From positions 1,282,762-1,346,761 of the forward strand of contig OY282459.1 of assembly GCA_958296285.1 (NCBI GenBank): a stretch of 64,000 nucleotides of DNA. The letters run 5' to 3'. The translations under genes and the position numbers were made by a program. This DNA comes from an uncultured Alphaproteobacteria bacterium. GTDB taxonomy: Bacteria > Pseudomonadota > Alphaproteobacteria > JAPOUT01 > G958296285. How positions within the stretch are numbered: the first letter of the stretch is position 1; every line of letters begins with the position of its first letter. Shown here piece by piece: positions 1 to 64,000 of this stretch. The notes below the pieces were generated by a model, which saw only the letters and a list, made by a program, of their open reading frames with translations, had not been told where the DNA came from and searched no databases.

Positions 1-1
1 C

Positions 2-1564
2 CCCTTTGAGCATGGCGAAGTCTTCGTGACCGATGACGGCGCGGAAACCGATCTGGATCTCGGACATTATGAGCGCTTCACAGGAGTCGCCGCGAAACAA
101 AGCGACAATACGACCACAGGACGAATCTATGAAGAAATTCTTGCCCGTGAGCGCGAAGGAAAGTATCGGGGCGCGACTGTCCAAGTCATTCCGCATGTGA
201 CGAACGCCATACGCGATTTCATCACGGCGGAAATAGAGGATGTGGATTTCGTCCTTTGCGAGATCGGCGGCACAGTCGGCGATATTGAGAGCCTCCCCTT
301 CTTAGAGGCGATTCGTCAAATGCGCCATGAAATGGGCTCGGAGAAAACATTGTTCATCCATCTGACGCTGATTCCGCATTTAGAGGCGGTCGGCGAGATG
401 AAAACGAAGCCTACTCAACATTCAGTCGCGAATCTTCGGGCGATCGGCATTCAGCCTGACATCATCATTTGCCGCAGCGCGCGCCCTCTCCCGCCGGAGG
501 AGCGCCGCAAAATCGCACTTTTTTGCAGCGTGGCTAAAGAGTCCGTCATTGAAGGGCAGGATGTCCCTTCTATTTACCAAGTGCCGCTCTTCTATCACAA
601 GAACGGGCTGGACGATGCCGTTCTTGCGGCGCTCGGAATGCATGACGCGCCCAAGCCCGATCTCAAGAAATGGCGCAAGATCGGCAAACGATTGGAGAAG
701 CCCGAAGGCGGCGTCAATATCGCCATTGTCGGCAAATATGTCGGAGTGCGCGACGCCTATAAATCTTTGGAGGAGGCGCTGATCCATGGAGGCATGTCGC
801 AGAGAGTCGCCGTCAATCTCAAATGGCTGGAGGCCGAAAGGCTGGAGGAAAAAAACGGCATCCACCATCTAGAAGGCGTTCACGCTGTCCTCGTGCCGGG
901 AGGTTTTGGGAAGCGCGGGACGGAGGGCATGATTAGCGCTGCCCATTTCGCCCGCACGCGCCGCATTCCGTATCTCGGAATCTGCTTCGGAATGCAGATG
1001 GCAGTCATAGAGATTGGGCGCAATCTCCTCTCAATGAAAAACGCGATCTCGACAGAGTTTGATAAAATGCCTAATAACGAGGAGCCTTTGATTGGTGAGT
1101 CGTCTGAATGGGAGCAGCCTGCCCTTCTTCCAGGGGTGGAAAAGCCACTTTCAAAAAGCCATGGCGCTCTAGTGGGCTTGGCAACGGGATGGGAAAAAGA
1201 GGGTGAGTTTATAACAAGAACTACGAAAAGTCTTCGCGGAGGCACAATGCGCTTGGGAGACCAAGAAACGATCTTGATAAAAAGAAGCTTGATAGCCCAA
1301 ATCTACAACATAAACCGCATTTATGAACGACATCGCCACAGATACGAGGTCAATAAACGTTACATGCCTGCTTTTCACAAAGAAGGCGTTGTGATGTCTG
1401 GGCAGTCTCTTGATCGTCGTTTTCCCGAAGTCATAGAGATTCCCGATCACCCATGGTATATCGGCGTGCAATATCATCCTGAATTGAAATCGCGCCCTTT
1501 TGAACCCCATCCGCTGTTTAAGGCGTTTGTCGGGGCGGCGCTTGAGCAGAGTCGTCTGGTATAG
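2..1564 (+). CDS. pyrG: CTP synthase, 5' end cut by window edge
   Basis: Frame is open from nt 2 (PFEHGEVFVTDDGAETDLDLGHYERF). GATase motifs LGICFGMQ and RHRHRYEVN are present. The ORF-track start at 26 is internal. Confidence 0.95.
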   Translation, partial: PFEHGEVFVTDDGAETDLDLGHYERFTGVAAKQSDNTTTGRIYEEILAREREGKYRGATVQVIPHVTNAIRDFITAEIEDVDFVLCEIGGTVGDIESLPFLEAIRQMRHEMGSEKTLFIHLTLIPHLEAVGEMKTKPTQHSVANLRAIGIQPDIIICRSARPLPPEERRKIALFCSVAKESVIEGQDVPSIYQVPLFYHKNGLDDAVLAALGMHDAPKPDLKKWRKIGKRLEKPEGGVNIAIVGKYVGVRDAYKSLEEALIHGGMSQRVAVNLKWLEAERLEEKNGIHHLEGVHAVLVPGGFGKRGTEGMISAAHFARTRRIPYLGICFGMQMAVIEIGRNLLSMKNAISTEFDKMPNNEEPLIGESSEWEQPALLPGVEKPLSKSHGALVGLATGWEKEGEFITRTTKSLRGGTMRLGDQETILIKRSLIAQIYNINRIYERHRHRYEVNKRYMPAFHKEGVVMSGQSLDRRFPEVIEIPDHPWYIGVQYHPELKSRPFEPHPLFKAFVGAALEQSRLV

Positions 1565-1574
1565 TGGGCGCGTT

Positions 1575-2408
1575 ATGAAGCCTCTGTCGGAAATCGCCGT
1601 TGCCGAGACCGTCAAGATCGGAAACGATCTGCCGCTCCGAATCATCGCAGGACCGTGCGCCTTGGAAAGCCGCGACCACGCGATGGAAATGGCGTCCGCC
1701 CTCAAAGAAATCGCCGAAAAAGTCGGCATCGGACTCATCTATAAAACCTCCTTTGACAAAGCGAACCGCACCAGCATGACAGGCAAGCGCGGAATCGGCT
1801 TGAAAGACGCCATCCCAATCTTCGCCGAAATCCGCGAGACATATCTGCCCGTCCTGACCGATGTCCATCTGCCGGAGCAATGCGCGCCTGTCGCCGAGGC
1901 GGTGGACGTCCTCCAAATCCCCGCTTTTCTCTGCCGACAGACCGATCTCCTTCTCGCCGCCGCGAAAACAGGCAAGCCGATCAATGTCAAAAAAGGACAG
2001 TTCCTCGCCCCATGGGATATGGAGCATGTCGCGCGTAAAATCCTCAGCGCCGGAAACGATCGGATCATGCTGACCGAGCGCGGCGTCTCTTTCGGATATA
2101 ACAGGCTCGTCTGCGACATGCGCTCCCTTGTCATTTTGCGCGAGACGGGCTGCCCGGTCGTCTTTGACGCGACTCACTCTGTCCAAGAGCCGGGCGGAAA
2201 GGGAAGCGCTTCGGGCGGAGAGCGCCGCATGGCGCCTGTCTTGGCGCGCGCGGCGGTCGCGGTCGGCGTGGCGGCTGTTTTTATGGAGACGCATCAGGAT
2301 CCGGACAACGCCCCATCGGACGGGCCGAATATGATCCGCCTCGCCGATATGGAAGCGCTCTTGCGACAGATCAAGGAATTTGACGCCATCGCCAAGAGGA
2401 AGTCGTGA
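1575..2408 (+). CDS. kdsA: 2-dehydro-3-deoxyphosphooctonate aldolase (KDO-8-P synthase)
   Basis: [40 protein letters not shown] and the [13 protein letters not shown] motif. Start trimmed to the ATG at 1575, 11 nt after the pyrG stop. Confidence 0.9.
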
Positions 2409-3694
2409 AGATCGCCGAAATCAGAGTTTTGGAGATTTTGGACAGCCGAGGGCGTCCGGCGCTGGAGGTTGTCGCGCATTTGGAGGGGAATGGGCGGTCG
2501 GTCAGCGCGCGCGCGGCTGTGCCGTCCGGCGCTTCCACAGGACGGCATGAGGCGCTGGAACTCCGGGACGGCGACAAAAAGCGCTATCACGGCGGCGGAC
2601 TCCTCAAAGCATGCGCATCAGTGGAGGGCGAGATCGCCGAGGCGCTCGCCAAAATCAATCCGCTTGATCAGCGCCGCATTGACGAGACGATGATCCAGCT
2701 GGACGGAACGCCAAATAAGAGTCGCTTGGGCGCGAACGCGATTCTCGGCGTCTCTCTCGCTTTGGCGAAGGCGGCGGCGAAAAGCGCCGAAAAGCCCCTT
2801 TTCTGTCATCTCGCCGGCGATGGCGTCTCCCTCCTATTGCCGCGCCCGATGATGAACGTCCTCAATGGCGGCGCTCATGCCGACAATGCTCTGGATATTC
2901 AAGAATTTATGATTGTCCCCGCCGGCGCGTCTTCATTTCGCGAGGCGTGCCGCATCGGGGCGGAAGTTTTTCACGCCCTCAAAGATCGCTTGAGAAAGGC
3001 GGGGCATAGCGTCAATGTCGGCGATGAGGGGGGCTTCGCGCCCGATCTCCGATCTTCGCGCGAGGCGCTGGATTTTTTGATGGAGGCGATAAGCGCGGCA
3101 GGCTATCGCGCGGGAAAACAGGTTTTTCTCGCTCTTGATGTCGCCGCGAGCGAGATTCTTACGCCCGAAACGCGCTATCATCTTAAAGGGGAAGACGCAA
3201 TCTTAACTGCCGAAGAGATGACCGATACTCTCGCCAGCCTTGTCCAAGATTACCCGATCCTCTCCATTGAGGACGGACTCGCCGAAGATGATTGGGCGGG
3301 ATGGCGGCATATGACCGCCGCTTTGGGCGAAAAAACGATGCTGGTCGGCGACGACCTCTTCGCGACAAATATGGCGCGCCTCAAGCGCGGCATAAAAGAA
3401 CAATGCGCGACAGCGATTCTGATAAAACCCAATCAGATCGGAACCTTAACCGAGACTTTGGATGTCGTGTCTCATGCGCGAAATTGCGGCTTCGCTTGCG
3501 TGATCTCGCACCGATCGGGCGATACGGAGGATACGACCATCGCCGATCTGGCTGTCGCTCTCGGCACAGGCTGGATCAAGACCGGAGGACTCTCGCGCTC
3601 GGAGCGGACGGCGAAATATAATCGTCTGATGCGGATAGAGAAGATGCTCGGCAATGACGCCCGCTATGCCGGACTTGAGGGAATCCCAAGATGA
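2405..3694 (+). CDS. eno: enolase
   Basis: [54 protein letters not shown] start overlaps the kdsA stop by 4 nt. Confidence 0.95.
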
Positions 3695-4590
3695 GTCTCG
3701 CGGCAGAAAGAGAACCTCTGAGAAAGCCCGCATGGATTCGCGCGCCCATTCCTTCAGGCAAAATCTACCATCAGACGCGCGCGCTGATGCGGGAACTCAA
3801 TCTGGCGACTGTCTGCGAGGAGGCGGCTTGCCCGAATATCGGGACATGCTGGAAAAGCGGACATGCGACAATCATGATTCTCGGAGAAATCTGCACCCGC
3901 GCCTGCGCCTTCTGCAATGTTCAGACCGGGAAGCCTCACGCGCCGGATCCGTTGGAGCCTCAGCGCGTGGCGGCGGCGCTGCGGCGTCTGCGTCTGCGGC
4001 ATCTTGTTATCACGTCTGTGGATCGGGATGATCTCGCCGATGGAGGCGCGGCGCATTGGGCGAAGGTTATCGGCGCGGCGCGGGCGGAATCGCCATCCAC
4101 GGTCATTGAGGCGCTGACCCCCGATTTTCGCAATAAGGGCGATGCGATAGAGCTCGTTCTGAAAACGCGTCCTGATGTTTTCAACCACAATTTGGAGACT
4201 GTGCCGCGTCTTTATGCGCGCATTCGTCCGGGGGCGCGATATTTTCATTCTCTGCGGCTTCTGCAGAGGGCGAAGGAGGCGAATCCGCGGCTTTTCACGA
4301 AGTCGGGGATCATGGTCGGTTTGGGCGAAGCCAAAGAGGAAGTCCTGCAACTGATGGACGATTTGCGCTCGGCGTCCGTGGATTTTCTGACGATCGGGCA
4401 GTATTTGCGTCCGACAAAAAATCACGCGCCTGTGGAGCGTTATGTTTCGCCTGACGAGTTCGCCTCTTACGCGACAATCGCTCGCGCGAAGGGCTTTTTG
4501 ATGGTCTCGTCCAGCCCTCTGACGCGCTCTTCCTATCACGCGGCCGAGGATTTCGCGGCTCTGAAGAAGAGGCGCGATGCCCAAGATTGA
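3691..4590 (+). CDS. lipA: lipoyl synthase
   Basis: Two Cys clusters: [13 protein letters not shown] and the radical-SAM [10 protein letters not shown]. Confidence 0.95.
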
Positions 4591-5026
4591 CGTCCGCCGC
4601 CGCGTTCCGCGTCCCGCCAAGAAGATTTTCGCGCTGGTCGCCGATATTGAATCCTACCCCGAATTTCTGCCGGGCTGCGCGCGGGCGAGGCTTTTTGATC
4701 GCAAGGAGAAGAATCCGCGCGCCGAGCTTGTTTTCGCGTCCAAACGGCTGATGCTGATTGGCTTGCCGGGCGAGATCGCTTTCACGAGCGCCGTCTCGCT
4801 GAACCCCGAAGCGCTGACGATAGAAGCGCGGCAGATAGAAGGACTCTTTGAGAGTCTCACCTGCATCTGGCGATTCAAGCGGATTTCCAAAACCTCCTGC
4901 GATGTGAATTGCGCGCTGCGCTTCGCCTTCCGCGAAACATGGCTGCATCTCGCCGTGACGCCTCTGTTGAAAATCGCGATCTGGCAGACCATCGCCGCTT
5001 TTGAGGCGCGCGCGCTGAAGGACTAA
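4577..5026 (+). CDS. SRPBCC-fold protein (RatA / COQ10-like cyclase-dehydrase family)
   Basis: 149 aa with [14 protein letters not shown], typical of the polyketide-cyclase/RatA family. This family commonly follows lipA in alphaproteobacteria. Confidence 0.7.
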
Positions 5027-5523
5027 CGGGCTTTATCCAAAATCTTATGCAGAAGCGCGAAACCGGCGATGACGGTTTCGGCGCGAACCTCGGCGCGTCC
5101 TTTGTTTGGAAAGCGGCAGAGTTCATTCAAGGTCAGGCTTTTCGCGGCGGCGGCGATATGCACCAAACCCGGCGGATGGGTCTCGCTTCCCCCGGGGCCT
5201 GCCACGCCTGTCACGGCAAGGGCGACATCCACCCCTGCCGCGCGCAGCGCGCCCTCCGCCATGGCGCGCGCGACTTCCTCGCTCACCGCGCCATGCTCTT
5301 GAAGCAGGTTTTTTGGGACGCTGAGAAATTTCATCTTCGCTCTGTTGGAATAGGTGGAGAAGCCGCAGTCAAAAACGCGGGAGGATCCGGGAATATCGGT
5401 CAGAGCCGCGCTGATAAGACCGCCCGTGCAGGATTCGGCTGTCGCGAGTCTCAGACCCGCCTCCTCCATGCGTTTGAGAATCTCGCGCGCTTGTCCTTCG
5501 GTTTCTCGCGGCAGAGCGATCAT
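5023..5523 (-). CDS. CinA-family C-terminal domain protein (nicotinamide-nucleotide amidohydrolase PncC-like)
   Basis: TAESCTGGLISAALTDIPGSSRVFDCGFSTYSNRAK and VTGVAGPGG motifs. Confidence 0.8.
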   Translation of the reverse strand: MIALPRETEGQAREILKRMEEAGLRLATAESCTGGLISAALTDIPGSSRVFDCGFSTYSNRAKMKFLSVPKNLLQEHGAVSEEVARAMAEGALRAAGVDVALAVTGVAGPGGSETHPPGLVHIAAAAKSLTLNELCRFPNKGRAEVRAETVIAGFALLHKILDKAR

Positions 5524-6260
5524 GGCAGAGGCTGGGAAGCCCGCGCGATCGCGATGAAAGACGCCGCGCGCAAACTCGCCCCTCCGACAAGCGCCCCTTC
5601 CACATGCGGCAGCGACAAAATCGCTTCGGCATTGTTCGGCGAAACCGATCCGCCATAGAGAAGGTGCGCCTCTCCATGCCCTTTCTTGCGCAGAGAATCC
5701 TTGATTTCCTCATGCATCGCCGAAATCTCCCGCCCATTGGGGGTGCGTCCTGTGCCGATCGCCCAAACAGGCTCATAGGCGACCGCCGCGCCATGACGAT
5801 AAGCCCTGTCGGCAAGAGACAGCAACTGCCTTTGAACAACGGCGGAAGCCTCGCCCCTTTCGCGCTCTTTTTCTGTTTCGCCAACGCAGAAGATTGGCAT
5901 AAGCCCTGCCCTCTCCGCCGCCAGAGCTTTTCTGCCAATGACGGCGTCATCTTCGCCCGCGGCGCGCCGCTCCGAATGTCCGACAATGACAGCCTTCGCG
6001 CCGAGATCGGCGAGCATCTCGGCGCTCACAGAACCGGTATAAGCCCCCGAAACTTCCGCATGACAATCCTGCCCCCCCAGAGTCAAGGGCGATTCGGCGA
6101 TCTCGGCGAAGGAGGCGAGAAGAGTCGCCGGCGGGCATAGGAGAATGTCGCAAGAGATCTCCTCGCCATGCGCCCGCAAAAAGCGCATGATCTCCTCCAG
6201 CTCGGCGCGACTCTCGCGCAGCCCGTTCATCTTCCAATTTCCGGCGATGAGCTGTCGCAT
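5520..6260 (-). CDS. tpiA: triosephosphate isomerase
   Basis: MRQLIAGNWKMNG, VIVGHSERR, AYEPVWAIGTG. Confidence 0.95.
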   Translation of the reverse strand: MRQLIAGNWKMNGLRESRAELEEIMRFLRAHGEEISCDILLCPPATLLASFAEIAESPLTLGGQDCHAEVSGAYTGSVSAEMLADLGAKAVIVGHSERRAAGEDDAVIGRKALAAERAGLMPIFCVGETEKERERGEASAVVQRQLLSLADRAYRHGAAVAYEPVWAIGTGRTPNGREISAMHEEIKDSLRKKGHGEAHLLYGGSVSPNNAEAILSLPHVEGALVGGASLRAASFIAIARASQPLP

Positions 6261-6338
6261 CAGCCAGCCTGCCCCGCTTGTCTGAACCCCTCAGAGAAGC
6301 CTATCATGCGGGCGGGACTATCGCATAGGGGTCTTGTC

Positions 6339-8231
6339 ATGCTGGATCGCCTCAGACGCGCCACCGCCCATTGGATGGCGCGCATTCTGATCGGATTGTT
6401 GGCGCTGAGTTTCGCCTTTTGGGGAGTCGGCGATCTTGTCGCGCCGTCTCGTGATCCGGCAATCGCCGAGGTCGGGGACGCCGTCATTCCGCAGACTGTC
6501 TTCCAGCGCTCGCTAAACATCCTCCGCGAAAATCTGCGACAGCAGGGGCGCGCCCTCGCTTTTGACGAAATCCGCCAACTCGGACTGGATCGGCAGGTTC
6601 TGAACCTGCTGACTCGTCAAGAAGCGCTGTCGCTCGGGGCGGCGGCGCTGGGTCTGGACATTTCAGACAGGCGAATCGCCGAGGAAATCCGCGATGATCC
6701 CGCCTTCCAAGGACCTTTCGGCGGATTTGATCGGCAGACCTTCCGCGTGATTCTCGCCGAAGCGGGCTTGAGCGAGCAGCGATTCGCCGAAGAGCGCCGC
6801 AAAGTGCATCTGCGCCGCCAACTCGCCGCGACTGTCCTCGCCTCGCCCCCCGCCTCCGATATTCTCGCCCGCGCGCTCATCAAGCACAGTTTGGAAAAGA
6901 GGATTTTGGAATATGCCCTCCTCCCGATCTCTCTCGCGCCGAAGCCAAAGAGCCCAAATGACGAAACGCTCAAAAAATTCCTAACCCGCGAGCCTTCTCT
7001 CTTCATTCGCCCTGAGCGGCGCGACATTCTTTTGTTGGAGCTGAAGCCGGAGCATTTTTTCTCGTCTCTCGCCGTCTCCGAAGACGAAATCCGCGCCGAT
7101 TACGACGAGCGGCGCATGAGTTTCCGAACCCCTGAAAAGCGCGAAGTAGAGCAAATCATCTTCGCCTCGCGCGATGAAGCCGATGCCGCCCATGCCCGCC
7201 TCAAGAAGGGCGTCTCTTTCGCCGCGATCGCCGGCGAGAAGGGTTTGTCGGAGGAAGATCGGAATCTGGGGCTTCTCTCTGAGCGGGAGTTTTTGTCGCC
7301 CTCTTTGGCGGAAGCGGCTTTCGCTCTCAAAAAGGGCGAAGTGAGCGCTGTCGTGGAGGGGCCTTTGGGGCCGGTTCTGCTGCGAGTTGCCAAAATCGCG
7401 CGAGGCGAGGAGCGAAGCCTCGCTTCCGTCCGCGATCGCGTCAGGAGAGACATTCTGCGCCGCAAATCCGCCGGCGAGATGGAGACCATGCGAAATATCG
7501 TGGAAGACGCGCTGGCAGGGGGCGCGTCTTTGCGCGAAGCGGCGTCTGATCATTCGCTGCCGATCTCGGAACTGAAGGGCGTCTCCGCCGATGGAACAAG
7601 CGCGAAAGGCGCGAAACTGCCCGAGAGGGAGGGGCTGCTTGCCGCCGCCTTCGCCGCCGCGGAACATGAAGAGAGCGCCGCGCGAGAAATGGAAGAGGGC
7701 GGATATTTTTGGCTGGAAGTGGAAAAAATCCATCCCTCGCGCATTCCGTCTTTTGACGAGATTAGGGACGAAGCGCGGAAAATCTGGCGGAAGGAAACGC
7801 GGCGTCTCGCTCTCATTCGGCTCGCGGCGGATCTTGCCGAGCGCGGAAATGGGGGCGAAGATTTGCGCGATCTTCTCAAGAAATATGACCGCGCGCCGTT
7901 GAAGACGCCCGAAATTGGTCGTTTTTTCCGAAGCGATGTTTTTTCGGCGGAGCTTGTGGAGGCGGCTTTCGCAAGACCCGAAGGTCGTTTTGTCGCCGGC
8001 TCTGCCGAGATCGGCGACAGCGTGGTTCTTGTTCGGACGGCGAAGATCGTCAAGCCCTCCCCTTCCCGCGAAGAGGAGAGCGCTTTTAGAGACGCGCTTG
8101 GCGCGCGCTTGGCGAATGAGTTTTTGGAGCAATATGTCGTTTTTCTTTTGGAGCGTTATGGCGTTGTCGTTCACGGCGATGTTTTGGAGAGCGCGGTTCT
8201 GTCTGGCGGCGGCGGCTTGCTCGCGCCATGA
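6339..8231 (+). CDS. ppiD: periplasmic chaperone / peptidyl-prolyl isomerase PpiD-like (SurA N-terminal domain family)
   Basis: MLDRLRRATAHWMARILIGLLALSFAFWGV N-terminal anchor, about 630 aa, located upstream of trpE. Start trimmed from 6168 to avoid overlap with tpiA. Confidence 0.75.
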   Translation: MLDRLRRATAHWMARILIGLLALSFAFWGVGDLVAPSRDPAIAEVGDAVIPQTVFQRSLNILRENLRQQGRALAFDEIRQLGLDRQVLNLLTRQEALSLGAAALGLDISDRRIAEEIRDDPAFQGPFGGFDRQTFRVILAEAGLSEQRFAEERRKVHLRRQLAATVLASPPASDILARALIKHSLEKRILEYALLPISLAPKPKSPNDETLKKFLTREPSLFIRPERRDILLLELKPEHFFSSLAVSEDEIRADYDERRMSFRTPEKREVEQIIFASRDEADAAHARLKKGVSFAAIAGEKGLSEEDRNLGLLSEREFLSPSLAEAAFALKKGEVSAVVEGPLGPVLLRVAKIARGEERSLASVRDRVRRDILRRKSAGEMETMRNIVEDALAGGASLREAASDHSLPISELKGVSADGTSAKGAKLPEREGLLAAAFAAAEHEESAAREMEEGGYFWLEVEKIHPSRIPSFDEIRDEARKIWRKETRRLALIRLAADLAERGNGGEDLRDLLKKYDRAPLKTPEIGRFFRSDVFSAELVEAAFARPEGRFVAGSAEIGDSVVLVRTAKIVKPSPSREEESAFRDALGARLANEFLEQYVVFLLERYGVVVHGDVLESAVLSGGGGLLAP

Positions 8232-9772
8232 GCGCCCCTTTCCCTGACGCCTCCGCTTTCCGCGACATTCACAATGCAGGCAAGACGCAGATCGTTCGGC
8301 TGACGCTGCCTGCCGATTTGGAAACGCCTGTCGCCGCGATGATCAAATTGGCGGCGGGGAAGCGCGGCGCGTTCCTTTTTGAATCGGTGGAGGGCGGAGA
8401 GGCTCGCGGACGCTATTCCGTCATCGGCTTCGCGCCGGACGCCATTTGGCGATCTTACGGCGCGAGATGCGAGATCAATCGGCAGGCGGCGCGAGACCCT
8501 GACGCTTTTGAGATTTTGAAAGAGCCGCCTTTGGACGCGCTTCGCCGTTTCATCGCGGAGTCGCGTTTTGATCTGCCTGACGGTTTGCCGTCTTTGTCGG
8601 CGGGTTTGTTCGGCTATATGGGCTACGACATGGCGCGTCATGCCGAGCGTTTCGGGTCTCCGCCGCCTGACGCGATTGGCATTCCGGACAGCGTTTTCGC
8701 GCGTCCGTCTCGTCTTGTGGTTTTTGATTCGGTCAGCGACACGATGATTTGCATTGTTCGCTCGTCTCCGCGCCGGGGGCGCTCGGCTGACGAGGCTTAT
8801 GACGAAGCCTGTCGCGCTTTGCGCGAGATGCGGACGGCTTTGCAGAGGCCTCTGATGCCGAAGGAGCGCGGCGAGGATAGCCAGAGCGATGAAGGCGATG
8901 AAAGCGGCGGGGGCGGCGCGTCTTCGTCTGTTTCCATGCCGGTGCCGCGGTCCAACATGCAGCGCGCGCTTTATTTGGAGAAGGTTCGGCGCGTTAAGGA
9001 GTATATTTTCGCTGGCGACATTTTTCAGGCTGTTTTGAGTCAGCGTTTTTCGGCGTCTTTTTCGCTTTCGCCCATGACGCTGTATCGGTCTTTGCGGCGG
9101 ATAAATCCGTCTCCTTATCTTTATTATTTGGATTTTGGGGATTTTTCGGTTGTTGGCTCAAGTCCTGAGATTTTGGTTCGGCTGCGCGAGGGCGTGGTGA
9201 CGATTCGTCCGATTGCCGGGACTCGTCCGCGCGGGGGGTCGGCGGCGGATGATCTTCGCATTGGCGAGGAGTTGTTGTCGGATCCGAAGGAGCGCGCCGA
9301 GCATTTGATGTTGTTGGATTTGGGTCGGAATGATGTTGGGAGGGTATCGGAGATTGGTTCTGTTCGCGTGACGGAGCGTTTCGCGCTGCAGCGGACGTCT
9401 CATCTCATTCACATTGTTTCCAATGTTGAGGGTGTTTTGCGGCGCGGTTTGGAGGCTTTGGACGCTTTGATGGCGGGTTTTCCTGCTGGGACGGTTTCGG
9501 GCGCGCCGAAGATTCGGGCGATGGAGATTATTGATGAGTTGGAGGATGAGAAGCGGAGTTTATATGCGGGGGCGGTGGGGTATTTTTCGGCGAATGGGGA
9601 TATGGACAGTTGCATTGCCTTGCGGACGGCGTTGGTTAAGGATGGGGTGATGTATGTTCAGGCGGGGGGTGGGATTGTGGCGGATTCGGAGCCTGCTTAT
9701 GAGTATCGGGAGTCTGTGAAGAAGGCGGAGGTTTTGTTTCGGGCTGCTGAGGCTGTTGGAGGCTCCCGTTGA
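8228..9772 (+). CDS. trpE: anthranilate synthase component I
   Basis: LFESVEGGE, GDIFQAVLSQRF, PYLYYLDFGDF, GTVSGAPKIRAMEIIDELE. Start overlaps the ppiD stop. The last 4 codons and the stop lie inside the repeat element. Confidence 0.95.
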   Translation: MSAPFPDASAFRDIHNAGKTQIVRLTLPADLETPVAAMIKLAAGKRGAFLFESVEGGEARGRYSVIGFAPDAIWRSYGARCEINRQAARDPDAFEILKEPPLDALRRFIAESRFDLPDGLPSLSAGLFGYMGYDMARHAERFGSPPPDAIGIPDSVFARPSRLVVFDSVSDTMICIVRSSPRRGRSADEAYDEACRALREMRTALQRPLMPKERGEDSQSDEGDESGGGGASSSVSMPVPRSNMQRALYLEKVRRVKEYIFAGDIFQAVLSQRFSASFSLSPMTLYRSLRRINPSPYLYYLDFGDFSVVGSSPEILVRLREGVVTIRPIAGTRPRGGSAADDLRIGEELLSDPKERAEHLMLLDLGRNDVGRVSEIGSVRVTERFALQRTSHLIHIVSNVEGVLRRGLEALDALMAGFPAGTVSGAPKIRAMEIIDELEDEKRSLYAGAVGYFSANGDMDSCIALRTALVKDGVMYVQAGGGIVADSEPAYEYRESVKKAEVLFRAAEAVGGSR

Positions 9773-10066
9773 GGGGGGTTTGGGGGGGCGGCGAGCCGCC
9801 GCGGGCATCTTTTTCATAGAGAGGCATTTTGGCTTTACCCCAGGGGAACTAATGCATAGAAGCTTGAGGTGAAGGGGGGGTTGGGGGGCTTGCCCCCCAA
9901 GAAAAACCAAGCGGGCGCAAGCCCGCTACGGGCGGCGGGCTTCTCGCGCACTTGCGCTACGCGCTGCGTGCGCTTCGTTGCGCCACGCCCGCCGACCTTT
10001 TCGGGGGGGATTCCCCCCGACCCCCCCTTTCTCAAGGGGGGCTAGCCCCCCTTGACCCCCCTCAAG
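9758..10066. repeat. Mosaic G/C-tract palindromic intergenic element, copy A (modules Y, Z-prime, X)
   Basis: Y 9758-9879 matches the reverse complement of 17449-17562. X 9998-10066 matches 17395-17454 in direct orientation and contains a perfect G6-CTAG-C6 palindrome at 10036-10051. Z-prime 9909-9994 holds nested hairpins (agcgggc-gcaa-gcccgct; ggcgggc...gcccgcc). Confidence 0.9.
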
Positions 10067-10084
10067 AGGTGCTATAGTCGCCCC

Positions 10085-10672
10085 ATGATCCTCCTCATAG
10101 ACAACTACGACTCCTTCACATACAACCTCGTCCATTTCCTCGGCGAACTGGGCGCCAAAACCAACGTCCAACGAAACAACGCCACATCAGCATCAAAAGC
10201 CCTCGCCAAAAAACCCCAAGCCATCATCATCTCCCCAGGACCCAAAACCCCAAACGAAGCAGGAATATCCCTAAATCTCATAAAAACCGCCGCCAAACAC
10301 AATATCCCAACCCTCGGCGTCTGCCTCGGACACCAAACCATCGGACAAGCCTTCGGCGCGAAAATCACCCGCGCCATCCCCACCCACGGCAAAATCAGCG
10401 CCATCAACCACAACAGCAAAGGAGTCTTCCAAAAACTCCCCTCACCCCTCCAAGCCACCCGATACCACTCCCTCATCATAGAAGAAAATACGCTGCCCCA
10501 ATGCCTCGCCATCACCGCGAGAACATCAGACGGAACAATCATGGGAATCCAACATAAAACCCTCAACGCCCACGGAGTCCAATTCCACCCCGAAAGCATT
10601 GAAACCGAACACGGACACAAAATCCTCCAAAACTTCCTCAAACTCGCAGGAATAAAAGGAATAAAAAAATGA
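10085..10672 (+). CDS. trpG: anthranilate synthase component II (glutamine amidotransferase, TrpG/PabA)
   Basis: MILLIDNYDSFTYNLVHFLGELG, GVCLGHQ, GVQFHPES. Start trimmed to the ATG at 10085. Confidence 0.9.
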   Translation: MILLIDNYDSFTYNLVHFLGELGAKTNVQRNNATSASKALAKKPQAIIISPGPKTPNEAGISLNLIKTAAKHNIPTLGVCLGHQTIGQAFGAKITRAIPTHGKISAINHNSKGVFQKLPSPLQATRYHSLIIEENTLPQCLAITARTSDGTIMGIQHKTLNAHGVQFHPESIETEHGHKILQNFLKLAGIKGIKK

Positions 10673-11694
10673 GCGAAAACCTCAAAAAAACCCTCGCGCT
10701 TATCGCGTCAGGCGAAAAACTCGCGCCCGCCCAAGCCGAAACCGCCTTCCAACATCTCATGTCCGGCGAAGCCAAAGACGCCGAAATCGGCGCGCTCCTC
10801 ATGGGACTCCATATGCGCGGCGAAACAACAGACGAAATCGCCGCCGCCGCCAAAATCATGCGCGCCGCCGCCACGCCCGTCCAAGCCCCGAAAAACGCCA
10901 TAGACCTCTGCGGAACAGGCGGCGATATGAAAGGAAGCCTCAATATCTCCACCGCCGCGTCTTTTATAGTCGCCGCCTGCGGCGTCCCGGTGGCGAAGCA
11001 CGGAAACCGCGCGCTCTCGTCTCAGTCAGGCGCGGCGGACGTCCTTTTGGCGCTCGGCGCTGAAACCGCCCTCCCGCCCCAGACCATCGCCCAATGCATC
11101 AAGGAAACGGGCATCGGCTTCCTCTTCGCGCCCTCGCACCACCCCGCCGCGAGACATGTCGCGCCGGCGCGCGCGGCGCTCGGCATCAGGACAATCTTCA
11201 ACCTCCTCGGACCTCTCTGCAATCCCGCCTTCGTCAAACGGCAACTGATCGGAGTCTTCGCGCCCGAATGGCTGACGCCCCTCGCCGAAGTGCTGCGCGA
11301 TTTGGGAAGCGAGCGCGTTTGGATCGTTCATGGCTCGGACGGGATGGACGAAATCACCCTTTCCGGCGAAACCCGCGCCGCCGAACTCAAAAACGGCAAA
11401 GTCCGCCCCTTCACGATCACGCCCGAAGAAGCAGGACTTCCTCGCGCTCCATCGGAGAGTCTCAAAGGCGGGACGCCTCAACAGAACGCGGCGGCTCTGC
11501 GGAGACTGTTGGACAGCGAAAGCGAAAACGGGGCTTATAGAGACGCTGCCGTTCTGAACGCGGCGGCGGCGCTCGTCATCGCGGAGAAGGCAGGAGATTT
11601 GCGCGAAGGCGCGGCGCAAGCCTCCGAATCTCTTTCCAGCGGACGCGCCGCCGACACCTTTCACGCCTTTCGCAATTTCACGAAGAAGCCATGA
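10669..11694 (+). CDS. trpD: anthranilate phosphoribosyltransferase
   Basis: DLCGTGGDMKGSLNISTAASFIVAACGVPVAKHGNRALSS. Confidence 0.95.
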   Translation: MSENLKKTLALIASGEKLAPAQAETAFQHLMSGEAKDAEIGALLMGLHMRGETTDEIAAAAKIMRAAATPVQAPKNAIDLCGTGGDMKGSLNISTAASFIVAACGVPVAKHGNRALSSQSGAADVLLALGAETALPPQTIAQCIKETGIGFLFAPSHHPAARHVAPARAALGIRTIFNLLGPLCNPAFVKRQLIGVFAPEWLTPLAEVLRDLGSERVWIVHGSDGMDEITLSGETRAAELKNGKVRPFTITPEEAGLPRAPSESLKGGTPQQNAAALRRLLDSESENGAYRDAAVLNAAAALVIAEKAGDLREGAAQASESLSSGRAADTFHAFRNFTKKP

Positions 11695-12503
11695 GGCATA
11701 TCCTCCAAACAATCCAAACCCGCAAGCGCGAGGAACTCGCCCGCGCGCGAAAAGACGCCCCCCCATCCGCGTTGGAAGCGCGGACAGGCGAAGCTCCCGC
11801 AATCCGTCTTTTCCGTGAATCTTTGGAAAAGAGGCGCGAGACAAGCCCCGCGATCATCGCCGAGATTAAAAAGGCGAGTCCTTCCAAGGGCGTCATCCGC
11901 GAGGATTTTGACCCCGCCGCTCTCGCGGAAAATTTGGAGAAAGGGGGCGCGGCGTGTTTGTCGGTGCTGACGGATAAGGATTTTTTTCAAGGCGCGGCGG
12001 AGCATCTTGGAGAGGCGAAAGAGGCGACCGCGCTCCCAATCTTGCGCAAAGATTTTCTGATAGACCCCTATCAGGCGCTAGAGAGCCGCGCTTGGGGCGC
12101 GGACGCCGTGTTGTTGATTATGGCTCTGCTGGAGCGCCAGCAAGCCGCCGAGATCGCCGCCGCCGCGAAGGAATGGGAGATGGACGTCCTCGCCGAAGCG
12201 CATGACGAGAAAGAGTTGGAAGAGGCGCTGCGCTTAGAACCCGACATGATCGGCATCAACAATCGGAATCTCAAAACTTTTGAAACCTCGCTGGATGTGT
12301 CTTTGCGTCTTGCGCGAGAGATTCCGCGAGACGCGCTCGCCATCGCCGAGAGCGGCATTGAGAGCCATGACGACATTTTGCGTCTTCAAGAGGCGGGGAT
12401 CCATTGCTTCCTCATCGGCGAAACTTTGATGCGCGCCGATGATCCGGCGCGGAAGATTCGGGAGTTGTTAGGAGAAGAGGATGAAGAAGACAAGCCATCT
12501 TGA
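11691..12503 (+). CDS. trpC: indole-3-glycerol-phosphate synthase
   Basis: IIAEIKKASPSKGVIREDF, LRKDFLIDPYQ, INNRNLKTFE. Confidence 0.95.
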   Translation: MRHILQTIQTRKREELARARKDAPPSALEARTGEAPAIRLFRESLEKRRETSPAIIAEIKKASPSKGVIREDFDPAALAENLEKGGAACLSVLTDKDFFQGAAEHLGEAKEATALPILRKDFLIDPYQALESRAWGADAVLLIMALLERQQAAEIAAAAKEWEMDVLAEAHDEKELEEALRLEPDMIGINNRNLKTFETSLDVSLRLAREIPRDALAIAESGIESHDDILRLQEAGIHCFLIGETLMRADDPARKIRELLGEEDEEDKPS

Positions 12504-12960
12504 CGAGCGCGGGCGGGTCTCTATGGCGGATGTCTCGGCGAAGAAGACGACCGAGCGCCGCGCCGAAGCCGAAGCCGTCATCATTATGCGCCCCGAAACG
12601 CTGCGCGCTCTTTTAGAAGGCGAAGGCAAGAAAGGCGACGCCTTCGCCGCCGCGAGAATCGGCGGCATCATGGCGGCGAAAAAAACCGCCGATCTCATTC
12701 CGCTCTGCCATCCCCTGCCGCTTGATCATATCGCTCTCCGCTTTGAGACAGACGAGAAAAAAGGACGAATCCGCATCGCCGCCGCCGTCAAAACGACAGC
12801 CCGAACAGGCGCGGAGATGGAAGCGCTGACCGCCGCCGCCATCGCCTCCCTGACGCTCTACGACATGGCGAAAAGCGAGGAGAAAGGGATACGGATAGAA
12901 AGTCTGCGTCTTCTTTCCAAAAGCGGCGGCAAATCCAAAGATTTTAACGCCGATGGATAA
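12481..12960 (+). CDS. moaC: cyclic pyranopterin monophosphate synthase
   Basis: MADVSAKKTTERRA and TADLIPLCHPLPLDHI. Confidence 0.9.
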   Translation: MKKTSHLDERGRVSMADVSAKKTTERRAEAEAVIIMRPETLRALLEGEGKKGDAFAAARIGGIMAAKKTADLIPLCHPLPLDHIALRFETDEKKGRIRIAAAVKTTARTGAEMEALTAAAIASLTLYDMAKSEEKGIRIESLRLLSKSGGKSKDFNADG

Positions 12961-14161
12961 TCTCATCTCTGTGGAAGAGGCTCTGCGCCTGATGGAGGCG
13001 GCGGCGCGTCCTCTGCCTAAAACATCCGCGCCATTAAGCGAGGCGGTCGGGCGCGTTTTGGCGAAAGAGATCAAGGCGCGTCTGACGCATCCGCCCTTCG
13101 CCGTCTCGGCGATGGACGGCTTCGCGCTCCATGCCGAAGATGCGCGGACTATCCCGGCGCGTCTGAACCTCATCGGAGAGTCGGCGGCGGGGAAGCCTTA
13201 TCAAGGCGAGGTCTCTCGCGGCGAAGCGGTAAAAATCCAAACAGGCGCGAGCATCCCCTCCCCTCTTGACGCCATCGCGCCCAAAGAGATAACGAAAACC
13301 GAAGGCGAGCATGTCAAGATTCTGAAACCTGTTCTGATCAAGCGGTTCATTCGAGAGGCGGGGCAGGATTTTTCTCGCCGGGAGGTTCTTCTTCCGAAAG
13401 GGCATCTGTTGGACGCGGCGGCGATCGGTCTGGCGGCGGCGGGCGGACATGACGCGCTTATCGTTCCGAGAAAGCCGCGCGTTTCGGTTTTGGCGTCAGG
13501 GAGCGAGCTTGTCGCGGCAGGCGTCTCGCCCAAGCGCGGGCAGATCGTCTCGTCCAACTCTTACGTTTTGACGGCGCTCTTGAATCAGATGAACGCGGAA
13601 GTTGAAGATTTAGGGATTGCGTCCGATTCTCTCGCCGATTTGGAAAGCGCGCTCGCCAAAAGCGCCGCGCCCGATCTTCTGATCACTATAGGGGGCGTTT
13701 CGGTCGGCGAGCATGACCTCATTCTGCCCGCTCTTCGCAAGCGGGGTTTTGAGACAATTCTGCATGGCGTGGCAATGCGTCCGGGAAAACCTTTTCTTTT
13801 CGGACGTTTGGGCAAGGCTTTTGTCATGGGTCTTCCCGGGAATCCTGTCTCGGCGCTTGTCTGCGCGCATCTTTTCATAAGACCTTTCCTGCGCGCGCTC
13901 GGCGGACATGACGCGCCCTATCAAGACAAAAGCGAATCCGCGATCCTTGACAAAAGCATCCCCGCCAATGGCGCGAGGCAGTCTTATCTGCGGGGACGTT
14001 TAAGAAAAGACGGAGACGCGCTTCACGTCCTCCCCTTCGCGCGACAAGACAGCGCGCTCCTTCGGGATATGGCTTATGCAGACGCGCTCATTTCGCGCCC
14101 TCCGTCAAGCCCGTCGGCCGAAGCGGGCGATGAAACTCGGATCTTGCGCCTCGCTTTCTAG
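12953..14161 (+). CDS. moeA: molybdopterin molybdenumtransferase
   Basis: PPFAVSAMDGFAL, SGSELV, ITIGGVSVGEHD, LPGNPVSALV. Confidence 0.9.
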   Translation: MDNLISVEEALRLMEAAARPLPKTSAPLSEAVGRVLAKEIKARLTHPPFAVSAMDGFALHAEDARTIPARLNLIGESAAGKPYQGEVSRGEAVKIQTGASIPSPLDAIAPKEITKTEGEHVKILKPVLIKRFIREAGQDFSRREVLLPKGHLLDAAAIGLAAAGGHDALIVPRKPRVSVLASGSELVAAGVSPKRGQIVSSNSYVLTALLNQMNAEVEDLGIASDSLADLESALAKSAAPDLLITIGGVSVGEHDLILPALRKRGFETILHGVAMRPGKPFLFGRLGKAFVMGLPGNPVSALVCAHLFIRPFLRALGGHDAPYQDKSESAILDKSIPANGARQSYLRGRLRKDGDALHVLPFARQDSALLRDMAYADALISRPPSSPSAEAGDETRILRLAF

Positions 14162-14607
14162 AGCAGCCCCGCCTCCGTCAAAGCCGCGCGCAGCTCTTCG
14201 GGCATATCGTCCGACAAGCCCGCTCTTTCCAAATCGGGGGGCGCGTCTTTCGCTTCCAAATAGCGCCAGCCCTGAAAAGCGCGGCGCGGGAAGGGCTTCG
14301 TCAGAACGAGTTCCAAATCCAAATCCAAAAGACAGCGCTTCACGCCGTCTCGCCCCTTATGCGGACGAATATCCAGAATCCTCTGCCGCGCCGCGATGAC
14401 GCCCCGAAAAACCCAATAAAGAGAGCCGTTCCGCGGCGAGCCGCTCGCCAAAATCTCTTCGCGCCGCTTCGGCGTCATGCGCGTGATGTGGAAGAGTTCG
14501 GGCGACTGCCCTCTCGCTTTTTGAGAGGCGATCTCGTCTCGCTGCCATCGCGCGAGTTCGGCGGGCGACCCCACGCCCACGCACAATTTGACCAAATGCA
14601 GCGTCAT
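14158..14607 (-). CDS. DUF1489 family protein
   Basis: MTLHLVKLCVGVGSPAELARWQ N-terminus typical of DUF1489. Start trimmed from 14667 to the ATG at 14607, which removes the overlap with mgtE. Confidence 0.6.
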   Translation of the reverse strand: MTLHLVKLCVGVGSPAELARWQRDEIASQKARGQSPELFHITRMTPKRREEILASGSPRNGSLYWVFRGVIAARQRILDIRPHKGRDGVKRCLLDLDLELVLTKPFPRRAFQGWRYLEAKDAPPDLERAGLSDDMPEELRAALTEAGLL

Positions 14608-14614
14608 AAAGACC

Positions 14615-15985
14615 TCACAGCAGAAAATACGCCGCCAAGCCCAAAAAGGCGAAAAAGCCGACAACATCCGTGACTGTCGTCAAAAACACGCCGGACGAAA
14701 TGGCGGGATCGGCGCCGATTTTCTCTAATGCCAGAGGGATCAGAATTCCAGCGAGCGCGGCGGTCAGCATATTGACAATCACGGCGGCGAAAAGAACCAT
14801 CCCAAGCGCGAAATTCTTAAACCACGCGCCTCCAATCACCCCCAAAATCACGGCAAGCGATACGCCATTCAGAACTCCCACGCCGATCTCGCGCATGATG
14901 ATCCTGCGCTGATTCGCCGCGACAAGCTCGCGAGTCGCCAGCGCGCGCACGGCGACGGTGAGAGTCTGAATGCCCGCCACGCCTCCCATGGACGCCACGA
15001 TCGGCATCAGAACCGCCAGCGCCACCATTCCGGCGATCGCGTCCTCAAAAAGCGCGATGACGACAGACGCCAAAATCGCCGTCATCAGATTGACGAAGAG
15101 CCATAAAAAGCGTCTGCGCGCCGATTCCAGCACCGTGCCGGAGAGTCTGTCGCGTCCGACTCCGCCGAGCCTCTTGATGTCTTCGCTCGCTTCTTCGGTG
15201 ATGACTTCCACGATGTCGTCCGCCGTGATCATGCCCATCAGCATGCCGTTCTGATCCACGACGGGCGCGCTGACCAGATTATATCGGCGGAAGGCTTCGG
15301 CGACATCTTCGCGGTCTTTATGGGCTTCTATCTTGAGAGGCTCGCCCTGCATCAGGCTGTTCAGAGACTCTTCGCGCTTGGCGCGGACGAGGCGGCTCGT
15401 CAAGACGCTTCCGATGAGTCTCCATGTCGGGCTGACGATATAGATTTCGTAGAAATCCTTCGGGAGTTCGGCGCTTTGGCGCAGATGGTCTATGACGCGT
15501 CCTACGCTCCAGAAGGCGGGGACGGCGACCAGATCGCGCTGCATGAGGCGTCCTGCGCTGTCTATCGGGTAATCCAGTCCGCGCTCAATATCGGAGCGCG
15601 CGCGGAGGGGAACGCGATCTAGGATATTTCTTCGGCGGGTTTCGTCCAGCCCTTCCACGAGGGCGAGCGCGTCATCGGAGGCGATTGTGGCGAGGGCGGG
15701 CGCGAGTTTTTCGGGGGCGAGGAGCGGGAGGATATCGGCGAGGACGCCTTCTTCCAGTTCCGAGAGGATTTCGGGCTTGAGTTCGTCATTGAGGAGGGTG
15801 ATGAGTTTGTGTCGTTCTTCGGGTTTGAGGAGTTCTAGGATTTCGGCGGCGTCTGCGGCGTGGAGTTCGTGGATTTGGTTTTGGAGTTTCGCGCGATGTT
15901 CCGCGGTGATGGCTTCGCGCGTTTCTTGGAGGATATTTGGGACGGGCGTTTCGGTGGGTTCCGTGGTGTGGGGGGGATTAGACAT
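14615..15985 (-). CDS. mgtE: magnesium transporter MgtE
   Basis: N-domain, two CBS-like segments and a C-terminal TM domain (GGVAGIQTLTVAVRALA, DPAISSGVFLTTVTDVVGFF). Confidence 0.9.
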   Translation of the reverse strand: MSNPPHTTEPTETPVPNILQETREAITAEHRAKLQNQIHELHAADAAEILELLKPEERHKLITLLNDELKPEILSELEEGVLADILPLLAPEKLAPALATIASDDALALVEGLDETRRRNILDRVPLRARSDIERGLDYPIDSAGRLMQRDLVAVPAFWSVGRVIDHLRQSAELPKDFYEIYIVSPTWRLIGSVLTSRLVRAKREESLNSLMQGEPLKIEAHKDREDVAEAFRRYNLVSAPVVDQNGMLMGMITADDIVEVITEEASEDIKRLGGVGRDRLSGTVLESARRRFLWLFVNLMTAILASVVIALFEDAIAGMVALAVLMPIVASMGGVAGIQTLTVAVRALATRELVAANQRRIIMREIGVGVLNGVSLAVILGVIGGAWFKNFALGMVLFAAVIVNMLTAALAGILIPLALEKIGADPAISSGVFLTTVTDVVGFFAFLGLAAYFLL

Positions 15986-16033
15986 ACGCCGCGCCTTTTT
16001 TGCTTTTTTGTCTGTGGCGTATATTTAGCCTAT

Positions 16034-16076
16034 GGGGGCTGATTTATAAAAGCCCCCGACTCTTTTGGATCGGGGG
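16034..16076 (-). terminator. Three-arm alternative hairpin (terminator-like) between the DUF1640-like stop and the mgtE start
   Basis: Minus-sense RNA reads cccccga-N10-tcggggg followed by cuuuuau. The same G-tract can instead pair as gggggcu-N10-agccccc. Confidence 0.35.
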
Positions 16077-16096
16077 CGAGTTTGTGAGATTTTGTT

Positions 16097-16426
16097 CTAG
16101 GATGCTAATTTGAGAAGGATTGCGCCTGTCAGAGTGAAATTCGCTATCATGAAGGTGATGGTGACTCCGAACATCCATTTTAGCAGGCGCATGTCGGCTT
16201 GGACTTCTCCGAAGCGTTTTTCCATGTCTATTCTGAGTTCTCCGATCTGCGCGTTCATATCGGCGCGGAGTTCTCCGACCCGTTCTTCCACGTTCCGAAG
16301 CCGTTCTTCTATGTTCCGAAGCCGTTGCTCATCGCGGTTGGCTTCCAGCGCTTCTATAGCGGCGGTGGCTTTGTGATCGCTGACTTTCGCTTCTTTGAGG
16401 GCATCATAGACTGCGACGAGGCTCAT
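16097..16426 (-). CDS. coiled-coil membrane-anchored protein (DUF1640-like)
   Basis: 109 aa with heptad-like repeats (RLRNIEERLRNVEERVGELRADMNAQIGELRIDMEKRFGEVQADMR), then LKWMFGVTITFMIANFTLTGAILL as a C-terminal TM. GC lower than neighbours. Confidence 0.5.
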   Translation of the reverse strand: MSLVAVYDALKEAKVSDHKATAAIEALEANRDEQRLRNIEERLRNVEERVGELRADMNAQIGELRIDMEKRFGEVQADMRLLKWMFGVTITFMIANFTLTGAILLKLAS

Positions 16427-16496
16427 GGTTTATCTCCTTATGGTTGTGTTTTTGTAGCATTTTTGGTTCTTCTGCCGCAATCTTTAGAAGAAAGAA

Positions 16497-16657
16497 AAGG
16501 GGGGTGTGGGGGGTCGGAGACCCCCCGCGAAAAAGGGGGGATCGGGGGGATTCCCCCCCGAAAAGCGCGTGGGTGGGGTGGGGAAAAGAGCATTTGCGAG
16601 CGAAGCGTAAGCGTAGCGAGCAAATGCGACCCCACCCACGCGCCCCCTGCTCGCAGG
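16497..16657. repeat. Mosaic palindromic element, copy B (G/C-tract hairpins plus Z hairpin)
   Basis: 16543-16657 matches the reverse complement of 17289-17410. Z hairpin 16565-16643 has outer arms gcgcgtgggtgggg / ccccacccacgcgc and inner arms gcatttgc / gcaaatgc. Confidence 0.9.
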
Positions 16658-16672
16658 AGCTACTGATTCAGA

Positions 16673-17131
16673 TCAAAGATCGCCAAGCCTGCGCCGAAAC
16701 ACTTCATCAAACTTTTCTAATCTCTCCTTGAACCAAGCATATTGCGCGCATCTGTGGTTCATATTTTCCCAATCAGCTTCCTCTTCCCAGCTTTGGGTAA
16801 TAGATGGGAATCCCCATTGCAGTGGTGGAGGTGTGCCAATTTCCCTCTCAATGGCTTCTTTATCTGCATGCAGTTGGTTAAAACATTCCTTAGCGTAAAG
16901 CATGTCGGTGTCGGGGACAGGAAAACTTTTGCCATAGATAGAAAACCTAACAGCTACCTTGCGCGGCGGCGTCTTATAAAAACACGCCCATATGCGAAAG
17001 CCTGCTCTCCCCATAGAGAATCCTAGAGTGCTGCCAGACGACCGACAACGCCCGCGCCCAATATGTGAGTCAGACGCTCTGAGGCACTTAAGCAAACCTT
17101 GCCAATAGAGGCGGTGTTCTTCTTTAGACAT
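16673..17131 (-). CDS. hypothetical protein, DUF4268-like
   Basis: 152 aa, about 49% GC in a counted 100-nt window. Pattern LYWQGLL ... VRFSIYG ... FNQLHADKEAIEREIG..LQW ... W..FKERLEKF resembles DUF4268 from memory. No search was possible. Confidence 0.45.
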   Translation of the reverse strand: MSKEEHRLYWQGLLKCLRASDSHIGRGRCRSSGSTLGFSMGRAGFRIWACFYKTPPRKVAVRFSIYGKSFPVPDTDMLYAKECFNQLHADKEAIEREIGTPPPLQWGFPSITQSWEEEADWENMNHRCAQYAWFKERLEKFDEVFRRRLGDL

Positions 17132-17149
17132 TTGTCATTTCCGCAAAAA

Positions 17150-17236
17150 TGGTGCGGTCGAGAAGACTCGAACTTCCACGGGGTTGCCCCCACAGCGCCC
17201 TCAACGCTGCGCGTCTACCTATTCCGCCACGACCGC
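17150..17236 (-). tRNA. tRNA-Leu (anticodon GAG), CCA encoded
   Basis: Reverse complement GCGGTCGTGGCGGAATAGGTAGACGCGCAGCGTTGAGGGCGCTGTGGGGGCAACCCCGTGGAAGTTCGAGTCTTCTCGACCGCACCA. 7-bp acceptor stem, anticodon loop TTGAGGG, long variable arm, GTTCGAGTC T-loop. Confidence 0.9.
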
Positions 17237-17288
17237 ATCCAAAACACAATTAGCAGAAATTAACCAACCCCTCAACCTCGCTAGAAAT

Positions 17289-17562
17289 CTTGCGAACAGG
17301 GGGCGCGTGGGTGGGGTCGCATTTGCTCGCTCGCTACGCCACGAGTGGCTTCTCTTCGCTCGCAAATGCTTTTTTCCCCACCCCACCCACGCGCTTTCGG
17401 GGGGATTCCCCCGAACCCCCTTTCTCAAGGGGGGCTAGCCCCCCTTGACCCCCCTTCACCTCAAGCTTCTATGAATTAGTTCCCCCTGGGGCAAACCCAA
17501 AATGCCTCTCTATGAAAAAAATGCCCGCGGCGGCTCGCCGCCCCCCCTTAACGGGAGCCTCC
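17289..17562. repeat. Mosaic palindromic element, copy C (modules Z, X, Y in inverted order)
   Basis: Z 17303-17394, X 17395-17454 (G6-CTAG-C6 at 17429-17444), Y 17449-17562. Y overlaps the last 4 codons and the stop of cysH. Confidence 0.9.
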
Positions 17563-18312
17563 ATGAATCCCGCACTCCTCCTTCTCTAAACCACCCCATC
17601 TACCATCACGATACGAACCCCCCGAACCAACAGAAGCCGTGCAAGGAACACACCCTATAGACAAATACCCACGCTTCACCAACGGATGAACAACCAAACT
17701 ATGCCGCTCAACATAAGAACCAAGAGCCTCCTGATCCCAATCCACAAGAGGATTAATGGAAAACCGCGCCACGCTCCCCGCCATCTCCCGAAACTCTATC
17801 GCCTCCAAAATCGCCCGACTCGCCGTCTGAAAACGCTTCCGACCCGTGATCACCGCCTCAAATCCCCCCAACGCCCGCCGCAACGGCAAAACCTTCCGAA
17901 AATGACAGCAAGCGTCAGGATCCTCGCTCCAAAGAGAACCATCCGAATCCAACCGCGCCCGATCCACAGGATCAGGACCAATGGAACGCAAATCCGTCAA
18001 ACCCAGCCGATCCTGCAATAAATCACGATAGCGAAGAGTCTCCGGAAACAACTTCCCCGTATTCAGAAAAATCACGGGAACAGACGGATCAATCTCCGAA
18101 ACCATATGCAGCAAAACCACCGACTCCGAACCAAAAGACGAAACCACCGCAATCCTGCCCGGAAAAACCTCCTTGATCATCGCCTCAAGAAGAGGCTTGC
18201 CGGACAGCGCATATTCACGCCGCAACATCTCAAGACGCGCCGCCGCCTCGGCAGGAACCTCCCCCGAAGCGCGAGGCATCGGAATCTCGGCGCGATTCTC
18301 TAAACCAGCCAT
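17548..18312 (-). CDS. cysH: phosphoadenosine-phosphosulfate (PAPS/APS) reductase
   Basis: SFGSESVVLLHMV, DPDACCHFRKVLPL, C-terminal EKEECGIH motif. Confidence 0.9.
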   Translation of the reverse strand: MAGLENRAEIPMPRASGEVPAEAAARLEMLRREYALSGKPLLEAMIKEVFPGRIAVVSSFGSESVVLLHMVSEIDPSVPVIFLNTGKLFPETLRYRDLLQDRLGLTDLRSIGPDPVDRARLDSDGSLWSEDPDACCHFRKVLPLRRALGGFEAVITGRKRFQTASRAILEAIEFREMAGSVARFSINPLVDWDQEALGSYVERHSLVVHPLVKRGYLSIGCVPCTASVGSGGSYRDGRWGGLEKEECGIHGGSR

Positions 18313-18845
18313 TTTTGATCCTCCATCATCGCGCGGCTTTTCTCACGGACAGCGCTCGGCGCTAATCCCTGATCGCGCCACCGATCCCGCGCCGCCGACA
18401 GCGCCAACAAACGATCGCGCCATTCCGCCCCATAATGGCGAGAGAGATCATCACGAAGCATCCGCGCCGCCGAAGGCGATCTGCCTCCGGTGGAAACGGC
18501 GAAAAGCAAATCCCCTCGCCGCAAAATGGACGGAACATGAAAATCGCACAAAGCCGGAATGTCTTCTGTGTTGACAAGAGCGCCGACAGCGCGCGCGCGA
18601 GCCGCGAGCGGACGGGCTTCCTCTTCCGAAAATCCCGCGATGAACAGAATCGCGCCGCGCATCTCCTCATCTTTCGGAAGACGCCGCCGAATCGGAAAAC
18701 TCATCAGAGCCTCACCGCGCGGCGCGTAGATTTCCGCCTCCATCTTTGCCGCTCCGATGAGCCGACAGCGTTTTAACAGCGGCTCGCCCTCGCCAATGAG
18801 GAGAATCTTTTTCCGATTCGGGTTAAGGACGATCGGCAGCATCAT
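18300..18845 (-). CDS. precorrin-2 dehydrogenase / sirohydrochlorin ferrochelatase-like (siroheme synthase N-terminal domain)
   Basis: KILLIGEGEPLLKR Rossmann-like start and LVNTEDIPALCDFHVPSILRRGDLLFAVSTGGRSPSAARMLRDDL, matching the CysG-N/SirC signature. Overlaps the cysH start. Confidence 0.7.
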   Translation of the reverse strand: MMLPIVLNPNRKKILLIGEGEPLLKRCRLIGAAKMEAEIYAPRGEALMSFPIRRRLPKDEEMRGAILFIAGFSEEEARPLAARARAVGALVNTEDIPALCDFHVPSILRRGDLLFAVSTGGRSPSAARMLRDDLSRHYGAEWRDRLLALSAARDRWRDQGLAPSAVREKSRAMMEDQKWLV

Positions 18846-18916
18846 GCCTATAATATCGGACTTGCGCGGACGAAAAGCAAGCGCCCCCCTGCCTCCCCTG
18901 CCCTATAGACAATGCG

Positions 18917-19531
18917 ATGATCCGTTGGCAAATCTCATCCGATCCCGTCTCTTATGGAGAATCTGTCGGCGCGATGGAAAGCCATGTCGGCGAAATGATC
19001 GCCGGGCGCGAGGGCGAGAAAATCTGGCTTCTTCAGCATCCGCCCCTCTACACGATCGGCGCGAGAACTCAATCTTCCGACATCCTCCATAAAAAATTCC
19101 CGATCCACAAAACGAGTCGCGGCGGTCTCGCCACCTATCACGGGCCTGGGCAGAGGGTCGTCTATCTGATGCTCAATCTCAAAGAAAGAGGCTTGAAAGC
19201 GCGCCCCTTCGTCCAAAAATTGGAGGACTGGCTGATCCTCGCCCTCGCCCGCCTCGGCGCGAAGGGAGAGCGCCGACATGACCGCATCGGAATATGGATC
19301 GCCGACAAAAGCCGCGAAGACAAAATCGCCGCCATCGGCATCCGCGTCAGACGCGGAATCAGTTTTCACGGCGTCAGCGTCAATGTGAATCCCGATCTCT
19401 CCCATTATGACGGCATCGTGCCTTGCGGAATAGCGCGGCATGGCGTCACGAGCCTCCACGCGCTCGGAATCCCCGCCTCCATGCGGGAGGTGGATCAAGC
19501 GCTCCAAGATTCCTTCGCGGACATCTTTTAG
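18917..19531 (+). CDS. lipB: lipoyl(octanoyl) transferase
   Basis: IWLLQHPPLYTIG, RGGLATYHGPGQ, KIAAIGIRVRRGISFHG. Confidence 0.9.
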   Translation: MIRWQISSDPVSYGESVGAMESHVGEMIAGREGEKIWLLQHPPLYTIGARTQSSDILHKKFPIHKTSRGGLATYHGPGQRVVYLMLNLKERGLKARPFVQKLEDWLILALARLGAKGERRHDRIGIWIADKSREDKIAAIGIRVRRGISFHGVSVNVNPDLSHYDGIVPCGIARHGVTSLHALGIPASMREVDQALQDSFADIF

Positions 19532-21522
19532 CCGAAGCGCAGAATCGGATCGTCCAGCGCGAGACTCTGTCCCTCCTCGCAGAAAATCTCTTTGACGACA
19601 GCGTCTTGCTCAGCGAAGAGGATGTTCTCCATCTTCATCGCCTCCACGACCGCGAGAGGCTGTCCCGCCTCCACGCGATCCCCCGCTTTGACATGAAGTT
19701 TCACGAGCTGCCCCGGCATCGGACAGAGAAGCCTGTCGGTCTTTTCCGAAGCCTCTCTCTTCGGCAGACGCGCTTCAAGCGCCGCCTGAAGCGGCGACAT
19801 CACCCGAAAGACGAACCGCGCCCCGCCATAGGACAGAATCCAAGATTGATCGCTGCGGCGAATCTGCATCAGAATCGTTCTGCCGTCCAGCTGACCGTGG
19901 AAAAGCCGCGCCCCAAACCGCCAATCGCTCTGAATCTTTCGCGTCAACCGTCCCGCGCCGTAGACGCTCGCGCCGTACGCCAAGCCCCCTTCCCTCTCCG
20001 AGACGGCGAATTCCTCGCGCGTCTCGCCTTCCATGACGGCAAGATGTTTCGGCATTCTCGCCCGCAATGGCAGCGCCGCCTCCTGACGCGCGCGCTTGAT
20101 GTTCTGCCATTCGGCGAAAAGCGCGACAGCGCGAGAATCTCTTCGCAAAACTTCCTCCTCCGTCTCGGCTTTAAAACCCTGCGGATATTCTTCTTCTATG
20201 AAAGATGTGGAGAGATCGCCCGCCGCGAAGCGCTTATGCGCGAAAATCGCCGACAGAAACAGACGATTATTCGGAAAGCCTTCCAACTCCAACCTCTCCA
20301 GCGCGGAGAGGATGGTTTTTCGCGCCGATTCCCTGTCCTCGCCCCAAGAGCAGAGTTTCATGATCATCGGATCGTAATAGACGCTGATCGCGTCTCCCTC
20401 TTCCACGCCGCTGTCTATGCGGACGGTCTGGCTCTCGTCAGGCGGACGGCAGCGCGAGAGCGTTCCGGTCTGAGGCAGAAAGCCGCGCTCAGGGTCTTCG
20501 GCGCAGAGCCGCGCCTCAAAAGCCCAGCCGGTGAAGCGGACGTCATTCTGCGTCAGACGCAGAGGCTCATCGGCGGCGATCCGAATCATCTCCTCCGCCA
20601 AATCCAATCCGGTGATGAGTTCGGATACGGGATGCTCCACTTGAAGCCGCGTATTCATCTCAAGGAAGTAAAAGACCTTATCCCGCCCGACCACGAACTC
20701 CACCGTCCCGGCGCTGTCATAGCCGACCGCCTTCGCCAACAGCAGCGCCTCTCTGCCCATCGCCTCGCGCATCGTCTTATTGAGCAGAGGGCTCGGCGCT
20801 TCCTCTATGATCTTTTGGTTGCGCCGCTGAATGGAACATTCGCGCTCGCCAAGATGAACGGCAGCGCCGCGCTTGTCGCAGAGAATCTGAATCTCAATAT
20901 GGCGGGGGTTCTCAATATATTTCTCCACGAAGACGCGCCCGTCTCCAAAAGACGCCTCCGCCTCGCGCCTCGCGGAAGCGGCAGCCTCAACGAGATTGTC
21001 GCCTTGACGCGCGATTCTCATGCCCTTGCCGCCGCCGCCCGCCGCCGCCTTGATCATCACCGGATAGCCTATCGTTTCGGCGATGGCGCCGATCTCGTCC
21101 GCGCTTGTCAGAGCGTCTTGATGGCCCGGGATCGTGGAGACGCCCGCCTTTTTCGCAAGAATCTTGGATTCAATTTTGTCGCCCATTCGCGCGATGGCTT
21201 CGGCGTTCGGTCCGATGAAAGCGATGCCTTCCCTCTCGCAATCTCTTGCGAAATCGGCGTTTTCGGAAAGGAAGCCATAGCCCGGATGAAGCGCTTCCGC
21301 GCCTGTCTGACGCGCCGCCTCCAAGATTTTCTCCCCGCGCAAATAGGATTCCGCCGCCGCCGCGCCCCCGATGAAAACCGCTTCATCCGCCATCGCGACA
21401 TGAAGCGCGCGGGAATCGGCGTCAGAATAAACGGCGACAGTCTTGACGCCCATCCGCCGCGCCGTCTTGATGACGCGGCAGGCGATCTCTCCTCGGTTGG
21501 CGATCAAAATCTTCTTAAACAC
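19528..21522 (-). CDS. pccA: propionyl-CoA (acyl-CoA) carboxylase alpha subunit: biotin carboxylase plus BCCP domain
   Basis: MFKKILIANRGEIACRVIKTARRMG, ATP-grasp motifs, C-terminal AVVEAMKMEN biotinylation site. Confidence 0.85.
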   Translation of the reverse strand: MFKKILIANRGEIACRVIKTARRMGVKTVAVYSDADSRALHVAMADEAVFIGGAAAAESYLRGEKILEAARQTGAEALHPGYGFLSENADFARDCEREGIAFIGPNAEAIARMGDKIESKILAKKAGVSTIPGHQDALTSADEIGAIAETIGYPVMIKAAAGGGGKGMRIARQGDNLVEAAASARREAEASFGDGRVFVEKYIENPRHIEIQILCDKRGAAVHLGERECSIQRRNQKIIEEAPSPLLNKTMREAMGREALLLAKAVGYDSAGTVEFVVGRDKVFYFLEMNTRLQVEHPVSELITGLDLAEEMIRIAADEPLRLTQNDVRFTGWAFEARLCAEDPERGFLPQTGTLSRCRPPDESQTVRIDSGVEEGDAISVYYDPMIMKLCSWGEDRESARKTILSALERLELEGFPNNRLFLSAIFAHKRFAAGDLSTSFIEEEYPQGFKAETEEEVLRRDSRAVALFAEWQNIKRARQEAALPLRARMPKHLAVMEGETREEFAVSEREGGLAYGASVYGAGRLTRKIQSDWRFGARLFHGQLDGRTILMQIRRSDQSWILSYGGARFVFRVMSPLQAALEARLPKREASEKTDRLLCPMPGQLVKLHVKAGDRVEAGQPLAVVEAMKMENILFAEQDAVVKEIFCEEGQSLALDDPILRFG

Positions 21523-21533
21523 CGCGCCCTCTC

Positions 21534-23072
21534 CTAGAGAGGGATATTGTCGTGCTTTTTCTTCGGGTTTGTCATCTGTTTCGCTTTCAGCATCGCCAAG
21601 CCGCGAATGACGCGGCGGCGCGTCTCTTTCGGGGCGATGATGTCGTCAATATAGCCCCGCTCCGCCGCGACAAAAGGGTTTAAGAATCGCGCCTCATAAG
21701 CCTCGGCGCGTTTGGCGATTTTGTCGGGATTGCCGATCTCGTCTCTGTGGAGAATCTCCGCCGCGCCCTTCGCCCCCATGACGGCGATCTCGGCGCTCGG
21801 CCAGGCATAGTTCAGATCGCCCCTGATATGTTTGGACGCCATGACGTCATAGGCTCCGCCATAGGCTTTGCGCGTGATGAAGGTGATTTTCGGCGCTGTC
21901 GCCTCGGCATAGGCGAAGAGGAGCTTCGCGCCGTGCTTGATGATGCCGCCTTCCTCCTGAGCCTGCCCGGGCAGAAAGCCCGGCACATCCACGAGGGTGA
22001 GAATCGGAATGTCAAAACAATCGCAGAAGCGGACGAACCGCGCGGCTTTGCGACTGGCGTCCGAATCCAAAACGCCGGCGAGAATGAGAGGCTGATTCGC
22101 CACAATGCCGACAGTCGCGCCGTCCATCCGCGCGAAGCCAATGACGATGTTTTTAGCGAAATCCCGCTGAATCTCAAAAAAATCCTCCTCATCCACAAGA
22201 GCGAGAATCGCGCGCTTGATGTCATAGGGCGTGTTCGGATTGGCGGGGACGAGTTTCTCCAGAGCCGGCGCGTCTCTATTCGGATCGTCATGGCTTTCGC
22301 GGCGGGGCGGCTTCTCGCGGTTGGAGGCGGGGAGGAAATCAAGAAGGCGGCGGATCTCTTGAAGCGCTTCGGCGTCATTGTCGTAAGCGCCGTCAGCGAC
22401 GCCGGATTTCTTCATATGGACGCTCGCGCCTCCGAGCTGTTCGGCGGATATGTCCTCATTCATCACGGTCTTGACGACATTGGGGCCGGTCACGAACATC
22501 GTGGACGTCCCGCGCGCCATGAAAATAAAATCCGTCATGGCGGGGGAATAGACATCGCCGCCGGCGCAGGGGCCCATAATGACCGAAATCTGCGGAATCA
22601 CTCCGGACGCCAAAACGTTCCGCAAGAAGACCTCGCCATAACCGCCAAGCGCCTCCACGCCCTCCTGAATGCGCGCGCCGCCGGCGTCAAAAAGCCCGAC
22701 AATCGGCGCGCCGACCCGAAGCGCCATGTCCTGAACTTTCGTGATCTTCGCCGCGTGAGTCCGCGAGAGCGATCCGCCAAAGACCGTGAAATCCTTGGCG
22801 AAAAGATAGACGGGTCTGCCATTGACCGTTCCCCATCCGGTGATGACGCCGTCCCCTGGGATCGCCGTCCCTTCCATGTCAAACTCATGGCTTTGATGCT
22901 CCACGAACATGTCAAACTCCTCAAAACTTCCGTCATCCAAGAGGAGCGCGACTCTTTCGCGCGCCGAGAGTTTGCCCTTCGCGCGCTGCGCCTTGAGACG
23001 CTTCTCGCCGCCGCCTGCCAGCGCCGCCGCGCGGCGCTTTTTCAATTCATCCCGAATCGCCTTATCTTTCAT
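21534..23072 (-). CDS. pccB: propionyl-CoA carboxylase beta subunit (carboxyltransferase)
   Basis: LSARERVALLLDDGSFEEFDMF, GGARIQEG, about 510 aa. Start trimmed to the ATG at 23072. Confidence 0.85.
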   Translation of the reverse strand: MKDKAIRDELKKRRAAALAGGGEKRLKAQRAKGKLSARERVALLLDDGSFEEFDMFVEHQSHEFDMEGTAIPGDGVITGWGTVNGRPVYLFAKDFTVFGGSLSRTHAAKITKVQDMALRVGAPIVGLFDAGGARIQEGVEALGGYGEVFLRNVLASGVIPQISVIMGPCAGGDVYSPAMTDFIFMARGTSTMFVTGPNVVKTVMNEDISAEQLGGASVHMKKSGVADGAYDNDAEALQEIRRLLDFLPASNREKPPRRESHDDPNRDAPALEKLVPANPNTPYDIKRAILALVDEEDFFEIQRDFAKNIVIGFARMDGATVGIVANQPLILAGVLDSDASRKAARFVRFCDCFDIPILTLVDVPGFLPGQAQEEGGIIKHGAKLLFAYAEATAPKITFITRKAYGGAYDVMASKHIRGDLNYAWPSAEIAVMGAKGAAEILHRDEIGNPDKIAKRAEAYEARFLNPFVAAERGYIDDIIAPKETRRRVIRGLAMLKAKQMTNPKKKHDNIPL

Positions 23073-24042
23073 CGCTTCGCCCTCGCTTGAATAAAGCGGC
23101 GCTGTTTTCCCACAAAGCGCCTTTGAGGTCAAAATCCAAAATCCGCCAGCTCTCTTCCATATGGGGCGGCAGAGGCGCGCGGGCGGTCAGAATCTTGCCC
23201 GAAGGCAGACGCAAAGACATCTCCCGCGCATGAAGATGAAGTCCGCGACCCAATCCTTTCGCGGCGCTCTCTTTTCCATATTTTTTGTCGCCGACAATCG
23301 GCGTTCCGATCTCTGAGAGATGGATGCGAAGCTGATGCTTTCGTCCCGTATGGGTCATCAGGGCGAGCCATGCGAAGCGCTGTCCGGCTTTCCGCGCTAA
23401 AACGTAGTCCGTCCGCGCGCGCTTTTCGTCTCCGCCTTCTTTTTCGGACGCGATCGGCGAGACAAGACGCCCGCGCGTCTCTTTGGGCGCGGAGATCGTC
23501 AAAGCCCAGTAAATTTTCCGAACCTCCCGCTTTCTAAAACGTTCGGCGAGATGCGCCGCCGCCGCCGCCCTCCGCGCGAGAATGAGAACGCCGCTCGCCT
23601 CCTTATCCAACCTATGGACGAGTTTCGGACGCTCCGCCGCGTCAAAGCGGAGGGCGTCCAGCAATCCGTCCAGATGGCGCGAGACGCGACTCCCTCCCTG
23701 CGCCGCCAATCCGGCAGGCTTGTTGATGACGATGACGTCGTGATCGCGGTGAAGAATCCGCGCCCTCAGATCGGCGCTCTCTCGGCGCGAGGGCGGCGGC
23801 AGCAGAGCGGATCGCCGCGCCGCGCCCTCCTTGAGACGTTTGGGCAGACGAAGACGCTCGCCCTTTCTCAAGCGCTGTCCGGCGCGCGCCTTCGCGTCTT
23901 CCACCCGTATCGCGCCCCGCCGCAGAAGATTCTCCAAACGCGAATGCGGCACGCTCGGCAGATGCCTCTTGAACCAGCGATCCAGCCTGATGCCGTCATC
24001 CTCGGCGGCGATTGTTTTTTCCAAGAGAGGGCTGTCGGTCAT
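23062..24042 (-). CDS. RluA-family 23S rRNA pseudouridine synthase (RluC/RluD-like, with S4 domain)
   Basis: IRLDRWFKRHLP S4-like N-terminus and HRLDKEASGVLILAR catalytic motif. The ATG at 24042 overlaps the rarA stop (ATGA). Confidence 0.85.
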   Translation of the reverse strand: MTDSPLLEKTIAAEDDGIRLDRWFKRHLPSVPHSRLENLLRRGAIRVEDAKARAGQRLRKGERLRLPKRLKEGAARRSALLPPPSRRESADLRARILHRDHDVIVINKPAGLAAQGGSRVSRHLDGLLDALRFDAAERPKLVHRLDKEASGVLILARRAAAAAHLAERFRKREVRKIYWALTISAPKETRGRLVSPIASEKEGGDEKRARTDYVLARKAGQRFAWLALMTHTGRKHQLRIHLSEIGTPIVGDKKYGKESAAKGLGRGLHLHAREMSLRLPSGKILTARAPLPPHMEESWRILDFDLKGALWENSAALFKRGRSDER

Positions 24043-25337
24043 TCTGTCTTTCTTTTCTGCCGCAATTTGTCCCACCATGCGAGTCTCTTCTTGATTTCGC
24101 GCTCAAAGCCCAGATCGGTCGGCGCGTAGATTTTCTGCCGCGCGATTGTGTCGGGAAAATAATTCTGCCCGGCGAATCTGTCAGGCTGATCGTGATCGTA
24201 GCGGTAGTTTTCGCCATAGCCCAGAGTTTTCATCAGACGGGTCGGGGCGTTGAGCGCGTGTTTCGGCGGCGGGAGCGATCCGGATTCCTTCGCCAGCGCC
24301 TTCGCCTCTTTGGACGCCCGATAGACCGCGTTGGATTTCGGCGCGGACGCCAAATAAAGAACCGCCTGCGCCAGAGCGAGCTCGCCCTCCGGCGAGCCAA
24401 GCGCTTCATAGGCGCGGCGCGCGGCTTCGGCTTGATGGAGAGATTCGGGATCGGCGAGACCGATATCCTCCACCGCCATGCGTATCAGCCGCCGCGCGAT
24501 GTAAAGAGGATCTTCGCCGCCGGCGAGCATTCTCTCCAGCCAATAGAGCGCGGCATCGGCATCGCTCCCGCGCACCGATTTATGCAGAACGCTGATCAAA
24601 TTATAATGCTCCTCGCCCGCTCTGTCGTAAAGAGGGGCGCGTTTCTGCAAGACATCGCCCAAAGTTTCGGGGGTCAGAGGCGGCGCGTCTTTGTTTTTTT
24701 CGCTTCGCGCGAAAATCTCTTCCGCCATATTGAGAAGGAAGCGTCCGTCTCCGTCCGCCATGCCGATGAGCGCGCGGCGCGTCTCTTCGTCAAGCGGCAG
24801 GGTTTCGCCTGTGATCTCTTCGGCGCGTTTGAGAATCTCTTCCAGCGCTTCCGAATCCAGCCTGTTCAAGACAAAAACGCGGCAGCGCGAGAGCAGCGCC
24901 GCCCCAAGCGTGAAAGAGGGATTCTCTGTCGTCGCCCCCGCCAAGACAATCTCGCCGGTCTCCGCCCAAGGAAGGAAACTGTCCTGCTGCGTCCGCGTCA
25001 GGCGATGGATTTCGTCAATGAAGAGAAGGGTTTCTATGCCGTTTTGTCTTCTGGCGAGGGCTTCGTCATGGATTTTTCGGAACTCGGCGAGTCCGGCGGA
25101 TGTCGCCGAAGCCTGCGCGAAAACATAGCCCGACAGCGAAGAGAGAATGCGGACGATTGTCGTCTTGCCCGATCCCGGAGGCCCCCACAAAATGAAGGAG
25201 ACGAGTTTCTCTCGCGCCGCCATTCGCGCGATCGGCGCGTCCTCATTCAGGAGATGCGGCTGTCCGAAAATCTCGGAGAGGTTCCGCGGACGCAGCCGCT
25301 CGGCGAGCGGCGAAGCGCGCCTTGCATCCCGCTTCAT
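24039..25337 (-). CDS. rarA: replication-associated recombination protein A (AAA+ ATPase)
   Basis: ILWGPPGSGKTT Walker A, LFIDEIHR Walker B, GATTENPSF, LHKSVRGSDADAALYW. Confidence 0.9.
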   Translation of the reverse strand: MKRDARRASPLAERLRPRNLSEIFGQPHLLNEDAPIARMAAREKLVSFILWGPPGSGKTTIVRILSSLSGYVFAQASATSAGLAEFRKIHDEALARRQNGIETLLFIDEIHRLTRTQQDSFLPWAETGEIVLAGATTENPSFTLGAALLSRCRVFVLNRLDSEALEEILKRAEEITGETLPLDEETRRALIGMADGDGRFLLNMAEEIFARSEKNKDAPPLTPETLGDVLQKRAPLYDRAGEEHYNLISVLHKSVRGSDADAALYWLERMLAGGEDPLYIARRLIRMAVEDIGLADPESLHQAEAARRAYEALGSPEGELALAQAVLYLASAPKSNAVYRASKEAKALAKESGSLPPPKHALNAPTRLMKTLGYGENYRYDHDQPDRFAGQNYFPDTIARQKIYAPTDLGFEREIKKRLAWWDKLRQKRKTE

Positions 25338-26785
25338 CTGACCGCGACAACAACGCGCCGTCCGCCGCGCTCTAATACCAGACGGCGCGGCGGATTGGCG
25401 CTCTGAAATATCGCCGCCAGCGCCGCGACATCGGCGACAGCCGTCCCTCCCGCCTCGCGAATAATATCCCGCGCCGTGATGAGCCGCGCGGCGGGCGATC
25501 CCGTCTTGACGGAAAGAACGACCACGCCCGCCGCCCCATAATCCATATTCAACGCGCCGGCCAAGGCCGGAGACAAATTCGCCACTGTCACGCCGTTCAA
25601 AATATGCGCGCCGGACAATGCCCGCTCATCTTTAGGCACAGTCTCAGGCAGCGCCGCGACCCGAACCTCGGCGCGGCGCGCGCGCGCCTCCCGCGCATAT
25701 TCTATTTCTACGACAGAATCCTCCCGCGAGGTCTCTATCCTATATTTGAGAGCGAAGAGATCGGGCGCGTCATGGAGGCCGAATTTCCGCACGACATCCC
25801 CGACTTGCAGTCCGGCGAGACTGGCGGGGCTGTCCGGATAGATTTTCGTGATCAGAACGCCGGACGGGCTTTCTAGCGCCATCGCCTCGGCAATATCCGC
25901 CGTGACGCTTTGGAAATCCGCGCCGATCCAAAGACGGCGAAGCGGCTCGCCCTTCTCGGCAGCCTCCACGACTCGGCGCACGAGATTCGCCGGGATCGCG
26001 AAGCCAATGCCGACCGATCCGCCCGTTTGCGAGTAAATCGCCGTGTTGATGCCCGCCAGCCTGCCGTCCAACGTCACCAGCGCGCCGCCCGAATTCCCAA
26101 CATTGATCGCCGCGTCCGTCTGCAGAAAAAATCCGATATTGGATATGCCAGGACGCGCCCGCGCGGGCGCGGAAATAATCCCATTCGTCACCGTCTGTCC
26201 AAGACCAAAAGGATTCCCAATGGCGAGAACAATATCCCCGGTCTCCAGCGCGTCAGAATCGCCAAAAGGCAGAACCGACAAGCTCCTGCCCGCCGCCTTC
26301 GCGCCGTTCCCTTTCCCGCTCTGAAAATCAATTTTTAGAACCGCCAAATCGCTCCCCTCATCGGAAAGAATGAGATCCGCCCGAAACTCGCGGCGATCAT
26401 TTAAAGCGACAGTCAGCGCCTCGCTGTCGCGGACGACATGGTAATTCGTCACGACAATGCCGTCCTCGCCCAAAACAACGCCCGATCCCAGCGCGCGCTC
26501 AATGCGATCGCGGGGAATGCCGAAACCGCGCGGAAGCCCGCGAAAAAAATGCTCAAAAAAAGGATTGCGCCAAAGCGGCGTCCTCCGCCTGACGACACGG
26601 CGCGCATAGACGGTCACGACAGACGGCGCCGATTTCTTGACCGTCTCCGCGAAAGAAAACGCCAAAGACTCAGAAGAAGGACGAGACGTCCGCGCGAGAT
26701 GATTCTCCACAGCCCAAAACGCCGCGACTGCCGTCAAAAACGCGACGCCCAAAAGCCCCCCAAAGAAGAAAGGTTTCACCTTCAA
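25334..26785 (-). CDS. degP: Do/DegP/HtrA-family periplasmic serine endoprotease with two PDZ domains
   Basis: Signal/anchor, [33 protein letters not shown] catalytic Ser motif. Confidence 0.9.
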
Positions 26786-27201
26786 TCCGCGGACTCGTCT
26801 CTTTTAGGCGGCGGCGGTCCGGAATCTTGTCCGCGCGCCTTTTCGTCCCGCTCCACGAATTCCATAATGGCGCGCGGCGCGTCATCGCCTCGGCGGAAGC
26901 CCGCTTTAACAATCCGCGTATAGCCGCCGTCCCGCTCGGCATAGCGCGGCGCAAGCACCGCGAAAAGTTTCCGAACCCCCTTCTCCTCGCGCAGACGCGC
27001 CGCCGCGAGCCTCCGCCGCGACAATCCCCCGCGCTTCGCCAAACTCACCAACTTCTCCACAAAAGGACGCAAAGCCTTCGCTTTCGGCAGAGTCGTGACG
27101 ATCTGCTCATGCTTGATCAGCGCCGCCGCCATATTGGCGAACATCGCGCGTCTATGGCTGGAGCGCCGCCCCAATTTCGCCACCGATTTCCTATGACGCA
27201 T
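26782..27201 (-). CDS. rplQ: 50S ribosomal protein L17
   Basis: [37 protein letters not shown]. Its stop overlaps the degP start. Confidence 0.95.
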
Positions 27202-27223
27202 CGCGCGACCTCAACAAAATCCG

Positions 27224-28240
27224 TCAATATTGAGACTGGTAGCGTTTCGCCAGCATCTCAATATTCTCAGGCGGCCAATCCGGAACCTCCATCCCCAGAC
27301 TCAAACCCATATTGGCGAGAACCTCTTTGATCTCGTTCAAGGATTTGCGTCCGAAATTAGGGGTGTTCAGCATCTCCATCTCGGTCTTTTGGACAAGTTC
27401 GCCGATATAGTAAATGTTGTCGTTCTTCAGACAATTCGCCGAGCGGACGGAAAGTTCCAGATCCTCCACTTTGCGAACGAGATTCGGATTGATGCCCGGC
27501 ACAGGCTGCGGCTTCTCCTCCACGGCGACCTCTTCCTCCTCAAAGGAGACGAAAGCCTGCGCTTGATCCTGCAAAATCCGCGCCGCCAGAGAAACCGCCT
27601 CTTCAGGCTGAATCGCGCCATTGGTCTCAACGTCCATCGTCAATTTGTCGTAGTCCAAGACCTGTCCGGATCGGGTGTTCTCCACCTTATAGGAGACAGT
27701 GCGGACAGGGCTGAAAAGCGCATCCACCGGAATAAGACCAATCGGCGCGACCTCCATGCTGTCGGGACGCGCCGGGACATAGCCCTTGCCGGTCTCCACC
27801 GTGAACTCTATGCGAATGGAAGAGCCTTTCTCCACAGTGCAGAGAATCTGATCAGGGTTCAGAATCGTGACATGCGCGCCCGTCTCAATATCGTCTCCGG
27901 TGACGGCGCACGGCCCCTCTTTTTCCAGCGTCATGCGGACGGGACCTTCGCTCTCAATTTTGAGGGTTAAACTTTTCACGTTCAAGATAATCTCGGTGAT
28001 GTCTTCGCGGACGCCGTCTATGGACGAGAATTCATGCAGCACGCCGTCTATCTTGACCGACGTGATCGCCGCGCCTCTGAGCGAGGAGAGCAAGATTCGC
28101 CGCATCGCGTTGCCGAGCGTATAGCCGAAGCCTCTCTCCAGAGGCTCAGCGACAACGCGCGCCGCGCGCGCCGGATCCGCGCCCGGCATGATTTCCAGCC
28201 TTGTCGGCTTTTTCAAAGCCTGCCAGTTCTTATTGAGCAC
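27224..28240 (-). CDS. rpoA: DNA-directed RNA polymerase alpha subunit
   Basis: [22 protein letters not shown] and the C-terminal domain [12 protein letters not shown]. Confidence 0.95.
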
Positions 28241-28261
28241 TGCCCCACTCCTCTCCTGCGT

Positions 28262-28663
28262 TTAGCCGCGGCGCTTCTTGCGCGGACGGCATCCATTATG
28301 CGGGATCGGCGTTACGTCGCGAATGGCGGTGATCGTGAAGCCGACCGCCTGCAGCGCGCGGAGCGCCGATTCGCGTCCCGATCCCGGACCTTGGACATGA
28401 ACTTCCAGCGTTTTCATGCCATGCTCCATCGCTTTTCTGCCTGCGTTCTGCGCGGCGAGCTGCGCGGCATAAGGCGTGGATTTGCGAGACCCCTTAAAGC
28501 CGTTCTGCCCCGCCGAAGACCACGCGATCGCGTTGCCCTGCAAATCAGCGATTGTGATCAGCGTGTTGTTGAAGGTGGCATTGACATGGGCGATGCCCGT
28601 CAGAATGTTCTTGCGATCTTTGCGCTTGATCCGAGTCGCGTCTTTGGCTTCTGTTTCGCTCAT
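28262..28663 (-). CDS. rpsK: 30S ribosomal protein S11
   Basis: [18 protein letters not shown] and [12 protein letters not shown]. Trimmed from the 244-aa ORF to the ATG at 28663 (133 aa). Confidence 0.95.
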
Positions 28664-28668
28664 AGGGG

Positions 28669-29040
28669 CTAGGCCTTCTTCTTGCCGGCGATGGGTCTCG
28701 CCTTTCCTTTGCGGGTTCTGGCATTGGTGTGGGTGCGCTGTCCTCGGACCGGCAGCCCGCGCCGATGCCGCAAGCCGCGATAGGTTCCCAAATCCATCAT
28801 CCGCTTGACATTCATGCCGACATCGCGCCGCAAATCGCCCTCCACGACATAATCGGCGTCTATGATCTCCCGAATGCGGATGACCTCGGCGTCTCCCAAT
28901 TTGGCGACTTTCTCCTGTTGGGAGATTCCGGCTTTGTCGCAAATTTCTCGCGCCTTCACCGGCCCAATGCCGTAAATATAGGTCAGCGACGCCCAAATCT
29001 GCTTGTCCGAAGGGATATTAACGCCCGCTATGCGCGCCAT
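28669..29040 (-). CDS. rpsM: 30S ribosomal protein S13
   Basis: [26 protein letters not shown]. Confidence 0.95.
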
Positions 29041-29103
29041 AGGCCTGCAAGTCTCCGTTGGTGATGACTGTTCGGTGGGGGTTTCGCGGAGGAAGCGCGG
29101 GCA

Positions 29104-29706
29104 TTATACGGACTGCGCCTCGTCCGTCAAGAGCGCGCGGCTTCGCAAAATGCTCTCTATCGCGGCGGAGACCTCGGCGATGCTCGCCATGCCGTCCAGT
29201 TTCTCCAAGAGTCCTTTCTTCTGATAATAGGAGACGAGCGGCCGCGTTTGCCTTTTATAGACTTCCAGGCGATGGCGGAAGACCTCCTCGGCGTCATCGG
29301 CGCGGACAGAGCCGCCGGCTTGACTCGCCCGCTCTGTGATCCTTTGGAAAAGCGCGTCCAAATCGCACTCAACCATGATGACGGCGTCAATCCGCCTTGT
29401 CGGATTCTTGCCTTTGAGGCGAGCCTCCAGCATCTCCGCCTGGCCGATCGTGCGGGGGAAGCCGTCCAAAATGACGCCCCCGGCGCAGTCGGGATCGTCC
29501 AAACGCTCGGCGATGAGATCGGTCACGACTTCATCGGGCAGAATGGCTCCGCGATTCATCAGCGCGCGCAGTTTCTCATCCAGCCTGTCGCCGGCGCTGC
29601 GGAGCATGTCGCCTGTCGCCAAATGCGCCAGACCATAACGCCGCGCGAAATGGGCGGCTTGCGTCCCTTTGCCGGCGCCGGGCGCGCCCAGAAAAACCAA
29701 ATTCAT
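29104..29706 (-). CDS. adk: adenylate kinase (short type, no zinc lid)
   Basis: MNLVFLGAPGAGKGTQA and GFPRTIGQAE. Confidence 0.95.
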   Translation of the reverse strand: MNLVFLGAPGAGKGTQAAHFARRYGLAHLATGDMLRSAGDRLDEKLRALMNRGAILPDEVVTDLIAERLDDPDCAGGVILDGFPRTIGQAEMLEARLKGKNPTRRIDAVIMVECDLDALFQRITERASQAGGSVRADDAEEVFRHRLEVYKRQTRPLVSYYQKKGLLEKLDGMASIAEVSAAIESILRSRALLTDEAQSV

Positions 29707-31031
29707 CGCCGACCTCCGCGCAATCGGGATTTCTTGATCAGACCCTCATATTGATGCGCCAAGAGATGACTCTGCACTTGGGCGATCGTATCCATTGTGA
29801 CGCTGACGACAATCAGAAGCGAGGTGCCTCCGAAATAAAACGGCACGCGATATTGCGAGATCAGAAACTCCGGCAGCAGGCAGACGATCGTGATATAGGC
29901 GGCGCCGACCGCCGTCAGGCGCGTCAGGACGTAATCTATATATTCGGCGGTGTTGCGCCCGGGGCGCACGCCGGGGATAAAACCCCCATATTTTCTGAGA
30001 TTGTCCGCCGTCTCGGTCGGATTCAGCACGATGGAGGTGTAGAAGAAGCAGAAAAAGATGATGCCGACCGCATAAAGAGTCATATAGAGAGGCTGGCCGG
30101 GACCGACATAGGCGGTCAGCGTGTTGAGCCAGCCGGGACCCGCCCCCGCCGTAAAACCCGCCGCCGTGAACGGAAACAGCAGAATCGCCGAGGCGAAAAT
30201 CGGCGGAATCACGCCCGCCGTGTTCAATTTCAGAGGAAGATGCGCCGCCTCTCCGCCGAAGATTCGGCGTCCGACCTGCCTCTTCGGATATTGAATCATC
30301 AGACGGCGCTGCGCCCGCTCCATATAGACGATGAAACCGATGACCGCCACGACCATCCCCAGCAGGAAAATCAGCAGAAGCGTGGAGAGCGCGCCCTGCC
30401 GTCCGAGCTCCAGCGTCCCGACCAGCGCCGACGGGAGCTCGGCGACAATCCCGGCGAAGATGATAAGAGAAATCCCGTTTCCGACCCCGCGCTGCGTGAC
30501 TTGCTCGCCGATCCACATCAGGAAGATCGTGCCTCCGATCAGCGTGATCACAGTGGAGATGCGGAAAAAGAACCCCGGCGCGATGACCACGCCCAAATTC
30601 TCCAGCAAGATGGAGATGCCATAAGCCTGCATTCCGGCGATCAGCACCGTGCCGTAGCGCGTATATTGATTGATCTGCTTTCGTCCCTGCTCGCCCTCTT
30701 TCTTCAGCTGCTCCAAATGGGGCGAGGCTGCCGTCAAAAGCTGAACGATGATGGACGCCGTGATATAGGGAATCACATTGAGCGCGAAAATCGCCATGCG
30801 TCCGATCGCGCCGCCGGCGAACATGTTGAACATGCCGACAATCCCCGATTGATTCTGCTCAAAGACGCGGGCGAGCTCGCCGGGATCAATCCCAGGCACA
30901 GGAATATACGTCCCCAGACGATAAACGATCAGCGCGCCCAGCGTGAACCATATGCGCTTTTTTAACTCTGTCGCTTTGGCGAAGGAGGCGAAATTCAGAT
31001 TCGCGGCGAGTTGCTCGGCGGCGGAAGCCAT
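29703..31031 (-). CDS. secY: preprotein translocase subunit SecY
   Basis: MASAAEQLAANLNF ... LGTYIPVPGI ... GTSLLIVVSV. Start trimmed to the ATG at 31031. The upstream Arg-rich 69 aa of the ORF is an out-of-frame read of the L15 tail. Confidence 0.95.
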   Translation of the reverse strand: MASAAEQLAANLNFASFAKATELKKRIWFTLGALIVYRLGTYIPVPGIDPGELARVFEQNQSGIVGMFNMFAGGAIGRMAIFALNVIPYITASIIVQLLTAASPHLEQLKKEGEQGRKQINQYTRYGTVLIAGMQAYGISILLENLGVVIAPGFFFRISTVITLIGGTIFLMWIGEQVTQRGVGNGISLIIFAGIVAELPSALVGTLELGRQGALSTLLLIFLLGMVVAVIGFIVYMERAQRRLMIQYPKRQVGRRIFGGEAAHLPLKLNTAGVIPPIFASAILLFPFTAAGFTAGAGPGWLNTLTAYVGPGQPLYMTLYAVGIIFFCFFYTSIVLNPTETADNLRKYGGFIPGVRPGRNTAEYIDYVLTRLTAVGAAYITIVCLLPEFLISQYRVPFYFGGTSLLIVVSVTMDTIAQVQSHLLAHQYEGLIKKSRLRGGRR

Positions 31032-31032
31032 A

Positions 31033-31623
31033 TCAGTCTTTCCCCTTCTCTTTTTTCTGCTGTTTCGGCGGCGGCGCTTTCGGCGCTTTCGCGGGCTGGA
31101 CGGCTTTGGCGGCTTTCGGCGATGGCGTCTTGGACGCGAGCGTCTTCGGCGCGCGCGTCTTTGGCGCGATAAGATGAACTTTTCCGCCCGCCGCTTCCAC
31201 CTTCTCCAGCGCTTTTTTGGAAGCGCCCGCCGCCTCAATCTTGACGGCGGCGGAGATTTCTCCCTTCGCCAAGAGCCTTATGCGCTCGCGCGGATGACGC
31301 GCCAGTCCCGCCTCTTTCAGATGCTCCGCCGTCAGTTTTTTAGAAATGTCCAGCCTTTTGGCGTCTATCGCGTCCTGAAGGCGTCCCAGATTGACAACCC
31401 GCCACAATTTGCGAAAGCGCTTATTGCCAAAACCTCTTTTCGGCAGGCGCATATGGAGAGGCGTCTGCCCGCCCTCAAACGCGCCGACCGCCGACCCCGC
31501 CCGCGACTTAAATCCCTTATGCCCGCGCCCCGATGTCTTGCCGCGACCGGATCCGATCCCGCGCCCTATGCGCCGCCGCGATTGTTTCGCGCCTTTGGGA
31601 TCGCGCAATTGGTTGAGTTTCAC
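31033..31623 (-). CDS. rplO: 50S ribosomal protein L15 with about 40-aa Lys/Pro/Ala-rich C-terminal tail
   Basis: [37 protein letters not shown]. Tail KTRAPKTLASKTPSPKAAKAVQPAKAPKAPPPKQQKKEKGKD. Confidence 0.95.
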   Translation of the reverse strand: MKLNQLRDPKGAKQSRRRIGRGIGSGRGKTSGRGHKGFKSRAGSAVGAFEGGQTPLHMRLPKRGFGNKRFRKLWRVVNLGRLQDAIDAKRLDISKKLTAEHLKEAGLARHPRERIRLLAKGEISAAVKIEAAGASKKALEKVEAAGGKVHLIAPKTRAPKTLASKTPSPKAAKAVQPAKAPKAPPPKQQKKEKGKD

Positions 31624-31922
31624 TTGGCGTCCCCTTCCACGATTCTGACCATATGAGCGACTTTGCGAATCTGTCCGCGCATTTCGGGGCAGTCGGCGAC
31701 CGCGCGGCGCTTTCCGATTCTGCCCAAGCCCAGCGCGCGGAGCGTTCTGCGCTGCGTTTGAGGACGCCGTATCGCGCTGGCATATTGCTCCACGACAAGA
31801 TGCGTCTTTTTTTCAGGCGGCTTTGTCTTGCTCGCGGGTTTTTTCACGGGCTTTTTCGCGGCGGGCTTTTTCACGACCGCTTTTTTCTTCGCGGCGGGCG
31901 TTTTTTTCTTCTCGGCGCTCAT
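31620..31922 (-). CDS. rpmD: 50S ribosomal protein L30 with about 40-aa Lys-rich N-terminal extension
   Basis: Core [34 protein letters not shown], preceded by [39 protein letters not shown]. Confidence 0.9.
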
Positions 31923-32140
31923 TTCTTCGCCTCTTTTGTCTTTTTCGCGGCTTTAGCCTTCGCATCCTTTTTGGCGGAGGCTGTCGCTTTTTTCACGGAT
32001 TTTTCCCTGCCCTTCTTCTCCGCCCCTTTTTTGGCGTCCTTCTTCTTGGCGTCTTTCTTTTTGGCGGAGGCGGGCGCGGCTTTCTTCCCCTGCGTCTTAG
32101 AGGCTTGCGTCTTAGAGGCGGGCGTCTCAGACTCAGGCGT
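31803..32140 (-). repeat. Continuous Lys/Ala-rich low-complexity coding tract across the rpsE-rpmD junction
   Basis: The S5 C-terminal tail and the L30 N-terminal extension abut each other. Contains 15-bp tandem duplications (for example 32091-32120). Confidence 0.8.
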
Positions 32141-32674
32141 CTGCTTTCCGCGCTTCATCCGAGGGCGTCCGACCAAAACATCGCTGACCTTCATGCCTCG
32201 CCGCGCCGCGACCATGCGCGGACTCGCCTGCTTCTTCAGAGCGTCAAAGACGGCGCGCACCATATTGTTCGGATTGGAACTCCCCAAAGATTTGGCGACA
32301 ATGTCCTGCGCGCCAAGAGCGTCAAAGACGGCGCGCATCGGTCCGCCGGCGATGATGCCGGTGCCGGGAGGCGCGGCGCGCAGAAGCGCCCGACCCGCCC
32401 CCGACGACCCCAAAACGTCATGATGAAGCGTCCGACCTTCGCGCAGAGGCACGCGGATCATGGAGCGCTTGGCGACTTCGGTCGCTTTGCGAATCGCTTC
32501 CGGCACTTCCCGCGCCTTGCCTCGTCCGAAGCCGACCTTCCCCCTCTGATCGCCGGCGACCACGAGCGCCGCGAAGCCGAAGCGCCGTCCGCCTTTGACA
32601 ACCTTCGCCACGCGATTGATATGAACGAGGCGATCTACGATCTCGCCTTCCGCCGCTTCCGTTCTCTTGCTCAT
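31919..32674 (-). CDS. rpsE: 30S ribosomal protein S5 with about 73-aa Lys/Ala-rich C-terminal tail
   Basis: [27 protein letters not shown]. Start trimmed to the ATG at 32674. Tail ends [17 protein letters not shown]. Confidence 0.95.
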
Positions 32675-32690
32675 GCCGATGCCCAGCCCC

Positions 32691-33050
32691 CTAGAATTGC
32701 AGTCCGCCTTCGCGCGCCGCTTCCGCGAGCGCCCTGACGCGACCATGATACAAACAGCCGCCGCGGTCAAAGACAACCTTCTCCACGCCGATTTTCTTCG
32801 CGCGCTGGGCGAGTCTGACGCCCGTTTGTCGGGCGGCTTCGGTCGGCGCGGCTTTCGCGCCGCCCCGCGCCTCCTTGTCCAGCGAGGAGGCCGCGGCGAG
32901 CGTATGCCCTTTCTCGTCGTCTATGATCTGCGCGTGAATATGCCGTATTGACCGAAAGACCGAAAGTCTGGGTCTGCCTCTCGCGGCTTTGCGCAATTTG
33001 ATCCGCGTCCGCCGCGCGCGGCGCTCTGACGGAGACAGGACAGTCCTCAT
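32691..33050 (-). CDS. rplR: 50S ribosomal protein L18
   Basis: [20 protein letters not shown] and [26 protein letters not shown]. Confidence 0.95.
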
Positions 33051-33580
33051 TTCTTCTTCCCCTCCTTGCGGATGATATATTCGCCGGCATAAGCGACTCC
33101 CTTGCCCTTATAGGGTTCGGGCTTGCGCCATGCTCGGATTTCGGCTGCCGTCTGCCCGACCTTCTGCTTGTCAATGCCGCTGACGAGAACCGCGCCGGCG
33201 CGAGGCACCGCCAACTCCACCCCGTCAGGCGCTTTATAAACGACATCATGGCTGAAGCCCAAAGCGAGTTTGAGATCCTTCCCCTGCATCTGCGCCCGAA
33301 AACCCACCCCCGAAATGACAAGCTCGCGCGAAAATCCCTCGCTGACCCCCTTGACCATATTCGCGATGCGCGATCGGTTCGTCCCCCAAAGGGCGCGGGT
33401 TTGACGATGATCGTCTTTCGGGATGACGTGGAGGGCGCGATCCTTCTCTTCCAGACGGAGAGACGCGCCGATCGTCATGGAGAGCGCGCCTTTCGGGCCT
33501 TGGATGGCGATCTGTCCGTCTCCGATCTCGGCTTTGACGCCTTCGGGAAGCGCGATCGGCTGTTTTCCTGTCCTAGACAT
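33047..33580 (-). CDS. rplF: 50S ribosomal protein L6
   Basis: [19 protein letters not shown] and EPYKGKGV. Confidence 0.95.
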
Positions 33581-33600
33581 GACGCTGGCTCCTGTCTCCG

Positions 33601-33999
33601 CTAGAAGACGCGGCAGAGAATCTCGCCGCCGACATTATTCTTCCGCGCCGCGCCGTCCGACATCACTCCCTTCGGCGTGGAAAGAATGGAGATGCCGAGA
33701 TTGGCGTGAAAAACCGGAATGTCTCGGACGGAAGAATAGACTCGGCGTCCGGGCTTGGAGATTCGCTCTATCCGCCTGATGACCGGCGCGCCTTCATGAT
33801 ATTTGAGCTCTATGTGAATCTCGGCTTTTCCGCCGTCAAAATCGGCGCGGCTGTAGCCCTCAATATAGCCCTCCTTGACGAGGACGTCCAGCACGCGGGC
33901 GCGGAGCGCGGACGCCGGCGTCTTGACGAAAGACAGTCCGCGCATTTGCGCGTTGCGGATGCGGGTGAGCATGTCGCCCAAAGGATCGGTCATTGTCAT
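33601..33999 (-). CDS. rpsH: 30S ribosomal protein S8
   Basis: [15 protein letters not shown] and GGEILCRVF. Confidence 0.95.
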
Positions 34000-34011
34000 C
34001 GCGGCGTCCCC

Positions 34012-34317
34012 CTACCAGCTCGCTTTGATCATGCCCGGAATGAAGCCCTGAGACGCCAAAGCGCGGAGCTCTATTCGCGACATATCCACTTTGCGATAAT
34101 ATCCGCGCGGGCGTCCTGTCAGAGCGCATCGGTTGCGGATGCGGGTCGGCGAGGAATTGCGCGGCATTTTCGCCAAAACCAAAGACGCCTGAAAGCGCGC
34201 CGTCCCCGGCGTGGATCGGTCGTGAATGATTCTCTTCAGACGCGCGCGCTTCTCGGCATAGCGATCCGTCATGCGCTTGCGCTTCTTGTTTCGCTCAATC
34301 GCGCTTTTTTTCGCCAT
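34012..34317 (-). CDS. rpsN: 30S ribosomal protein S14
   Basis: [16 protein letters not shown] ... [16 protein letters not shown] ... GMIKASW. Trimmed to the ATG at 34317 (101 aa). Confidence 0.95.
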
Positions 34318-34346
34318 AGCGGTGTCCTCCTCTTCTTTCTTCTTTC

Positions 34347-34994
34347 TCAATGCGCCGCGAAGGGAAAGCGGAAGGCTTCCAACAGAGCCTGCGCTTCCTC
34401 GTCTTTCTTGGCGCTCGTGCAGACCGAGATGTCCATGCCCCAAATCTGATCGGCTTTGTCATAGTCAATCTCCGGAAAGACGATATGCTCGCCAATGCCG
34501 AAGGAATAATTGCCGTGTCCGTCAAAACTTTTGGGGCTGAGCCCCCGAAAGTCGCGGGCGCGAGGGAGCGCGATCGTGATCAGACGATCTATGAACTCAT
34601 ACATGCGATCGCGGCGCATCGTGACTTTCGCGCCGATCGGCTGTCCGGCGCGGAGTTTGAAACCCGCCTCCGACCGCCGCGCCCGCGTAATGACGGCGCG
34701 CTGTCCGGCGATCAGCGTCAGATCGTTCTGCGCGGCTTCCACTTTCTTGCGATCCTGCGTCCCCTGTCCAACGCCGATATTGACGACGACCTTCTCCAAT
34801 TTCGGCGCGGCGAGAGGATTGCCTCCGCCAAAGCGCTTCGCCAAATCCGGACGGATCGTCTGATAATAGGCGATTTTTAGACGCGGCGGCGTTCTCTTTT
34901 CCGCCCCGTCCGCCGCGCCCGCTTTGTCCGCCTTTTTGGGCTTGGCGGTCTTGACGGTCTTGACCGCCTTTTTGACTGTCTTCTTGTCAGCCAT
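34347..34994 (-). CDS. rplE: 50S ribosomal protein L5 with about 33-aa Lys-rich N-terminal extension
   Basis: Core [18 protein letters not shown] ... VVNIGVG. Extension [33 protein letters not shown]. Confidence 0.95.
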
Positions 34995-35319
34995 TGGGGA
35001 TCGCCTCGCCGGATTTTCTCGCGATTCGCGCCTTCGCGCCGTCTTCCATGATCTTAAACCCGACCTTTGTCGCTTTCTTCGTGGAAGGATCCATCAGCGC
35101 GATGTTGGAGATATGAATCCTAGACTCGCGCTCTTGAATGCCGCCCGGTCCCGTCTGCGATGGTCTTTGATGGCGCTTGACGATATGAACGCCCTGCACG
35201 AGCGCGCGATTCTCCCGCGCGAAGACGCCAATGACCTCGCCAATCTTGCCCTTGTCGCGCCCGGAAATGACGATCACGCGATCGCCTTTGCGGATTTTCA
35301 TCTTCGGTCGCGTCATCAC
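34987..35319 (-). CDS. rplX: 50S ribosomal protein L24
   Basis: [22 protein letters not shown]. Confidence 0.95.
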
Positions 35320-35684
35320 AGCACCTCCGGGGCGAGCGAGATGATTTTCATCAGACGGCGCGCGCGGAGCTCTCGCGTGACGGGCCCGAAAATGCGCGTG
35401 CCGATCGGCTCGCCCTGATTATTGACGAGAACGGCGGCGTTGCGATCAAAGCGTATCGCGGTGCCGTCAGGGCGGCGGATGCTCGCCGCCGTCCGCACGA
35501 CAACGGCGCGCAGCAATTCGCCCTTCTTGACGCGCCCGCGCGGGATCGCGTCTTTGACCGTGATGACGACCGTGTCGCCGACAGAGGCGTAGCGCCTCTT
35601 AGAGCCGCCCAAAACCTTGATGCATTCCACGAGGCGCGCCCCGGAATTGTCGGCGACTGTCATTTCGGTCTGCATTTGGATCAC
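35316..35684 (-). CDS. rplN: 50S ribosomal protein L14
   Basis: (V)[19 protein letters not shown] start at 35684 overlaps the rpsQ stop (GTGA). Confidence 0.95.
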
Positions 35685-35932
35685 TTGGCGGCGTCCTCCT
35701 GCTCGGGCGGCAGAGTTTTCCACCGCTTCAATTTGGACAAGGGGCGCGATTCCCGTATCCGAACCCTGTCGCCGATTCGGAAGCGGTTCTCTTCGTCATG
35801 GGCGTGATATTTCTTGCCGCGCCGCAGGATTTTCTTCAGAAGCGGATCTTTGAAGATTCGCACCACGCGGACGACCACAGTCTTGTCGCTCTTGTCGCCG
35901 ACAACCACGCCGCTCAAGATTCGTTTGGGCAT
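35681..35932 (-). CDS. rpsQ: 30S ribosomal protein S17
   Basis: [23 protein letters not shown]. Confidence 0.95.
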
Positions 35933-35935
35933 GGC

Positions 35936-36136
35936 TCAGCCTCCCTTCCCGACACGCTGACGGCGCTCGGTTTTCAAGCGGGCGATGTCGCGGCGGAGCG
36001 CGCGCAGCTGCGCCGTGTTCTTCAACTGCCCGGTCGCCTGCTCAAAGCGCAGATTCATCGCGTCCCGCGAGAAATTGCGGATGCGATCGCCAATCTGATC
36101 CAGCGAAAGATCTCGGACTTCCTGCGGCTTCATCAT
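35936..36136 (-). CDS. rpmC: 50S ribosomal protein L29
   Basis: MMKPQEVRDLSLDQIGDRI ... LRFEQATGQLKNTAQL. Start trimmed to 36136 (or 36133). Confidence 0.9.
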   Translation of the reverse strand: MMKPQEVRDLSLDQIGDRIRNFSRDAMNLRFEQATGQLKNTAQLRALRRDIARLKTERRQRVGKGG

Positions 36137-36144
36137 CGCTCTCC

Positions 36145-36564
36145 TTAGAGATTCTCGCTCTCGCGGCTGACATGGCGGCATGGGATCGGCAGTTTCGCCG
36201 CGCCCCGCCTCAGCGCCTCATAGGCGAGAGTTTCCGAGACGCCATCCACCTCAAACATGACGCGGCCGGGCTTCACCCGCGCCGCCCAATACTCCACCTG
36301 TCCCTTGCCCTTGCCCATGCGAACCTCTGTCGGCTTCGCCGAGACCGGGAGATCAGGGAAAATGCGAATCCAGACGCGCCCCGCCCGCTTCATATGCCGC
36401 GTGATCGCCCGCCGCGCCGCCTCAATCTGCCGAGACGTCACCCGCGCCGGGCGGGTCGCCTTGATCCCGTGCGATCCGAAATTCAGCCTCGTTCCGGTCT
36501 GCGCGCGCCCATGGATGCGCCCCTTATGCGCCTTGCGATATTTGGTCTTTTTCGGCTGCAGCAT
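36145..36564 (-). CDS. rplP: 50S ribosomal protein L16
   Basis: [19 protein letters not shown]. Confidence 0.95.
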
Positions 36565-36566
36565 GA

Positions 36567-37280
36567 TTACCCCTCCGTCGAAGCGATCCGCGAGGTGGAT
36601 CGCATATGCTCATGGGGGGCGGTGTTGCGTCTGTCCTGCGCCATCGGATCATGCTCCATGATCTCGCCGTGGAAGACCCAAACCTTAATGCCGCAGACGC
36701 CATAGGTCGTGAAGGCTTCGGCGCGGGCGTAATCCACATCGGCGCGCAGAGTATGAAGAGGGACGCGCCCTTCCAAATACCATTCCGTCCGAGCGATCTC
36801 CGCGCCGCCGAGCCTCCCTGTGCAGCTGACGCGAATGCCTTGCGCGCCCATCCGCATCGCCAGCTGAACGGCGCGCTTCATCGTGCGGCGGAAGGCGGCG
36901 CGGCGCTCCAGCTGCTGCGCGATGCCCTCGGCGATCAGACAGGCATTGGTTTCAGGCTTGCGAACCTCAACGATGTTAATCTCCACGCGCAAGCCGATCA
37001 TCTTCGTCAGCTCTTCCGCCATCTTGCCGATATCCGCGCCTTTCTTCCCAATGACCACGCCGGGACGCGCCGTGTGAATCAGAACCTTGCAGCGCCGATG
37101 CGGACGCTCTATCAGAATCCGCGAGATCGCCGCCTGCTGAAAACGCTTCTGAAGATGATCCCGAATCTTCAAATCCTGATGCAGCAGTTCCGAATAATTG
37201 CCGTCCGCGGCGAACCAGCGCGAATCCCAAGTGCGGTTGATTCCGAGACGCATGGAGATCGGATTGACTTTCTGTCCCAT
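36567..37280 (-). CDS. rpsC: 30S ribosomal protein S3
   Basis: [24 protein letters not shown]. Confidence 0.95.
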
Positions 37281-37282
37281 GG

Positions 37283-37693
37283 TCAGCCCCCCTCCGCTTT
37301 CGCTTCGGCTTCCGCTTCTCGCGCTCTTTCGCGCAAGATAATCGTGATCTGGCTGAACGGCTTCAAAATGCGCCCGACCCGTCCGCGCGCTCTAGGACGC
37401 CATCTCTTCATGACGAGGTTTTTCCCGACATGCGCCTCAGCGACAAAAAGCGCGTCTATGTCCAAATTGTGATTGTTCTCGGCATTGGCGATCGCCGAAG
37501 CCAAAACCTTGCGGACGTCTTTCGCGACCCCCTTGCGCGAGAAAGCGAGAAGGTTCATCGCCGCGCCGGCTTCCTTCCCGCGAATGCCCCGCGCGACCGC
37601 ATTGAGTTTGATCGGACTCACCCTGATGGATCGCCCGACCGCTTGGGCTTCGGTATCGGGGAGGCGTCTTGGCTTGGCGGGCTTTCCCATCAC
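37283..37693 (-). CDS. rplV: 50S ribosomal protein L22
   Basis: [18 protein letters not shown] and [24 protein letters not shown]. Confidence 0.95.
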
Positions 37694-37965
37694 TTGCGCC
37701 CTTTCTTGTCGGCGAGATGGCCGTGATAGGTTCGGGTCGGCGCGAATTCGCCGAATTTATGCCCGACCATGTCCTCCGTGATCAGCACCGGAATATGCTT
37801 CCGCCCATTGTGAATCCCGAAAGTGAGACCGACAAATTGCGGCAGGATCGTGGAGCGGCGGCTCCACATCTTGATGACGCTCTTGCGTCCGTCCTTATGG
37901 GCGGCTTCGGCTTTCTTCAGGAGATAGCCATCCACGAAGGGTCCTTTCCAAACGGATCGCGCCAT
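37690..37965 (-). CDS. rpsS: 30S ribosomal protein S19
   Basis: [18 protein letters not shown] and [12 protein letters not shown]. Confidence 0.95.
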
Positions 37966-37977
37966 GAGCTGAGCCTC

Positions 37978-52200: not shown

Positions 52201-53308
52201 CTTCTTCCTGATTCTCGCATTTGTCGGCTTCCAAAGTCGCGCGGATATAGGCTTTCCCCAAAGATTCCACATCCAGCACGTCAAAATTCTTGACGCCGCT
52301 CTCTTGGAATTTTTGAGACAATTCGGCGTCTATCTCCGCGCCGGCGGCGGCGAGAATCTCGCCCGTGTCGGAATGGACGACAGCGGACGCCAAATAGCGA
52401 TCCCGCATGGACTCCCACAGCGCGAAGAGACCCTTCTTGCCTTTCTCAGACAAAAGACGGCTGATCCGCCCGGTGATCTTCTCGCCGGCCTCCACAAGGC
52501 GCGTCCCTTCGGAATCATGGAGATCATGCGGCACGCGAAGCCCTCGCAGAGAATCCGGAGACGCCATCATGCGCCAGCCATTCGCCGCGCGCTTATAAGA
52601 CAGAGTCCCATGAAAAGCGCGCAAAATCTCCTCCTTCTCCATGCCCAGAGCGTAGAGCAGAACGGTCGCCGGAATCTTGCGCCGCCGATCCATCCGCGCA
52701 TGCAGAACGTCCTTCGCGTCAAATTCAAAATCCATCCAAGAGCCGCGATACGGAATGATCCGCGCCGCGAAAAGAAATTTTCCCGAAGAATGAGTCTTGC
52801 CCTTGTCGTGATCAAAAAAGACGCCCGGACTCCGATGCATCTGCGAAACGACAACCCGCTCCGCCCCATTAACGACAAAAGTGCCATTGTCGGTCATCAG
52901 CGGCAGATCGCCCATATAGACCGACTGCTCTTTGGAATTCTTCATCGTCTTCGCGCCCGTTTTCTCGTCAATGTCAAAGACGATGAGCCTGAGCGTCAAT
53001 TTGATCGCGGCTTCATAGGTCATGCCGCGATGGCGGCACTCTTCCACGTCATATTTCGGATCGTCAAACTGGTAGTCCAAGAAATGCAGCTCGGCGTTCC
53101 CCTGATAATTCTCTATCGGGAAAGCGCCGCCGAGCGCCGCTTGCAAGCCGATCTCCTCGCGCTTGCCCTTCTTGGGCTTCGCCAGCTGCAGAAAACCGGC
53201 GTAAGACGATTTTTGCACCTCAATGAGATTCGGCATATGCCCGGCGCGCCGACTGTCGCCGAAGAATTTGCGAAGCCTCATGCGCTGAGGCGCGGAAAGA
53301 TGAGTCAT
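49208..53308 (-). CDS. rpoB: DNA-directed RNA polymerase beta subunit
   Basis: 1366 aa with [28 protein letters not shown] (rif cluster) and [15 protein letters not shown]. Confidence 0.97.
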
Positions 53309-53333
53309 GTCAGAAGAATCCCAAAAAGCGTGA

Positions 53334-53708
53334 TCATTTCAGCTCCACGCCGGCGCCGGCGGCTTCCAGCTTTTTCTTGATCTCTTCGGCTTCGCCTTTA
53401 GGCACGTCGCTCTTGACGTCTTTCGGCGCGCCCTCCACCAAATCCTTCGCCTCCTTCAAGCCTAGACCGGTGATGGCGCGAACCTCCTTGATGACGTTGA
53501 TCTTCTTGTCGCCGACAGAGACGAGGTGAACGGTGAAACTGTCCTTCTCCTCCGCCGCCGAGCCTTCCGCGCCCGCCGCCGCCGCGACAGGCGCGGCGAC
53601 CGCCGCCGCCGAAACGCCCCATTGCTCTTCCAGCATCTTGGCGAGTTCCGCCGCCTGCAGCACTGTCAGTTTGGACAGATCTTTGGCGATTTTTTCCAGA
53701 TCAGGCAT
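53334..53708 (-). CDS. rplL: 50S ribosomal protein L7/L12
   Basis: Ala-rich hinge plus [27 protein letters not shown]. Confidence 0.95.
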
Positions 53709-53726
53709 GGTGATTCTCCTTTAGGG

Positions 53727-54257
53727 TTATTCCGATTTTCCTGCCGAAGCGGCGTAAGCCCCGAAAAGACGGGCGAGATGCGATGCAGGCGCGTTCATCT
53801 GCGCCGCCAACTTCGCGGCAGGCGCCTGCAGAATGCCGACAATCTTGGCGCGGAGCGCGTCCAAAGACGGCAGTTTGGCGAGCGCCTCAATCGCTTCCGG
53901 CGCGAGCGCCGCGCCATCCATGACGCCGCCCAAAATCCTCATGCTCTCATGCTCTTCCGCGAAAGAGATCAGCGCCTTCGGAAGAGCGGTCGCATCGCTT
54001 CCCCACGCGATGGCGGTCGGGCCTTTGAAAAGCGGCGAGAGACTGTCCTCGCAAGGCAGACCTTTTAGCGCCCGAAGCGCGAAACTGTTCTTCGTCACGC
54101 GAAAGAAACTCCCGCTCTCCGACAAATCCGCGCGCAGCTCGGTCAGCGCCGCCACATCCAGCCCGGAATAATGGGCGACGATCACCGTCTCCGCCTCCGC
54201 GAAGACTCCATGAAGAGAGCGCACGCGCTCTTCCTTATCTTGTCGCTGGAGACTCAA
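53727..54257 (-). CDS. rplJ: 50S ribosomal protein L10
   Basis: [18 protein letters not shown]. Position is between rplA and rplL. Confidence 0.9.
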
Positions 54258-54967
54258 ACTCGCGCCTCCCGCGTCAGAACGGTCGCGGCGCGCGGATCCA
54301 CTTTGATGCCGGGACCCATTGTCGCCGAGAGCGCGATCCGCTTGACATAATTGCCTTTCGCGCCGGAAGGCTTCGCCTTCATCAGCGCCTGCAGAAAGGC
54401 TTTCGCATTGGCGAGGAGCTCTTTCTCTCCGAAACTCGCCTTGCCGATCCCAGCATGGACAAGCCCCGCCTTCTCCACGCGAAACTCCACCGCGCCCTGC
54501 TTGATGCGGCGGACAGTCTGTCCGACATCCGCCGTGACCGTGCCTGTTTTCGGATTCGGCATCAAGCCGCGCGGGCCGAGAATCTTCCCCAAACGCCCGA
54601 CCAAAGGCATCATGTCCGGCGAGGCGACACAGCGATCAAAATCCACCGCGCCTTTGGAAATTTTCTCCGCCAGCTCTTCCGCGCCGATTATGTCGGCGCC
54701 GGCCTTTTTCGCCTCCTCCGCCTTGTCGCCGCGCGCGAAAACCGCGACCCGAACTTTGCGCCCCGAGCCATGCGGCAGATCGCAAACGCCGCGCACCATC
54801 TGATCGGCATGTTTGGGATCCACGCCCAAATTGACCGCCATCTCCACAGTCTCGTCAAATTTCGCCTTCGGATGCGCTTTGAGACGCGCGATCGCCTCTT
54901 CCATAGAGAGCAGCGCGTCATCCATGGCTTCGCGGGCTTTTTTCATGCGTTTGCCTTCCTTCGCCAT
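54254..54967 (-). CDS. rplA: 50S ribosomal protein L1
   Basis: [25 protein letters not shown] and [21 protein letters not shown]. Confidence 0.95.
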
Positions 54968-55419
54968 TATTGCCGCACCTCCAGCCCCATGGATCGCGCC
55001 GTGCCGGCGATGATCTTCACGGCGGCGTCTTCATCGGAAGCGCTGAGGTCTTTCATTTTCTCGCGGGCGATCTCGCGGCATTGCGCGACCGTGACTTCGC
55101 CCGCCGTCTCGCGCCCCGGAGTCTTGCCGCCCTTCTCCAACTGCGCCGCGCGCTTCAGATACCAAGAAGCGGGGGGCGTCTTGACGGCGAATTTGTAAGA
55201 TTTGTCGGCATAGATCGTGATGAGAGTCGGCAGAGGAGCGTTTTTCTCCATCGCCTTCGTGGCATCGTTGAACTTGGCGCAGAACTCGGCGATGTTGAGA
55301 CCTCTCTGACCGAGCGCAGGGCCGACAGGCGGCGCGGGATTCGCCTGCCCCGCCGGAAGCTGCAATTTCAGATAGCCCTCAATCTTTTTAGAGGTCTTTT
55401 TCGCCCGCCGTTCCGCCAT
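54967..55419 (-). CDS. rplK: 50S ribosomal protein L11
   Basis: [30 protein letters not shown]. Confidence 0.95.
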
Positions 55420-55421
55420 GA

Positions 55422-56180
55422 TCAGCCCTTCTCCACTTGATTGTATCCGAGCTCCACCGGCGTGGATCTGCCGAAAATGGAGACCGAAACTTTTAACCGC
55501 GAGCGCTCCACATCCACATCCTCCACAACGCCGTTGAAGGAGGCGAACGGCCCGTCCGAAACGCGAACCTGCTCGCCGATGGAGAAAATGACCGAAGGGC
55601 GGGGTCTGTCCACGCCCTGCCGCATCTGCCCCAAGATTCTATCCACCTCGCCCTGCGACAGAGGCTGCGGGGAATCGGCGTCCCCCAAAAAGCCCGTCAC
55701 GCGAGGCAGATTGCGTATGAAATGCTGCGTCTCTCCGTTCATCTCCATTTTTAGAAGCAGATAGCCAGGGAACAATTTGCGCTTGACCTCTTTATTTTGC
55801 CCGCGCCGCATCTCCAGCACTTCCTCCACAGGCACGAGCATTTCGTCAAAATACTCCGCCAAGCCTTGAGGAACCATGCGCTCCTTTATGGTGTCGCAGA
55901 CGCGCTGCTCAAAATTGGATTGCGTATGCACGATATACCACGCCTTCTTCTCGTCTTGATCTTCGCCGTCAGGCTTGTTGCCCGCAGGTTCGCCCGAGGG
56001 CTCGCCGCCGGCAGGCTTGCCGCCGGCAGGTTCGCCCGAGAGCTCGCCAGAGGGTTCGCCGCCGGCAGGTTCGCCGCCAGCAGGCTCGCCCGAGGGCTCG
56101 CCGCCGGCAGGCTCGCCCGAGAGCTCGCCGCCTGCGGCTTCGCTCGGCAGTTCTTTCTCAACCTTATCGCTGTCGGTCAT
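55422..56180 (-). CDS. nusG: transcription termination/antitermination factor NusG with about 75-aa repetitive N-terminal extension
   Basis: Core [17 protein letters not shown] ... FPGYLLLKM ... [24 protein letters not shown]. Start set to the ATG at 56180 ([10 protein letters not shown]). Confidence 0.9.
55980..56132 (-). repeat. In-frame tandem repeat array in the nusG 5' region (15-nt units, G-E-P-[AS]-G)
   Basis: Encodes [51 protein letters not shown]. The DNA shows nested repeats (tcgcccgagggctcgccgccggcagg twice). Confidence 0.85.
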
Positions 56181-56194
56181 GCTCTCTCTTCCCT

Positions 56195-56482
56195 TCAAGC
56201 GAAAACCCGCAGGATATAGCCCACCGCCGAAGACAGAATCTGATCCGCCAAGAAAAAAAACACCGCCGCCAAAAAAACCATGATGAAAACCATCACCGTC
56301 GTGACAACCGTCTCGCTCCGCGTGGGCCAAGTGACGCGCGCGGCTTCGGAGCGCACCTCGCGCAGAAAAATGAGCGGATTGCTCTTTTTCTTCGGCTCTT
56401 GAGGCGGCGGCGCGAGAGCCTCGCGCTCATCATGCCTCATAGAGGCGAGCCTCTTTTTCGCGGTTGATGCCATAGATTCCAT
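56195..56482 (-). CDS. secE: preprotein translocase subunit SecE
   Basis: FLREVRSEAARVTWPTRSETVVTTVMVFIMVFLAAVFFFLADQIL. Position is between tRNA-Trp and nusG. Confidence 0.9.
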   Translation of the reverse strand: MESMASTAKKRLASMRHDEREALAPPPQEPKKKSNPLIFLREVRSEAARVTWPTRSETVVTTVMVFIMVFLAAVFFFLADQILSSAVGYILRVFA

Positions 56483-56517
56483 TTCAATCGGACAATCCCA
56501 AGCGCGTTGGGCAGGGG

Positions 56518-56591
56518 CAGGAGTGGAGGGACTCGAACCCCCAACCCCCGGTTTTGGAGACCGGCGCTCTAACCAGTTGAGCTACACTCCT
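56518..56591 (-). tRNA. tRNA-Trp (anticodon CCA)
   Basis: Reverse complement AGGAGTGTAGCTCAACTGGTTAGAGCGCCGGTCTCCAAAACCGGGGGTTGGGGGTTCGAGTCCCTCCACTCCTG. Anticodon loop CTCCAAA. Its 5' end abuts the tuf stop codon. Confidence 0.9.
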
Positions 56592-57782
56592 TCAGGCAAG
56601 CACCTTGGATACCACGCCCGCGCCGATCGTCTTGCCGCCTTCGCGGATGGCGAAGCGGAGCTTCTCGTTCATCGCGATGGGCGCGATGAGTTCCACTTCC
56701 ATTTGGGCGTTGTCGCCGGGCATGATCATCTCCGTGCCTTTCGGGAGGGTGATCGTGCCTGTGACGTCGGTCGTGCGGAAGTAGAACTGCGGACGATAAT
56801 TGCTGAAGAACGGCTTATGCCGTCCGCCCTCCTCCTTATTGAGGATATAGGCTTCGGCTTTGAACTTGGTGTGCGGCGTGACTGTCCCCGGCGCCGAGAG
56901 AACTTGTCCGCGCTCCACGGCTTCGCGCTCCACGCCCCGCAGCAGCACGCCGACATTGTCTCCCGCCTCGCCCTGATCCAGAAGTTTGCGGAACATTTCC
57001 ACGCCTGTGCAGGTCGTCTTGCTCGTATCTTTAAGCCCGACAATCTCAATTTCCTCGCCGACCTTGACCACGCCCTGCTCAATGCGCCCCGTCACGACCG
57101 TCCCGCGCCCCGATATGGAGAAGACGTCTTCTATCGGCATCAGGAAGGGCTGATTTTTCGGGCGATCAGGCTGAGGAATCGTGGAATCCACGGCTTCCAT
57201 CAATTTGAAGATGGAGTCTTTGGCGTTTTCGCCATCCTTGCCTTCCAGCGCTTGGAGCGCCGAGCCTTTGATGATCGGGATGTCGTCCCCCGGGAACTCG
57301 TAATTGGAGAGAAGCTCGCGCACTTCCACTTCCACCAGTTCCAGCAATTCGGGATCGTCCACCTGATCCACTTTGTTCAGATAGACGACAAGGGCAGGCA
57401 CGCCGACCTGTCGCGCGAGGAGGATATGCTCGCGCGTCTGCGGCATCGGCCCGTCGGCGGCGGAGACCACGAGAATCCCGCCATCCATTTGCGCCGCGCC
57501 TGTGATCATGTTTTTGACATAGTCGGCATGTCCCGGGCAATCCACATGGGCATAGTGGCGTTTTTCGGTTTCGTACTCCACATGGGCGGTGGAGATGGTG
57601 ATTCCGCGCTCTTTTTCTTCCGGCGCGTTGTCTATCTCCTCATAGGCGGAGAATTCCGCGCCGCCTTTCTCAGACAGCACTTTGGTGATCGCGGCGGTGA
57701 GGGTTGTTTTGCCGTGATCCACATGGCCTATCGTTCCGATGTTGCAGTGCGGTTTATTGCGCTGGAATTTTTCTTTCGCCAT
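56592..57782 (-). CDS. tuf: elongation factor Tu
   Basis: [44 protein letters not shown]. Confidence 0.97.
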
Positions 57783-57824
57783 GATGTCTCCTCGTGGTTG
57801 GCGTTTGACGTGGTTCCTTCACGG

Positions 57825-57895
57825 AGCGGGTGAAGGGAATCGAACCCTCGTCTTCAGCTTGGAAGGCTGCGGCTCTACCATTGAGCTACACCCGC
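57825..57895 (-). tRNA. tRNA-Gly (anticodon TCC)
   Basis: Reverse complement GCGGGTGTAGCTCAATGGTAGAGCCGCAGCCTTCCAAGCTGAAGACGAGGGTTCGATTCCCTTCACCCGCT. Anticodon loop CTTCCAA. Confidence 0.85.
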
Positions 57896-57960
57896 CGTGT
57901 GAAAGCGCGCTTCCTCCTTGTTTTCCGCGTTTCTTCGCGCCATGGCTTGGGCGTCCTGTG

Positions 57961-58045
57961 TGGTGGAGGGGGTTGGATTCGAACCAACGTAGGCATAGCC
58001 AACGGGTTTACAGCCCGTCCCCTTTAACCGCTCGGGCACCCCTCC
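57961..58045 (-). tRNA. tRNA-Tyr (anticodon GTA), CCA encoded
   Basis: Reverse complement GGAGGGGTGCCCGAGCGGTTAAAGGGGACGGGCTGTAAACCCGTTGGCTATGCCTACGTTGGTTCGAATCCAACCCCCTCCACCA. Loop CTGTAAA, long variable arm. Confidence 0.9.
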
Positions 58046-58253
58046 TTTCACGCGACCGCGACAGACAAGCCTTCCGCGCGAAACGAGAGCGCCACGGATG
58101 TAAGGCAAAGTTTCTCCCGCATTTGGACTGAGTGATGCCAATGATGTGCAAAGAACCGCTCTCCGCCGCGGGTCATTCCGGGCAGATGGCGAAAAATAGA
58201 ACGATTCGGCTATGTCTTGCAAGAGTTTTTTTAACGCTCGCGGGGATTAAATT

Positions 58254-61200
58254 TCAAAATGCTCCTGCAACGCCAAAACGAATGAAACGATCCGAAGAGC
58301 CTCTGATATGCCCCGCTTCCCTATGCCAGCCCGCCGAAATCTTCATAGAAACCCCATCCGACAACGGCTTGACATAAAGCGCCTCCAAGTGAATCGCCCG
58401 CCCGGAAGGTTTTAAAGACCCCTCTGCCCTCTGATCAATGAGAGACCCGTCTCGGCGGCGGGAAACGGCGTAATCCAAGGCGAAGCCGCCCTTCTCCACC
58501 CGCAAAGGCTGACGCGCGCGCAGGGCGATCCAATCTTCCTGCGAGAAAACGCCGCGCTTGCCCAAGCCCGCCGTGAAAGCGCTCATCACGATCGGGCCTT
58601 TTAACGACAAAAGCGAAACGCCGTCAATCTTCGGCGACATGAAGCCCGCCTCGGCGCTGATAAAGAGATGCCAGCCGCGCGCGAGCGCCTTCTCATGCGA
58701 GACGCCAAAAAACCAATTTTCTCGCGCGCCGTCCGCATGGAACGCGCCATCGCTCCAGCCCCCCAAAAGCCGATCTTCCTCGCGCAAAAGTCCGGCATGA
58801 AGATTCCAGCCCTCCCAAGCGAAATGCGCCAGCAAAGCGTATGAGGCTTTTTCTTCGCGGCTCGCGTCCCGCGCGTGATCCTGCCAGAGAGGCTTGCCTG
58901 AAAAAAGACCAAGATTCATAGAATAATCGCCGCCCTCCCAAGACAGCCCCGCGCCCACGCCATCGGCGATCAAAGAAAAATGCGCCGGAGACCTCTCGCG
59001 CCAAAGAGGCGACCGCGTCTCCGCCGCCATCAGAGCGGCGGGATGCTGAATGCCGAAAACCCGCGCCCCCAAAAGACGATAAGGCTCAACGCGGCGCTTC
59101 GCGCCGAGCGGTCTCAGAAAATCCCCCATCGCGTCAGGCGCGGCAAGGCTGAAATAACGACCAAGAGACGAATAAAAGGGCGCGCTCAACGCGTCAAACC
59201 GCGCGATGATCCTGCCCCGCAAAGCGCGGGCGAGACTGTCGCCGAGAGCCGGCGGCGCGACAAAGAAACTCTCCGCCGACAAAAAGGACGCTCTTGAGCC
59301 GCCCGCCCCCGCCGCCCCGCTCATGGAAGTCGCGCCGACAGGACGAGTCGCGGCGTCTATGTCTAAAAGCCCATGCCCGTAAATGTCGCTGTCGGCATAG
59401 ATGCCGGAACTGTCCGCCGTCTGCAGCAGACGCCATGCCAATTCCGGCGCGCCCATCGTGTCGCCGAAGGCTTCCATCAGGATCGCCAAAGCGCCCGCCA
59501 CATGCGGCGCGGCGAAAGAGGTGCCTTGCACAAGAACATCCGCGCGATCCGTGCCTTTCGCCGACACGCCTTCTCCGAAAGCGGCGAGACACCACTCCTT
59601 CGCATGACCGCATTTGTGATAGTTCGGAATAAGAGCCCCTGCCGTGTAGCGGGTTCTCGCTTCATTCAGAACCCTCCGCAGGGCGACAACGGCGAGGATC
59701 AGAGGCCTGTTCCTGTCCGCGCCGAGAAGATCGGGGAAATAGAAGGGCGTGTCGGAGAAGAGTCGGGGATGATCTTCATCCCAGCCGGGCCCTATAATCA
59801 TCCCTTCAGGGTTTCGAATATCCTCTGCGATATTCCCTGCGGAATAGACATAGACCGTCCTGTCCTCTTCGGGCGTATCATTTTGGCGGAAGACCTCATA
59901 ATAGTTGATGCTCGGGTTATTGATTCTTGCCTTTATCCTCGCTATCTCGCTTTCGGTGGCGGTCTCATAGTCGGCGATCACAATTTGCGTGATACCGTCA
60001 AAGAAGAGGATAGACTGGCTGACATTGACGATCTTCACATGATTTTGGAAATAGGCGAGACCGCTGGTGCTGGCCGTTGTTCCTGAATGGAGGAGAATCT
60101 TGGCGTTGAAAGCGATTCCATGAAAATCGGTGAGGCTGCCGCCGGCATCCCCCCTCTTCGCCGCGACAACGCCGCTCACGTGATTCCCATGCAGCAAAGT
60201 GATGCCGCTGTTCATGCCCACCAAGATTTCGCAATCTGTCGCGCTCGCGACCGTGCCGGCGGCAGGGCAATTCCTCACGCGGATCAGATCGGTATAAAGA
60301 CCATCGCTCGCCTGCGCATCGGTCAGAAGCGTCCGCCCTGCAGGAAGGCGGAATTGTTGGGCTGTGATCGTCGTTTCCATGGTGACGGGATCGGTGTTCG
60401 TTTCGCCTATCGCGCAATTGGTCGTTGTCGGCGTGGTGACGTCGGCGGGATTGAGCGCCGCGCCGGTGCAATTGTCCGCCGGCAGATAATATCTGTCCAC
60501 GCCCAACACTCCCCTGTCATGGGCGACGGTGAGCCTGCCGGCATAAGCGTTCACGAGAGAGGCGTCCCAGAGATGTCCCTCCAGCACGCCGACCGTCTGC
60601 CCCGCGCCGGTGAAGCCTCGCGCATAGGCTTCGGCGGCGCCGGACGCCTCAAAGCCGGGCTGCGTGCGATATTCCTGCGTCCTCCAAAAAACCGCCGAGC
60701 GAGAGAGCGTAGGCACGGTGATGCTCCAAACCTTCTGCGTGGCGTGTTTTGTCAGCGTGAAGCCGCCTAGAGTCGTGAGATCGCCCACGGTGAAGGTTCC
60801 CGTCCCGGTGAAAAGATTGATGACCGTCCCTGAGGCGGTGCTGGAGGGAAGGCTTACGCGGAGATTCCCCTTCAACGTCACATTCGCCGCGCCGAAATCA
60901 AGAAGCGCGGTCGCGCCTGACGGAAGGACGCGAATCTGAAAGGTCAGTTCGCCGCCGTCATTTTGCAAAAAAGTCTCCAAACCCTGAATCGCGAGCCTGC
61001 TGCCCATGATCCGAAGGTTCAGATCGCCGCTGTTGGTGAAACTGTCGCCCGTGCCGCCGCCGAAATTGGCATTGGCGGTCAGAGTCATGCGGGCGTCCGC
61101 CATATTGGTGACCGTGTCGCTGCCCGCGCCGAGGTCAAAGCCGCCGATGAAAGCGCCGTGATTGTTAAAAACATCCGCCGCGCCGCTCGCCGTGATGCTG

Positions 61201-64000: not shown

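What the first reader, a model, noticed from the sequence alone, without database searches (positions are those of the whole stretch)
8500..11000. Mirror-image strand-composition flip centred on the trpE/trpG repeat element (GT-rich left arm, CA-rich right arm, constant G+C)
Direct base counts on the + strand:
- 9601-9700 (end of trpE): A15 C14 G42 T29.
- 10201-10300 (trpG): A39 C40 G10 T11.
- Control window 12601-12700: A25 C30 G30 T15.

By eye, the G+T excess builds from about 8500 toward 9780. It inverts inside the 300-bp palindromic element. The C+A excess then decays to background by about 11000.

G+C content hardly changes. This is what strand-specific transitions (C>T plus A>G) would produce on whichever strand has its 3' end pointing at the element. 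Both flanking genes are on the + strand, so ordinary coding-strand or codon bias cannot explain both arms.

Possible mechanisms (all inference):
1. Recurrent breakage at the palindrome, then 5'-3' resection. The 3' tails are left single-stranded and prone to deamination. Cleavage of long palindromes by SbcCD is established in E. coli.
2. R-loop or convergent-transcription exposure.
3. Local fork convergence or stalling.

I know of no described repeat family with kb-scale mutational halos of this kind.
Basis: partly seen in the sequence, partly recalled or inferred. Interest (0 to 1): 0.85.

Follow-up and report, generated by a model that had tools for sequence, protein, structure and literature searches.

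The report
Mutational skew halos around palindromic repeat
In this small alphaproteobacterial genome, about 1.2 kb of DNA on each side of a G-run/C-run palindromic repeat has been rewritten by strand-specific C>T and A>G changes, a footprint I found described nowhere for bacterial repeats, which suggests that these elements repeatedly leave their flanks single-stranded.

Summary
The base counts are exact. The 300-nt (G+T)-(A+C) skew reaches +0.43 and -0.49, against a window background of -0.03 +/- 0.09. It lies mainly at third codon positions and nearly saturates them: 4-fold sites next to the element are 39 of 40 C/A on the right arm. A second copy of the element, 7 kb away (16.5-17.6 kb), has the same mirror-image halo. 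Two other strains share both halos. Two syntenic relatives (about 60% amino-acid identity) lack the element, with trpE/trpG overlapping or 45 nt apart, and have no halo. Polarising against them gives C>T+A>G versus G>A+T>C of 26:1 (trpE 3' end), 4:44 (trpG), 8:44 (cysH) and about 1:1 in controls. The element is a roughly 300-nt imperfect palindrome built from G6-N3-G6-N4-C6 modules, which are potential intrastrand-triplex motifs. It replaces the C-termini of TrpE and CysH. The best reading is that the element recurrently makes the 3'-facing strand single-stranded, and that strand is then deaminated. Whether breakage plus resection or replication arrest is the trigger is unresolved. No precedent turned up in the literature searched. 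One caveat: both sites have the same gene and element polarity, so transcription-linked models are not fully excluded.

The parts
8500..9772 (+). Left halo of site 1: the 3' two-thirds of trpE (gene 8228-9772), G/T-rich on the + strand
   Evidence: Keto skew rises to +0.40. Third codon positions at 9428-9727 are G58 T35 C6 A1. 4-fold sites run +0.80 to +0.65 out to about 1250 nt. Lineage-specific changes are C>T+A>G 56 versus G>A+T>C 5 over 8801-9772.
9757..10084 (.). Site 1 element: an imperfect palindrome of about 300 nt made of hairpin and G-run modules. It supplies the last codons and stop of trpE (GGSR*), and an extended -10-like TGcTATAGT lies 7 nt before the trpG ATG
   Evidence: Repeats found. 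Fold is -97.9 kcal/mol, z = -7.3. The middle modules differ between strains. The C-terminus is replaced relative to the relatives.
9874..9898 (+). G7-TT-G6-CTTG-C6 module (potential intrastrand triplex / hairpin) on the + strand, in the left half
   Evidence: Regex scan. Class defined in PMC4666352.
10003..10061 (-). Two G-G-C modules on the - strand (10003-10027 and 10036-10061), in the right half
10063..11300 (+). Right halo of site 1: all of trpG (10085-10672) and the first ~600 nt of trpD (10669-11694), C/A-rich on the + strand
   Evidence: Keto skew falls to -0.49. trpG third positions are C62 A32 G3 T3. 4-fold sites run -0.95, -0.81, -0.74, -0.44, -0.28 per 250 nt. Polarised changes are 4:44 (trpG) and 5:20 (trpD 5' part). 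TrpG replacements at conserved columns are 10.3 of G>A/T>C type versus 0 of the reverse type.
15300..16460 (+). Left halo of site 2: the N-terminal part of mgtE (gene 14615-15985, - strand), the intergenic DNA, and small ORF 16097-16426 (- strand), G/T-rich on the + strand
   Evidence: Keto skew up to +0.43. mgtE codons 15686-15985 have coding-strand third positions C55 A28 G11 T6. Polarised changes are 25:13. The small ORF is less skewed (+0.36 at third positions), and L013 carries a second, shorter ORF (61 aa, no Pfam hit) next to its orf109 homologue.
16497..16658 (.). Left inverted-repeat half of site 2, with G-G-C modules on the + strand (16499-16526 and 16535-16559)
   Evidence: blastn to the site 1 element and to 17288-17456. 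Modules located.
16673..17236 (-). Unskewed interior of site 2: a cargo ORF (16673-17131, DUF4268, GC3 0.45) and the ancestral tRNA-Leu(GAG) (17150-17236)
   Evidence: In strain L013 the cargo is a GST gene instead. The tRNA-Leu lies between cysH and mgtE in the element-free relatives too.
17288..17563 (.). Right inverted-repeat half of site 2, with G-G-C modules on the - strand (17399-17420 and 17429-17454). It supplies the last codons and stop of cysH (GGSR*)
17548..18700 (+). Right halo of site 2: cysH (17548-18312, - strand) and the end of the sirC-like gene (18300-18845, - strand), C/A-rich on the + strand
   Evidence: Keto skew down to -0.42. cysH coding-strand third positions are G50 T41 C7 A2. 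4-fold sites run -0.95, -0.86, -0.69, -0.39, -0.17. Polarised changes are 8:44.

Best explanation
The repeat element is an imperfect palindrome built from G6-N3-G6-N4-C6 hairpin or triplex-type modules. It recurrently causes about 1-1.3 kb of DNA on each side to become single-stranded, always on the strand whose 3' end points at the element.

While exposed, that strand suffers cytosine deamination (read as C>T) and adenine deamination (read as A>G). Fill-in synthesis then fixes these changes. Over evolutionary time this has driven synonymous sites almost to saturation and pushed some amino-acid replacements the same way, with purifying selection keeping the genes intact.

My favoured trigger, by a small margin, is breakage at the structured element followed by 5'-3' resection and repair from the sister copy.

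- Shown: the strand-specific direction of substitution, its decay with distance, its link to presence of the element, and the absence of a halo in relatives without the element.
- Inferred: single-strandedness, deamination as the chemistry, and the trigger.

I put about 0.6-0.65 on the general single-strand-exposure mechanism and 0.35 on the break-and-resection trigger specifically. The confidence value given is for the specific break-and-resection version.
For: 1. Direction. At sites where two element-free relatives agree, lineage-specific changes on the + strand are C>T+A>G versus G>A+T>C as follows. Left arms: 26:1 and 30:4. Right arms: 4:44, 5:20 and 8:44. Controls: 54:53, 63:65 and 48:32. 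Fisher p = 9e-8 and 8e-15.

2. The signal is mainly at third and 4-fold sites and nearly saturates them, with a gradient of about 1-1.25 kb in all four arms. That is the mark of mutation pressure, not selection.

3. Presence/absence. There is a halo at both element sites in three strains and none at the same gene junctions in two relatives without the element.

4. The pattern is symmetric about the element, as expected from two 3' tails.

5. The centre of the element is where strains differ. Modules are swapped at site 1, and different cargo genes sit between the halves at site 2. This is consistent with breakage and repair there.

6. Precedent. In yeast, long inverted repeats and triplex-forming repeats cause breaks and raise mutation in flanking genes up to 8 kb away, dependent on the resection factor Sae2 (PMC3681665). 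Single-strand exposure with C and A deamination explains the mitochondrial H-strand gradient (PMC3269012).
Against: 1. There is no direct evidence of breaks or of single-stranded DNA.

2. In bacteria that use RecBCD/AddAB, both strands are degraded up to a Chi site, so the 3' tail should begin away from the break rather than peak at it (my own knowledge).

3. The same short G6-T3-G6-CTWG-C6 module occurs in 51 metagenomic contigs from other organisms with no halo. The module alone is therefore not sufficient, and something specific to this lineage is needed.

4. Differences between strains are not denser in the arms. Their direction is mixed: in the site 1 arms the window strain is the more skewed at 15 of 18 transitions, but in the site 2 right arm strain L013 is the more skewed at 9 of 12.

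5. Adenine deamination is much slower than cytosine deamination, yet A>G is as enriched as C>T.

6. Only two sites are available, both with the same polarity of genes and element.
Confidence: 0.35

Rival explanations
1. The chemistry is the same (single-strand exposure and deamination of the 3'-facing strand), but the trigger is replication arrest and there is no break. When the strand carrying the G-G-C modules is the template, the folded hairpin or triplex blocks the polymerase. The template 5' of the block, which is the adjacent arm, stays as a daughter-strand gap. On one side this is a leading-strand gap that lasts until repriming. On the other it is an Okazaki-sized lagging-strand gap.
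For: All four arms obey one rule: the arm lying 5' of the strand that carries the G-G-C modules is G/T-rich on that strand. Potential intrastrand triplex motifs of this class are reported to block DNA polymerase in vitro and are linked to variable regions of about 3 kb in E. coli (PMC4666352). The halo length of about 1-1.25 kb matches Okazaki-fragment and post-replication gap sizes (my own knowledge). The interior of site 2, between the two halves, is unskewed, as this model predicts.
Against: The same paper reports no in vivo effect of these motifs in E. coli and no triplex footprint in vivo. Single modules in other organisms have no halo. The unskewed interior is recently acquired cargo, which differs between strains, so it cannot discriminate between models. 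The model needs both the leading and the lagging polymerase to be blocked.
Confidence: 0.3
2. The arms are re-synthesised during repair or restart by an error-prone polymerase with a strand-specific transition signature. The cause is then misincorporation rather than deamination of exposed template.
For: The direction, distance decay and symmetry would fit this equally well. In yeast, repeat-induced flanking mutagenesis depends on Pol zeta.
Against: With fill-in templated by the 3' tail, the commonest mispairs (template G with dTTP, template T with dGTP) predict the opposite skew. The observed direction needs template C with dATP and template A with dCTP to dominate. That is inference from general polymerase error spectra. 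Between-strain divergence is not elevated in the arms.
Confidence: 0.1
3. Convergent transcription ends at the element's hairpins. R-loops form, and the exposed non-template strand is deaminated. This reinforces itself, because G-rich RNA favours R-loops.
For: At both sites the upstream gene (trpE, cysH) is transcribed toward the element and has a G/T-rich coding strand. The whole pattern is symmetric under reverse complement, and both sites have the same polarity of genes and element, so transcription-linked models are not excluded by site 2. One terminator-like hairpin (two overlapping scanner matches, not more than expected by chance) is predicted inside the element.
Against: The downstream genes (trpG, mgtE) are transcribed away from the element, so their arms would need strong antisense transcription over the same ~1.2 kb. 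Arms of near-equal extent and magnitude from two different causes would be a coincidence. No promoter-like sites were predicted in the scanned region 9600-10300.
Confidence: 0.08
4. An enzyme recruited to the element or to stalled intermediates, such as a single-strand DNA deaminase or other targeted mutator, edits the flanks.
For: A>G is as enriched as C>T and both are near saturation, which is more than spontaneous adenine deamination would readily give. The halo is specific to this lineage although the short module is widespread.
Against: No candidate gene is known. Only 64 kb of the genome was available. An enzyme would still need a single-stranded substrate with this polarity, so this is an add-on to the two leading models rather than a replacement.
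Confidence: 0.07
5. The pattern reflects selection on mRNA or codon usage (for example an unstructured C/A-rich 5' coding region), horizontal acquisition of the arms, or an assembly artefact.
For: The downstream genes at both sites are C/A-rich at their 5' ends.
Against: The skew extends about 1.2 kb, nearly saturates 4-fold sites, flips sign within one operon, and drives directional amino-acid changes. The arms are syntenic core genes with a smooth gradient. Three independent assemblies agree and the reading frames are intact.
Confidence: 0.03

Closest known systems
Flanking mutagenesis induced by fragile motifs (inverted repeats, triplex-forming repeats) and hypermutable resected single-stranded DNA at breaks in yeast and cancer (strand-coordinated clusters)
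   Same: A structure-forming repeat sits at the centre. Mutation is elevated on both sides and decays with distance. The affected strand switches at the repeat, and single-stranded intermediates are proposed (PMC3681665; PMC6786661 listed).
   Different: Those are laboratory or somatic events measured as mutation frequencies. Here the process has been fixed over evolutionary time, to near-saturation of synonymous sites, in a bacterial chromosome, with A>G as strong as C>T. No breaks are demonstrated.
Replication-associated strand skew: the bacterial leading/lagging GC skew and the vertebrate mitochondrial H-strand gradient
   Same: The substitution types are the same (C>T and A>G on the strand that spends time single-stranded), and there is a gradient with exposure (PMC3269012). 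The plus-to-minus switch has the sign of a terminus.
   Different: The scale is about 1.2 kb per arm rather than a replichore. The magnitude is about ten times the background skew of this window. Two sites lie 7 kb apart, and each is anchored on a repeat.
G/C-rich potential intrastrand triplex motifs (BoxC / PIT / TMECO)
   Same: There are three consecutive blocks, two G-rich and one complementary C-rich, with short loops. The motifs are intergenic, often in inverted pairs, and associated with regions that vary between strains.
   Different: The blocks here are homopolymeric G6-7/C6-7 in the order G-G-C, not CCCTCNCCC...GGGNGAGGG in the order C-G-G. That paper reports rearrangement and variability, not strand-specific composition halos.
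Palindromes cleaved by SbcCD in E. coli
   Same: Both are long inverted repeats in a chromosome. The known outcome is a two-ended break repaired from the sister copy (my own knowledge; Eykelenboom et al. 2008).
   Different: This palindrome is imperfect (arms about 80% complementary), and at site 2 the halves are 630 nt apart. The presence of sbcCD in this genome is unknown. No mutational halo has been reported for the E. coli system.
REP/BIME and MITE-type small dispersed repeats
   Same: They are short, non-coding, GC-rich hairpin modules in mosaic arrangements with terminal inverted repeats. They are multi-copy, insert at gene ends, and can supply stop codons.
   Different: No target-site duplication or partner transposase was identified, and no member of those families is known to carry kb-scale skew halos.

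Membership tests
Potential intrastrand triplex motif class (ITxF definition, Holder et al. 2015) | Three consecutive blocks able to form G*G:C triads, with stems of 6-15 nt and loops of 1-6 nt | tested here: met
   Seven modules such as GGGGGGGTTGGGGGGCTTGCCCCCC and GGGGGGTCAAGGGGGGCTAGCCCCCC. One has a 7-nt second loop (TCGGAGA), just outside the definition. Definition read.
TMECO / BoxC specifically | Pattern 5'-CCCTCNCCC N3-6 GGGNGAGGG N3 GGGNGAGGG | tested here: not met
   The blocks are homopolymeric and in G-G-C order, unlike the pattern quoted.
Potential intrastrand triplex motif class | Actual triplex formation, or polymerase arrest | not testable with these tools
   This needs CD/NMR or primer-extension assays.
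MITE / REP-like dispersed repeat | Multiple copies, short, non-coding, with terminal inverted repeats | tested here: met
   There are copies at two sites in 64 kb with 80-92% identical modules. The ends pair in the fold. No credible ORF lies inside.
MITE / REP-like dispersed repeat | Target-site duplication and a cognate transposase or RAYT | tested here: inconclusive
   I noticed no flanking direct repeat at the element ends when reading the sequences, but I did not search for one systematically. Only 64 kb of the genome was available to look for a transposase.
Replication terminus (skew switch at ter/dif) | The skew sign persists at replichore scale on each side | tested here: not met
   The skew returns to baseline within about 1.3 kb. 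A second identical switch lies 7 kb away. The background GC skew is uniformly slightly negative across the window.
Break-associated single-strand hypermutation (strand-coordinated clusters that switch at the break) | Changes coordinated on one strand, switching strand at a central point and decaying with distance | tested here: met
Break-associated single-strand hypermutation | Dependence on a break and on 5'-3' resection | not testable with these tools
   This needs END-seq or ssDNA-seq, or genetics.
SbcCD-cleaved palindrome | Long near-perfect palindrome with a short spacer | tested here: inconclusive
   Site 1 has arms about 80% complementary and a stable fold. Site 2 has halves 630 nt apart. 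The sbcCD genes could not be searched.

The most novel reading that the evidence does not exclude
A lineage-specific, repeat-anchored mutational process has recoded housekeeping genes for about 1.2 kb on each side of every such element. This would make it an evolutionary, 'germline' counterpart of strand-coordinated mutation clusters at breaks. If so, the sites, polarity and tract lengths of recurrent single-stranded DNA (resection or replication gaps) could be read directly from the genome sequence of an uncultured bacterium. It would also imply that this lineage lacks, or has gained, a factor that determines whether structured repeats are mutagenic.
Probability: 0.45. Interest if true: 0.9.

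Novelty: new variant of a known kind. Interest (0 to 1): 0.8.

Why it matters
If the halos are footprints of recurrent single-strand exposure at structured repeats, they would be the first evolutionary record of such events in a bacterial chromosome.

- They give tract lengths (about 1.2 kb), polarity and relative rates (roughly 10-20-fold excess of two transitions on one strand) without any experiment.
- They show that a small dispersed repeat can reshape the codon usage, and even the amino-acid sequence, of neighbouring essential genes such as trpE, trpG and cysH.
- They bear on the long-standing question of whether potential triplex or hairpin repeats do anything in vivo.
- In practice, such regions would mislead codon-usage, horizontal-transfer and phylogenetic analyses.
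- The contrast with relatives and other organisms, where the same short motif has no halo, points to a tractable genetic difference in repair or replication.

Tried and rejected
1. I scanned genome contigs for the core palindrome AAGGGGGGCTAGCCCCCCTT. It returned 12 unrelated terminator-like hairpins with no halo, and the source genome is not in that collection.

2. I scanned the metagenomes for the element end GGAGGCTCCCGTTRAGGGGGG and found nothing.

3. I searched proteins with six-frame peptides of the element, hoping to find other copies in the related 1.72-Mb genome. There were no hits.

4. I tried fetching the source genome by exact protein, but it is not on record. The six left-end window proteins I checked each differ by 1-4 residues from those of strain L013, so I did not attempt exact-match look-ups to walk beyond the window.

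5. I tested amino-acid-level directionality at conserved columns. It is clear for TrpG but too few events make it inconclusive for TrpE and CysH (the first attempt, timed out).

6. I first took site 2, where the genes are on the - strand, as proof that the halo is independent of gene orientation. I rejected this on reflection. The pattern is symmetric under reverse complement, and site 2 is the reverse-complement configuration of site 1.

7. I first read the low between-strain divergence in the arms as special. I rejected this because the whole 1.5-9.5 kb stretch is low in a mosaic pattern.

8. I rejected a replication terminus, codon bias, horizontal transfer and assembly artefact, for the reasons given under the rival explanations.

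9. The differences in shape between left and right arms are confounded by the background C-richness and by saturation, so I did not use them as evidence.

Full report
**Observation**

Sliding profiles show G+T excess on the + strand building from about 8500 to about 9800. The sign changes within 9800-10000, and the C+A excess decays to background by about 11000-11300.

In 300-nt windows the (G+T-A-C)/n skew peaks at +0.43 and -0.49. The rest of the window has mean -0.027 and sd 0.087, so the peaks are z = +5.2 and -5.4. A left-minus-right contrast of 0.83 is found here.

G+C is 0.55-0.58 in the arms against 0.592 +/- 0.035, a small drop rather than strict constancy.

**A second site**

The same mirror image occurs 7 kb away: G/T-rich at about 15300-16460 and C/A-rich at about 17560-18700. 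blastn shows that copies of the element occur only at these two places in the 64 kb: 9757-10062, and 16497-16658 plus 17288-17563.

**Where the skew sits**

It is overwhelmingly at third codon positions and close to saturation there:

| Region | Third-position counts |
|---|---|
| trpE 9428-9727 | G58 T35 C6 A1 |
| trpG | C62 A32 G3 T3 |
| cysH (minus-strand gene), coding strand | G50 T41 C7 A2 |
| mgtE N-terminus (minus-strand gene), coding strand | C55 A28 G11 T6 |

At 4-fold degenerate sites the right arms read -0.95 in the first 250 nt (39 of 40 and 41 of 42 sites are C or A). They fall to background over 1-1.25 kb. The left arms hold +0.6 to +0.8 over a similar distance. All reading frames are intact.

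**The element**

Positions 9770-10070 fold into one long hairpin (-97.9 kcal/mol, z = -7.3). The element is a mosaic of small modules.

- Seven modules have the form G5-7 / 2-4 nt / G5-6 / 3-7 nt / C5-7. In the whole window they occur only at the two sites.
- They lie on the + strand in the left halves (9874-9898, 16499-16526, 16535-16559) and on the - strand in the right halves (10003-10027, 10036-10061, 17399-17420, 17429-17454).
- In all four cases the arm lying 5' of the module-bearing strand is G/T-rich on that strand.
- This architecture is that of the G/C-rich potential intrastrand triplex motifs (BoxC/PIT/TMECO) catalogued by Holder et al. Those authors cite earlier work reporting polymerase arrest in vitro, and they report variable regions of about 3 kb around such motifs in E. 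coli, but no compositional skew (PMC4666352). The sequence and block order here differ from TMECO itself.
- The element's outer end supplies the last four codons and the stop (GGSR*) of both TrpE and CysH, replacing the C-terminal tails seen in relatives.
- At site 2 the two halves form inverted repeats around tRNA-Leu(GAG) and a cargo gene.

**Relatives**

A TrpG search found two further strains: L013, from a 1.72-Mb circular contig, and L014. They are 96-99% identical in DNA, syntenic, and carry the same halos.

The middle of the site 1 element differs between strains. The cargo at site 2 is a DUF4268 ORF in the window and a GST gene in L013. Both cargos are unskewed.

A CysH search found two syntenic relatives at about 60% amino-acid identity: L066, from a 1.61-Mb circular genome, and L067. 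In these, trpE and trpG overlap by 4 nt or are 45 nt apart. cysH and mgtE are separated only by about 250 nt that contain the same tRNA-Leu. They have no G-G-C modules and no halo: |skew| is at most about 0.1 at both junctions.

**Polarised substitutions**

I built codon alignments of eleven genes and counted sites where the two element-free relatives agree and the window differs, expressed on the window's + strand.

| Region | C>T+A>G : G>A+T>C |
|---|---|
| trpE 3' end | 26:1 |
| trpE middle | 30:4 |
| mgtE N-terminus | 25:13 |
| trpG | 4:44 |
| trpD 5' part | 5:20 |
| cysH | 8:44 |
| ppiD (control) | 54:53 |
| trpC-moaC-moeA (control) | 63:65 |
| pccA (control) | 48:32 |

Arms against controls give Fisher p = 9e-8 and 8e-15. 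First and second codon positions are shifted the same way: 17:8 and 17:8 on the left, 6:32 and 5:17 on the right. Transversions also end in the favoured bases, as expected at saturated sites.

At conserved TrpG columns the window protein has 25 replacements. Among those explained by a single base change, 10.3 are of G>A/T>C type and none are of the reverse type. The median forward/reverse ratio among 119 homologues is 0.78 and the maximum is 7. The same test on TrpE and CysH has too few events.

Differences among the three strains are no denser in the arms than elsewhere. At site 1, 15 of 18 transition differences make the window strain the more skewed. In the site 2 right arm, 9 of 12 make L013 the more skewed. 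The process may therefore be continuing in both lineages, but these data cannot be polarised securely.

**What this excludes**

- Codon bias or selection on mRNA cannot flip sign within one operon, saturate 4-fold sites for 1.2 kb and drive directional amino-acid change.
- A replication terminus is excluded by the scale and by two sites 7 kb apart.
- An artefact is excluded by three independent assemblies and intact genes.
- Transcription of the annotated genes explains only the two arms transcribed toward the element (trpE, cysH).

There is an important caveat. The pattern is symmetric under reverse complement, and site 2 has the same polarity of genes and element as site 1. It replicates the finding but does not show independence from transcription.

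**Mechanism**

The signature is C>T and A>G on the strand whose 3' end faces the element, decaying over about 1.2 kb. This is the signature of time spent single-stranded, as in the mitochondrial H-strand gradient (PMC3269012). Two triggers give exactly this polarity.

(a) Breakage at the structured element, then 5'-3' resection, leaving two 3' tails. In its favour:
- the symmetry of the halos;
- the structural turnover at the centre of the element;
- yeast work showing that inverted repeats and triplex-forming repeats raise mutation in flanking genes in a way that depends on resection (PMC3681665).

Against it, RecBCD/AddAB-type processing would place the tail away from the break.

(b) Replication arrest when the G-G-C strand is the template, leaving a daughter-strand gap in the arm beyond. 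In its favour:
- the module-polarity rule;
- reported polymerase arrest in vitro;
- gap sizes of about 1 kb.

Against it, these motifs are reported to have no effect in vivo in E. coli.

I cannot separate the two with 64 kb. I give about 0.35 to (a) and 0.30 to (b). The remainder goes to error-prone repair synthesis, R-loops from convergent transcription, a recruited deaminase, and selection or artefact.

A simple equilibrium argument from the 4-fold counts (A/G about 10, C/T about 20 on the + strand of the right arms) suggests that both transitions are raised roughly 10-20-fold on one strand. This is my inference.

**The short module elsewhere**

The 25-nt pattern GGGGGGKTTGGGGGGCTWGCCCCCC occurs in 51 metagenomic contigs with G+C from 37 to 67%. 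It is often preceded by GAGCGnAGCGAGG. None of these contigs shows a halo on either side. The module alone is therefore not sufficient. The full palindromic cluster, or a property of this lineage's replication or repair, must be needed.

**Novelty**

Six of the seven full-text searches were aimed at this question (skew plus repeats, SbcCD palindromes, REP/MITE hotspots, triplex plus skew, strand-coordinated clusters); one looked for the motif sequence itself. I found no description of kb-scale, strand-specific compositional halos anchored on bacterial repeats. The library is incomplete, so this is absence of evidence.

The chemistry and the laboratory analogues are known. Their evolutionary fixation to near-saturation around a dispersed bacterial repeat appears to be new. 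I therefore rate it a new variant of a known kind, with high interest.

Noticed in passing
L015-L065 (metagenome contigs), e.g. L022:274-298, L028:2523-2547: The 25-nt module GGGGGG(T/G)TTGGGGGGCT(T/A)GCCCCCC occurs in 51 contigs from organisms with G+C of 37-67%. It is often preceded by a conserved GAGCGnAGCGAGG plus 3 nt. This is an oddly wide distribution for so specific a sequence and suggests a mobile or convergently selected structure. None of the contigs has a skew halo.
   Followed up: partly
window 9757-9772 and 17548-17563: The outer end of the element provides the last four codons and the stop (GGSR*) of two unrelated genes, trpE and cysH. It replaces the C-terminal tails present in relatives. 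CysH is cut right after its conserved ECGIH motif.
   Followed up: yes
window 16673-17131; L013:16895-17569: Different cargo genes sit between the two inverted-repeat halves at site 2 in different strains: a DUF4268 ORF with GC3 of about 0.45 here, and a glutathione S-transferase in L013. Both lie next to the ancestral tRNA-Leu(GAG). The interior therefore looks like an insertion hotspot.
   Followed up: partly
window 16097-16426; L013:16009-16526: A small coiled-coil/transmembrane ORF (109 aa, weak DUF7310 hit) lies between mgtE and the element. L013 has a second, shorter ORF (61 aa, no Pfam hit) next to its homologue. The window ORF is less skewed than mgtE, which is further from the element, suggesting that it arrived later or is being homogenised with copies elsewhere.
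   Followed up: no
window 10052-10085: TTGACC, then 15 nt, then TGcTATAGT, ending 7 nt before the trpG ATG, with no Shine-Dalgarno sequence at normal spacing. The right end of the element may carry an outward promoter that gives a leaderless trpG mRNA. The consensus scanner did not report it because of the 15-nt spacer.
   Followed up: no
window 31620-32120: A T-rich patch (AT skew down to -0.83) is explained by long Lys/Ala/Pro-rich tails on minus-strand ORFs in what looks like a ribosomal-protein cluster next to secY (my reading of the translations; no family search was run).
   Followed up: yes
window 700-1500 versus 1500-9500 versus 11000-14500: Divergence among the three strains is strongly mosaic: 176 differences in 800 nt, then 3-20 per 500 nt, then 20-44 per 500 nt. 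This indicates recombination between strains.
   Followed up: no
window 44873-44932 (-): There is a match to the Rfam DUF3800-VI RNA motif (40.6 bits, gathering score 35) inside a mildly C/A-rich patch.
   Followed up: no
window 58254-63992 (-): A very long ORF (1912 aa) has a subtilase (Peptidase_S8) domain near residues 1268-1541. Its 3' part is mildly C/A-rich on the + strand (-0.2).
   Followed up: no

What the first reader, a model, noticed from the sequence alone, without database searches (positions are those of the whole stretch)
9758..10066. Mosaic G/C-tract palindromic repeat family: three copies in 8 kb built from shared modules
Modules recognised by eye:
- Y, about 115-122 bp. 9758-9879 matches the reverse complement of 17449-17562 at roughly 90% identity with one 8-nt indel.
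- X, about 60-70 bp. 9998-10066 matches 17395-17454. It carries a G6-7 ATT C6-7 hairpin and a perfect G6-CTAG-C6 palindrome.
- Z, an imperfect 80-92-nt hairpin at 16565-16643 and 17303-17394. A diverged Z-prime lies at 9909-9994.

There is no transposase, no regular spacing as in CRISPR, and no plausible coding capacity. The design recalls BIME/REP or RIME-type mosaic elements (established classes), but I do not recognise the sequence.
Basis: seen in the sequence. Interest (0 to 1): 0.6.

Follow-up and report, generated by a model that had tools for sequence, protein, structure and literature searches.

The report
Palindromic repeats with mirrored flanking skew
The mosaic G/C-tract palindromic repeats are real, and each repeat site lies at the centre of a 1-2 kb mirror-image mutational scar in the neighbouring genes, which is the pattern expected if these repeats are chronic DNA break sites.

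Summary
Three composite loci, A 9758-10066, B 16499-16658 and C 17288-17562, share modules at 94-100% identity in both orientations. They fold far better than shuffles (z -6 to -7.7). They match no Rfam family and no plasmid repeat. A fourth locus lies about 680 kb away in a 99%-identical strain. There the full element is a ~300-nt near-perfect palindrome with ~65-nt terminal inverted repeats, so it is MITE-like.

Every element locus is the centre of a mirrored strand-composition gradient. On the strand whose 3' end points at the element, synonymous third positions are ~0.83-0.89 G+T for ~750 nt. They fall to baseline (0.52) by ~2 kb. This holds in all 6 flanks of 3 independent loci, whatever the gene orientation or replication direction. 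A syntenic relative without the elements has no skew.

The polarity, scale and C/A depletion match the 3'-ended single strands produced by resection at a two-ended break. They equally fit repair synthesis converging on the break. I infer chronic breakage at long palindromes, as with SbcCD-cleaved palindromes in E. coli. Confidence is about 0.5. No break, nuclease or mobilising gene was observed.

The parts
9758..10066 (.). Composite element A, between trpE and trpG. Order of parts: terminal GGAGGCTCCCGTTGA (the last codons and stop of trpE), G6TTTG7, module Y (9782-9880), hairpin G6CTTGC6 (9883-9898), REP-like hairpin GCGGGC-GCAA-GCCCGC-TAC (9911-9929), Z' hairpin (9930-9997), and the right terminal repeat X (9998-10066) with G7ATTC6 and G6CTAGC6.
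16499..16658 (.). Composite element B: G6TGTG6 with the TCGGAGA-C6 hairpin, the G6ATTC7 hairpin and the long Z hairpin. It is inverted relative to element C.
   Evidence: (I3, I4, I5)
16673..17131 (-). Cargo ORF of 152 aa (DUF4268), ~50% GC, lying between B and tRNA-Leu. The close strain L013 has a GST gene here instead, so this cargo slot is variable.
17150..17236 (-). tRNA-Leu(GAG). It is ancestral at this site, because the element-free relative L015 also has it between mgtE and cysH.
17288..17562 (.). Composite element C: Z hairpin, X module, and Y in reverse orientation. Its end supplies the last codons and stop (GGSR*) of cysH.
7770..9772 (+). Left flank of A (3' part of ppiD, and trpE). 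The + strand is G+T-rich. The keto fraction at synonymous sites is 0.87 for 0-805 nt and then decays. GC skew reaches +0.47.
10067..12070 (-). Right flank of A (trpG, trpD, start of trpC). The - strand is G+T-rich, so the + strand is C+A-rich. The keto fraction is 0.92 for 0-860 nt. GC skew reaches -0.48.
14500..16498 (+). Left flank of B (mgtE and a 109-aa coiled-coil ORF). The + strand is G+T-rich although mgtE is on the - strand.
17563..19560 (-). Right flank of C (cysH, the N-terminal domain of the siroheme synthase gene). The - strand is G+T-rich, with a keto fraction of 0.90 for 0-724 nt.

Best explanation
The G/C-tract modules are pieces of a MITE-like, non-autonomous palindromic element. 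In its complete form the element is ~300 bp, with ~65-bp terminal inverted repeats enclosing two or three internal hairpins. It sits at a few fixed sites in a small (1.72 Mb) uncultured alphaproteobacterial genome.

I infer that these long palindromes are chronic two-ended break sites. The likely cause is hairpin or cruciform cleavage by an SbcCD-type nuclease after replication, or an equivalent structure- or element-specific cut. The break is repaired from the sister chromosome.

During repair, the strand on each side whose 3' end faces the break is either exposed as single-stranded DNA by 5'-to-3' resection, or resynthesised toward the break from the invading 3' end, for ~0.7-2 kb. This strand therefore gains C>T and A>G changes, through deamination or through G.T mispairs that escape mismatch repair. 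Over evolutionary time, synonymous sites on that strand are driven to ~90% G+T. The result is a mirror-image skew centred on the element.

Repeated breakage with template switching among copies would also explain two further observations. The module mosaic differs between strains whose flanks are ~96-99% identical. The elements abut the last essential codons of their neighbouring genes.

Shown: the elements, the mirrored gradient, its independence from transcription and replication direction, and its absence where the elements are absent. Inferred: the break, the nuclease and the mutational chemistry.
For: 1. Mirrored gradient at every locus. The + strand is G+T-rich to the left and C+A-rich to the right of A, of B/C and of L016. 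The pooled keto fraction at synonymous third positions is 0.89, 0.85 and 0.83 over 0-750 nt, 0.74-0.70 over 750-1250 nt, 0.59 over 1250-2000 nt, and 0.52 beyond 2 kb. All 6 flanks behave alike.
2. Both transitions are driven. At two-fold sites T/(C+T) is 0.91 and G/(A+G) is 0.86-0.91, against ~0.45 and ~0.57 far away.
3. The sign does not depend on gene orientation. trpE, cysH and mutS point toward the element. trpG, mgtE and glnD point away. The skew magnitude is the same. Both flanks lie on one replichore. Highly expressed rpoBC, ribosomal protein and EF-Tu genes in the same window show nothing comparable.
4. A skew-switch statistic peaks inside the elements at 0.74 (window), 0.73 (L016) and 0.68 (L013), against an SD of 0.12-0.17. 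No comparable peak occurs elsewhere in ~110 kb.
5. The syntenic relative L015 lacks the elements and lacks the skew. Compared with L015, synonymous sites within 800 nt show C>T 66 against T>C 10, and A>G 80 against G>A 3, on the 3'-toward-element strand. Beyond 2 kb the counts are roughly balanced.
6. The interval between B and C, which is exposed from both sides, has no net skew.
7. The L016 element is a ~300-nt near-perfect palindrome, -124.9 kcal/mol, z -12.3.
8. Precedents. In E. coli a 246-bp palindrome is cut by SbcCD and repaired with DNA synthesis that restores the DNA lost at the break (PMC4752480). Human meiotic DSB hotspots show the same mirrored C>N / A>N asymmetry on the 1-2 kb of resected ssDNA, which lies left of the break on the forward strand and right of it on the reverse strand (PMC7615360).
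9. The elements are structurally rearranged between strains whose flanks are ~96-99% identical.
Against: - No break, ssDNA or nuclease has been observed. sbcCD, addAB/recBCD, ung and error-prone polymerases could not be looked for, because only ~110 kb of the genome was accessible.
- Divergence between the two strains is not visibly higher in the skewed flanks. At compositional equilibrium only a ~2-fold excess is expected, so this test is weak.
- A>G is nearly as strong as C>T. Simple hydrolytic deamination of ssDNA would not predict this, and it favours the resynthesis variant or poor hypoxanthine repair.
- Other organisms' G/C-tract hairpin clusters show no flank skew. The effect therefore depends on this element or this host.
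- Only three independent loci were available.
- Reverse causality, in which a pre-existing fragile site attracts the elements, is not excluded.
Confidence: 0.5

Rival explanations
1. Paired single-strand nicks rather than a double-strand break. A trans-acting transposase or nickase (HUH/RAYT-like or other) nicks the same strand of each terminal inverted repeat, which places the nicks on opposite chromosome strands at the two ends. The 3' end on the flank side is chewed back or unwound, and is then resynthesised toward the element by a low-fidelity polymerase.
For: The terminal inverted repeats give natural mirror symmetry. The polarity and tract length would be the same as observed. The near-equal strength of A>G and C>T fits G.T misincorporation in a resynthesised strand. 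One module has a GTAG-type REP head.
Against: No transposase, RAYT or nickase gene occurs in the 64-kb window or in 45 kb of related loci. No target-site duplication is seen. There is no precedent for kilobase-long flank resynthesis by such enzymes.
Confidence: 0.17
2. Replication-fork stalling or uncoupling at the hairpin and G-tract structures, without breakage. Stalled forks leave persistent single-stranded gaps, or are restarted by error-prone synthesis next to the element. This resembles the 'mutation at a distance' caused by long G runs in yeast.
For: The elements are dense in G6-7/C6-7 runs and stable hairpins. In yeast, G13+ runs raise the substitution rate of surrounding DNA 4-18-fold (PMC4928981).
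Against: This part of the chromosome is replicated in one direction, so a stall should give a one-sided or same-sign effect. The two flanks are instead equal and opposite. The G runs here are only 6-7 nt. G/C-tract clusters in other organisms have no skew.
Confidence: 0.1
3. An element-recruited DNA deaminase or other dedicated mutator. It loads at the element and tracks outward on the strand that ends 3' at the element. This would be a programmed, localised hypermutation system.
For: Synonymous sites are near saturation, and both amino bases (A and C) are lost. The plateau ends fairly sharply at ~720-880 nt in three flanks.
Against: There is no sequence-context signature and no candidate gene nearby. 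The affected genes are housekeeping genes (trp, cysH, mutS, glnD, mgtE), for which diversification has no obvious benefit. Conserved residues of TrpE are untouched.
Confidence: 0.06
4. Transcription-associated asymmetry, caused by transcription or R-loops converging on the element from both sides or diverging from promoters in its terminal repeats.
For: The terminal repeats carry outward-facing TTGACC boxes. Non-template strands are known to become G+T-rich (established knowledge).
Against: Outward transcription predicts the opposite sign. Inward transcription would require strong antisense transcription of trpG, mgtE and glnD. The magnitude is several-fold above that of rpoBC, ribosomal and EF-Tu genes in the same window.
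Confidence: 0.03
5. Selection rather than mutation. The flanks would be selected to be G/T-rich on the strand ending 3' at the element, for example to carry Chi-like motifs that stop exonuclease coming from the element, or to avoid pairing with the G/C tracts.
For: Known Chi sequences are G/T-rich and act on the 3'-ended strand (established knowledge). The elements abut essential codons.
Against: The skew affects essentially all synonymous sites over ~750 nt and also shifts amino-acid composition. That is far more than any motif requirement. No shared motif was found at the plateau boundaries.
Confidence: 0.03

Closest known systems
Bacterial MITEs and palindromic mosaic repeats: REP/BIME of enterobacteria, RIME of rhizobia, BOX, Correia, ERIC, RPE
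   Same: These are short non-coding repeats with strong hairpin potential and modular or mosaic construction. They lie between convergent or tandem genes and carry no transposase of their own. Like RPEs, these elements can contribute codons to neighbouring genes.
   Different: There is no sequence similarity to any Rfam family or plasmid repeat. The modules are dominated by G6-7/C6-7 tracts. The full element is a ~300-nt whole-element palindrome with ~65-nt TIRs. No TSD was detected. As far as I know and could find, none of the known families is reported to have a mirrored kilobase-scale skew in its flanks.
Engineered 246-bp interrupted palindrome in E. coli lacZ, cleaved by SbcCD and repaired by RecBCD/RecA/PriA (PMC4752480)
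   Same: A long palindrome acts as a site-specific, replication-dependent two-ended break. It is repaired from the sister chromosome by DNA synthesis that restores the DNA lost around the break. This matches the polarity inferred here.
   Different: That is a laboratory construct studied over hours. Here the palindromes are natural, and their effect is read as an evolutionary-scale compositional footprint. Cleavage here is inferred, not shown.
Strand-asymmetric mutagenesis at human meiotic DSB hotspots (PMC7615360)
   Same: There is mirror symmetry about the break. C and A are lost on the strand that is single-stranded after resection, which is the forward strand on the left and the reverse strand on the right. 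The scale is 1-2 kb.
   Different: In humans it is a subtle excess of de novo mutations at PRDM9/SPO11 sites. Here synonymous sites are near saturation (~90% keto), in a bacterium, around a palindromic repeat.
Strand-displacement gradient of vertebrate mitochondrial DNA, and chromosome-wide replication skew (own knowledge)
   Same: Synonymous-site C>T and A>G accumulate on the strand that spends time single-stranded, in proportion to exposure. The leading strand is G+T-rich.
   Different: Those skews are organised by replication origins over whole replicons. This one is local (2-4 kb), centred on a repeat, and has the polarity of a terminus rather than an origin.

Membership tests
REP/BIME (RAYT-mobilised) | 20-40 nt imperfect palindrome with a conserved GTAG or CGTC head (PMC3733652) | tested here: inconclusive
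   One small module reads GTAG-CGGGC-TTGC-GCCCG on the reverse strand of 9911-9929. The dominant G6-loop-C6 hairpins and the Z, Z' and Y modules have no such head.
REP/BIME (RAYT-mobilised) | A RAYT (TnpA-REP) gene in the genome, flanked by REPs | not testable with these tools
   None is present in the 64-kb window or in 45 kb of related loci. The rest of the 1.72-Mb genome could not be read.
MITE (non-autonomous TIR element) | Terminal inverted repeats and a size of 50-500 bp | tested here: met
   The L016 element is ~300 nt. Its outer ~65 nt pair end to end. The window loci carry the same terminal module (X) at A-right and in B and C.
MITE (non-autonomous TIR element) | Direct target-site duplication | tested here: not met
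   The junctions read ...GTTGA|GGGGGG ... CCCCCC|TCAAG. This sequence is inverted and extends the palindrome. It is not a direct duplication.
MITE (non-autonomous TIR element) | A parent IS with matching TIRs | not testable with these tools
   No IS is present in the accessible sequence.
RIME (Rhizobium intergenic mosaic elements) | Sequence similarity to RIME1 or RIME2 | tested here: not met
   This is an indirect test. Sensitive blastn (word size 11) against 72,556 plasmids, which I assume (not checked) include rhizobial replicons carrying RIMEs, found only a 33-nt hairpin in Helicobacter plasmids. No RIME consensus was available for a direct test.
Known RNA families (Rfam 15) | A covariance-model match at or above the gathering score | tested here: not met
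   Only tRNA-Leu passes. The elements give sub-threshold chance hits of 17-23 bits against cut-offs of 35-59 bits.
Structure-induced break site (SbcCD-type palindrome) | A long inverted repeat able to form a hairpin or cruciform | tested here: met
   DNA folds: L016 -124.9 kcal/mol (z -12.3), A z -7.3, B z -7.7, C z -6.0.
Structure-induced break site (SbcCD-type palindrome) | Demonstrated cleavage and a hairpin nuclease in the host | not testable with these tools
DSB-centred strand-asymmetric mutagenesis | Mirror-image loss of C and A on the 3'-ended strand over 1-2 kb on both sides | tested here: met
   Six of 6 flanks show it. It is absent in the element-free ortholog.

The most novel reading that the evidence does not exclude
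Natural palindromic MITE-like elements act as permanent, site-specific break-and-repair hotspots in a bacterial chromosome. They would be a prokaryotic counterpart of meiotic recombination hotspots. Repair at these sites is so frequent or so error-prone that it overrides replication and transcription as the determinant of local base composition. It rewrites ~90% of synonymous sites, shifts amino-acid usage for 1-2 kb on each side, and erodes neighbouring genes down to their last essential codon. The mirrored skew would then be a purely computational read-out of in vivo break sites and resection or resynthesis tract lengths in uncultured bacteria. A more radical version is that the element recruits a dedicated nuclease or mutator.
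Probability: 0.45. Interest if true: 0.85.

Novelty: new variant of a known kind. Interest (0 to 1): 0.78.

Why it matters
Bacterial strand skews are normally attributed to replication and, weakly, to transcription. Here a third, local cause dominates. A repeat element is tied to a skew several-fold stronger than the replication skew of the same chromosome.

If the break-repair reading is right, three things follow.
1. Fragile sites and repair-tract lengths could be read directly from genome sequences of uncultured bacteria.
2. Small palindromic repeats would be shown to impose a heavy, directional mutational load on neighbouring housekeeping genes, here trpE/G/D, cysH, mgtE, mutS and glnD.
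3. There would be a natural system in which to ask whether ssDNA damage or error-prone resynthesis is the main mutagen of recombinational repair.

It also warns that codon-usage or skew anomalies near repeats need not mean horizontal transfer.

Tried and rejected
- A genome-contig scan with AAGGGGGGCTAGCCCCCCTT found 12 unrelated short hairpins, without the element's other modules or any strong flank skew. The source species is not among the representatives.
- Scans of metagenome contigs (74 loci) and viral contigs (22 loci) with the terminal signature found other kinds of G/C-tract hairpin clusters. These share only the short motif and have no flank skew. No further family members were found.
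- A six-frame chimeric 'protein' of the elements, used as a query, was swamped by low-complexity candidates. It returned one hit, which fortunately led to locus L016.
- Exact-protein look-ups to extend the sequence beyond the window failed or returned the same region.
- Divergence between the window and L013 as a function of distance from the elements showed no clear excess in the flanks. The pattern is patchy and recombination-like, so the test is not decisive.
- Polarising changes at conserved TrpE residues against 119 homologues showed no directional signal, so the effect is mainly synonymous there.
- The neighbour-base context of the residual C and A showed shifts in all contexts and no enzyme-like motif.
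- A search for a shared Chi-like motif at the plateau boundaries found only generic GC-rich k-mers.
- A second skew switch at 32169 turned out to be Lys-rich tails of ribosomal proteins, not an element.
- Transcription, replication direction, horizontal transfer and assembly error were considered as causes of the skew and rejected. The grounds are the sign of the skew, its symmetry, the synteny with L015, and agreement among three independent assemblies.
- The comparison of L015 with the window at synonymous sites is saturated. It therefore shows net direction only, and cannot separate C>G transversions from two-step paths.
Full report
**Observation**

The window is ~59% GC. The trpE-trpG spacer (9758-10066) and the two sides of a tRNA-Leu gene (16499-16658 and 17288-17562) carry dense G6-7/C6-7 tracts and nested hairpins.
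- Y: 9782-9879 matches the reverse complement of 17449-17547 at 94.9% over 99 nt.
- X: 10023-10062 equals 17416-17455, 40/40.
- Z: two arms at 94-95% link 16555-16658 with 17288-17404.

As single-stranded DNA the loci fold with z-scores of -6.0 to -7.7 against dinucleotide shuffles. Rfam 15 recognises only the tRNA. Sensitive blastn (word size 11) against 72,556 plasmids finds only a 33-nt hairpin. No transposase is nearby.

**Anatomy and relatives**

The source is an uncultured alphaproteobacterium. TrpE has a 98%-identical copy on a 1.72-Mb ENA contig (loci L013 and L014). The next relative is only 64% identical (L015).

In L013 the same two sites carry elements built from the same modules but assembled differently. 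For example, site A lacks Y and has Z. The flanks are meanwhile ~96-99% identical.

A chance protein hit led to a third site on that contig, ~680 kb away, between mutS and glnD (L016). There the element looks complete. It is ~300 nt long. Its ~65-nt terminal inverted repeats each contain G6-loop-C6 hairpins, and they enclose the Z' and Z hairpins. The whole folds as one long palindrome (-124.9 kcal/mol, z -12.3).

The element end CTCCCGTTRA-G6 recurs at four junctions. It supplies the last codons and the stop (GGSR*) of both TrpE and CysH, replacing their native tails directly after conserved residues.

L015 is fully syntenic but has a 45-bp trpE-trpG spacer, and only tRNA-Leu lies between mgtE and cysH. 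The elements are therefore insertions. The cargo gene next to the tRNA is also an insertion: DUF4268 in the window, a GST in L013.

No solitary G-loop-C hairpins occur outside these composite loci in ~110 kb.

**The unexpected feature**

Composition profiles show that each element locus is the centre of a mirror-image gradient.
- Left of A and of B, the + strand becomes G+T-rich. GC skew reaches +0.47 and +0.35, with AT skew about -0.3 to -0.4.
- Right of A and of C, the + strand becomes C+A-rich. GC skew reaches -0.48 and -0.40.
- The skew decays over 1-2 kb.
- L013 and L014 show the same pattern. L016 shows it at its own site, +0.45 left and -0.40 right.
- L015, which has no elements, shows nothing. 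Its |GT skew| is at most 0.20 everywhere and below 0.13 at the orthologous junctions.

A switch statistic (GT skew of the 600 nt to the left minus that of the 600 nt to the right) peaks inside the elements at 0.74, 0.73 and 0.68, against an SD of 0.12-0.17. The only other modest peak is a pair of Lys-rich ribosomal protein tails.

**Codon-level analysis**

Baseline four-fold sites are A .08, C .42, G .35, T .15.
- In the last 700 nt of trpE, cysH and mutS, where the coding strand is the strand ending 3' at the element, they are A .01-.02, C .08-.14, G .49-.57, T .30-.42.
- In trpG/trpD and mgtE, where the coding strand is the other strand, the complement is seen. In trpG the values are A .29, C .65, G .05, T .00.
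- Pooled over six flanks, the keto fraction on the 3'-toward-element strand is 0.89, 0.85 and 0.83 over 0-750 nt, 0.74-0.70 to 1250 nt, 0.59 to 2000 nt and 0.52 beyond.
- At two-fold sites T/(C+T) is 0.91 and G/(A+G) is 0.86-0.91.

Three flanks show a plateau ending at ~720-880 nt. The others end at ~1400-1700 nt.

Amino-acid composition is shifted in the same direction. Highly conserved TrpE residues are spared.

Compared with L015, at identical amino acids within 800 nt of an element, the counts are C>T 66 against T>C 10 and A>G 80 against G>A 3. Beyond 2 kb the counts are roughly balanced. This comparison is saturated, so it shows net direction only.

**Interpretation**

- The skew is not transcriptional. 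Genes pointing toward and away from the element are equally affected, outward transcription predicts the wrong sign, and the very highly expressed genes of the same window show no such skew.
- It is not the replication skew. Both flanks lie on one replichore.
- It is not foreign DNA. The genes are syntenic orthologues.
- It is not an assembly artefact. Three assemblies agree and the ORFs are intact.

The strand that loses C and A is, on each side, the one whose 3' end faces the element. That strand is the one left single-stranded by 5'-to-3' resection of a two-ended break at the element. It is also the one extended toward the break from the invading 3' end during recombinational repair.

Human meiotic hotspots show the same geometry, scale and base classes (PMC7615360). 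In E. coli a long palindrome is a replication-dependent SbcCD break site that is repaired by DNA synthesis restoring the DNA lost at the break (PMC4752480).

I therefore propose that these long palindromic elements are chronic break sites, and that the skew is the accumulated footprint of their repair. Several other observations fit this:
- The B-C interval, which would be exposed from both sides, has no net skew.
- The module mosaics are rearranged between near-identical strains.
- The cargo next to the tRNA has been swapped.
- The flanks are eroded down to essential codons.

Whether the mutagen is ssDNA deamination or mismatch-repair-free resynthesis cannot be decided. The near-equal strength of A>G and C>T leans toward resynthesis or toward poor hypoxanthine repair.

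**Limits**

- Only three independent loci (six flanks) and ~110 kb of this lineage were accessible.
- No nuclease, repair gene or mobilising gene could be examined.
- Between-strain divergence is not clearly raised in the flanks.
- G/C-tract hairpin clusters of unrelated organisms have no skew, so the effect is specific to this element or this host.
- Paired nicks at the inverted repeats, fork stalling, or a recruited mutator remain possible.

**Comparison and novelty**

As repeats, these are a new MITE-like, mosaic palindromic family. They resemble BIME, RIME or BOX elements in design, but they are not members by sequence, and they lack the REP head in most modules.

I found no report of a saturating, mirrored, kilobase-scale skew centred on such elements in bacteria (literature searches). 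Mechanistically it would be a natural, evolutionary-scale version of known break-associated strand-asymmetric mutagenesis. I therefore rate it as a new variant of a known kind, with high interest.

Noticed in passing
window 16673-17131 and L013 18764-19438: The slot between element B and tRNA-Leu holds different cargo genes in two near-identical strains: a DUF4268 ORF (~50% GC) in the window and a GST gene in L013. The element-free relative L015 has only the tRNA at this position.
   Followed up: partly
window 9758-9772 and 17548-17562: TrpE and CysH both end in an element-encoded GGSR*. This replaces their native C-terminal tails immediately after conserved residues (for CysH, after ...ECGIH). 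In L016 the mutS stop codon lies directly against the element terminus.
   Followed up: yes
window 10062-10087; L016 10330-10348: trpG and glnD start 6-7 nt after a TGnTAnAnT extended -10-like box. For trpG there is also a TTGACC -35-like box inside the element end. This suggests element-borne promoters and possibly leaderless mRNAs.
   Followed up: no
window 16097-16426; L013 17878-18395: A small membrane-anchored coiled-coil ORF of 109 aa lies next to element B. In L013 it is followed by a second, 61-aa partial copy. Its skew is weaker than that of the neighbouring mgtE, so it may be a more recent arrival.
   Followed up: partly
window 55422-56330 (repeats at 55964-56144): NusG is 302 aa long. 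It has a ~125-aa N-terminal extension made of degenerate 9-27-nt tandem repeats, Gly/Glu/Pro/Ala-rich as read on the minus strand.
   Followed up: partly
window 58254-63992: A giant ORF of more than 1912 aa runs off the window end. It has ~590-nt internal repeats and a subtilase (Peptidase_S8) domain.
   Followed up: partly
L033, L059, L020, L038, L046 and others (JGI sample Ga0214919); L096 and L106 (viral contigs): Unrelated organisms carry clustered G6-loop-C6-TTGACCCCCC hairpins, for example GGGGGGCAGTCTGCCCCCCTTGACCCCCCTCATTAAATGAATAATTTTAT in tandem-like arrays. They have no flank skew and may be a separate, undescribed repeat family.
   Followed up: partly
window 19423-21537: A 704-aa ORF on the + strand has no Pfam hit. 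In L015, the only locus that reaches the orthologous region, minus-strand biotin-carboxylase genes occupy it, so this ORF is probably a shadow ORF.
   Followed up: no
window 31800-32170: A local T-rich stretch (GT skew +0.34) comes from Lys/Ala-rich tails of two minus-strand ribosomal protein genes. It mimics a skew switch but is unrelated to the elements.
   Followed up: yes

What the first reader, a model, noticed from the sequence alone, without database searches (positions are those of the whole stretch)
9758..9772. The repeat supplies an identical C-terminus (GGSR-stop) to two unrelated genes, trpE and cysH
trpE ends gga ggc tcc cgt tga (9758-9772). cysH ends, on the minus strand, gga ggc tcc cgt taa (17562-17548). 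In both cases these codons are the first bases of module Y. Homology then continues for more than 100 bp into the intergenic region.

CysH otherwise ends right after its conserved ECGIH motif. The element has therefore inserted into, or replaced, the extreme 3' ends of two ORFs in the same frame and orientation, giving each the same tail and stop codon.
Basis: seen in the sequence. Interest (0 to 1): 0.55.

Follow-up and report, generated by a model that had tools for sequence, protein, structure and literature searches.

The report
Repeat cluster edge caps two genes
The outer edge of a lineage-specific palindromic repeat cluster has overwritten the last few codons of two unrelated housekeeping genes, giving both the same Gly-Gly-Ser-Arg-stop ending. 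That is a known kind of event, but here each cluster is also flanked by about 800 bp of extreme one-strand mutation bias, which I found no report of.

Summary
trpE (8228-9772, +) and cysH (17548-18312, -) both end GGAGGCTCCCGTTRA, and homology runs on for about 130 nt (123/130 identical).

GGSR is not ancestral. 117 of 120 CysH homologues end in GI, mostly as ...DG(D/E)GI, and TrpE homologues end ...EEAvRFAxxxG(RGQ). Only a 98%-identical sister strain shares GGSR. Two syntenic outgroups have no repeats at either site.

The 15 nt are not strictly "module Y". In the sister strain trpE has the cap without the Y core, and another Y core there has no cap and no ORF next to it. The cap is the terminal arm of a mosaic cluster of hairpin modules bounded by G6/C6 runs. 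Its TTGA-G6 pairs with C6-TCAA at the far end of the cluster.

The shared frame (n=2) is the one that adds the shortest tail: 4 aa against 16-37 aa. Coxiella QMITEs do the same kind of thing, so the finding itself is a new member of a known kind.

An unexpected extra: all four cluster flanks carry plateaus of about 800 bp in which the strand pointing at the cluster is G+T-rich (GT3 up to 0.93, or down to 0.03 on the other side). This is absent in the outgroups, and the cap codons do not share it. It suggests recurrent single-stranded DNA or break repair at the clusters.

The parts
8228..9772 (+). trpE ORF (514 aa). Its last 5 codons are the cap.
   Evidence: TIGR00564, 2e-160
9758..9772 (+). 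Cap GGAGGCTCCCGTTGA, which encodes Gly-Gly-Ser-Arg-stop. It is the left terminal arm of the trpE-trpG repeat cluster.
   Evidence: It pairs with 10056-10072 in DNA folds of both strains. Its codons are unskewed.
9773..9788 (+). G6-TTT-G7, left copy of the direct repeat that brackets the Y core
   Evidence: The sister strain has a single copy and no Y core.
9789..9873 (+). Y core, trpE-side copy (CGGCGAGCCGCC...GAGGTGAA). It is absent from the sister strain's trpE spacer.
9874..9888 (+). G7-TT-G6, right copy of the direct repeat that brackets the Y core
9758..10072 (+). Whole trpE-trpG mosaic palindromic cluster. It folds as nested hairpins at -101.5 kcal/mol (z = -6.1). The outgroups have a 45-bp spacer or an ATGA overlap here.
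10056..10072 (+). Right terminal arm CCCCCCTCAAGAGGTGC, complementary to the cap's TTGAGGGGGG and part of GGCTCC. It lies 12 nt upstream of the trpG ATG (10085).
17548..18312 (-). cysH ORF (254 aa). Its last 5 codons are the cap.
   Evidence: NF002537, 6e-74
17548..17562 (-). Cap GGAGGCTCCCGTTAA, which encodes Gly-Gly-Ser-Arg-stop directly after the conserved ECGIH motif
17455..17540 (-). Y core, cysH-side copy. It starts with the hairpin GCGGCG-AGC-CGCCGC followed by GGGCAT7.
17288..17562 (-). cysH-side repeat cluster: cap, Y core, G6CTAGC6 hairpin and a long hairpin module. Its inner modules differ from the sister strain's.
16499..16662 (-). Third cluster. It begins 10 nt after the stop of ORF152 with GTAGCTCCTGCGAGCAGGGGG, a terminus that resembles the cap. 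It shares its long hairpin module with 17288-17404.
   Evidence: (I3, I4)
16673..17236 (-). Strain-variable islet between clusters 2 and 3. It holds ORF152 (partial DUF4268, 16673-17131) and tRNA-Leu(GAG) (17150-17236). The sister strain carries a GST gene in place of ORF152. The islet is unskewed.
8958..9757 (+). Skew tract in the trpE 3' half. + strand G+T is 0.66-0.72 and GT3 is 0.82-0.93.
10085..10884 (+). Skew tract covering trpG and the start of trpD. + strand G+T is 0.27-0.34 and GT3 is 0.03-0.17.
15699..16498 (.). Skew tract covering the mgtE 5' end, a small ORF and spacers. + strand G+T is 0.56-0.70. Coding-strand GT3 of mgtE codons 0-120 is 0.10-0.25.
17563..18362 (.). Skew tract covering the whole of cysH. 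+ strand G+T is 0.28-0.42 and coding-strand GT3 is 0.80-0.93.

Best explanation
The shared 15 nt are the outer arm of a lineage-specific, non-coding mosaic repeat. The repeat consists of clusters of nested hairpin modules bounded by G6/C6 runs. It resembles REP/BIME clusters in layout and MITEs in having an inverted terminal arm. These clusters have colonised the spacers just downstream of trpE and cysH.

At both genes the cluster edge lies inside the ORF. The last roughly 8-12 ancestral codons are gone. Translation runs four codons into the cluster arm (GGA GGC TCC CGT) and stops at the TRA of the TTRA-G6 motif, which recurs at module junctions.

The Y core is a separate module that comes and goes by indels. 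It sits between G-runs and is not what defines the gene end.

The common frame is most simply explained by purifying selection. It is the only frame that adds 4 residues rather than 16-37.

Inferred, not shown: the clusters are recurrent sites of single-stranded DNA exposure or of breakage and recombinational repair. The palindromes would stall forks or be cleaved, and the flanks would be resected and resynthesised. This would explain three things: the ~800-bp strand-asymmetric transition bias on every flank, the rapid module turnover between 98% strains, and the erosion or overwriting of the adjacent ORF ends.
For: Shown:
- Identical cap plus about 130 nt of homology.
- GGSR is absent from 119/120 CysH and 119/120 TrpE homologues, the exception being the sister strain. 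Conserved ancestral tails ...DG(D/E)GI and ...EEAvRFAxxxG are missing.
- Two fully syntenic outgroups (L003, L009) have no cluster at either site. They have a 45-bp spacer or an ATGA overlap between trpE and trpG, and normal protein tails.
- The cap's third codon positions (A, C, C, T) break a run of 46 consecutive G/T-ending codons in trpE. Fisher p = 3e-4 for trpE and 0.015 for cysH.
- The cap's TTGAGGGGGG and part of GGCTCC pair with CCCCCCTCAAGAGGTGC at the other end of the cluster in both strains.
- The cap resembles other cluster termini and the 3' end of Y.
- Cap without Y, and Y without cap.
- Tail lengths by frame are 4, 37 and 19 aa at trpE and 4, 30 and 16 aa at cysH.
- Precedent: Coxiella QMITE1/2 overlap the 3' ends of ubiB, pntAA, mutT, nagZ, recN, ruvB and enhC, and confer terminal residues and stops (PMC5896051).

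For the inferred step:
- Four of four flanks are skewed with the same polarity and the same ~800-bp extent, 0.66-0.73 against a background of 0.49 +/- 0.05.
- The bias is of transition type at two-fold sites.
- It also affects replaced amino acids and non-coding spacers.
- It is absent in the outgroups.
- Break-associated same-strand mutation showers and inverted-repeat-induced flank mutagenesis are documented in other systems (PMC3628087 and PMC3681665). Convergent repair synthesis has been described for double-strand break repair in E. coli, in a paper that also discusses palindromes and SbcCD (PMC4752480).
Against: - There are only two independent cap events. The sister strain's copies are orthologous.
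- No genome-wide survey was possible. The source genome and its sister are not in the searchable DNA collections.
- The cysH-side cluster is not closed by a matching terminal arm.
- No target-site duplication and no transposase or RAYT was seen, so how the clusters spread is unknown.
- The 11 nt upstream of the TTRA-G6 motif (GGAGGCTCCCG) occur only at these two loci, so their membership of the element rests on composition and on loose similarity to other termini.
- For the break/ssDNA model, the skew tracts are not more diverged between the two strains than other DNA, and strain-specific cargo is unskewed. An ongoing process is therefore not demonstrated.
- At both sites the genes run the same way through the cluster, so polarity relative to the cluster cannot be separated from polarity relative to transcription.
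Confidence: 0.72

Rival explanations
1. The cap is native trpE coding sequence, not element sequence. A segment comprising the last 15 nt of trpE plus the adjacent repeat was copied to the cysH end by ectopic gene conversion or flank transduction. Under this view only cysH lost its true end.
For: TrpE C-termini in the family are Gly/Ser/Arg-rich and variable in length. One homologue ends ...AGRSR, and the nearest outgroup ends ...FDGS. The 11 nt GGAGGCTCCCG are found only at these two loci. The two copies are inverted repeats 7.6 kb apart and could recombine (I1/I2).
Against: The cap's codons end A, C, C, T after 46 consecutive G/T-ending trpE codons. Native sequence should share the saturated bias. 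The cap takes part in the terminal inverted pairing of the trpE cluster. It also resembles other cluster termini and the 3' end of the Y core. TrpE lacks the conserved RFA... segment.
Confidence: 0.12
2. Y, with the cap as its first bases, is a discrete active MITE that transposes with a preference for ORF 3' ends and for one reading frame.
For: The two cap+Y copies are 95% identical in the same orientation and frame relative to the ORF. The Y core is present or absent between strains and is bracketed by a 15-nt G-rich direct repeat that could be a target duplication.
Against: The cap occurs without Y, and Y occurs without the cap and away from any ORF end. The Y core has no terminal inverted repeats. 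No target-site duplication flanks cap+Y. A frame match in n=2 has a chance probability of 1/3, and that frame minimises the added tail. No transposase was seen in the annotated neighbourhood.
Confidence: 0.08
3. The module is retained for a function. It could be a transcription terminator or mRNA-stabilising hairpin placed exactly at the stop codon, a regulator of translation termination, or a functional GGSR peptide tag.
For: The Y core opens with a GC hairpin followed by a T-run. The clusters are strongly structured (z = -4.3 to -7.3). The cap is conserved in both strains at both genes, while the codons just upstream in trpE differ (5 changes in 9 nt).
Against: The T-run starts 5 nt after the stem, so it is not a canonical terminator. 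In the sister strain trpE has the cap without Y. A terminator between trpE and trpG would split an operon that is translationally coupled in an outgroup. There is no Rfam match. Inner modules turn over freely between strains.
Confidence: 0.08
4. The flanking G+T/C+A skew is not a footprint of breakage or ssDNA. It would instead reflect selection on the mRNA (GU-rich upstream, CA-rich downstream) or transcription-associated mutation, and would be unrelated to how the cap arose.
For: At both sites all genes run the same way through the cluster. The pattern can therefore be described equally well as 'upstream gene GU-rich, downstream gene CA-rich' in one transcript. The tracts are not hot spots of present divergence.
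Against: Transcription-associated deamination predicts a G+T-rich coding strand on both sides, but trpG, trpD and mgtE have C+A-rich coding strands. The bias also reshapes amino acids and non-coding spacers. It extends ~800 bp on all four flanks, which is hard to explain by selection on the RNA.
Confidence: 0.15

Closest known systems
Coxiella burnetii QMITE1/QMITE2 (PMC5896051)
   Same: These are small structured non-coding repeats lying mostly downstream of genes. Several overlap the 3' ends of functional genes by 1-50 bp and supply terminal residues and/or the stop codon. They show strain-specific indels, and QMITE2 carries highly stable stems.
   Different: There is no sequence similarity. 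QMITEs are discrete units with direct and inverted terminal repeats, whereas these are mosaic clusters of G6/C6-bounded modules. No flanking strand-asymmetric composition is mentioned in the passages read.
REP/BIME clusters of enterobacteria and pseudomonads (from general knowledge)
   Same: Both consist of short imperfect palindromes combined with linker motifs into mosaic clusters. Both lie in spacers just after stop codons or between genes of an operon, and both vary between strains.
   Different: The G6/C6-run architecture is different. An association with a RAYT transposase and the copy number could not be tested. REPs normally lie outside ORFs rather than replacing their last codons.
Rickettsia palindromic elements (RPE) and mycobacterial MIRUs (from general knowledge)
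   Same: These repeats intrude into coding sequence. RPEs insert in frame, and MIRUs overlap the stop and start codons of flanking genes within operons.
   Different: RPEs are read through as an internal peptide. Here translation stops after four codons and the native tail is lost. There is no tandem MIRU-like periodicity.
Break-associated strand-coordinated mutation showers, inverted-repeat-induced flank mutagenesis (PMC3628087, PMC3681665) and vertebrate mtDNA strand asymmetry (general knowledge)
   Same: As I recall from the wider literature on such showers (not from the abstracts read here), the mutated strand switches across the break. Both C>T-type and A>G-type bias fall on the strand expected to be single-stranded. 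The extent is on the kilobase scale. Hairpin-forming repeats act as the trigger.
   Different: Those are somatic or experimental events, or act genome-wide. Here the bias is an evolutionary, near-saturated equilibrium at synonymous sites, confined to ~800 bp around natural bacterial repeat clusters. Breaks and a deaminase are not demonstrated.

Membership tests
MITE (e.g. Coxiella QMITE) | Terminal inverted repeats at both ends of the element | tested here: inconclusive
   The trpE-trpG cluster is closed by the cap (GC.CC..TTGAGGGGGG) pairing with CCCCCCTCAA..GG.GC in both strains. The cysH-side cluster is not. The Y core alone has none.
MITE (e.g. Coxiella QMITE) | Target-site duplication flanking the insertion | tested here: not met
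   The flanks GCTGTT|cluster|TATAGT and ATTCAT|cluster|... share no direct repeat. The empty sites in L003 and L009 show no duplicated target. Only the Y core is bracketed by a 15-nt G-rich direct repeat, which could equally be a recombination scar.
MITE (e.g. Coxiella QMITE) | Many dispersed copies and a related autonomous IS or transposase in the genome | not testable with these tools
   Only 64 kb plus about 40 kb of sister-strain DNA were available, giving 3 clusters. The genome, metagenome and viral scans found no informative copy: a single chance hit in Runella in the genome scan, none in the metagenome and viral scans. No transposase family appears in the annotated neighbourhoods.
REP/BIME | Short imperfect palindromic units in spacers immediately downstream of ORFs | tested here: met
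   All three window clusters and the sister strain's clusters start 0-14 nt from, or inside, an ORF 3' end. They fold far better than shuffled sequence.
REP/BIME | Mosaic combination of units and linker motifs that varies between loci and strains | tested here: met
   The orthologous spacers of two 98% strains keep their outer ends but differ in inner modules.
REP/BIME | Conserved GTAG head and a cognate RAYT (TnpA-REP) gene | tested here: inconclusive
   One terminus reads GTAG-CTCCTGCGAGCAGGGGG, but the cap and the other termini do not. RAYT presence cannot be tested without the genome.
Rickettsia palindromic element (RPE) | In-frame insertion that is translated through, with the host ORF continuing beyond it | tested here: not met
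   Translation stops after 4 element codons. No remnant of the ancestral tail was recognised on the far side of the clusters.
Intrinsic (Rho-independent) terminator | GC-rich stem-loop immediately followed by a U-tract | tested here: inconclusive
   The scan reports GCGGCG-AGC-CGCCGC followed by GGGCATTTTT at 17541-17527. The T-run begins 5 nt after the stem. The trpE-side copy is not reported, and the sister strain's trpE spacer has no copy at all.
Break/ssDNA-associated strand-coordinated mutagenesis | The mutated strand switches across the site, with polarity matching 3' tails or convergent repair synthesis | tested here: met
   On all four flanks the strand running 5'->3' toward the cluster has G+T of 0.66-0.73 for ~800 bp. 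The bias is of transition type at two-fold sites.
Break/ssDNA-associated strand-coordinated mutagenesis | Physical breaks or ssDNA at the site, with polarised substitutions (C>T, A>G) inferred on a tree | not testable with these tools
   The outgroups are saturated at synonymous sites (64-66% aa identity), so only composition could be compared, not direction of change. The two close strains differ too little within the tracts.

The most novel reading that the evidence does not exclude
The palindromic G6/C6 clusters are natural, recurrent break or fork-stalling sites. Over evolutionary time, each round of resection and repair leaves the 3'-ended (or newly resynthesised) strand enriched in C>T and A>G changes. 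This has driven about 800 bp on each side to near-saturated strand-asymmetric codon usage, recoded parts of housekeeping proteins, and eroded or overwritten adjacent gene ends. The GGSR cap would be one visible scar of that erosion. If so, this is a kataegis-like mutational footprint fixed at equilibrium in a bacterial genome, which to my knowledge has not been described.
Probability: 0.35. Interest if true: 0.85.

Novelty: new variant of a known kind. Interest (0 to 1): 0.55.

Why it matters
The GGSR cap on its own is a clean, datable example of selfish intergenic repeats rewriting the C-termini of essential biosynthetic enzymes. It is useful for annotation: such tails are not family features. 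It also bears on how far repeat clusters may encroach on genes.

The larger point is the association with ~800-bp tracts of extreme one-strand transition bias on every flank. If that holds genome-wide, it would give a natural read-out of where, and with what polarity, single-stranded DNA is recurrently exposed around structure-forming repeats in a bacterium. It would show that local mutational processes can recode hundreds of codons of conserved genes. It would also offer a sequence-only marker separating old native DNA from newer repeat DNA, which is how it was used here to assign the cap to the cluster.

Tried and rejected
- A genome-wide survey of Y and cap copies was not possible. The single genome-contig scan with a Y-core 20-mer gave only a chance hit in Runella. 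Two metagenome scans, for the cap and for the Y core, found nothing. Viral scans for the cap and Y core found nothing, and a scan for the G6CTAGC6 palindrome gave a single unrelated contig.
- Exact-protein look-ups of the window's TrpE, CysH and enolase were not on record. Look-ups with EF-Tu and LipA added only cluster-free DNA or the same sister-strain spacer.
- I tried to fish out ORFs that gene callers translate through the repeats, using an 882-aa query built from stop-free translations of the modules. Nothing passed E <= 0.001.
- Rfam gave nothing near gathering thresholds in either spacer apart from tRNA-Leu.
- No sigma-70-like promoter was reported in the spacers.
- The G+T-rich spot at 31.8 kb is a Lys/Ala-rich protein tail on the minus strand and is unrelated.
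- ORF152 in the islet is a partial DUF4268, not a recognisable nuclease or transposase. The sister strain has a GST there instead.
- Assembly artefact was rejected. The skew is specific to codon position, the ORFs are intact, and the same sequence is seen in independent assemblies (window, ERZ19489113, ERZ19489054).
- An origin-like model, with outward strand-displacement synthesis starting at the cluster, was rejected because it predicts the opposite polarity (reasoning).
- Literature searches found no description of local skew flanking bacterial repeats.
Full report
**Observation**

The window's trpE ORF (8228-9772, +) ends gga ggc tcc cgt tga at 9758-9772. The cysH ORF (17548-18312, -) ends gga ggc tcc cgt taa at 17562-17548. 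Both gene identities are secure (TIGR00564 at 2e-160; NF002537 at 6e-74). The 15-mer occurs only at these two places, even with two mismatches allowed; 0.23 matches are expected by chance. Homology continues downstream for about 130 nt, with 123/130 aligned positions identical, one 9-nt indel and a few 1-2-nt indels. Nothing upstream of the GGA codon is shared. The literal observation is confirmed and is not chance.

**Is GGSR ancestral?**

It is not.
- Among 120 CysH homologues, 117 end in GI, mostly as the conserved ...DG(D/E)GI motif, 4-12 residues after ECG(I/L)H. Only the window's protein and a 98%-identical one (P0001) stop at ECGIH-GGSR.
- Among 120 TrpE homologues, the C-terminus runs ...LFRAAEEAvRFAxxxG(RGQ). 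Only the window and P0121 (98%) read ...AAEAV-GGSR.
- Two more distant but perfectly syntenic genomes have no repeat at either site. L003/L004 are 64-66% identical and L009 is 59-62% identical; both share the order surA-trpE-trpG-trpD-trpC-moaC-moeA-...-DUF1489-mgtE-tRNALeu-cysH (L009 has one extra glyoxalase gene after moeA).
- In these outgroups trpE and trpG are 45 bp apart or overlap by ATGA. Their protein tails are ...AHLFDGS and ...VPASSAPKTSPR in L003, and ...PLPEAAK and ...QSSFTGGEGI in L009.

So about 8-12 ancestral codons were lost from each gene and replaced by four repeat-derived codons plus a stop.

**What the 15 nt belong to**

The window comes from a 1,733,000-bp contig. The sister strain's CysH and TrpE cluster with proteins identical to the window's. 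The sister strain itself (L002/L007; 96.8-98.9% nucleotide identity) is informative in three ways.
- Its trpE also ends with the cap. However, the cap is followed directly by GGGGGGTTTGGGGGG-CTAG-CCCCCC, and the 85-nt Y core (CGGCGAGCCGCC...GAGGTGAA) is absent. In the window the Y core sits between two copies of that G-rich 15-mer.
- The sister strain has a third, diverged Y core (L002 about 12020-12121, inverted) inside another cluster, with no cap and no adjacent ORF end.
- The orthologous spacers keep their outer ends but differ in their inner modules.

The cap is therefore separable from Y. It is the terminal arm of a mosaic cluster. DNA folding of the trpE-trpG cluster in both strains closes the whole 315-nt cluster with an outer stem. 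In that stem the cap's GC.CC..TTGAGGGGGG pairs with CCCCCCTCAA..GG.GC, 12 nt upstream of the trpG start (z = -6.1 and -7.3).

The TTRA-G6 / C6-TYAA motif recurs at module junctions. The stop codon is therefore part of a repeated motif. The cap also resembles the 3' end of the Y core (AGAAGCTTGAGGTGAA-G6) and other cluster termini (GTAGCTCCTGCGAGCA-G5 after ORF152, and the equivalent after the sister strain's GST). The cysH-side cluster is not closed by a matching arm.

**Frame and orientation**

Entering the cluster in the observed frame adds 4 residues. The other two frames would add 37 and 19 residues at trpE, and 30 and 16 at cysH. With two independent events, a shared frame has a chance probability of 1/3, and it is the frame selection would favour. 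No frame preference of an insertion mechanism can be claimed. No target-site duplication flanks the clusters. Rfam finds nothing in the spacers apart from tRNA-Leu. The Y core opens with a hairpin plus T-run that is only loosely terminator-like.

**An unexpected associated feature**

Reading the flanks showed a strong switch in strand composition.
- Left of the trpE-trpG cluster, + strand G+T is 0.66-0.72 for about 800 bp. Right of it, G+T is 0.27-0.34 for about 800 bp.
- The same polarity and extent flank the composite cysH ... mgtE region (clusters 2 and 3 plus the islet between them).
- The rest of the window is 0.49 +/- 0.05.

By codon position:
- Third positions are nearly saturated. GT3 rises from 0.72 to 0.93 along trpE and is 0.80-0.93 in cysH. 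It is 0.03-0.15 in trpG, 0.17 in the first 80 codons of trpD, and 0.10-0.25 in the first 120 codons of mgtE.
- Two-fold sites show the bias is of transition type: Y>T and R>G on one side, Y>C and R>A on the other.
- Replaced amino acids follow the same bias. At substituted residues, codon positions 1+2 have G+T of 0.61-0.71 against 0.32-0.43 in the outgroup on the G+T side. In trpG the values are 0.18-0.25 against 0.42-0.52.
- Non-coding spacers inside the tracts are skewed too.

Further observations:
- Both outgroups lack the skew at these sites.
- The sister strain has it.
- The tracts are not hot spots of divergence between the two strains.
- Strain-specific cargo next to tRNA-Leu is unskewed: ORF152/DUF4268 in the window and a GST in the sister strain.
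- It is not an assembly artefact. The pattern is specific to codon position, the ORFs are intact, and the same sequence appears in independent assemblies.

**Use of the skew for the question in hand**

In trpE, 46 consecutive codons before the cap end in G/T. The cap's four sense codons end A, C, C, T (Fisher p = 3e-4 for trpE; p = 0.015 for cysH; the same holds in the sister strain). The skew boundary falls exactly at the first base of the cap. This argues that the cap is cluster DNA rather than old native coding sequence of either gene. It counts against the rival in which the cap is trpE's own end carried over to cysH.

**Mechanism**

Shown: the cap is repeat-derived, the ancestral tails are lost, the Y core is separable, the clusters are mosaics that turn over quickly, and skew tracts coincide with the clusters.

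Inferred: the skew has the polarity expected from any of three processes.
- The strand whose 3' end points at the cluster is recurrently single-stranded, as after 5' resection of a break at the palindrome.
- That strand is the one resynthesised by convergent repair synthesis.
- A fork stalls at the cluster with the helicase uncoupled from the polymerase.

Supporting context comes from other systems. C>T plus A>G on the exposed strand is the classical single-strand signature known from vertebrate mtDNA (general knowledge). Break-associated same-strand mutation showers and inverted-repeat-induced flank mutagenesis are documented (PMC3628087, PMC3681665). Convergent repair synthesis has been described for double-strand break repair in E. 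coli, in a paper that also discusses palindromes and SbcCD (PMC4752480).

Recurrent breakage and repair at the clusters would also explain the module shuffling and the erosion of the neighbouring ORF ends. I give this inferred part roughly 0.35-0.45 probability. At both sites the genes run the same way through the cluster, so a transcription- or RNA-related polarity cannot be strictly excluded. However, transcription-associated deamination predicts the wrong sign for trpG, trpD and mgtE. Outward synthesis from the cluster, as at an origin, predicts the opposite polarity and is rejected.

**Comparison with what is known**

Repeats that overlap gene 3' ends and donate terminal residues and stops are documented. 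Coxiella QMITE1/2 overlap ubiB, pntAA, mutT, nagZ, kdgK, ogt, recN and ruvB, and extend EnhC by 33 residues (PMC5896051). In layout the clusters resemble REP/BIME mosaics. They differ from RPEs, which are read through.
- Membership of the MITE class fails on target-site duplication and is inconclusive on terminal inverted repeats.
- REP/BIME-like layout is met, but RAYT association and copy number are untestable here.
- I found no report of kilobase-scale, near-saturated strand-asymmetric tracts flanking bacterial repeat clusters. The search was limited.

**Limits**

There are only two independent cap events and two skewed regions. My attempts to reach other clusters through proteins also failed.

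**Verdict**

The repeat does supply a non-ancestral GGSR-stop to both genes, but through the cluster's terminal arm rather than through Y as such, and without evidence for frame-specific insertion. As a phenomenon it is a new member or variant of a known kind. The flanking skew is the part that deserves follow-up.

Noticed in passing
window 8958-9757, 10085-10884, 15699-16498, 17563-18362: There are ~800-bp plateaus of extreme strand-asymmetric composition on all four flanks of the repeat-bearing regions. G+T on the strand pointing at the cluster is 0.66-0.73, and GT3 reaches 0.93 on one side and 0.03 on the other. The bias also appears in replaced amino acids and in spacers. It is absent in two syntenic outgroups.
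   Followed up: yes
window 16673-17236; L002 11055-11865: A strain-variable islet lies beside tRNA-Leu(GAG), between two repeat clusters. The window carries a 152-aa partial DUF4268 ORF, and the 98% sister strain carries a glutathione S-transferase gene instead. Both are lower in GC and unskewed. The outgroups have only the tRNA here.
   Followed up: partly
window 9773-9888 versus L002 19064-19081: The Y core is a presence/absence polymorphism in the trpE spacer. It is bracketed by a 15-nt G-rich direct repeat (G6TTTG7 / G7TTG6). This could be either a target duplication or a scar of recombination between G-runs.
   Followed up: partly
window 9743-9751 versus L002 (trpE codons just before the cap): Five substitutions in 9 nt separate the two strains (GCT GAG GCT versus GCC CAA GAT; AAEAV versus AAQDV) immediately upstream of the invariant cap. 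In the window this creates a direct repeat, GAGGCTGTTG / GAGGCTCCCGTTG.
   Followed up: no
window 16097-16426 (-); L002 12234-12751: A small coiled-coil plus hydrophobic-tail ORF (109 aa, weak DUF7310 match) lies between cluster 2 and mgtE. It is absent in the outgroups and partly duplicated in the sister strain (110 aa plus 61 aa). Its skew is only moderate, so it may be a later arrival.
   Followed up: partly
window 10050-10087: TTGACC-N15-TATAGT lies with its -10 element 7 nt from the trpG ATG. This would imply a leaderless or near-leaderless trpG transcript. The -35 part lies inside the cluster and is absent in the sister strain. The consensus scan did not call it.
   Followed up: no
window 11100-12300: This block, covering the trpD 3' end and trpC, is much more diverged from the sister strain than the rest (67 differences in 1.2 kb, against about 1.7% on average and 0.2-0.5% in the skew tracts). 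It suggests a recombination import.
   Followed up: no
window 8840-8930 (TrpE residues ~205-240): TrpE carries a low-complexity acidic/Gly/Ser insertion (GEDSQSDEGDESGGGGASSSVSMPVPRS). It aligns poorly with the outgroup (36% identity in that block) and differs between the two strains.
   Followed up: no
window 55964-56144 and 58254-63992: A 15/27/12-nt periodic GC-rich tandem repeat lies inside an ORF. Separately, a 1912-aa S8-peptidase gene has ~590-bp internal repeats, and its length differs between strains (1911-1924 aa).
   Followed up: no

What the first reader, a model, noticed from the sequence alone, without database searches (positions are those of the whole stretch)
10085..10672. The skew has rewritten amino-acid composition of essential enzymes (TrpG, TrpE C-terminus, MgtE N-terminus, CysH C-terminus)
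TrpG here is rich in K/N/T/I/Q/H, which are A/C-rich codons (for example KTNVQRNNATSASKALAKKPQAIIISPGPKTPNEAGISLNLIKTAAKHNIP). From memory, homologues carry E/V/R/D/G/A at many of these positions, and PGPCTP is PGPKTP here. The catalytic GVCLGHQ and HPES motifs are intact.

The pattern repeats in the other arms:
- The last ~250 aa of TrpE and the last ~80 aa of CysH are G/V/L/F/R/S/W-rich.
- The MgtE N-terminus (MSNPPHTTEPTETPVPNILQETREAITAEHRAKLQNQIHELH) is P/T/H/N/Q-rich.

This points to a mutational pressure strong enough to drive non-synonymous change, held back only at functional residues.
Basis: partly seen in the sequence, partly recalled or inferred. Interest (0 to 1): 0.5.

Follow-up and report, generated by a model that had tools for sequence, protein, structure and literature searches.

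The report
Local strand skew reshapes flanking enzymes
About one kilobase of DNA on each side of two hairpin-rich intergenic elements has been driven to an extreme strand bias, and this has pushed the variable positions of four housekeeping proteins (TrpG, TrpE, MgtE, CysH) towards the amino acids that the bias favours, while conserved and catalytic residues stayed intact.

Summary
trpG (10085-10672) has 93-94% A+C at third codon positions. Its K/N/T/P/Q/H content is 39.5%, against 27.5±2.1% in 119 orthologues (z=+5.8). The mirror pattern (G+T-rich sense strand) holds in the 3' part of trpE and in cysH. The first 100 codons of mgtE and trpD follow trpG.

A fully syntenic relative (L002) lacks the G6-loop-C6 hairpin elements and shows no skew. 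Against it, non-synonymous differences run 3-4:1 in the skew direction in every arm and about 1:1 in control genes. In TrpG the shift is concentrated in variable alignment columns (60% vs 29%) and absent from conserved ones (34% vs 32%). The synonymous bias is the same in all column classes.

One correction: amino-acid divergence is redirected, not accelerated.

The polarity is the same whatever the gene orientation. Each strand is G+T-rich on the 5' side of the element. This fits recurrent single-strand exposure next to a palindromic block or break, as in mitochondrial DNA; that mechanism is inferred, not shown.

Skew shaping protein composition is known at genome scale. A sub-genic, element-centred version is, as far as I could find, not described.

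The parts
8228..9772 (+). trpE (anthranilate synthase component I). From about 8400 the 3' part is the left arm of locus 1, with a G+T-rich sense strand; the plateau is 9000-9772.
   Evidence: 514-aa ORF; homologues carry PF04715/PF00425. Third-position A+C falls 0.45>0.30>0.21>0.16>0.07 along the gene. Third-position G+T on the + strand is 0.86-0.90 at 9000-9772.
9773..10084 (.). Element A: a mosaic of G6-7/C6-7 hairpins (9883, 10003, 10036), a longer GC hairpin (about 9925-9995) and the roughly 95-nt X module. It sits at the centre of the skew switch.
   Evidence: Sequence. Hairpins of this type occur only at the two loci in 64 kb. As single-stranded DNA it folds at -99.5 kcal/mol, z=-6.8 against shuffles. 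No Rfam family matches.
10085..10672 (+). trpG (glutamine amidotransferase subunit), the reported feature. The whole gene lies in the right-arm plateau, with an A+C-rich sense strand.
   Evidence: Pfam GATase E=5e-59; solved homologues 6qur_A, 1qdl_B, 1i7q_B. Third-position A+C 0.93-0.94. Composition z=+5.8 and -4.4.
10669..11400 (+). 5' part of trpD: the end of the right-arm plateau and its shoulder.
   Evidence: Third-position A+C 0.80, 0.67, 0.56 in successive 100-codon blocks. Non-synonymous direction 26 vs 9 in codons 1-100.
15200..15985 (-). 5' part of mgtE (gene 14615-15985): the left arm of locus 2. The sense strand is A+C-rich, and the N-terminus is P/T/H/N/Q-rich.
   Evidence: Pfam MgtE_N, CBS, MgtE. 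Third-position A+C 0.83 in codons 1-100. Third-position G+T on the + strand rises 0.60>0.84 towards 15985. Direction 36 vs 10.
16097..16426 (-). Small coiled-coil/TM ORF (109 aa) between mgtE and element B. It is only partly skewed and is probably a more recent, rearranging insert.
   Evidence: Third-position G+T on the + strand 0.69. It is a chimera of two tandem copies present in strain L001. Only a weak DUF7310 hit.
16490..16650 (.). Element B: G6/C6 hairpins plus a 15-bp-stem hairpin (16565-16643). It is an inverted copy of part of element C.
16673..17236 (-). Unskewed cargo between B and C: a DUF4268 ORF (16673-17131) and tRNA-Leu(gag) (17150-17236).
   Evidence: Pfam DUF4268 E=1.3e-7; ARAGORN. 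Third-position G+T 0.45. Strain L001 carries a GST gene here instead.
17290..17547 (.). Element C: a 15-bp-stem hairpin, G6/C6 hairpins (17399, 17429) and the X module in reverse orientation. It abuts and overlaps the cysH stop codon.
   Evidence: A terminator-like hairpin sits at 17541-17527 on the - strand.
17548..18312 (-). cysH (PAPS reductase), entirely inside the right arm of locus 2, with a G+T-rich sense strand. The shoulder continues to about 18900.
   Evidence: Pfam PAPS_reduct E=4.5e-40. Third-position A+C 0.09-0.16. Direction 24 vs 70. C-terminal 80 residues at z +3.0 and -2.7.

Best explanation
A strand-asymmetric, transition-dominated mutation pressure acts on about 0.7-0.8 kb (plateau), fading by about 1.3 kb, on each side of two hairpin-rich intergenic elements.

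On each strand, the side 5' of the element has lost C and A and gained T and G. Synonymous sites have been driven almost to fixation. Non-synonymous sites follow only where the protein tolerates change. So variable positions of TrpG, the MgtE N-terminus and the TrpD N-terminus drift to K/N/T/I-type residues (A/C codons). Those of the TrpE C-terminus and CysH drift to G/V/S-type residues (G/T codons). Conserved and catalytic residues are kept by purifying selection.

Shown here: the pattern, its link to the elements, its independence from gene orientation, its direction, and the filtering by constraint.

Inferred: the source of the pressure. Most likely the strand 5' of the element is repeatedly left single-stranded. 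This could happen because DNA synthesis on both templates is blocked at the structured element, or because the element is cut and resected 5'>3'. Deamination (C>U, A>hypoxanthine) would then be fixed on that strand, as on the heavy strand of animal mitochondrial DNA.
For: - Skew amplitude and position.
- Near-saturated third positions.
- Both transition pairs are polarised at twofold sites. For Q/K/E codons, A:G is 74:1 in the A+C-sense arms, 1:60 in the G+T-sense arms and 175:227 in controls. For NNY codons, C:T is 52:15, 13:78 and 188:192.
- All four arms have nearly the same composition when read in one orientation: A 0.13-0.14, C 0.16-0.19, G 0.37-0.41, T 0.28-0.33.
- The polarity is the same although trpE and trpG read rightwards and mgtE and cysH read leftwards.
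- The element-free syntenic relative has no skew.
- Non-synonymous direction is 3-4:1 in all arms and about 1:1 in controls.
- The shift is confined to variable columns, while the synonymous bias is uniform. The catalytic motifs are intact.
- Three strains share the arms. Recent changes polarised by three-strain parsimony run 7:1 in the skew direction in the plateaus, and 68:70 and 29:31 in the flanks.
- G6-loop-C6 hairpins occur only at these two loci in 64 kb. Element A is strongly structured as single-stranded DNA.
- Known precedents: mitochondrial skew predicts CA-rich vs GT-rich amino-acid usage (PMC2779903). Chromosomal palindromes form hairpins on both template strands and are cleaved by SbcCD (PMC4245961).
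Against: - Only two loci in one lineage (three close strains) could be examined. No intermediate relative exists in the databases, so timing and causality (element first, skew second) rest on one outgroup.
- Divergence between strains is not raised inside the arms: 1 difference in 588 bp of trpG. A currently raised mutation rate is therefore not shown. The 7:1 polarised count is small.
- Amino-acid divergence is not accelerated.
- The same G6CTAGC6 hairpin in 56 loci of other taxa carries no arms, so the hairpin alone is not sufficient.
- Spontaneous adenine deamination is much slower than cytosine deamination (general knowledge), yet A/G polarisation here is at least as strong as C/T. That needs help from the genome's G+C pressure, or an enzymatic or polymerase component.
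Confidence: 0.85

Rival explanations
1. Convergent transcription and R-loops. Strong transcription running into the element from both sides exposes the non-template strand, which deaminates. G-rich transcripts stabilise R-loops, giving positive feedback.
For: trpE and cysH do read towards the elements, and their sense strands are the G+T-rich ones. The elements carry terminator-like hairpins.
Against: trpG, trpD and mgtE read away from the elements and have A+C-rich sense strands. The model therefore needs strong antisense transcription through essential genes, for which there is no evidence. No promoter-like sites were called. The skew is strongest next to the element, not next to any promoter.
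Confidence: 0.1
2. A dedicated targeted-mutagenesis system. The element recruits a nickase, deaminase or error-prone polymerase that processes outward from the element on each strand, as a natural analogue of nick-directed mutators.
For: The tract has a defined length with a plateau and a fairly sharp edge at about 0.75 kb. A>G polarisation is as strong as C>T. The arms are symmetric.
Against: No candidate enzyme lies next to the elements. The cargo between B and C differs between strains that share the arms: DUF4268 ORF vs GST. The targets are housekeeping genes, where diversification has no obvious use. Strain divergence in the arms is low.
Confidence: 0.1
3. Selection, not mutation. The arms are kept A+C-rich or G+T-rich for a function, such as unstructured G-poor 5' mRNA, Rho loading, or avoidance of pairing with the element.
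For: Outward transcripts would be C-rich and G-poor on both sides. trpG may be leaderless, starting right after the element.
Against: The bias covers 92-95% of third positions uniformly over about 750 bp, and intergenic DNA as well. That is far more sites than weak selection could hold. It is tied to DNA position, not to mRNA sense: the 3' ends of trpE and cysH are affected in the opposite sense. Amino-acid changes follow the bias only where constraint is low.
Confidence: 0.04
4. Foreign origin or artefact. The skewed segments were imported from a strongly skewed genome, or are assembly or sequencing artefacts.
For: Strain divergence is patchy, which suggests recombination imports elsewhere in the region.
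Against: - Gene order is identical to that of the relative.
- The skew grades within single genes.
- ORFs and catalytic motifs are intact.
- Three independent assemblies share the arms.
- The arms are not repeats of each other.
Confidence: 0.01

Closest known systems
Strand asymmetry of animal mitochondrial DNA and its effect on protein composition (Min & Hickey 2007, PMC2779903; single-strand-exposure gradient models, from general knowledge)
   Same: The G+T-rich vs A+C-rich strands arise from both C>T and A>G. There is a gradient with position. Proteins show a predictable enrichment of CA-codon or GT-codon amino acids.
   Different: Here the asymmetry is local (about 1 kb arms), bidirectional around an intergenic element in a bacterial chromosome, and changes within single genes. 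Strand-displacement replication is not implied.
Leading/lagging-strand compositional bias shaping codon and amino-acid usage in bacteria (e.g. Borrelia, Chlamydia muridarum PMC2089121, Lawsonia PMC2671203)
   Same: The same keto/amino (G+T vs A+C) axis. Amino-acid usage of orthologues depends on which strand they lie on.
   Different: Genome-scale, with switches only at origin and terminus, and much lower amplitude. Here the skew reaches ±0.5 over about 1 kb and has terminus-like polarity at an intergenic element.
Palindrome-induced replication-dependent hairpins and SbcCD breaks in E. coli (PMC4245961, PMC4213011, PMC4752480)
   Same: A structured inverted-repeat element in the chromosome. 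Hairpins can form on both template strands. Chronic breaks are repaired with resection and resynthesis of kilobase flanks. This geometry predicts the observed polarity.
   Different: Those are engineered 246-480-bp palindromes. No evolutionary compositional footprint has been reported for them. Whether this organism cleaves or stalls at its elements is untested.
Strand-coordinated mutation clusters flanking breaks (kataegis; damaged long single-stranded DNA; from general knowledge)
   Same: Mutated C on one side and mutated G on the other side of a break, explained by 5'>3' resection. The polarity switch is the same as here.
   Different: Somatic, APOBEC-context C-only events in eukaryotes. 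Here the footprint is germ-line, near-equilibrium, and includes A>G.
Transcription-associated strand asymmetry (excess C>T on the non-transcribed strand; from general knowledge)
   Same: It also makes one strand G+T-rich through exposure as a single strand.
   Different: It predicts G+T-rich sense strands in all affected genes. trpG, trpD and mgtE show the opposite.

Membership tests
Class-I glutamine amidotransferase subunit of anthranilate/aminodeoxychorismate synthase (TrpG/PabA) | GATase class-I domain over the full length | tested here: met
   PF00117 E=5e-59, residues 3-185. Full-length match to 6qur_A, 8rp1, 1qdl_B and 1i7q_B.
Class-I glutamine amidotransferase subunit of anthranilate/aminodeoxychorismate synthase (TrpG/PabA) | Catalytic Cys (GVCLGHQ) and His/Glu (HPES) retained | tested here: met
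   Both motifs are present. The window keeps 79 of 84 columns that are at least 90% conserved in 119 orthologues.
Class-I glutamine amidotransferase subunit of anthranilate/aminodeoxychorismate synthase (TrpG/PabA) | Operon context trpE-trpG-trpD-trpC | tested here: met
   Same order in the window, in strains L001 and L059, and in relative L002.
Single-strand-exposure (mitochondrial-type) strand asymmetry | Both C>T and A>G enriched on one strand | tested here: met
   Twofold sites: A:G 74:1 vs 1:60; C:T 52:15 vs 13:78; controls about 1:1.
Single-strand-exposure (mitochondrial-type) strand asymmetry | Gradient with distance from a defined point | tested here: met
   Third-position G+T on the + strand is 0.86-0.90 and 0.04-0.09 in plateaus of about 750 bp, 0.63-0.70 and 0.24-0.36 in the shoulders, and returns to baseline by about 1.3-1.5 kb.
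Single-strand-exposure (mitochondrial-type) strand asymmetry | The affected strand is physically single-stranded for longer | not testable with these tools
   Needs ssDNA mapping, 2D gels or break mapping in the organism.
Replication-associated leading/lagging skew | Sign change only at the chromosomal origin or terminus, at genome-wide scale | tested here: not met
   Two switches lie 7 kb apart inside a window whose cumulative GC skew otherwise falls monotonically.
Transcription-associated asymmetry | Sense (non-template) strand G+T-rich in the affected genes | tested here: not met
   The sense strands of trpG, trpD and mgtE are A+C-rich, with third-position A+C 0.80-0.94.
Diversity-generating retroelement-type targeted mutagenesis | Template/variable repeat pair with adenine-specific changes | tested here: not met
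   The arms share no similarity with each other or with other parts of the arms. Both A and C are affected. A reverse transcriptase gene was not searched for.
Translational codon-usage selection | The same preferred codons in all affected genes | tested here: not met
   Preferred third bases are opposite in trpG/mgtE (A, C) and trpE/cysH (G, T).
Known RNA families or repeat elements for the intergenic element | Match to an Rfam model | tested here: not met
   Nothing at gathering score. Only chance-level hits at E<1.

The most novel reading that the evidence does not exclude
These elements mark a previously undescribed, element-centred mutational process in a bacterial chromosome. A structured palindromic repeat would cause chronic strand-specific single-strand exposure, or targeted processing, of about 1 kb on each side. 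The process would be strong and persistent enough to recode the synonymous sites of flanking essential genes almost completely and to steer their protein evolution. It would be a natural, heritable counterpart of break-associated strand-coordinated mutagenesis.
Probability: 0.5. Interest if true: 0.8.

Novelty: new variant of a known kind. Interest (0 to 1): 0.6.

Why it matters
This is a clean natural experiment on how mutation bias and purifying selection combine.
- Within one protein (TrpE), and between neighbouring genes of one operon, the same lineage shows unbiased and extremely biased segments.
- The synonymous response is saturated.
- The amino-acid response is graded exactly by site constraint.

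It also warns that local composition can distort phylogenies, codon-usage-based expression estimates and horizontal-transfer calls for individual genes.

If the arms are the footprint of chronic stalling or breakage at structured repeats, they would let one read the in-vivo fragility of non-B DNA, and the length of the single-stranded tracts it creates, directly from genome sequences.

Tried and rejected
1. Generalising through the hairpin. None has arms beyond ±0.2. The eight loci of one MAG that looked mildly skewed are identical copies of a 1.27-kb insertion sequence. The window's own lineage was not among the rows returned.
2. X-module pattern in metagenome contigs: 0 hits.
3. Rfam: no family for the elements.
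4. Literature searches for local bidirectional skew arms or strand-asymmetric hypermutation around bacterial repeats found nothing relevant.
5. The arms as a giant inverted repeat or a template/variable repeat pair: only chance-level matches.
6. An element-borne sigma-70 promoter for trpG (TTGACC, 15 nt, TGcTATAGT): not called by the scan because of the 15-nt spacer. I keep it only as a remark.
7. Other mildly skewed tracts in the window: 31.7-32.1 kb turned out to be K/A-rich tails of ribosomal protein genes. The tracts at 14.6-14.9, 44.7-45.0 and 58.9-59.2 kb were not inspected.
8. Walking into the rest of the genome. No window protein I compared is identical to its counterpart in the 1.72-Mb strain. 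An exact look-up of the window's KdsA returned only a 15.8-kb contig of a third strain.
9. Using strain divergence to show a currently raised rate: the arms are not more divergent than the flanks.
10. I ran no further search on an MgtE panel. MgtE rests on the comparison with L002 alone.

Full report
**What is there**

The window (about 59% G+C) holds a conserved housekeeping block: tpiA, surA-like, trpE, trpG, trpD, trpC, moaC, moeA, DUF1489, mgtE, tRNA-Leu, cysH. Hairpin-rich non-coding elements sit at two places.
- Element A (9773-10084) lies between trpE and trpG.
- Elements B (16490-16650) and C (17290-17547) lie between mgtE and cysH. They bracket a small cargo ORF and tRNA-Leu.

The elements are mosaics of G6-7/loop/C6-7 hairpins, longer GC hairpins and a roughly 95-nt 'X' module. 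Such hairpins occur nowhere else in the 64 kb. Element A is very strongly structured as single-stranded DNA: -99.5 kcal/mol, z=-6.8. No Rfam family matches.

**The skew**

I used (G+T-A-C)/N in 300-bp windows as the index. Over the window it averages -0.03 with sd 0.12. It reaches +0.30 to +0.43 left of each locus (8900-9900; 15600-16200) and -0.33 to -0.49 right of each locus (10000-10900; 17400-18400). GC and AT skews each reach about ±0.5 in 200-bp windows.

Third codon positions are nearly saturated:
- trpG: A+C 0.93-0.94
- trpD codons 1-100: 0.80
- mgtE codons 1-100: 0.83
- trpE last 100 codons: 0.07
- cysH: 0.09-0.16
- control genes: 0.35-0.56

The profile is a plateau of about 700-800 bp next to the element, a shoulder out to about 1.3 kb, then baseline. 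Read in one orientation, all four arms have almost the same base composition. Both transition pairs are polarised at twofold sites:
- Q/K/E codons, A:G: 74:1, 1:60, controls 175:227
- NNY codons, C:T: 52:15, 13:78, controls 188:192

The polarity does not follow gene orientation. trpE and trpG read rightwards, while mgtE and cysH read leftwards. Yet in both loci the + strand is G+T-rich on the left and A+C-rich on the right. Put another way, each strand is G+T-rich on the 5' side of the element.

**The reported observation**

trpG occupies exactly 10085-10672.

- **TrpG.** Against 119 orthologues (60-69% identity), K/N/T/P/Q/H is 39.5% vs 27.5±2.1% (maximum 32.9%). G/V/F/W/C is 14.9% vs 22.2±1.7%. 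N, I, T and K are enriched (z +5.9 to +2.9). V, D and C are depleted (z -3.8 to -2.5). Q, H and A are not unusual.
- **CysH.** The last 80 residues lie outside or at the edge of the range of a 75-sequence panel (z +3.0 and -2.7).
- **TrpE.** The shift is modest at the protein level. This fits its highly conserved chorismate-binding domain.
- **MgtE.** The N-terminus could be compared with only one relative.

**The decisive control**

TrpE's best non-strain homologue (P0122, 64% identity, clearly above the rest) lies on a 470-kb contig, L002. L002 is syntenic over the whole block but lacks the elements. Its trpE-trpG spacer is 45 bp, and only tRNA-Leu lies between mgtE and cysH. L002 has no skew anywhere: the index runs from -0.18 to +0.20 and third-position A+C from 0.39 to 0.61.

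Codon-aligned differences between the window and L002 are strongly directional in the arms. At third positions, G/T>A/C vs A/C>G/T is 93 vs 5 in trpG and 8 vs 115 in cysH. In non-synonymous codons, at positions 1+2:

| Segment | G/T>A/C | A/C>G/T | Fisher p vs controls |
|---|---|---|---|
| trpG | 52 | 14 | 1e-6 |
| mgtE codons 1-100 | 36 | 10 | 6e-5 |
| trpD codons 1-100 | 26 | 9 | 0.003 |
| trpE codons 258-514 | 18 | 44 | 0.005 |
| cysH | 24 | 70 | 4e-5 |
| five control genes, pooled | 314 | 341 | |
| distal trpD | 30 | 32 | |
| distal mgtE | 13 | 24 | |
| distal trpE | 13 | 23 | |

**How selection filters the pressure**

I split the TrpG alignment columns by conservation.
- Third-position A+C is 0.92-0.95 in every class, so the mutational input is uniform.
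- The share of K/N/T/P/Q/H residues equals the panel in columns at least 90% conserved (0.34 vs 0.32).
- It is raised in intermediate columns (0.30 vs 0.19).
- It is doubled in variable columns (0.60 vs 0.29). There G/V/F/W/C falls to 0.04 vs 0.13.

The window keeps 79 of 84 conserved columns, while L002 keeps 73. Of the five deviations, two (C62S, G92A) are shared with L002. Three are specific to the window: D32N, C54K (the PGPCTP>PGPKTP change) and A173E. D32N and C54K go in the skew direction. The catalytic Cys and the His/Glu motif are intact, and the protein aligns end to end with solved TrpG/PabA subunits.

A relative-rate test with the orthologue consensus as outgroup shows fewer window-unique than relative-unique replacements: 19 vs 29 in TrpG and 30 vs 57 in TrpE. 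The window also has fewer residues that are rare in the panel: 18 vs 27 and 48 vs 65. So the pressure has redirected the replacements that these proteins tolerate. It has not sped up protein divergence or eroded function.

**Age and activity**

Three strains share the arms almost base for base. They are the window; L001, from a 1.72-Mb contig; and L059, from a third assembly. They are 95-99% identical. The elements themselves differ by whole modules: the X module is present in the window's element A but absent in the other two strains. The arms therefore predate strain divergence and outlast module turnover.

Divergence inside the arms is not raised, so a currently raised rate is not demonstrated. 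Recent substitutions polarised by three-strain parsimony run 7:1 in the skew direction in the two plateaus, against 68:70 and 29:31 in the flanks. This suggests the bias is still operating, but the numbers are small.

**Mechanism (inferred)**

The signature has a close precedent in animal mitochondrial DNA. There too one finds C>T plus A>G on one strand, a distance gradient, and a predictable shift to CA-codon or GT-codon amino acids. In mitochondria it is attributed to time spent single-stranded (PMC2779903; the single-strand model is general knowledge).

In this window the affected stretch on each strand is the one 5' of the element. Two events would leave exactly that stretch single-stranded:
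- DNA synthesis on both templates is blocked at a structured element. That leaves a leading-strand gap ahead of the block and an unfinished Okazaki gap behind it.
- The element is cleaved and the ends are resected 5'>3'.

Both events are documented for engineered chromosomal palindromes in E. coli (PMC4245961; also PMC4213011 and PMC4752480).

The near-equal length of the two arms slightly favours a symmetric process, such as a break or two-sided nicking. Polymerase G·T misinsertion during gap filling would give the opposite polarity. Template damage is therefore the better fit (inference).

The rivals are weaker.
- Transcription-associated asymmetry fails because trpG, trpD and mgtE have A+C-rich sense strands.
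- Codon-usage or other selection fails because the preferred bases flip with position, and because 92-95% of third positions, as well as intergenic DNA, are affected.
- Import or artefact is excluded by the synteny, the within-gene gradients and three independent assemblies.
- A dedicated element-recruited mutator cannot be excluded, but it has no candidate gene. The cargo between B and C differs between strains that share the arms.

**Limits**

- Only two loci in one lineage were accessible.
- The hairpin motif alone is widespread and carries no arms elsewhere. The X module is absent from JGI metagenomes. No intermediate relatives exist in the protein databases.
- I found no published description of such local arms. 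That is absence of evidence within the searchable library only.

**Verdict**

The effect on proteins is a local, extreme variant of a known principle. The element-centred skew that causes it looks new and deserves a genome-wide follow-up.

Noticed in passing
window 9758-9778 and 17542-17562: trpE and cysH (opposite strands, unrelated genes) end with the same 13-15 nt, GGAGGCTCCCGTT(G/A)A, which encodes '...GGSR*'. The sequence runs straight on into the element's G-run and X module, so the element end seems to supply the last codons and the stop of both genes. The relative L002 has different C-termini.
   Followed up: partly
window 9790-9885; L001 9640-9720, 16640-16745, 17890-17990: The roughly 95-nt X module (GGCGGCGAGCCGCCGCGGGCAT...GAGGTGAAGGGGGG) is in element A of the window but not in element A of strains L001 and L059. 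It is present in B of L001 and in C of both the window and L001. Modules move between element copies while the arms stay unchanged.
   Followed up: partly
window 10052-10087: TTGACC, 15 nt, TGcTATAGT ends 6 nt before the trpG ATG and is conserved in all three strains. It may be an element-borne promoter giving a leaderless trpG-trpD-trpC transcript, now that the element separates trpG from trpE. The consensus scan did not call it because of the 15-nt spacer.
   Followed up: partly
window 16673-17236; L001 16895-17706; L002 17548-17783: The cargo next to the 3' end of tRNA-Leu(gag) differs between strains: a DUF4268 ORF in the window and a GST gene in L001. It is absent in the relative L002. 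This looks like a tRNA-linked integration hotspot. The cargo is not skewed.
   Followed up: partly
window 16097-16426; L001 16009-16526: The 109-aa coiled-coil/TM ORF in the window is a chimera of two tandem copies present in L001. It is only partly skewed (third-position G+T 0.69).
   Followed up: partly
window 16565-16643 and 17303-17394: The 15-bp hairpin stems GCGCGTGGGTGGGGT/ACCCCACCCACGCGC contain G-rich motifs that resemble Chi sequences of other bacteria (from memory). They might matter if the arms arise from break processing.
   Followed up: no
window 11000-12000 vs 97-9000: Divergence between the window and strain L001 is patchy: about 6.8% in 11-12 kb against about 1% upstream. This suggests recombination imports.
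   Followed up: no
window 44873-44932 (-): Rfam DUF3800-VI RNA motif (40.6 bits, gathering score 35) in a low-G+C stretch.
   Followed up: no
window 31800-32100: A T-rich tract on the + strand (index +0.34). It lies among ORFs on the - strand and appears to encode K/A-rich protein tails, probably of ribosomal proteins (my reading of the sequence, not tested). It carries no G6/C6 hairpin.
   Followed up: yes
window 58254-63992 (-): A very large (at least 1912 aa) repeat-rich secreted or autotransporter-like ORF runs to the end of the window.
   Followed up: no
L014, L016, L019, L031, L035, L039, L040, L057: A 1.27-kb insertion sequence in MAG MFD01476.bin.2.53 carries the same GGGGGGCTAGCCCCCC hairpin near one end, in at least 8 near-identical copies. 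It is unrelated to the window.
   Followed up: yes

What the first reader, a model, noticed from the sequence alone, without database searches (positions are those of the whole stretch)
15250..18350. Second, independent mirror-image skew flip at the mgtE / cysH repeat locus, skipping the low-GC insert
Direct base counts on the + strand:
- 15781-15880 (5' end of mgtE, a minus-strand gene): A11 C13 G40 T36.
- 17701-17800 (cysH, a minus-strand gene): A31 C37 G16 T16.

The polarity matches the trpE/trpG locus: GT-rich + strand on the left, CA-rich on the right. Here both genes are on the minus strand. So the arm that is coding-strand GT-rich at one locus is coding-strand CA-rich at the other. The skew therefore follows position relative to the element, not which strand the genes occupy.

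The block between the arms (16097-17131) does not share the skew. Window 16201-16300 is A14 C31 G23 T32. That block was therefore probably inserted after the skew accumulated, or it belongs to the element itself.

Caveat: read along the direction of transcription, both loci are upstream-gene 3' end (GT-rich coding strand), then module Y, then downstream-gene 5' end (CA-rich coding strand). Two loci cannot separate a break-centred symmetric process from a transcription-polar one.
Basis: partly seen in the sequence, partly recalled or inferred. Interest (0 to 1): 0.8.

Follow-up and report, generated by a model that had tools for sequence, protein, structure and literature searches.

The report
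Mirror-image base skew flanking palindromic repeats
In this small alphaproteobacterial genome, about 1 kb of core-gene DNA on each side of a 300-bp palindromic repeat has been rewritten at nearly every silent site (G+T-rich on the left, C+A-rich on the right), which looks like the scar of repeated single-strand DNA exposure at the repeat and has no precedent that I could find in bacteria.

Summary
The other extreme locus is trpE/trpG. The skew sits at silent sites. Third-position G+T on the coding strand is 83-93% in cysH and 17-22% in the mgtE 5' end, against about 50% elsewhere. The proteins are intact.

A sister genome (96-99% nucleotide identity) has the same arms but different cargo between them. 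A 66%-identity relative has the same gene order, no repeat and no skew.

I reached six further regions through a multicopy gene family that sits next to the repeats. In 15 of 16 repeat clusters the left flank is more G+T-rich than the right (mean difference 0.16; null 0.00 ± 0.05). This includes convergent gene pairs, and one arm that holds genes of both orientations. The arms are symmetric and fade over about 1-2 kb.

The rule is that the strand running 5'→3' toward the repeat is G+T-rich. Polarised changes are mainly C→T and A→G on that strand.

My best explanation is recurrent single-strand exposure of that strand, through a break with resection or through a stalled-polymerase gap at the palindrome, followed by deamination. 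The mechanism is inferred, not shown. I found no published precedent.

The parts
15250..15985 (.). Left skew arm of locus 2. It covers the 5' part of mgtE (gene 14615-15985, minus strand). The + strand is G+T-rich, rising toward the element.
   Evidence: + strand G+T is 0.55 (15251-15600) and 0.68 (15601-15985). Coding p3 G+T is 0.17, 0.22, 0.32, 0.35 and 0.37 in successive 60-codon bins from the start. Pfam hits: MgtE_N, CBS, MgtE.
15986..16096 (.). Short intergenic spacer with terminator-like G/C hairpins downstream of orf109.
   Evidence: G+T 0.67. DNA fold -18.1 kcal/mol, z = -3.8.
16097..16426 (-). orf109. A coiled-coil protein with a C-terminal hydrophobic tail. It belongs to a lineage-specific multicopy family that sits next to the repeats. 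It is moderately skewed in the sense of the left arm.
   Evidence: No Pfam hit. 36 homologues, almost all on two genomes of 1.733 and 1.724 Mb. Coding p3 G+T 0.37/0.24.
16427..16672 (.). Left half of the repeat element. It holds the G6/C6 hairpin pair (16499-16560), a long hairpin (16565-16643) and half of the central palindrome (16644-16661).
   Evidence: DNA folds -20.9 kcal/mol (z -3.3) and -29.9 kcal/mol (z -6.3). Inverted repeats with 17288-17404 at 94-95% (I3/I4).
16673..17131 (-). orf152 (DUF4268). Strain-specific cargo, unskewed and lower in GC.
   Evidence: Pfam DUF4268, 1.3e-7. p3 G+T 0.50-0.58. GC 0.48. Absent from the sister strain, which has a GST gene there instead.
17150..17236 (-). 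tRNA-Leu(GAG). Ancestral resident of the cysH-mgtE spacer.
   Evidence: ARAGORN. Rfam 50 bits. 97.8% identical copy between cysH and mgtE in the element-free relative L006.
17288..17547 (.). Right half of the repeat element. It holds a long hairpin, two G/C hairpins (including the palindrome TCAAGGGGGGCTAGCCCCCCTTGA) and a terminal module. The outer 11 nt of that module encode the last codons and the stop codon of cysH.
   Evidence: D19 17416-17455 equals 10023-10062 at 100%; I1 17483-17547 matches 9782-9846 at 95%. Folds z -4.4 and -4.6. cysH ends ...IHGGSR*, encoded by GGAGGCTCCCGTTAA|GGGGGGG.
17548..18600 (.). Right skew arm of locus 2. It covers all of cysH (17548-18312, minus strand) and fades into the 3' end of the cysG-like gene. 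The + strand is C+A-rich.
   Evidence: cysH + strand G+T 0.32. Coding p3 G+T 0.83-0.93. The cysG-like 3' end gives 0.73 and then 0.57-0.67. Pfam PAPS_reduct, 4.5e-40.
7900..9772 (.). Left skew arm of locus 1, the sister locus. It covers the ppiD 3' end and trpE. The + strand is G+T-rich.
   Evidence: p3 G+T rises 0.57, 0.60, 0.72, 0.67, 0.85, 0.83, 0.87, 0.92, 0.89 along trpE.
9762..10084 (.). Complete repeat element between trpE and trpG. The cumulative G+T maximum, that is the flip, is at about 9892.
   Evidence: Terminal inverted repeat 9762-9789 / 10045-10072. Flip position. trpE ends ...AVGGSR* inside the terminal repeat.
10085..11400 (.). Right skew arm of locus 1. It covers trpG and the trpD 5' part. 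The + strand is C+A-rich.
   Evidence: trpG p3 G+T 0.05, 0.05, 0.12, 0.00. trpD 0.18, 0.28, 0.33, 0.35 and then 0.47.

Best explanation
**The element.** It is a ~300-330-bp non-coding quasi-palindromic repeat. It has terminal inverted repeats GCTCCCGTTGA-GGGGGG-N3-4-GGGGGGCTAGCCCCCC, two internal hairpins of 70-80 nt and a central palindrome.

**The proposed mechanism.** Each copy is a site where the DNA on both sides is recurrently left single-stranded. The exposed strand is always the one that runs 5'→3' toward the element: the + strand on the left and the - strand on the right. Either of two routes exposes exactly those strands:
- 5'→3' resection from a two-ended break or nicks at the element, caused by hairpin/cruciform cleavage or by excision.
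- DNA polymerases stalling at the folded element on both templates, leaving template gaps beyond it.

While single-stranded, cytosine and adenine deaminate, giving C→T and A→G. The exposed strand therefore drifts to G+T and its complement to C+A.

**Outcome over time.** Silent sites within about 1 kb have been driven almost to saturation. Purifying selection keeps the proteins working, although their amino-acid composition is pulled the same way. DNA that arrived recently between or beside the repeat halves (orf152, or GST in the sister strain) has not yet acquired the skew.

**What is shown.**
- The skew, its polarity rule and its symmetry, with a decay over about 1-2 kb.
- Its independence of gene orientation.
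- Its absence in an element-free relative.
- The transition bias.

**What is inferred.**
- The single-strand exposure.
- The deamination chemistry.
- The initiating event (break or gap).
For: 1. **Mutational, not protein-level.** Position 3 is near saturation while Pfam domains are intact. At 4-fold sites the background is A7 C42 G39 T13, the GT arms are A1 C12 G48 T38, and the CA arms are A20 C69 G10 T1. Pooled over 24 arm segments in exposed-strand orientation, the composition is G56 T30 C11 A3 (n = 2569).
2. **Substitution type.** Single-nucleotide non-synonymous differences were polarised with the unskewed relative L006.
   - GT arms: A>G 27 vs G>A 7, and C>T 11 vs T>C 4.
   - CA arms: G>A 24 vs A>G 6, and T>C 15 vs C>T 0.
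   - Background: 105:72 and 27:41.
   - Transversions are less asymmetric. Amino-acid composition shifts the same way.
3. **Element association.** 15 of 16 G/C-run clusters have left minus right G+T above 0, mean 0.16. At 1036 control positions the mean is 0.00, sd 0.052. L006 has the same synteny, no clusters and no skew.
4. **Symmetry and scale.** In the meta-profile of 16 arms the deviation is 0.21, 0.17, 0.14, 0.10 and 0.05 in successive 200-nt bins, reaching about 0 by 2 kb. Left and right arms are alike.
5. **Physical-strand rule.** It holds in convergent pairs and in arms with mixed gene orientation.
6. **Polarity.** It is the one measured for 5'→3' bidirectional resection at a break in yeast, where top-strand C is mutated on the left and G on the right (PMC6786661).
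7. **Chemistry has a precedent.** C>T and A>G scaling with time spent single-stranded is the accepted reading of the mitochondrial heavy-strand gradient (PMC8565317, PMC9561281, found).
8. **The element is a strong structure former.** The whole element folds as ssDNA at -102.8 kcal/mol, z = -8.7, and single modules give z from -3 to -6. Chromosomal palindromes in E. coli form hairpins on both template strands and are cut by SbcCD (PMC4245961).
9. **Age.** The arms are shared by two strains and are not more diverged than the surroundings. Strain-specific cargo is unskewed.
Against: - No direct evidence of breaks, gaps or single-stranded DNA exists. Everything is inferred from composition.
- Break versus gap cannot be separated with these data.
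- A→G is as strong as C→T, although spontaneous adenine deamination is much slower than cytosine deamination (my own knowledge). An enzyme or another lesion may be involved.
- Residual C depends mildly on the 5' base: G 0.49, C 0.21, T 0.09, A 0.08. Pure spontaneous chemistry does not predict this, though the background shows the same ordering.
- Some copies have only one arm or weak arms: the RmuC side in L013, the TPR side in L015, and L016 9787-9925. I attribute this to recently acquired flanks, without proof.
- In L017 the skew runs for more than 6 kb. This is longer than an Okazaki-size gap would give and may be a separate, replication-scale skew.
- The extra loci were reached through a gene family that lies next to the repeats, and they come from sister strains rather than from the window's own genome.
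- If the organism uses AddAB/RecBCD, resection from a break should not peak right at the break.
Confidence: 0.6

Rival explanations
1. Break variant of the best explanation. The element suffers a two-ended double-strand break in most generations, either because a hairpin or cruciform is cut by an SbcCD-type nuclease or because a trans-acting transposase excises this MITE-like element. Both flanks are resected 5'→3', the 3' tails deaminate, and the sister copy restores the element.
For: - The polarity is identical to bidirectional resection clusters.
- The two arms are equal in amplitude and length.
- The arms begin exactly at the outer ends of the terminal inverted repeats.
- The same sites are hot spots for gain and loss of foreign genes, as expected of frequently broken DNA: orf152 vs GST, restriction-modification genes, and orf109 paralogues.
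- There is a palindrome-cleavage precedent.
Against: - Saturating silent sites by spontaneous deamination needs minutes of exposure per generation (my estimate from published ssDNA deamination rates). That means a break at every copy in nearly every generation, a heavy load for a genome with many copies.
- With AddAB/RecBCD, DNA next to the break is degraded rather than kept single-stranded.
- No transposase or nuclease was seen, and the genome could not be scanned.
- Cargo lying between the element halves is unskewed.
Confidence: 0.3
2. Gap variant of the best explanation. At every passage of the replication fork the folded element (hairpins, possibly G-quadruplexes from the G6 runs) blocks DNA synthesis on both templates. 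The template beyond the block stays single-stranded until the next priming site, and it deaminates.
For: - The predicted polarity is the same for either fork direction (derivation in the full report).
- The event would occur once per generation without chromosome breakage, which fits the exposure time needed.
- Arm length of about 1 kb with a tail to 2 kb matches bacterial Okazaki-fragment and repriming distances (established knowledge).
- The modules are very stable ssDNA folds.
- The G-runs lie on the exposed strand at the inner end of each arm.
Against: - It predicts that the lagging-template arm is stronger than the leading-template arm. The arms look equal, although saturation could hide a difference.
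- It does not explain the 6-kb skew in L017.
- Half elements with the same hairpins flank unskewed cargo, although opposing arms would cancel in short cargo.
Confidence: 0.3
3. Transcription-linked asymmetry. This would arise from non-template-strand damage, R-loops or transcription-coupled repair around a strong terminator/promoter element. The effect would be polar along the transcript: the upstream gene's 3' end G+T-rich and the downstream gene's 5' end C+A-rich.
For: - The outer module contains a terminator-like hairpin followed by a T-run.
- Genes transcribed toward the element have a G+T-rich non-template strand, as transcription-associated mutagenesis predicts.
Against: - Genes transcribed away from the element have a C+A-rich non-template strand of equal strength. 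These are trpG, mgtE, bioB 5', DAHP synthase 5', nuoA, AnmK, ACAD2 and CcmF. One transcription mechanism would have to act with opposite sign at 5' and 3' ends.
- The skew crosses gene and operon borders smoothly: trpG into trpD, trpE back into ppiD, cysH into the cysG-like gene.
- One arm contains convergent genes with the same + strand skew.
Confidence: 0.05
4. Not a local mutational process at all. The arms would be foreign or recombined DNA of odd composition, an assembly artefact, or selection on codon usage or mRNA structure.
For: - The locus does contain recently acquired, lower-GC DNA (orf152, GC 0.48).
- Divergence between the strains is patchy, as if recombination occurs.
Against: - The arms lie in syntenic core genes with orthologues in L006.
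- They grade with distance across gene borders.
- GC content stays near background.
- They are reproduced in independent assemblies from other samples.
- The effect is strongest at 4-fold sites, and it drags amino-acid composition the wrong way for selection.
- The recently acquired DNA is precisely the part without skew.
Confidence: 0.03

Closest known systems
Strand-switching mutation clusters from bidirectional 5'→3' resection at a double-strand break (yeast; 'kataegis'-type clusters), PMC6786661
   Same: The geometry is the same. On the top strand, C is mutated to the left of the switch point and G to the right, over kilobase tracts, because the 3' tails are the single-stranded targets.
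   Different: - Those are single somatic events driven by an added APOBEC or chemical mutagen, and they affect C only.
- Here the pattern is a germ-line, evolutionarily accumulated, near-saturated state.
- It involves both C→T and A→G.
- It is fixed at a repeat family in a bacterial chromosome and is filtered by purifying selection.
Heavy-strand mutational gradient of vertebrate mitochondrial DNA (PMC8565317, PMC9561281)
   Same: C>T and A>G accumulate on the strand that stays single-stranded. The strength grades with exposure, and third positions are driven to extreme G/T versus A/C use while the genes stay functional.
   Different: - The mitochondrial gradient is one genome-wide gradient set by strand-displacement replication.
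- Here there are many local, two-sided gradients of about 1 kb, each centred on a repeat, in a chromosome whose background skew is modest (window background GC skew -0.07).
Replication-associated GC/TA skew (leading vs lagging strand; review PMC3269012)
   Same: The compositional signature is the same: G>C and T>A on the strand that is more often single-stranded.
   Different: - The replication switch occurs once at the origin and once at the terminus, on a megabase scale.
- Here the flips have terminus-like sign, recur several times within 20 kb, and decay within 1-2 kb.
Bacterial non-autonomous palindromic repeats (MITE-like: Neisseria Correia elements, enterobacterial ERIC/IRU, REP/BIME, Rhizobium RIME, Rickettsia RPE). 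This comparison is from my own knowledge.
   Same: - The element is short and non-coding, with terminal inverted repeats.
- It is multicopy, has a modular hairpin mosaic, and lies between genes.
- Its ends can run into reading frames and supply the stop codon.
   Different: - No Rfam family matches.
- The sequence was not found outside this lineage in two collection scans.
- None of those families is known to me to carry kilobase skew arms in the flanking genes.
SbcCD-cleaved chromosomal palindromes in E. coli (PMC4245961, PMC3315005)
   Same: A chromosomal palindrome of a few hundred bp folds into hairpins during replication and provokes a recurrent two-ended break repaired from the sister chromosome.
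   Different: - That system uses engineered palindromes.
- No compositional footprint has been reported for them.
- Cleavage was not tested here.

Membership tests
Replication origin/terminus skew switch | One sign change per origin or terminus, with skew persisting over hundreds of kb | tested here: not met
   There are two flips within 8 kb of the window and up to four within 20 kb in L011, L015 and L016. Each decays to background within about 2 kb.
Transcription-associated strand asymmetry | The non-template (coding) strand is G+T-enriched in transcribed genes, whatever the neighbouring element | tested here: not met
   The coding strand is C+A-rich in trpG, the mgtE 5' end, the bioB 5' end, the DAHP synthase 5' end, nuoA, AnmK, ACAD2 and CcmF.
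Bidirectional-resection strand-switch cluster | Top-strand C changes to the left of the switch point and top-strand G changes to the right | tested here: met
   Polarised changes are C>T and A>G on the + strand in left arms, and G>A and T>C on the + strand in right arms. The reference polarity comes from PMC6786661.
Bidirectional-resection strand-switch cluster | A double-strand break at the switch point | not testable with these tools
   This needs break or ssDNA mapping. Only sequence is available.
Bidirectional-resection strand-switch cluster | A motif-specific deaminase signature (e.g. TC for APOBEC3A) | tested here: inconclusive
   C is depleted in every context. Residual C/(C+T) is 0.49 after G, 0.21 after C, 0.09 after T and 0.08 after A. 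Background values are 0.90, 0.68-0.86, 0.69-0.84 and 0.63. The preference is mild and no sharp motif appears.
Single-strand-exposure gradient (mitochondrial heavy-strand type) | Both C>T and A>G on the exposed strand, grading with exposure | tested here: met
   Transition asymmetries. Monotonic decay with distance.
Single-strand-exposure gradient (mitochondrial heavy-strand type) | Strand-displacement replication as the source of exposure | not testable with these tools
   There is no evidence either way. Outward displacement from the element would give the opposite polarity (derivation in the full report).
MITE-like non-autonomous transposable element | Terminal inverted repeats, small size, no coding capacity, many copies | tested here: met
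   Terminal inverted repeats of 26-54 nt at 74-85%. Length 290-450 bp with no ORF. At least 10 sites across about 160 kb of related sequence examined.
MITE-like non-autonomous transposable element | Target-site duplication | tested here: inconclusive
   The flanking TTGA...TCAA and TAAA...TTTA are inverted, so they are part of the terminal repeat. No direct repeat was evident beyond GCTCCCGTTGA. No empty site in a close strain was available.
MITE-like non-autonomous transposable element | A cognate full-length element encoding a transposase with the same ends | not testable with these tools
   The complete genomes could not be read. None lies in the window or in the fetched loci.
Horizontally acquired island | Anomalous composition bounded by the insert, with genes absent from relatives | tested here: not met
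   This fails for the arms, which lie in syntenic core genes with orthologues in L006 and have GC near background. It is met only for the cargo orf152 (GC 0.48, strain-specific), which is the unskewed part.

The most novel reading that the evidence does not exclude
The repeat family is an active agent. Its ends would be cut or nicked in most generations by a trans-acting nuclease or transposase, or would recruit a single-strand DNA deaminase. Each copy would then run a standing zone of strand-specific hypermutation of about 1 kb per side in essential core genes. This would be a natural, heritable 'kataegis engine'. It has rewritten roughly 5-10% of the sequence examined (about 5 kb of the 64-kb window). 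It shifts protein composition, and it marks the same sites as entry points for foreign genes.
Probability: 0.2. Interest if true: 0.92.

Novelty: new variant of a known kind. Interest (0 to 1): 0.85.

Why it matters
- **A new footprint.** If the reading is right, these arms are a permanent, base-resolution record of where, on which strand and how far DNA is left single-stranded around a structure-forming repeat in a wild, uncultured bacterium. Normally this can only be seen with break or ssDNA mapping in model organisms.
- **A new cost or effect of mobile DNA.** Small non-coding repeats could reshape the codon usage and amino-acid composition of neighbouring essential genes without inserting into them.
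- **A testable question.** How often palindromes and hairpin repeats break or stall replication in nature becomes testable by sequence analysis alone. Arm length would report gap or resection length, and arm strength would report frequency multiplied by the age of the copy.
- **Practical consequences.**
  - Gene finders and codon-based methods are misled. My GC3-based gene call missed cysH.
  - Phylogenies of affected genes may be distorted.
  - Local skew flips should not be read as replication origins or termini.

Tried and rejected
1. **Whole-collection DNA scans for the element.** I scanned genome contigs with TCAAGGGGGN{0,3}CTAGN{0,3}CCCCCTTGA and metagenome contigs with GAACTAATKCATAGAAGCT. 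Both returned only unrelated chance hairpins without skew.
2. **Exact-protein look-ups in the window's own genome.** cysH, P0123 and P0126 are not on record. All extra loci therefore come from sister strains.
3. **Rfam.** Nothing for the element at gathering or permissive thresholds. The best hits are 15-23 bits against cut-offs of 35-168.
4. **Other outlying windows in the 64 kb.** 31700-32200 is G+T-rich, but it is the complement of Lys/Ala-rich ribosomal-protein tails and has no repeat. It is ordinary.
5. **Elevated divergence in the arms as a sign of ongoing hypermutation.** The arms are, if anything, less diverged between the two strains. At a saturated equilibrium this is uninformative, so I drew no conclusion from it.
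6. **Transition vs transversion from 4-fold composition alone.** The result is ambiguous because the sites are saturated and the two surviving bases re-equilibrate. I settled the question with polarised non-synonymous changes instead.
7. **A strict ancestral-state reconstruction for CysH from 119 homologues.** It gave only 3 informative sites.
8. **Replication direction vs arm strength.** Background skews differ among loci, but the arms are saturated and too few for a test.
9. **A 10-mer search for the long-hairpin stems.** It was too unspecific in GC-rich DNA.
10. **Mechanisms rejected on polarity.** These are outward strand displacement from a nick, origin-like bidirectional initiation, and nascent-strand G·T misincorporation during gap filling. 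Each predicts C+A on the left and G+T on the right.
11. **Literature.** Eight full-text searches found no description of element-anchored local skew in bacteria.

Full report
**1. The observation**

In 300-nt windows the G+T fraction of the + strand has mean 0.487 and sd 0.059 across the 64 kb. The only sustained excursions beyond three sd lie at two loci:
- 8900-9900 (up to 0.70) and 10100-10600 (down to 0.25), around trpE/trpG.
- 15600-16100 (up to 0.71) and 17500-17900 (down to 0.29), around mgtE/cysH.

The one at 17701 is in the bottom 2.1%.

Pfam confirms MgtE, PAPS reductase (CysH), TrpE, TrpG, TrpD and a PpiD-like protein. ARAGORN finds tRNA-Leu(GAG) at 17150-17236.

**2. The skew sits at silent sites**

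Per-codon-position counts of coding-strand G+T at position 3:

| Gene or segment | Position-3 G+T |
|---|---|
| cysH | 83-93% |
| trpE 3' half | 83-92% |
| trpG | 0-12% |
| mgtE, first 120 codons | 17-22% |

Other genes of the window give roughly 34-78% per 80 codons.

The skew grades with distance and ignores gene borders:
- trpG 0.05 runs into trpD at 0.18, 0.28, 0.33, 0.35, 0.47.
- trpE rises 0.57, 0.60, 0.72, 0.67, 0.85, 0.83, 0.87, 0.92, 0.89.
- cysH runs into the cysG-like gene at 0.73, 0.57, 0.67.

Composition at 4-fold sites:

| Class | A | C | G | T |
|---|---|---|---|---|
| Background | 7 | 42 | 39 | 13 |
| G+T arms | 1 | 12 | 48 | 38 |
| C+A arms | 20 | 69 | 10 | 1 |

The proteins are intact but pulled in the same direction. 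TrpG has 39% T/P/N/K/Q/H, against 27% in the orthologue of an unskewed relative. CysH has 35% G/V/F/L/W/C, against 28%. This is mutation pressure filtered by selection, not selection for the composition.

**3. The thing between the arms**

Both loci carry copies of one repeat:
- 10023-10062 equals 17416-17455 at 100%.
- 9782-9846 is 95% complementary to 17483-17547.

With more copies in hand the complete element is a 300-330-bp quasi-palindrome. Its parts are:
- terminal inverted repeats GCTCCCGTTGA-GGGGGG-N3-4-GGGGGGCTAGCCCCCC;
- two internal long hairpins, with stems such as GTCGGCGGGC or CGCGTGGGTGGG;
- a central palindrome, CCCCCTGCTCGCAAGAGCTCTTGCGAGCAGGGGG.

As single-stranded DNA a whole copy folds at -102.8 kcal/mol against -67 ± 4 for shuffles. 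Single modules give z from -3 to -6. No Rfam family matches.

The outer 11 nt of the terminal repeat are read as the last codons and the stop codon of the abutting gene. Examples are trpE ...GGSR*, cysH ...GGSR*, and in related loci ...GRSR*...RRSR*...PSSR*...TRSS* and ...LGSG*. The orthologues in the element-free relative end differently.

At locus 2 the element is split into a left part (16427-16672) and a right part (17288-17547). Between them lie orf152 (DUF4268) and tRNA-Leu. orf109 lies between the left part and mgtE.

**4. Relatives**

A homology search with CysH found one close relative (98% amino-acid identity; ENA contig of 1,723,605 bp). The next best is only 66% identical.

*The close relative (L005).*
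- It is 96-99% identical in DNA over window 8091-28306.
- It has the same arms at both loci.
- Between cysH and mgtE it carries tRNA-Leu, a GST gene and two orf109-like genes, not orf152.

*The 66% relative (L006).*
- It has the same gene order: cysG-like, cysH, tRNA-Leu, mgtE, then trpC-D-G-E and ppiD.
- Its spacers are short (234 bp and 45 bp), with no G/C-run clusters.
- G+T stays between 0.44 and 0.60 everywhere.

Three conclusions follow. The skew is a derived feature of the lineage that has the element. tRNA-Leu is ancestral to the spacer. orf152 is recent, strain-specific cargo.

The arms are not more diverged between the two strains than their surroundings. They therefore predate the split and are near equilibrium.

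**5.

Both collection-wide DNA scans for the element found only chance hairpins. The window's own genome could not be retrieved.

A search with orf109 showed it to be a lineage-specific family with about 15 paralogues per genome. They lie on a 1,733,000-bp contig, which holds an identical copy and is therefore the window's genome, and on the 1,723,605-bp sister contig.

Looking up the paralogues gave six new regions (L010-L013 and L015-L017). Every one contains further element copies with arms of the same polarity.

I defined an element operationally as at least four runs of G5+ or C5+.
- 15 of 16 clusters with usable flanks have left minus right G+T above 0, mean 0.16.
- 1036 control positions give 0.00 ± 0.052, and only 0.3% exceed 0.2.

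The meta-profile of 16 arms falls as 0.21, 0.17, 0.14, 0.10, 0.05, 0.04, 0.03 in 200-nt steps and reaches zero by about 2 kb. Left and right arms are alike.

The decisive configurations are these:
- **Convergent pairs with two strong arms**:
  - L016 acyltransferase(+)|element|609-aa(-), G+T 0.71 then 0.28.
  - L016 PDH(+)|element|YmdB(-), 0.72 then 0.31.
  - L011 PolyA_pol(+)|element|S58(-).
- **One 2-kb left arm in L017.** It holds a + gene and a - gene, both with + strand position-3 G+T of 0.80-0.93.
- **One right arm in L011.** It holds a - gene and bioB(+), and both are + strand C+A-rich.
- **Short genes caught between two elements.** bioB and DAHP synthase are C+A-rich at the 5' end and G+T-rich at the 3' end.

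The rule is that the strand running 5'→3' toward the element is G+T-rich, whatever the genes do.

Arms are missing or weak where the flank is accessory DNA. Examples are the restriction-modification, SIR2, TPR and RmuC sides.

Two caveats apply. The new loci were ascertained through a gene that lies beside elements, which biases toward finding elements but not toward a polarity. They also come from sister strains.

**6. A logical point about 'symmetric versus polar'**

GT-left/CA-right is invariant under reverse complementation, so locus 2 (both genes on the minus strand) is locus 1 turned round. Two such loci could not show independence from gene strand.

Equally, a rule phrased by gene ends (3' ends G+T-rich and 5' ends C+A-rich on the coding strand) is the same rule as the positional one in every geometry. 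What separates mechanisms is not geometry but plausibility.
- For genes transcribed toward the element, the non-template strand is G+T-rich, as transcription-associated mutagenesis predicts.
- For genes transcribed away, it is C+A-rich with equal strength.

A single transcription-based process would need opposite signs at the two gene ends. A process that acts on the physical strands needs only one sign.

**7. Which substitutions**

I used L006 as a proxy ancestor for single-nucleotide non-synonymous differences.

| Class | First comparison | Second comparison |
|---|---|---|
| G+T arms | A>G 27 vs G>A 7 | C>T 11 vs T>C 4 |
| C+A arms | G>A 24 vs A>G 6 | T>C 15 vs C>T 0 |
| Background | A>G 105 vs G>A 72 | C>T 27 vs T>C 41 |

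Transversions are less asymmetric: C>G 10:5 and A>T 7:3 in the G+T arms.

The pressure is therefore mainly C→T and A→G on the strand that runs 5'→3' toward the element.

Pooled 4-fold sites of 24 arm segments, oriented to that strand, are G56 T30 C11 A3. Residual C is more frequent after G (0.49) than after T or A (0.08-0.09). The background shows the same ordering, so there is no sharp enzyme-like motif.

**8. Mechanism**

C→T plus A→G on one strand, graded with distance, is the signature accepted for time spent single-stranded in mitochondrial DNA (PMC8565317, PMC9561281). So the + strand to the left and the - strand to the right appear to be the exposed strands. Two routes expose exactly these.

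*(a) Resection.* This is 5'→3' resection from a two-ended break or from nicks at the element. The 3' tail on the left is the + strand, and on the right it is the - strand. Yeast data show this polarity directly: top-strand C is mutated on the left and G on the right (PMC6786661).

*(b) Stalled synthesis.* The polymerase copying the + template travels leftward and stalls at the element, leaving the + template to the left uncovered until the previous Okazaki fragment or a repriming site. The polymerase on the - template travels rightward and leaves the - template to the right uncovered. This holds for either fork direction.

Mechanisms that predict the opposite polarity are excluded:
- outward strand displacement from a nick;
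- origin-like initiation;
- nascent-strand G·T misincorporation during gap filling.

From published rates for cytosine deamination in single-stranded DNA (my own knowledge, about 1e-10 per second at 37 °C), saturating silent sites needs minutes of exposure per generation. That favours an event at almost every replication. This is natural for (b), and possible for (a) only if cleavage is very frequent, as reported for SbcCD at engineered palindromes in E. coli (PMC4245961).

The evidence on each side is as follows:
- Equal arms, and the coincidence of the elements with gene gain and loss, fit (a).
- The ~1-kb scale fits (b).
- I cannot separate them.

I therefore commit to 'recurrent single-strand exposure of the 3'-ending strands followed by deamination' at 0.6, and split it about evenly between the two routes.

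**9. The middle block**

| Segment | Skew | GC | Status |
|---|---|---|---|
| orf152 | none (p3 0.50-0.58) | 0.48 | absent from the sister strain; recent cargo |
| tRNA-Leu | n/a | n/a | ancestral |
| orf109 | moderate, in the left-arm sense (p3 0.24-0.37) | 0.52 | member of the multicopy family |

At four loci a member of the orf109 family lies 80-120 nt from the C-run side of an element. I read it as an older passenger lying in the left arm.

Short cargo between two element halves may also stay unskewed because opposing exposures cancel.

**10. Comparison with the known, and novelty**

The chemistry and geometry have precedents: replication skew, the mitochondrial gradient, and resection clusters. 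The element resembles MITE/REP-type repeats.

I could not find, in eight full-text searches, any report of kilobase-long, near-saturated, mirror-image skew arms anchored on a repeat family in a bacterial chromosome.

I class it as a new variant of a known kind of process, namely strand asymmetry from single-strand exposure. I rate it highly interesting because it would be a natural footprint of break or gap formation at structure-forming repeats.

**11. Limits**

- Nothing here shows single-stranded DNA, breaks or deamination directly.
- The complete genomes, their repair genes and any cognate transposase could not be examined.
- The sample of copies is small (about 10 independent sites) and was ascertained through one neighbouring gene family.

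Noticed in passing
window 16097-16426 (-); paralogues at L011 10001-10914, L012 10001-10429 and 13385-13705, L015 10001-10432, L016 10001-10714, L017 10001-10441: orf109 belongs to a lineage-specific family with about 15 paralogues per genome. Members have a coiled coil and a C-terminal hydrophobic tail, with faint CCDC90-like/DUF1640 hits. It was found almost only on two ~1.7-Mb contigs. Members usually lie 80-120 nt from the C-run side of a repeat element, often in tandem. They may be passengers or a functional partner of the element.
   Followed up: partly
window 9757-9772 and 17548-17562; L016 2546-2560, 2849-2863, 7623-7637, 7962-7976; L011 6621-6635: The outer 11 nt of the element's terminal inverted repeat (GCTCCCGTTGA/TTAA) are translated as the last 3-4 residues plus the stop codon of the abutting gene (GGSR*, GRSR*, RRSR*, PSSR*, TRSS*, LGSG*). 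The repeat has therefore replaced the native C-termini of many core proteins. Orthologues in the element-free relative end differently.
   Followed up: partly
window 16673-17131 vs L005 11191-11865; L011 6884-8640 vs L010 7925-8440; L015 10001-12925: The elements are hot spots of gene turnover. Two strains that are 96-99% identical in DNA carry different cargo at the same element (DUF4268 protein vs glutathione S-transferase). Elsewhere, restriction-modification genes (N6_N4 methylase + HinfI-like) and small HTH genes sit between element halves, sometimes beside half of the central palindrome.
   Followed up: partly
L017 12700-19140 and 550-5520: In a further strain or species from the same sample, the + strand position-3 G+T stays at 0.6-0.9 over more than 6 kb of minus-strand core genes (sigma factor, GlnE, HU, CcmH, CcmF). 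It peaks at 0.93 next to the elements, and the background GC skew is +0.16. Either the arms can be much longer, or this genome has an unusually strong replication-scale skew. That would point to a lineage-wide weakness in repairing deaminated bases.
   Followed up: no
L011 8754-9764 (bioB); L015 17175-18551 (DAHP synthase): Genes of 1-1.4 kb flanked by an element on each side are C+A-rich in their 5' half and G+T-rich in their 3' half, so one protein is encoded with two opposite codon dialects.
   Followed up: partly
window 17548-18312: A simple GC3-based gene call missed cysH altogether and picked an antisense ORF (17686-18021 +) instead. The skew is strong enough to mislead composition-based gene finding.
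   Followed up: no
window 44873-44932 (-): There is an Rfam match above the gathering score to the DUF3800-VI RNA motif (40.6 bits, E = 6e-5), upstream of a lower-GC3 gene at 44096-44869.
   Followed up: no
window 55964-56144 and 58254-63992 (-): There is a 15/27-nt periodic repeat coding for a Pro/Ala/Gly-rich stretch in the gene at 55422-56330. There is also a 1913-aa ORF with internal repeats of about 590 nt (62126, 62729, 63320).
   Followed up: no
L014 (ENA ERZ23493506, scaffold name JAHN19-1_SAMN10953135_METAG): An identical orf109-family protein occurs on a 1.2-kb scaffold of another metagenome. Its sample label may identify the habitat of this lineage. The cysH homologue list suggests a deep-branching alphaproteobacterium, with Parvibaculum, Tepidicaulis and Micropepsaceae as the nearest named relatives at about 60-66%.
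   Followed up: no
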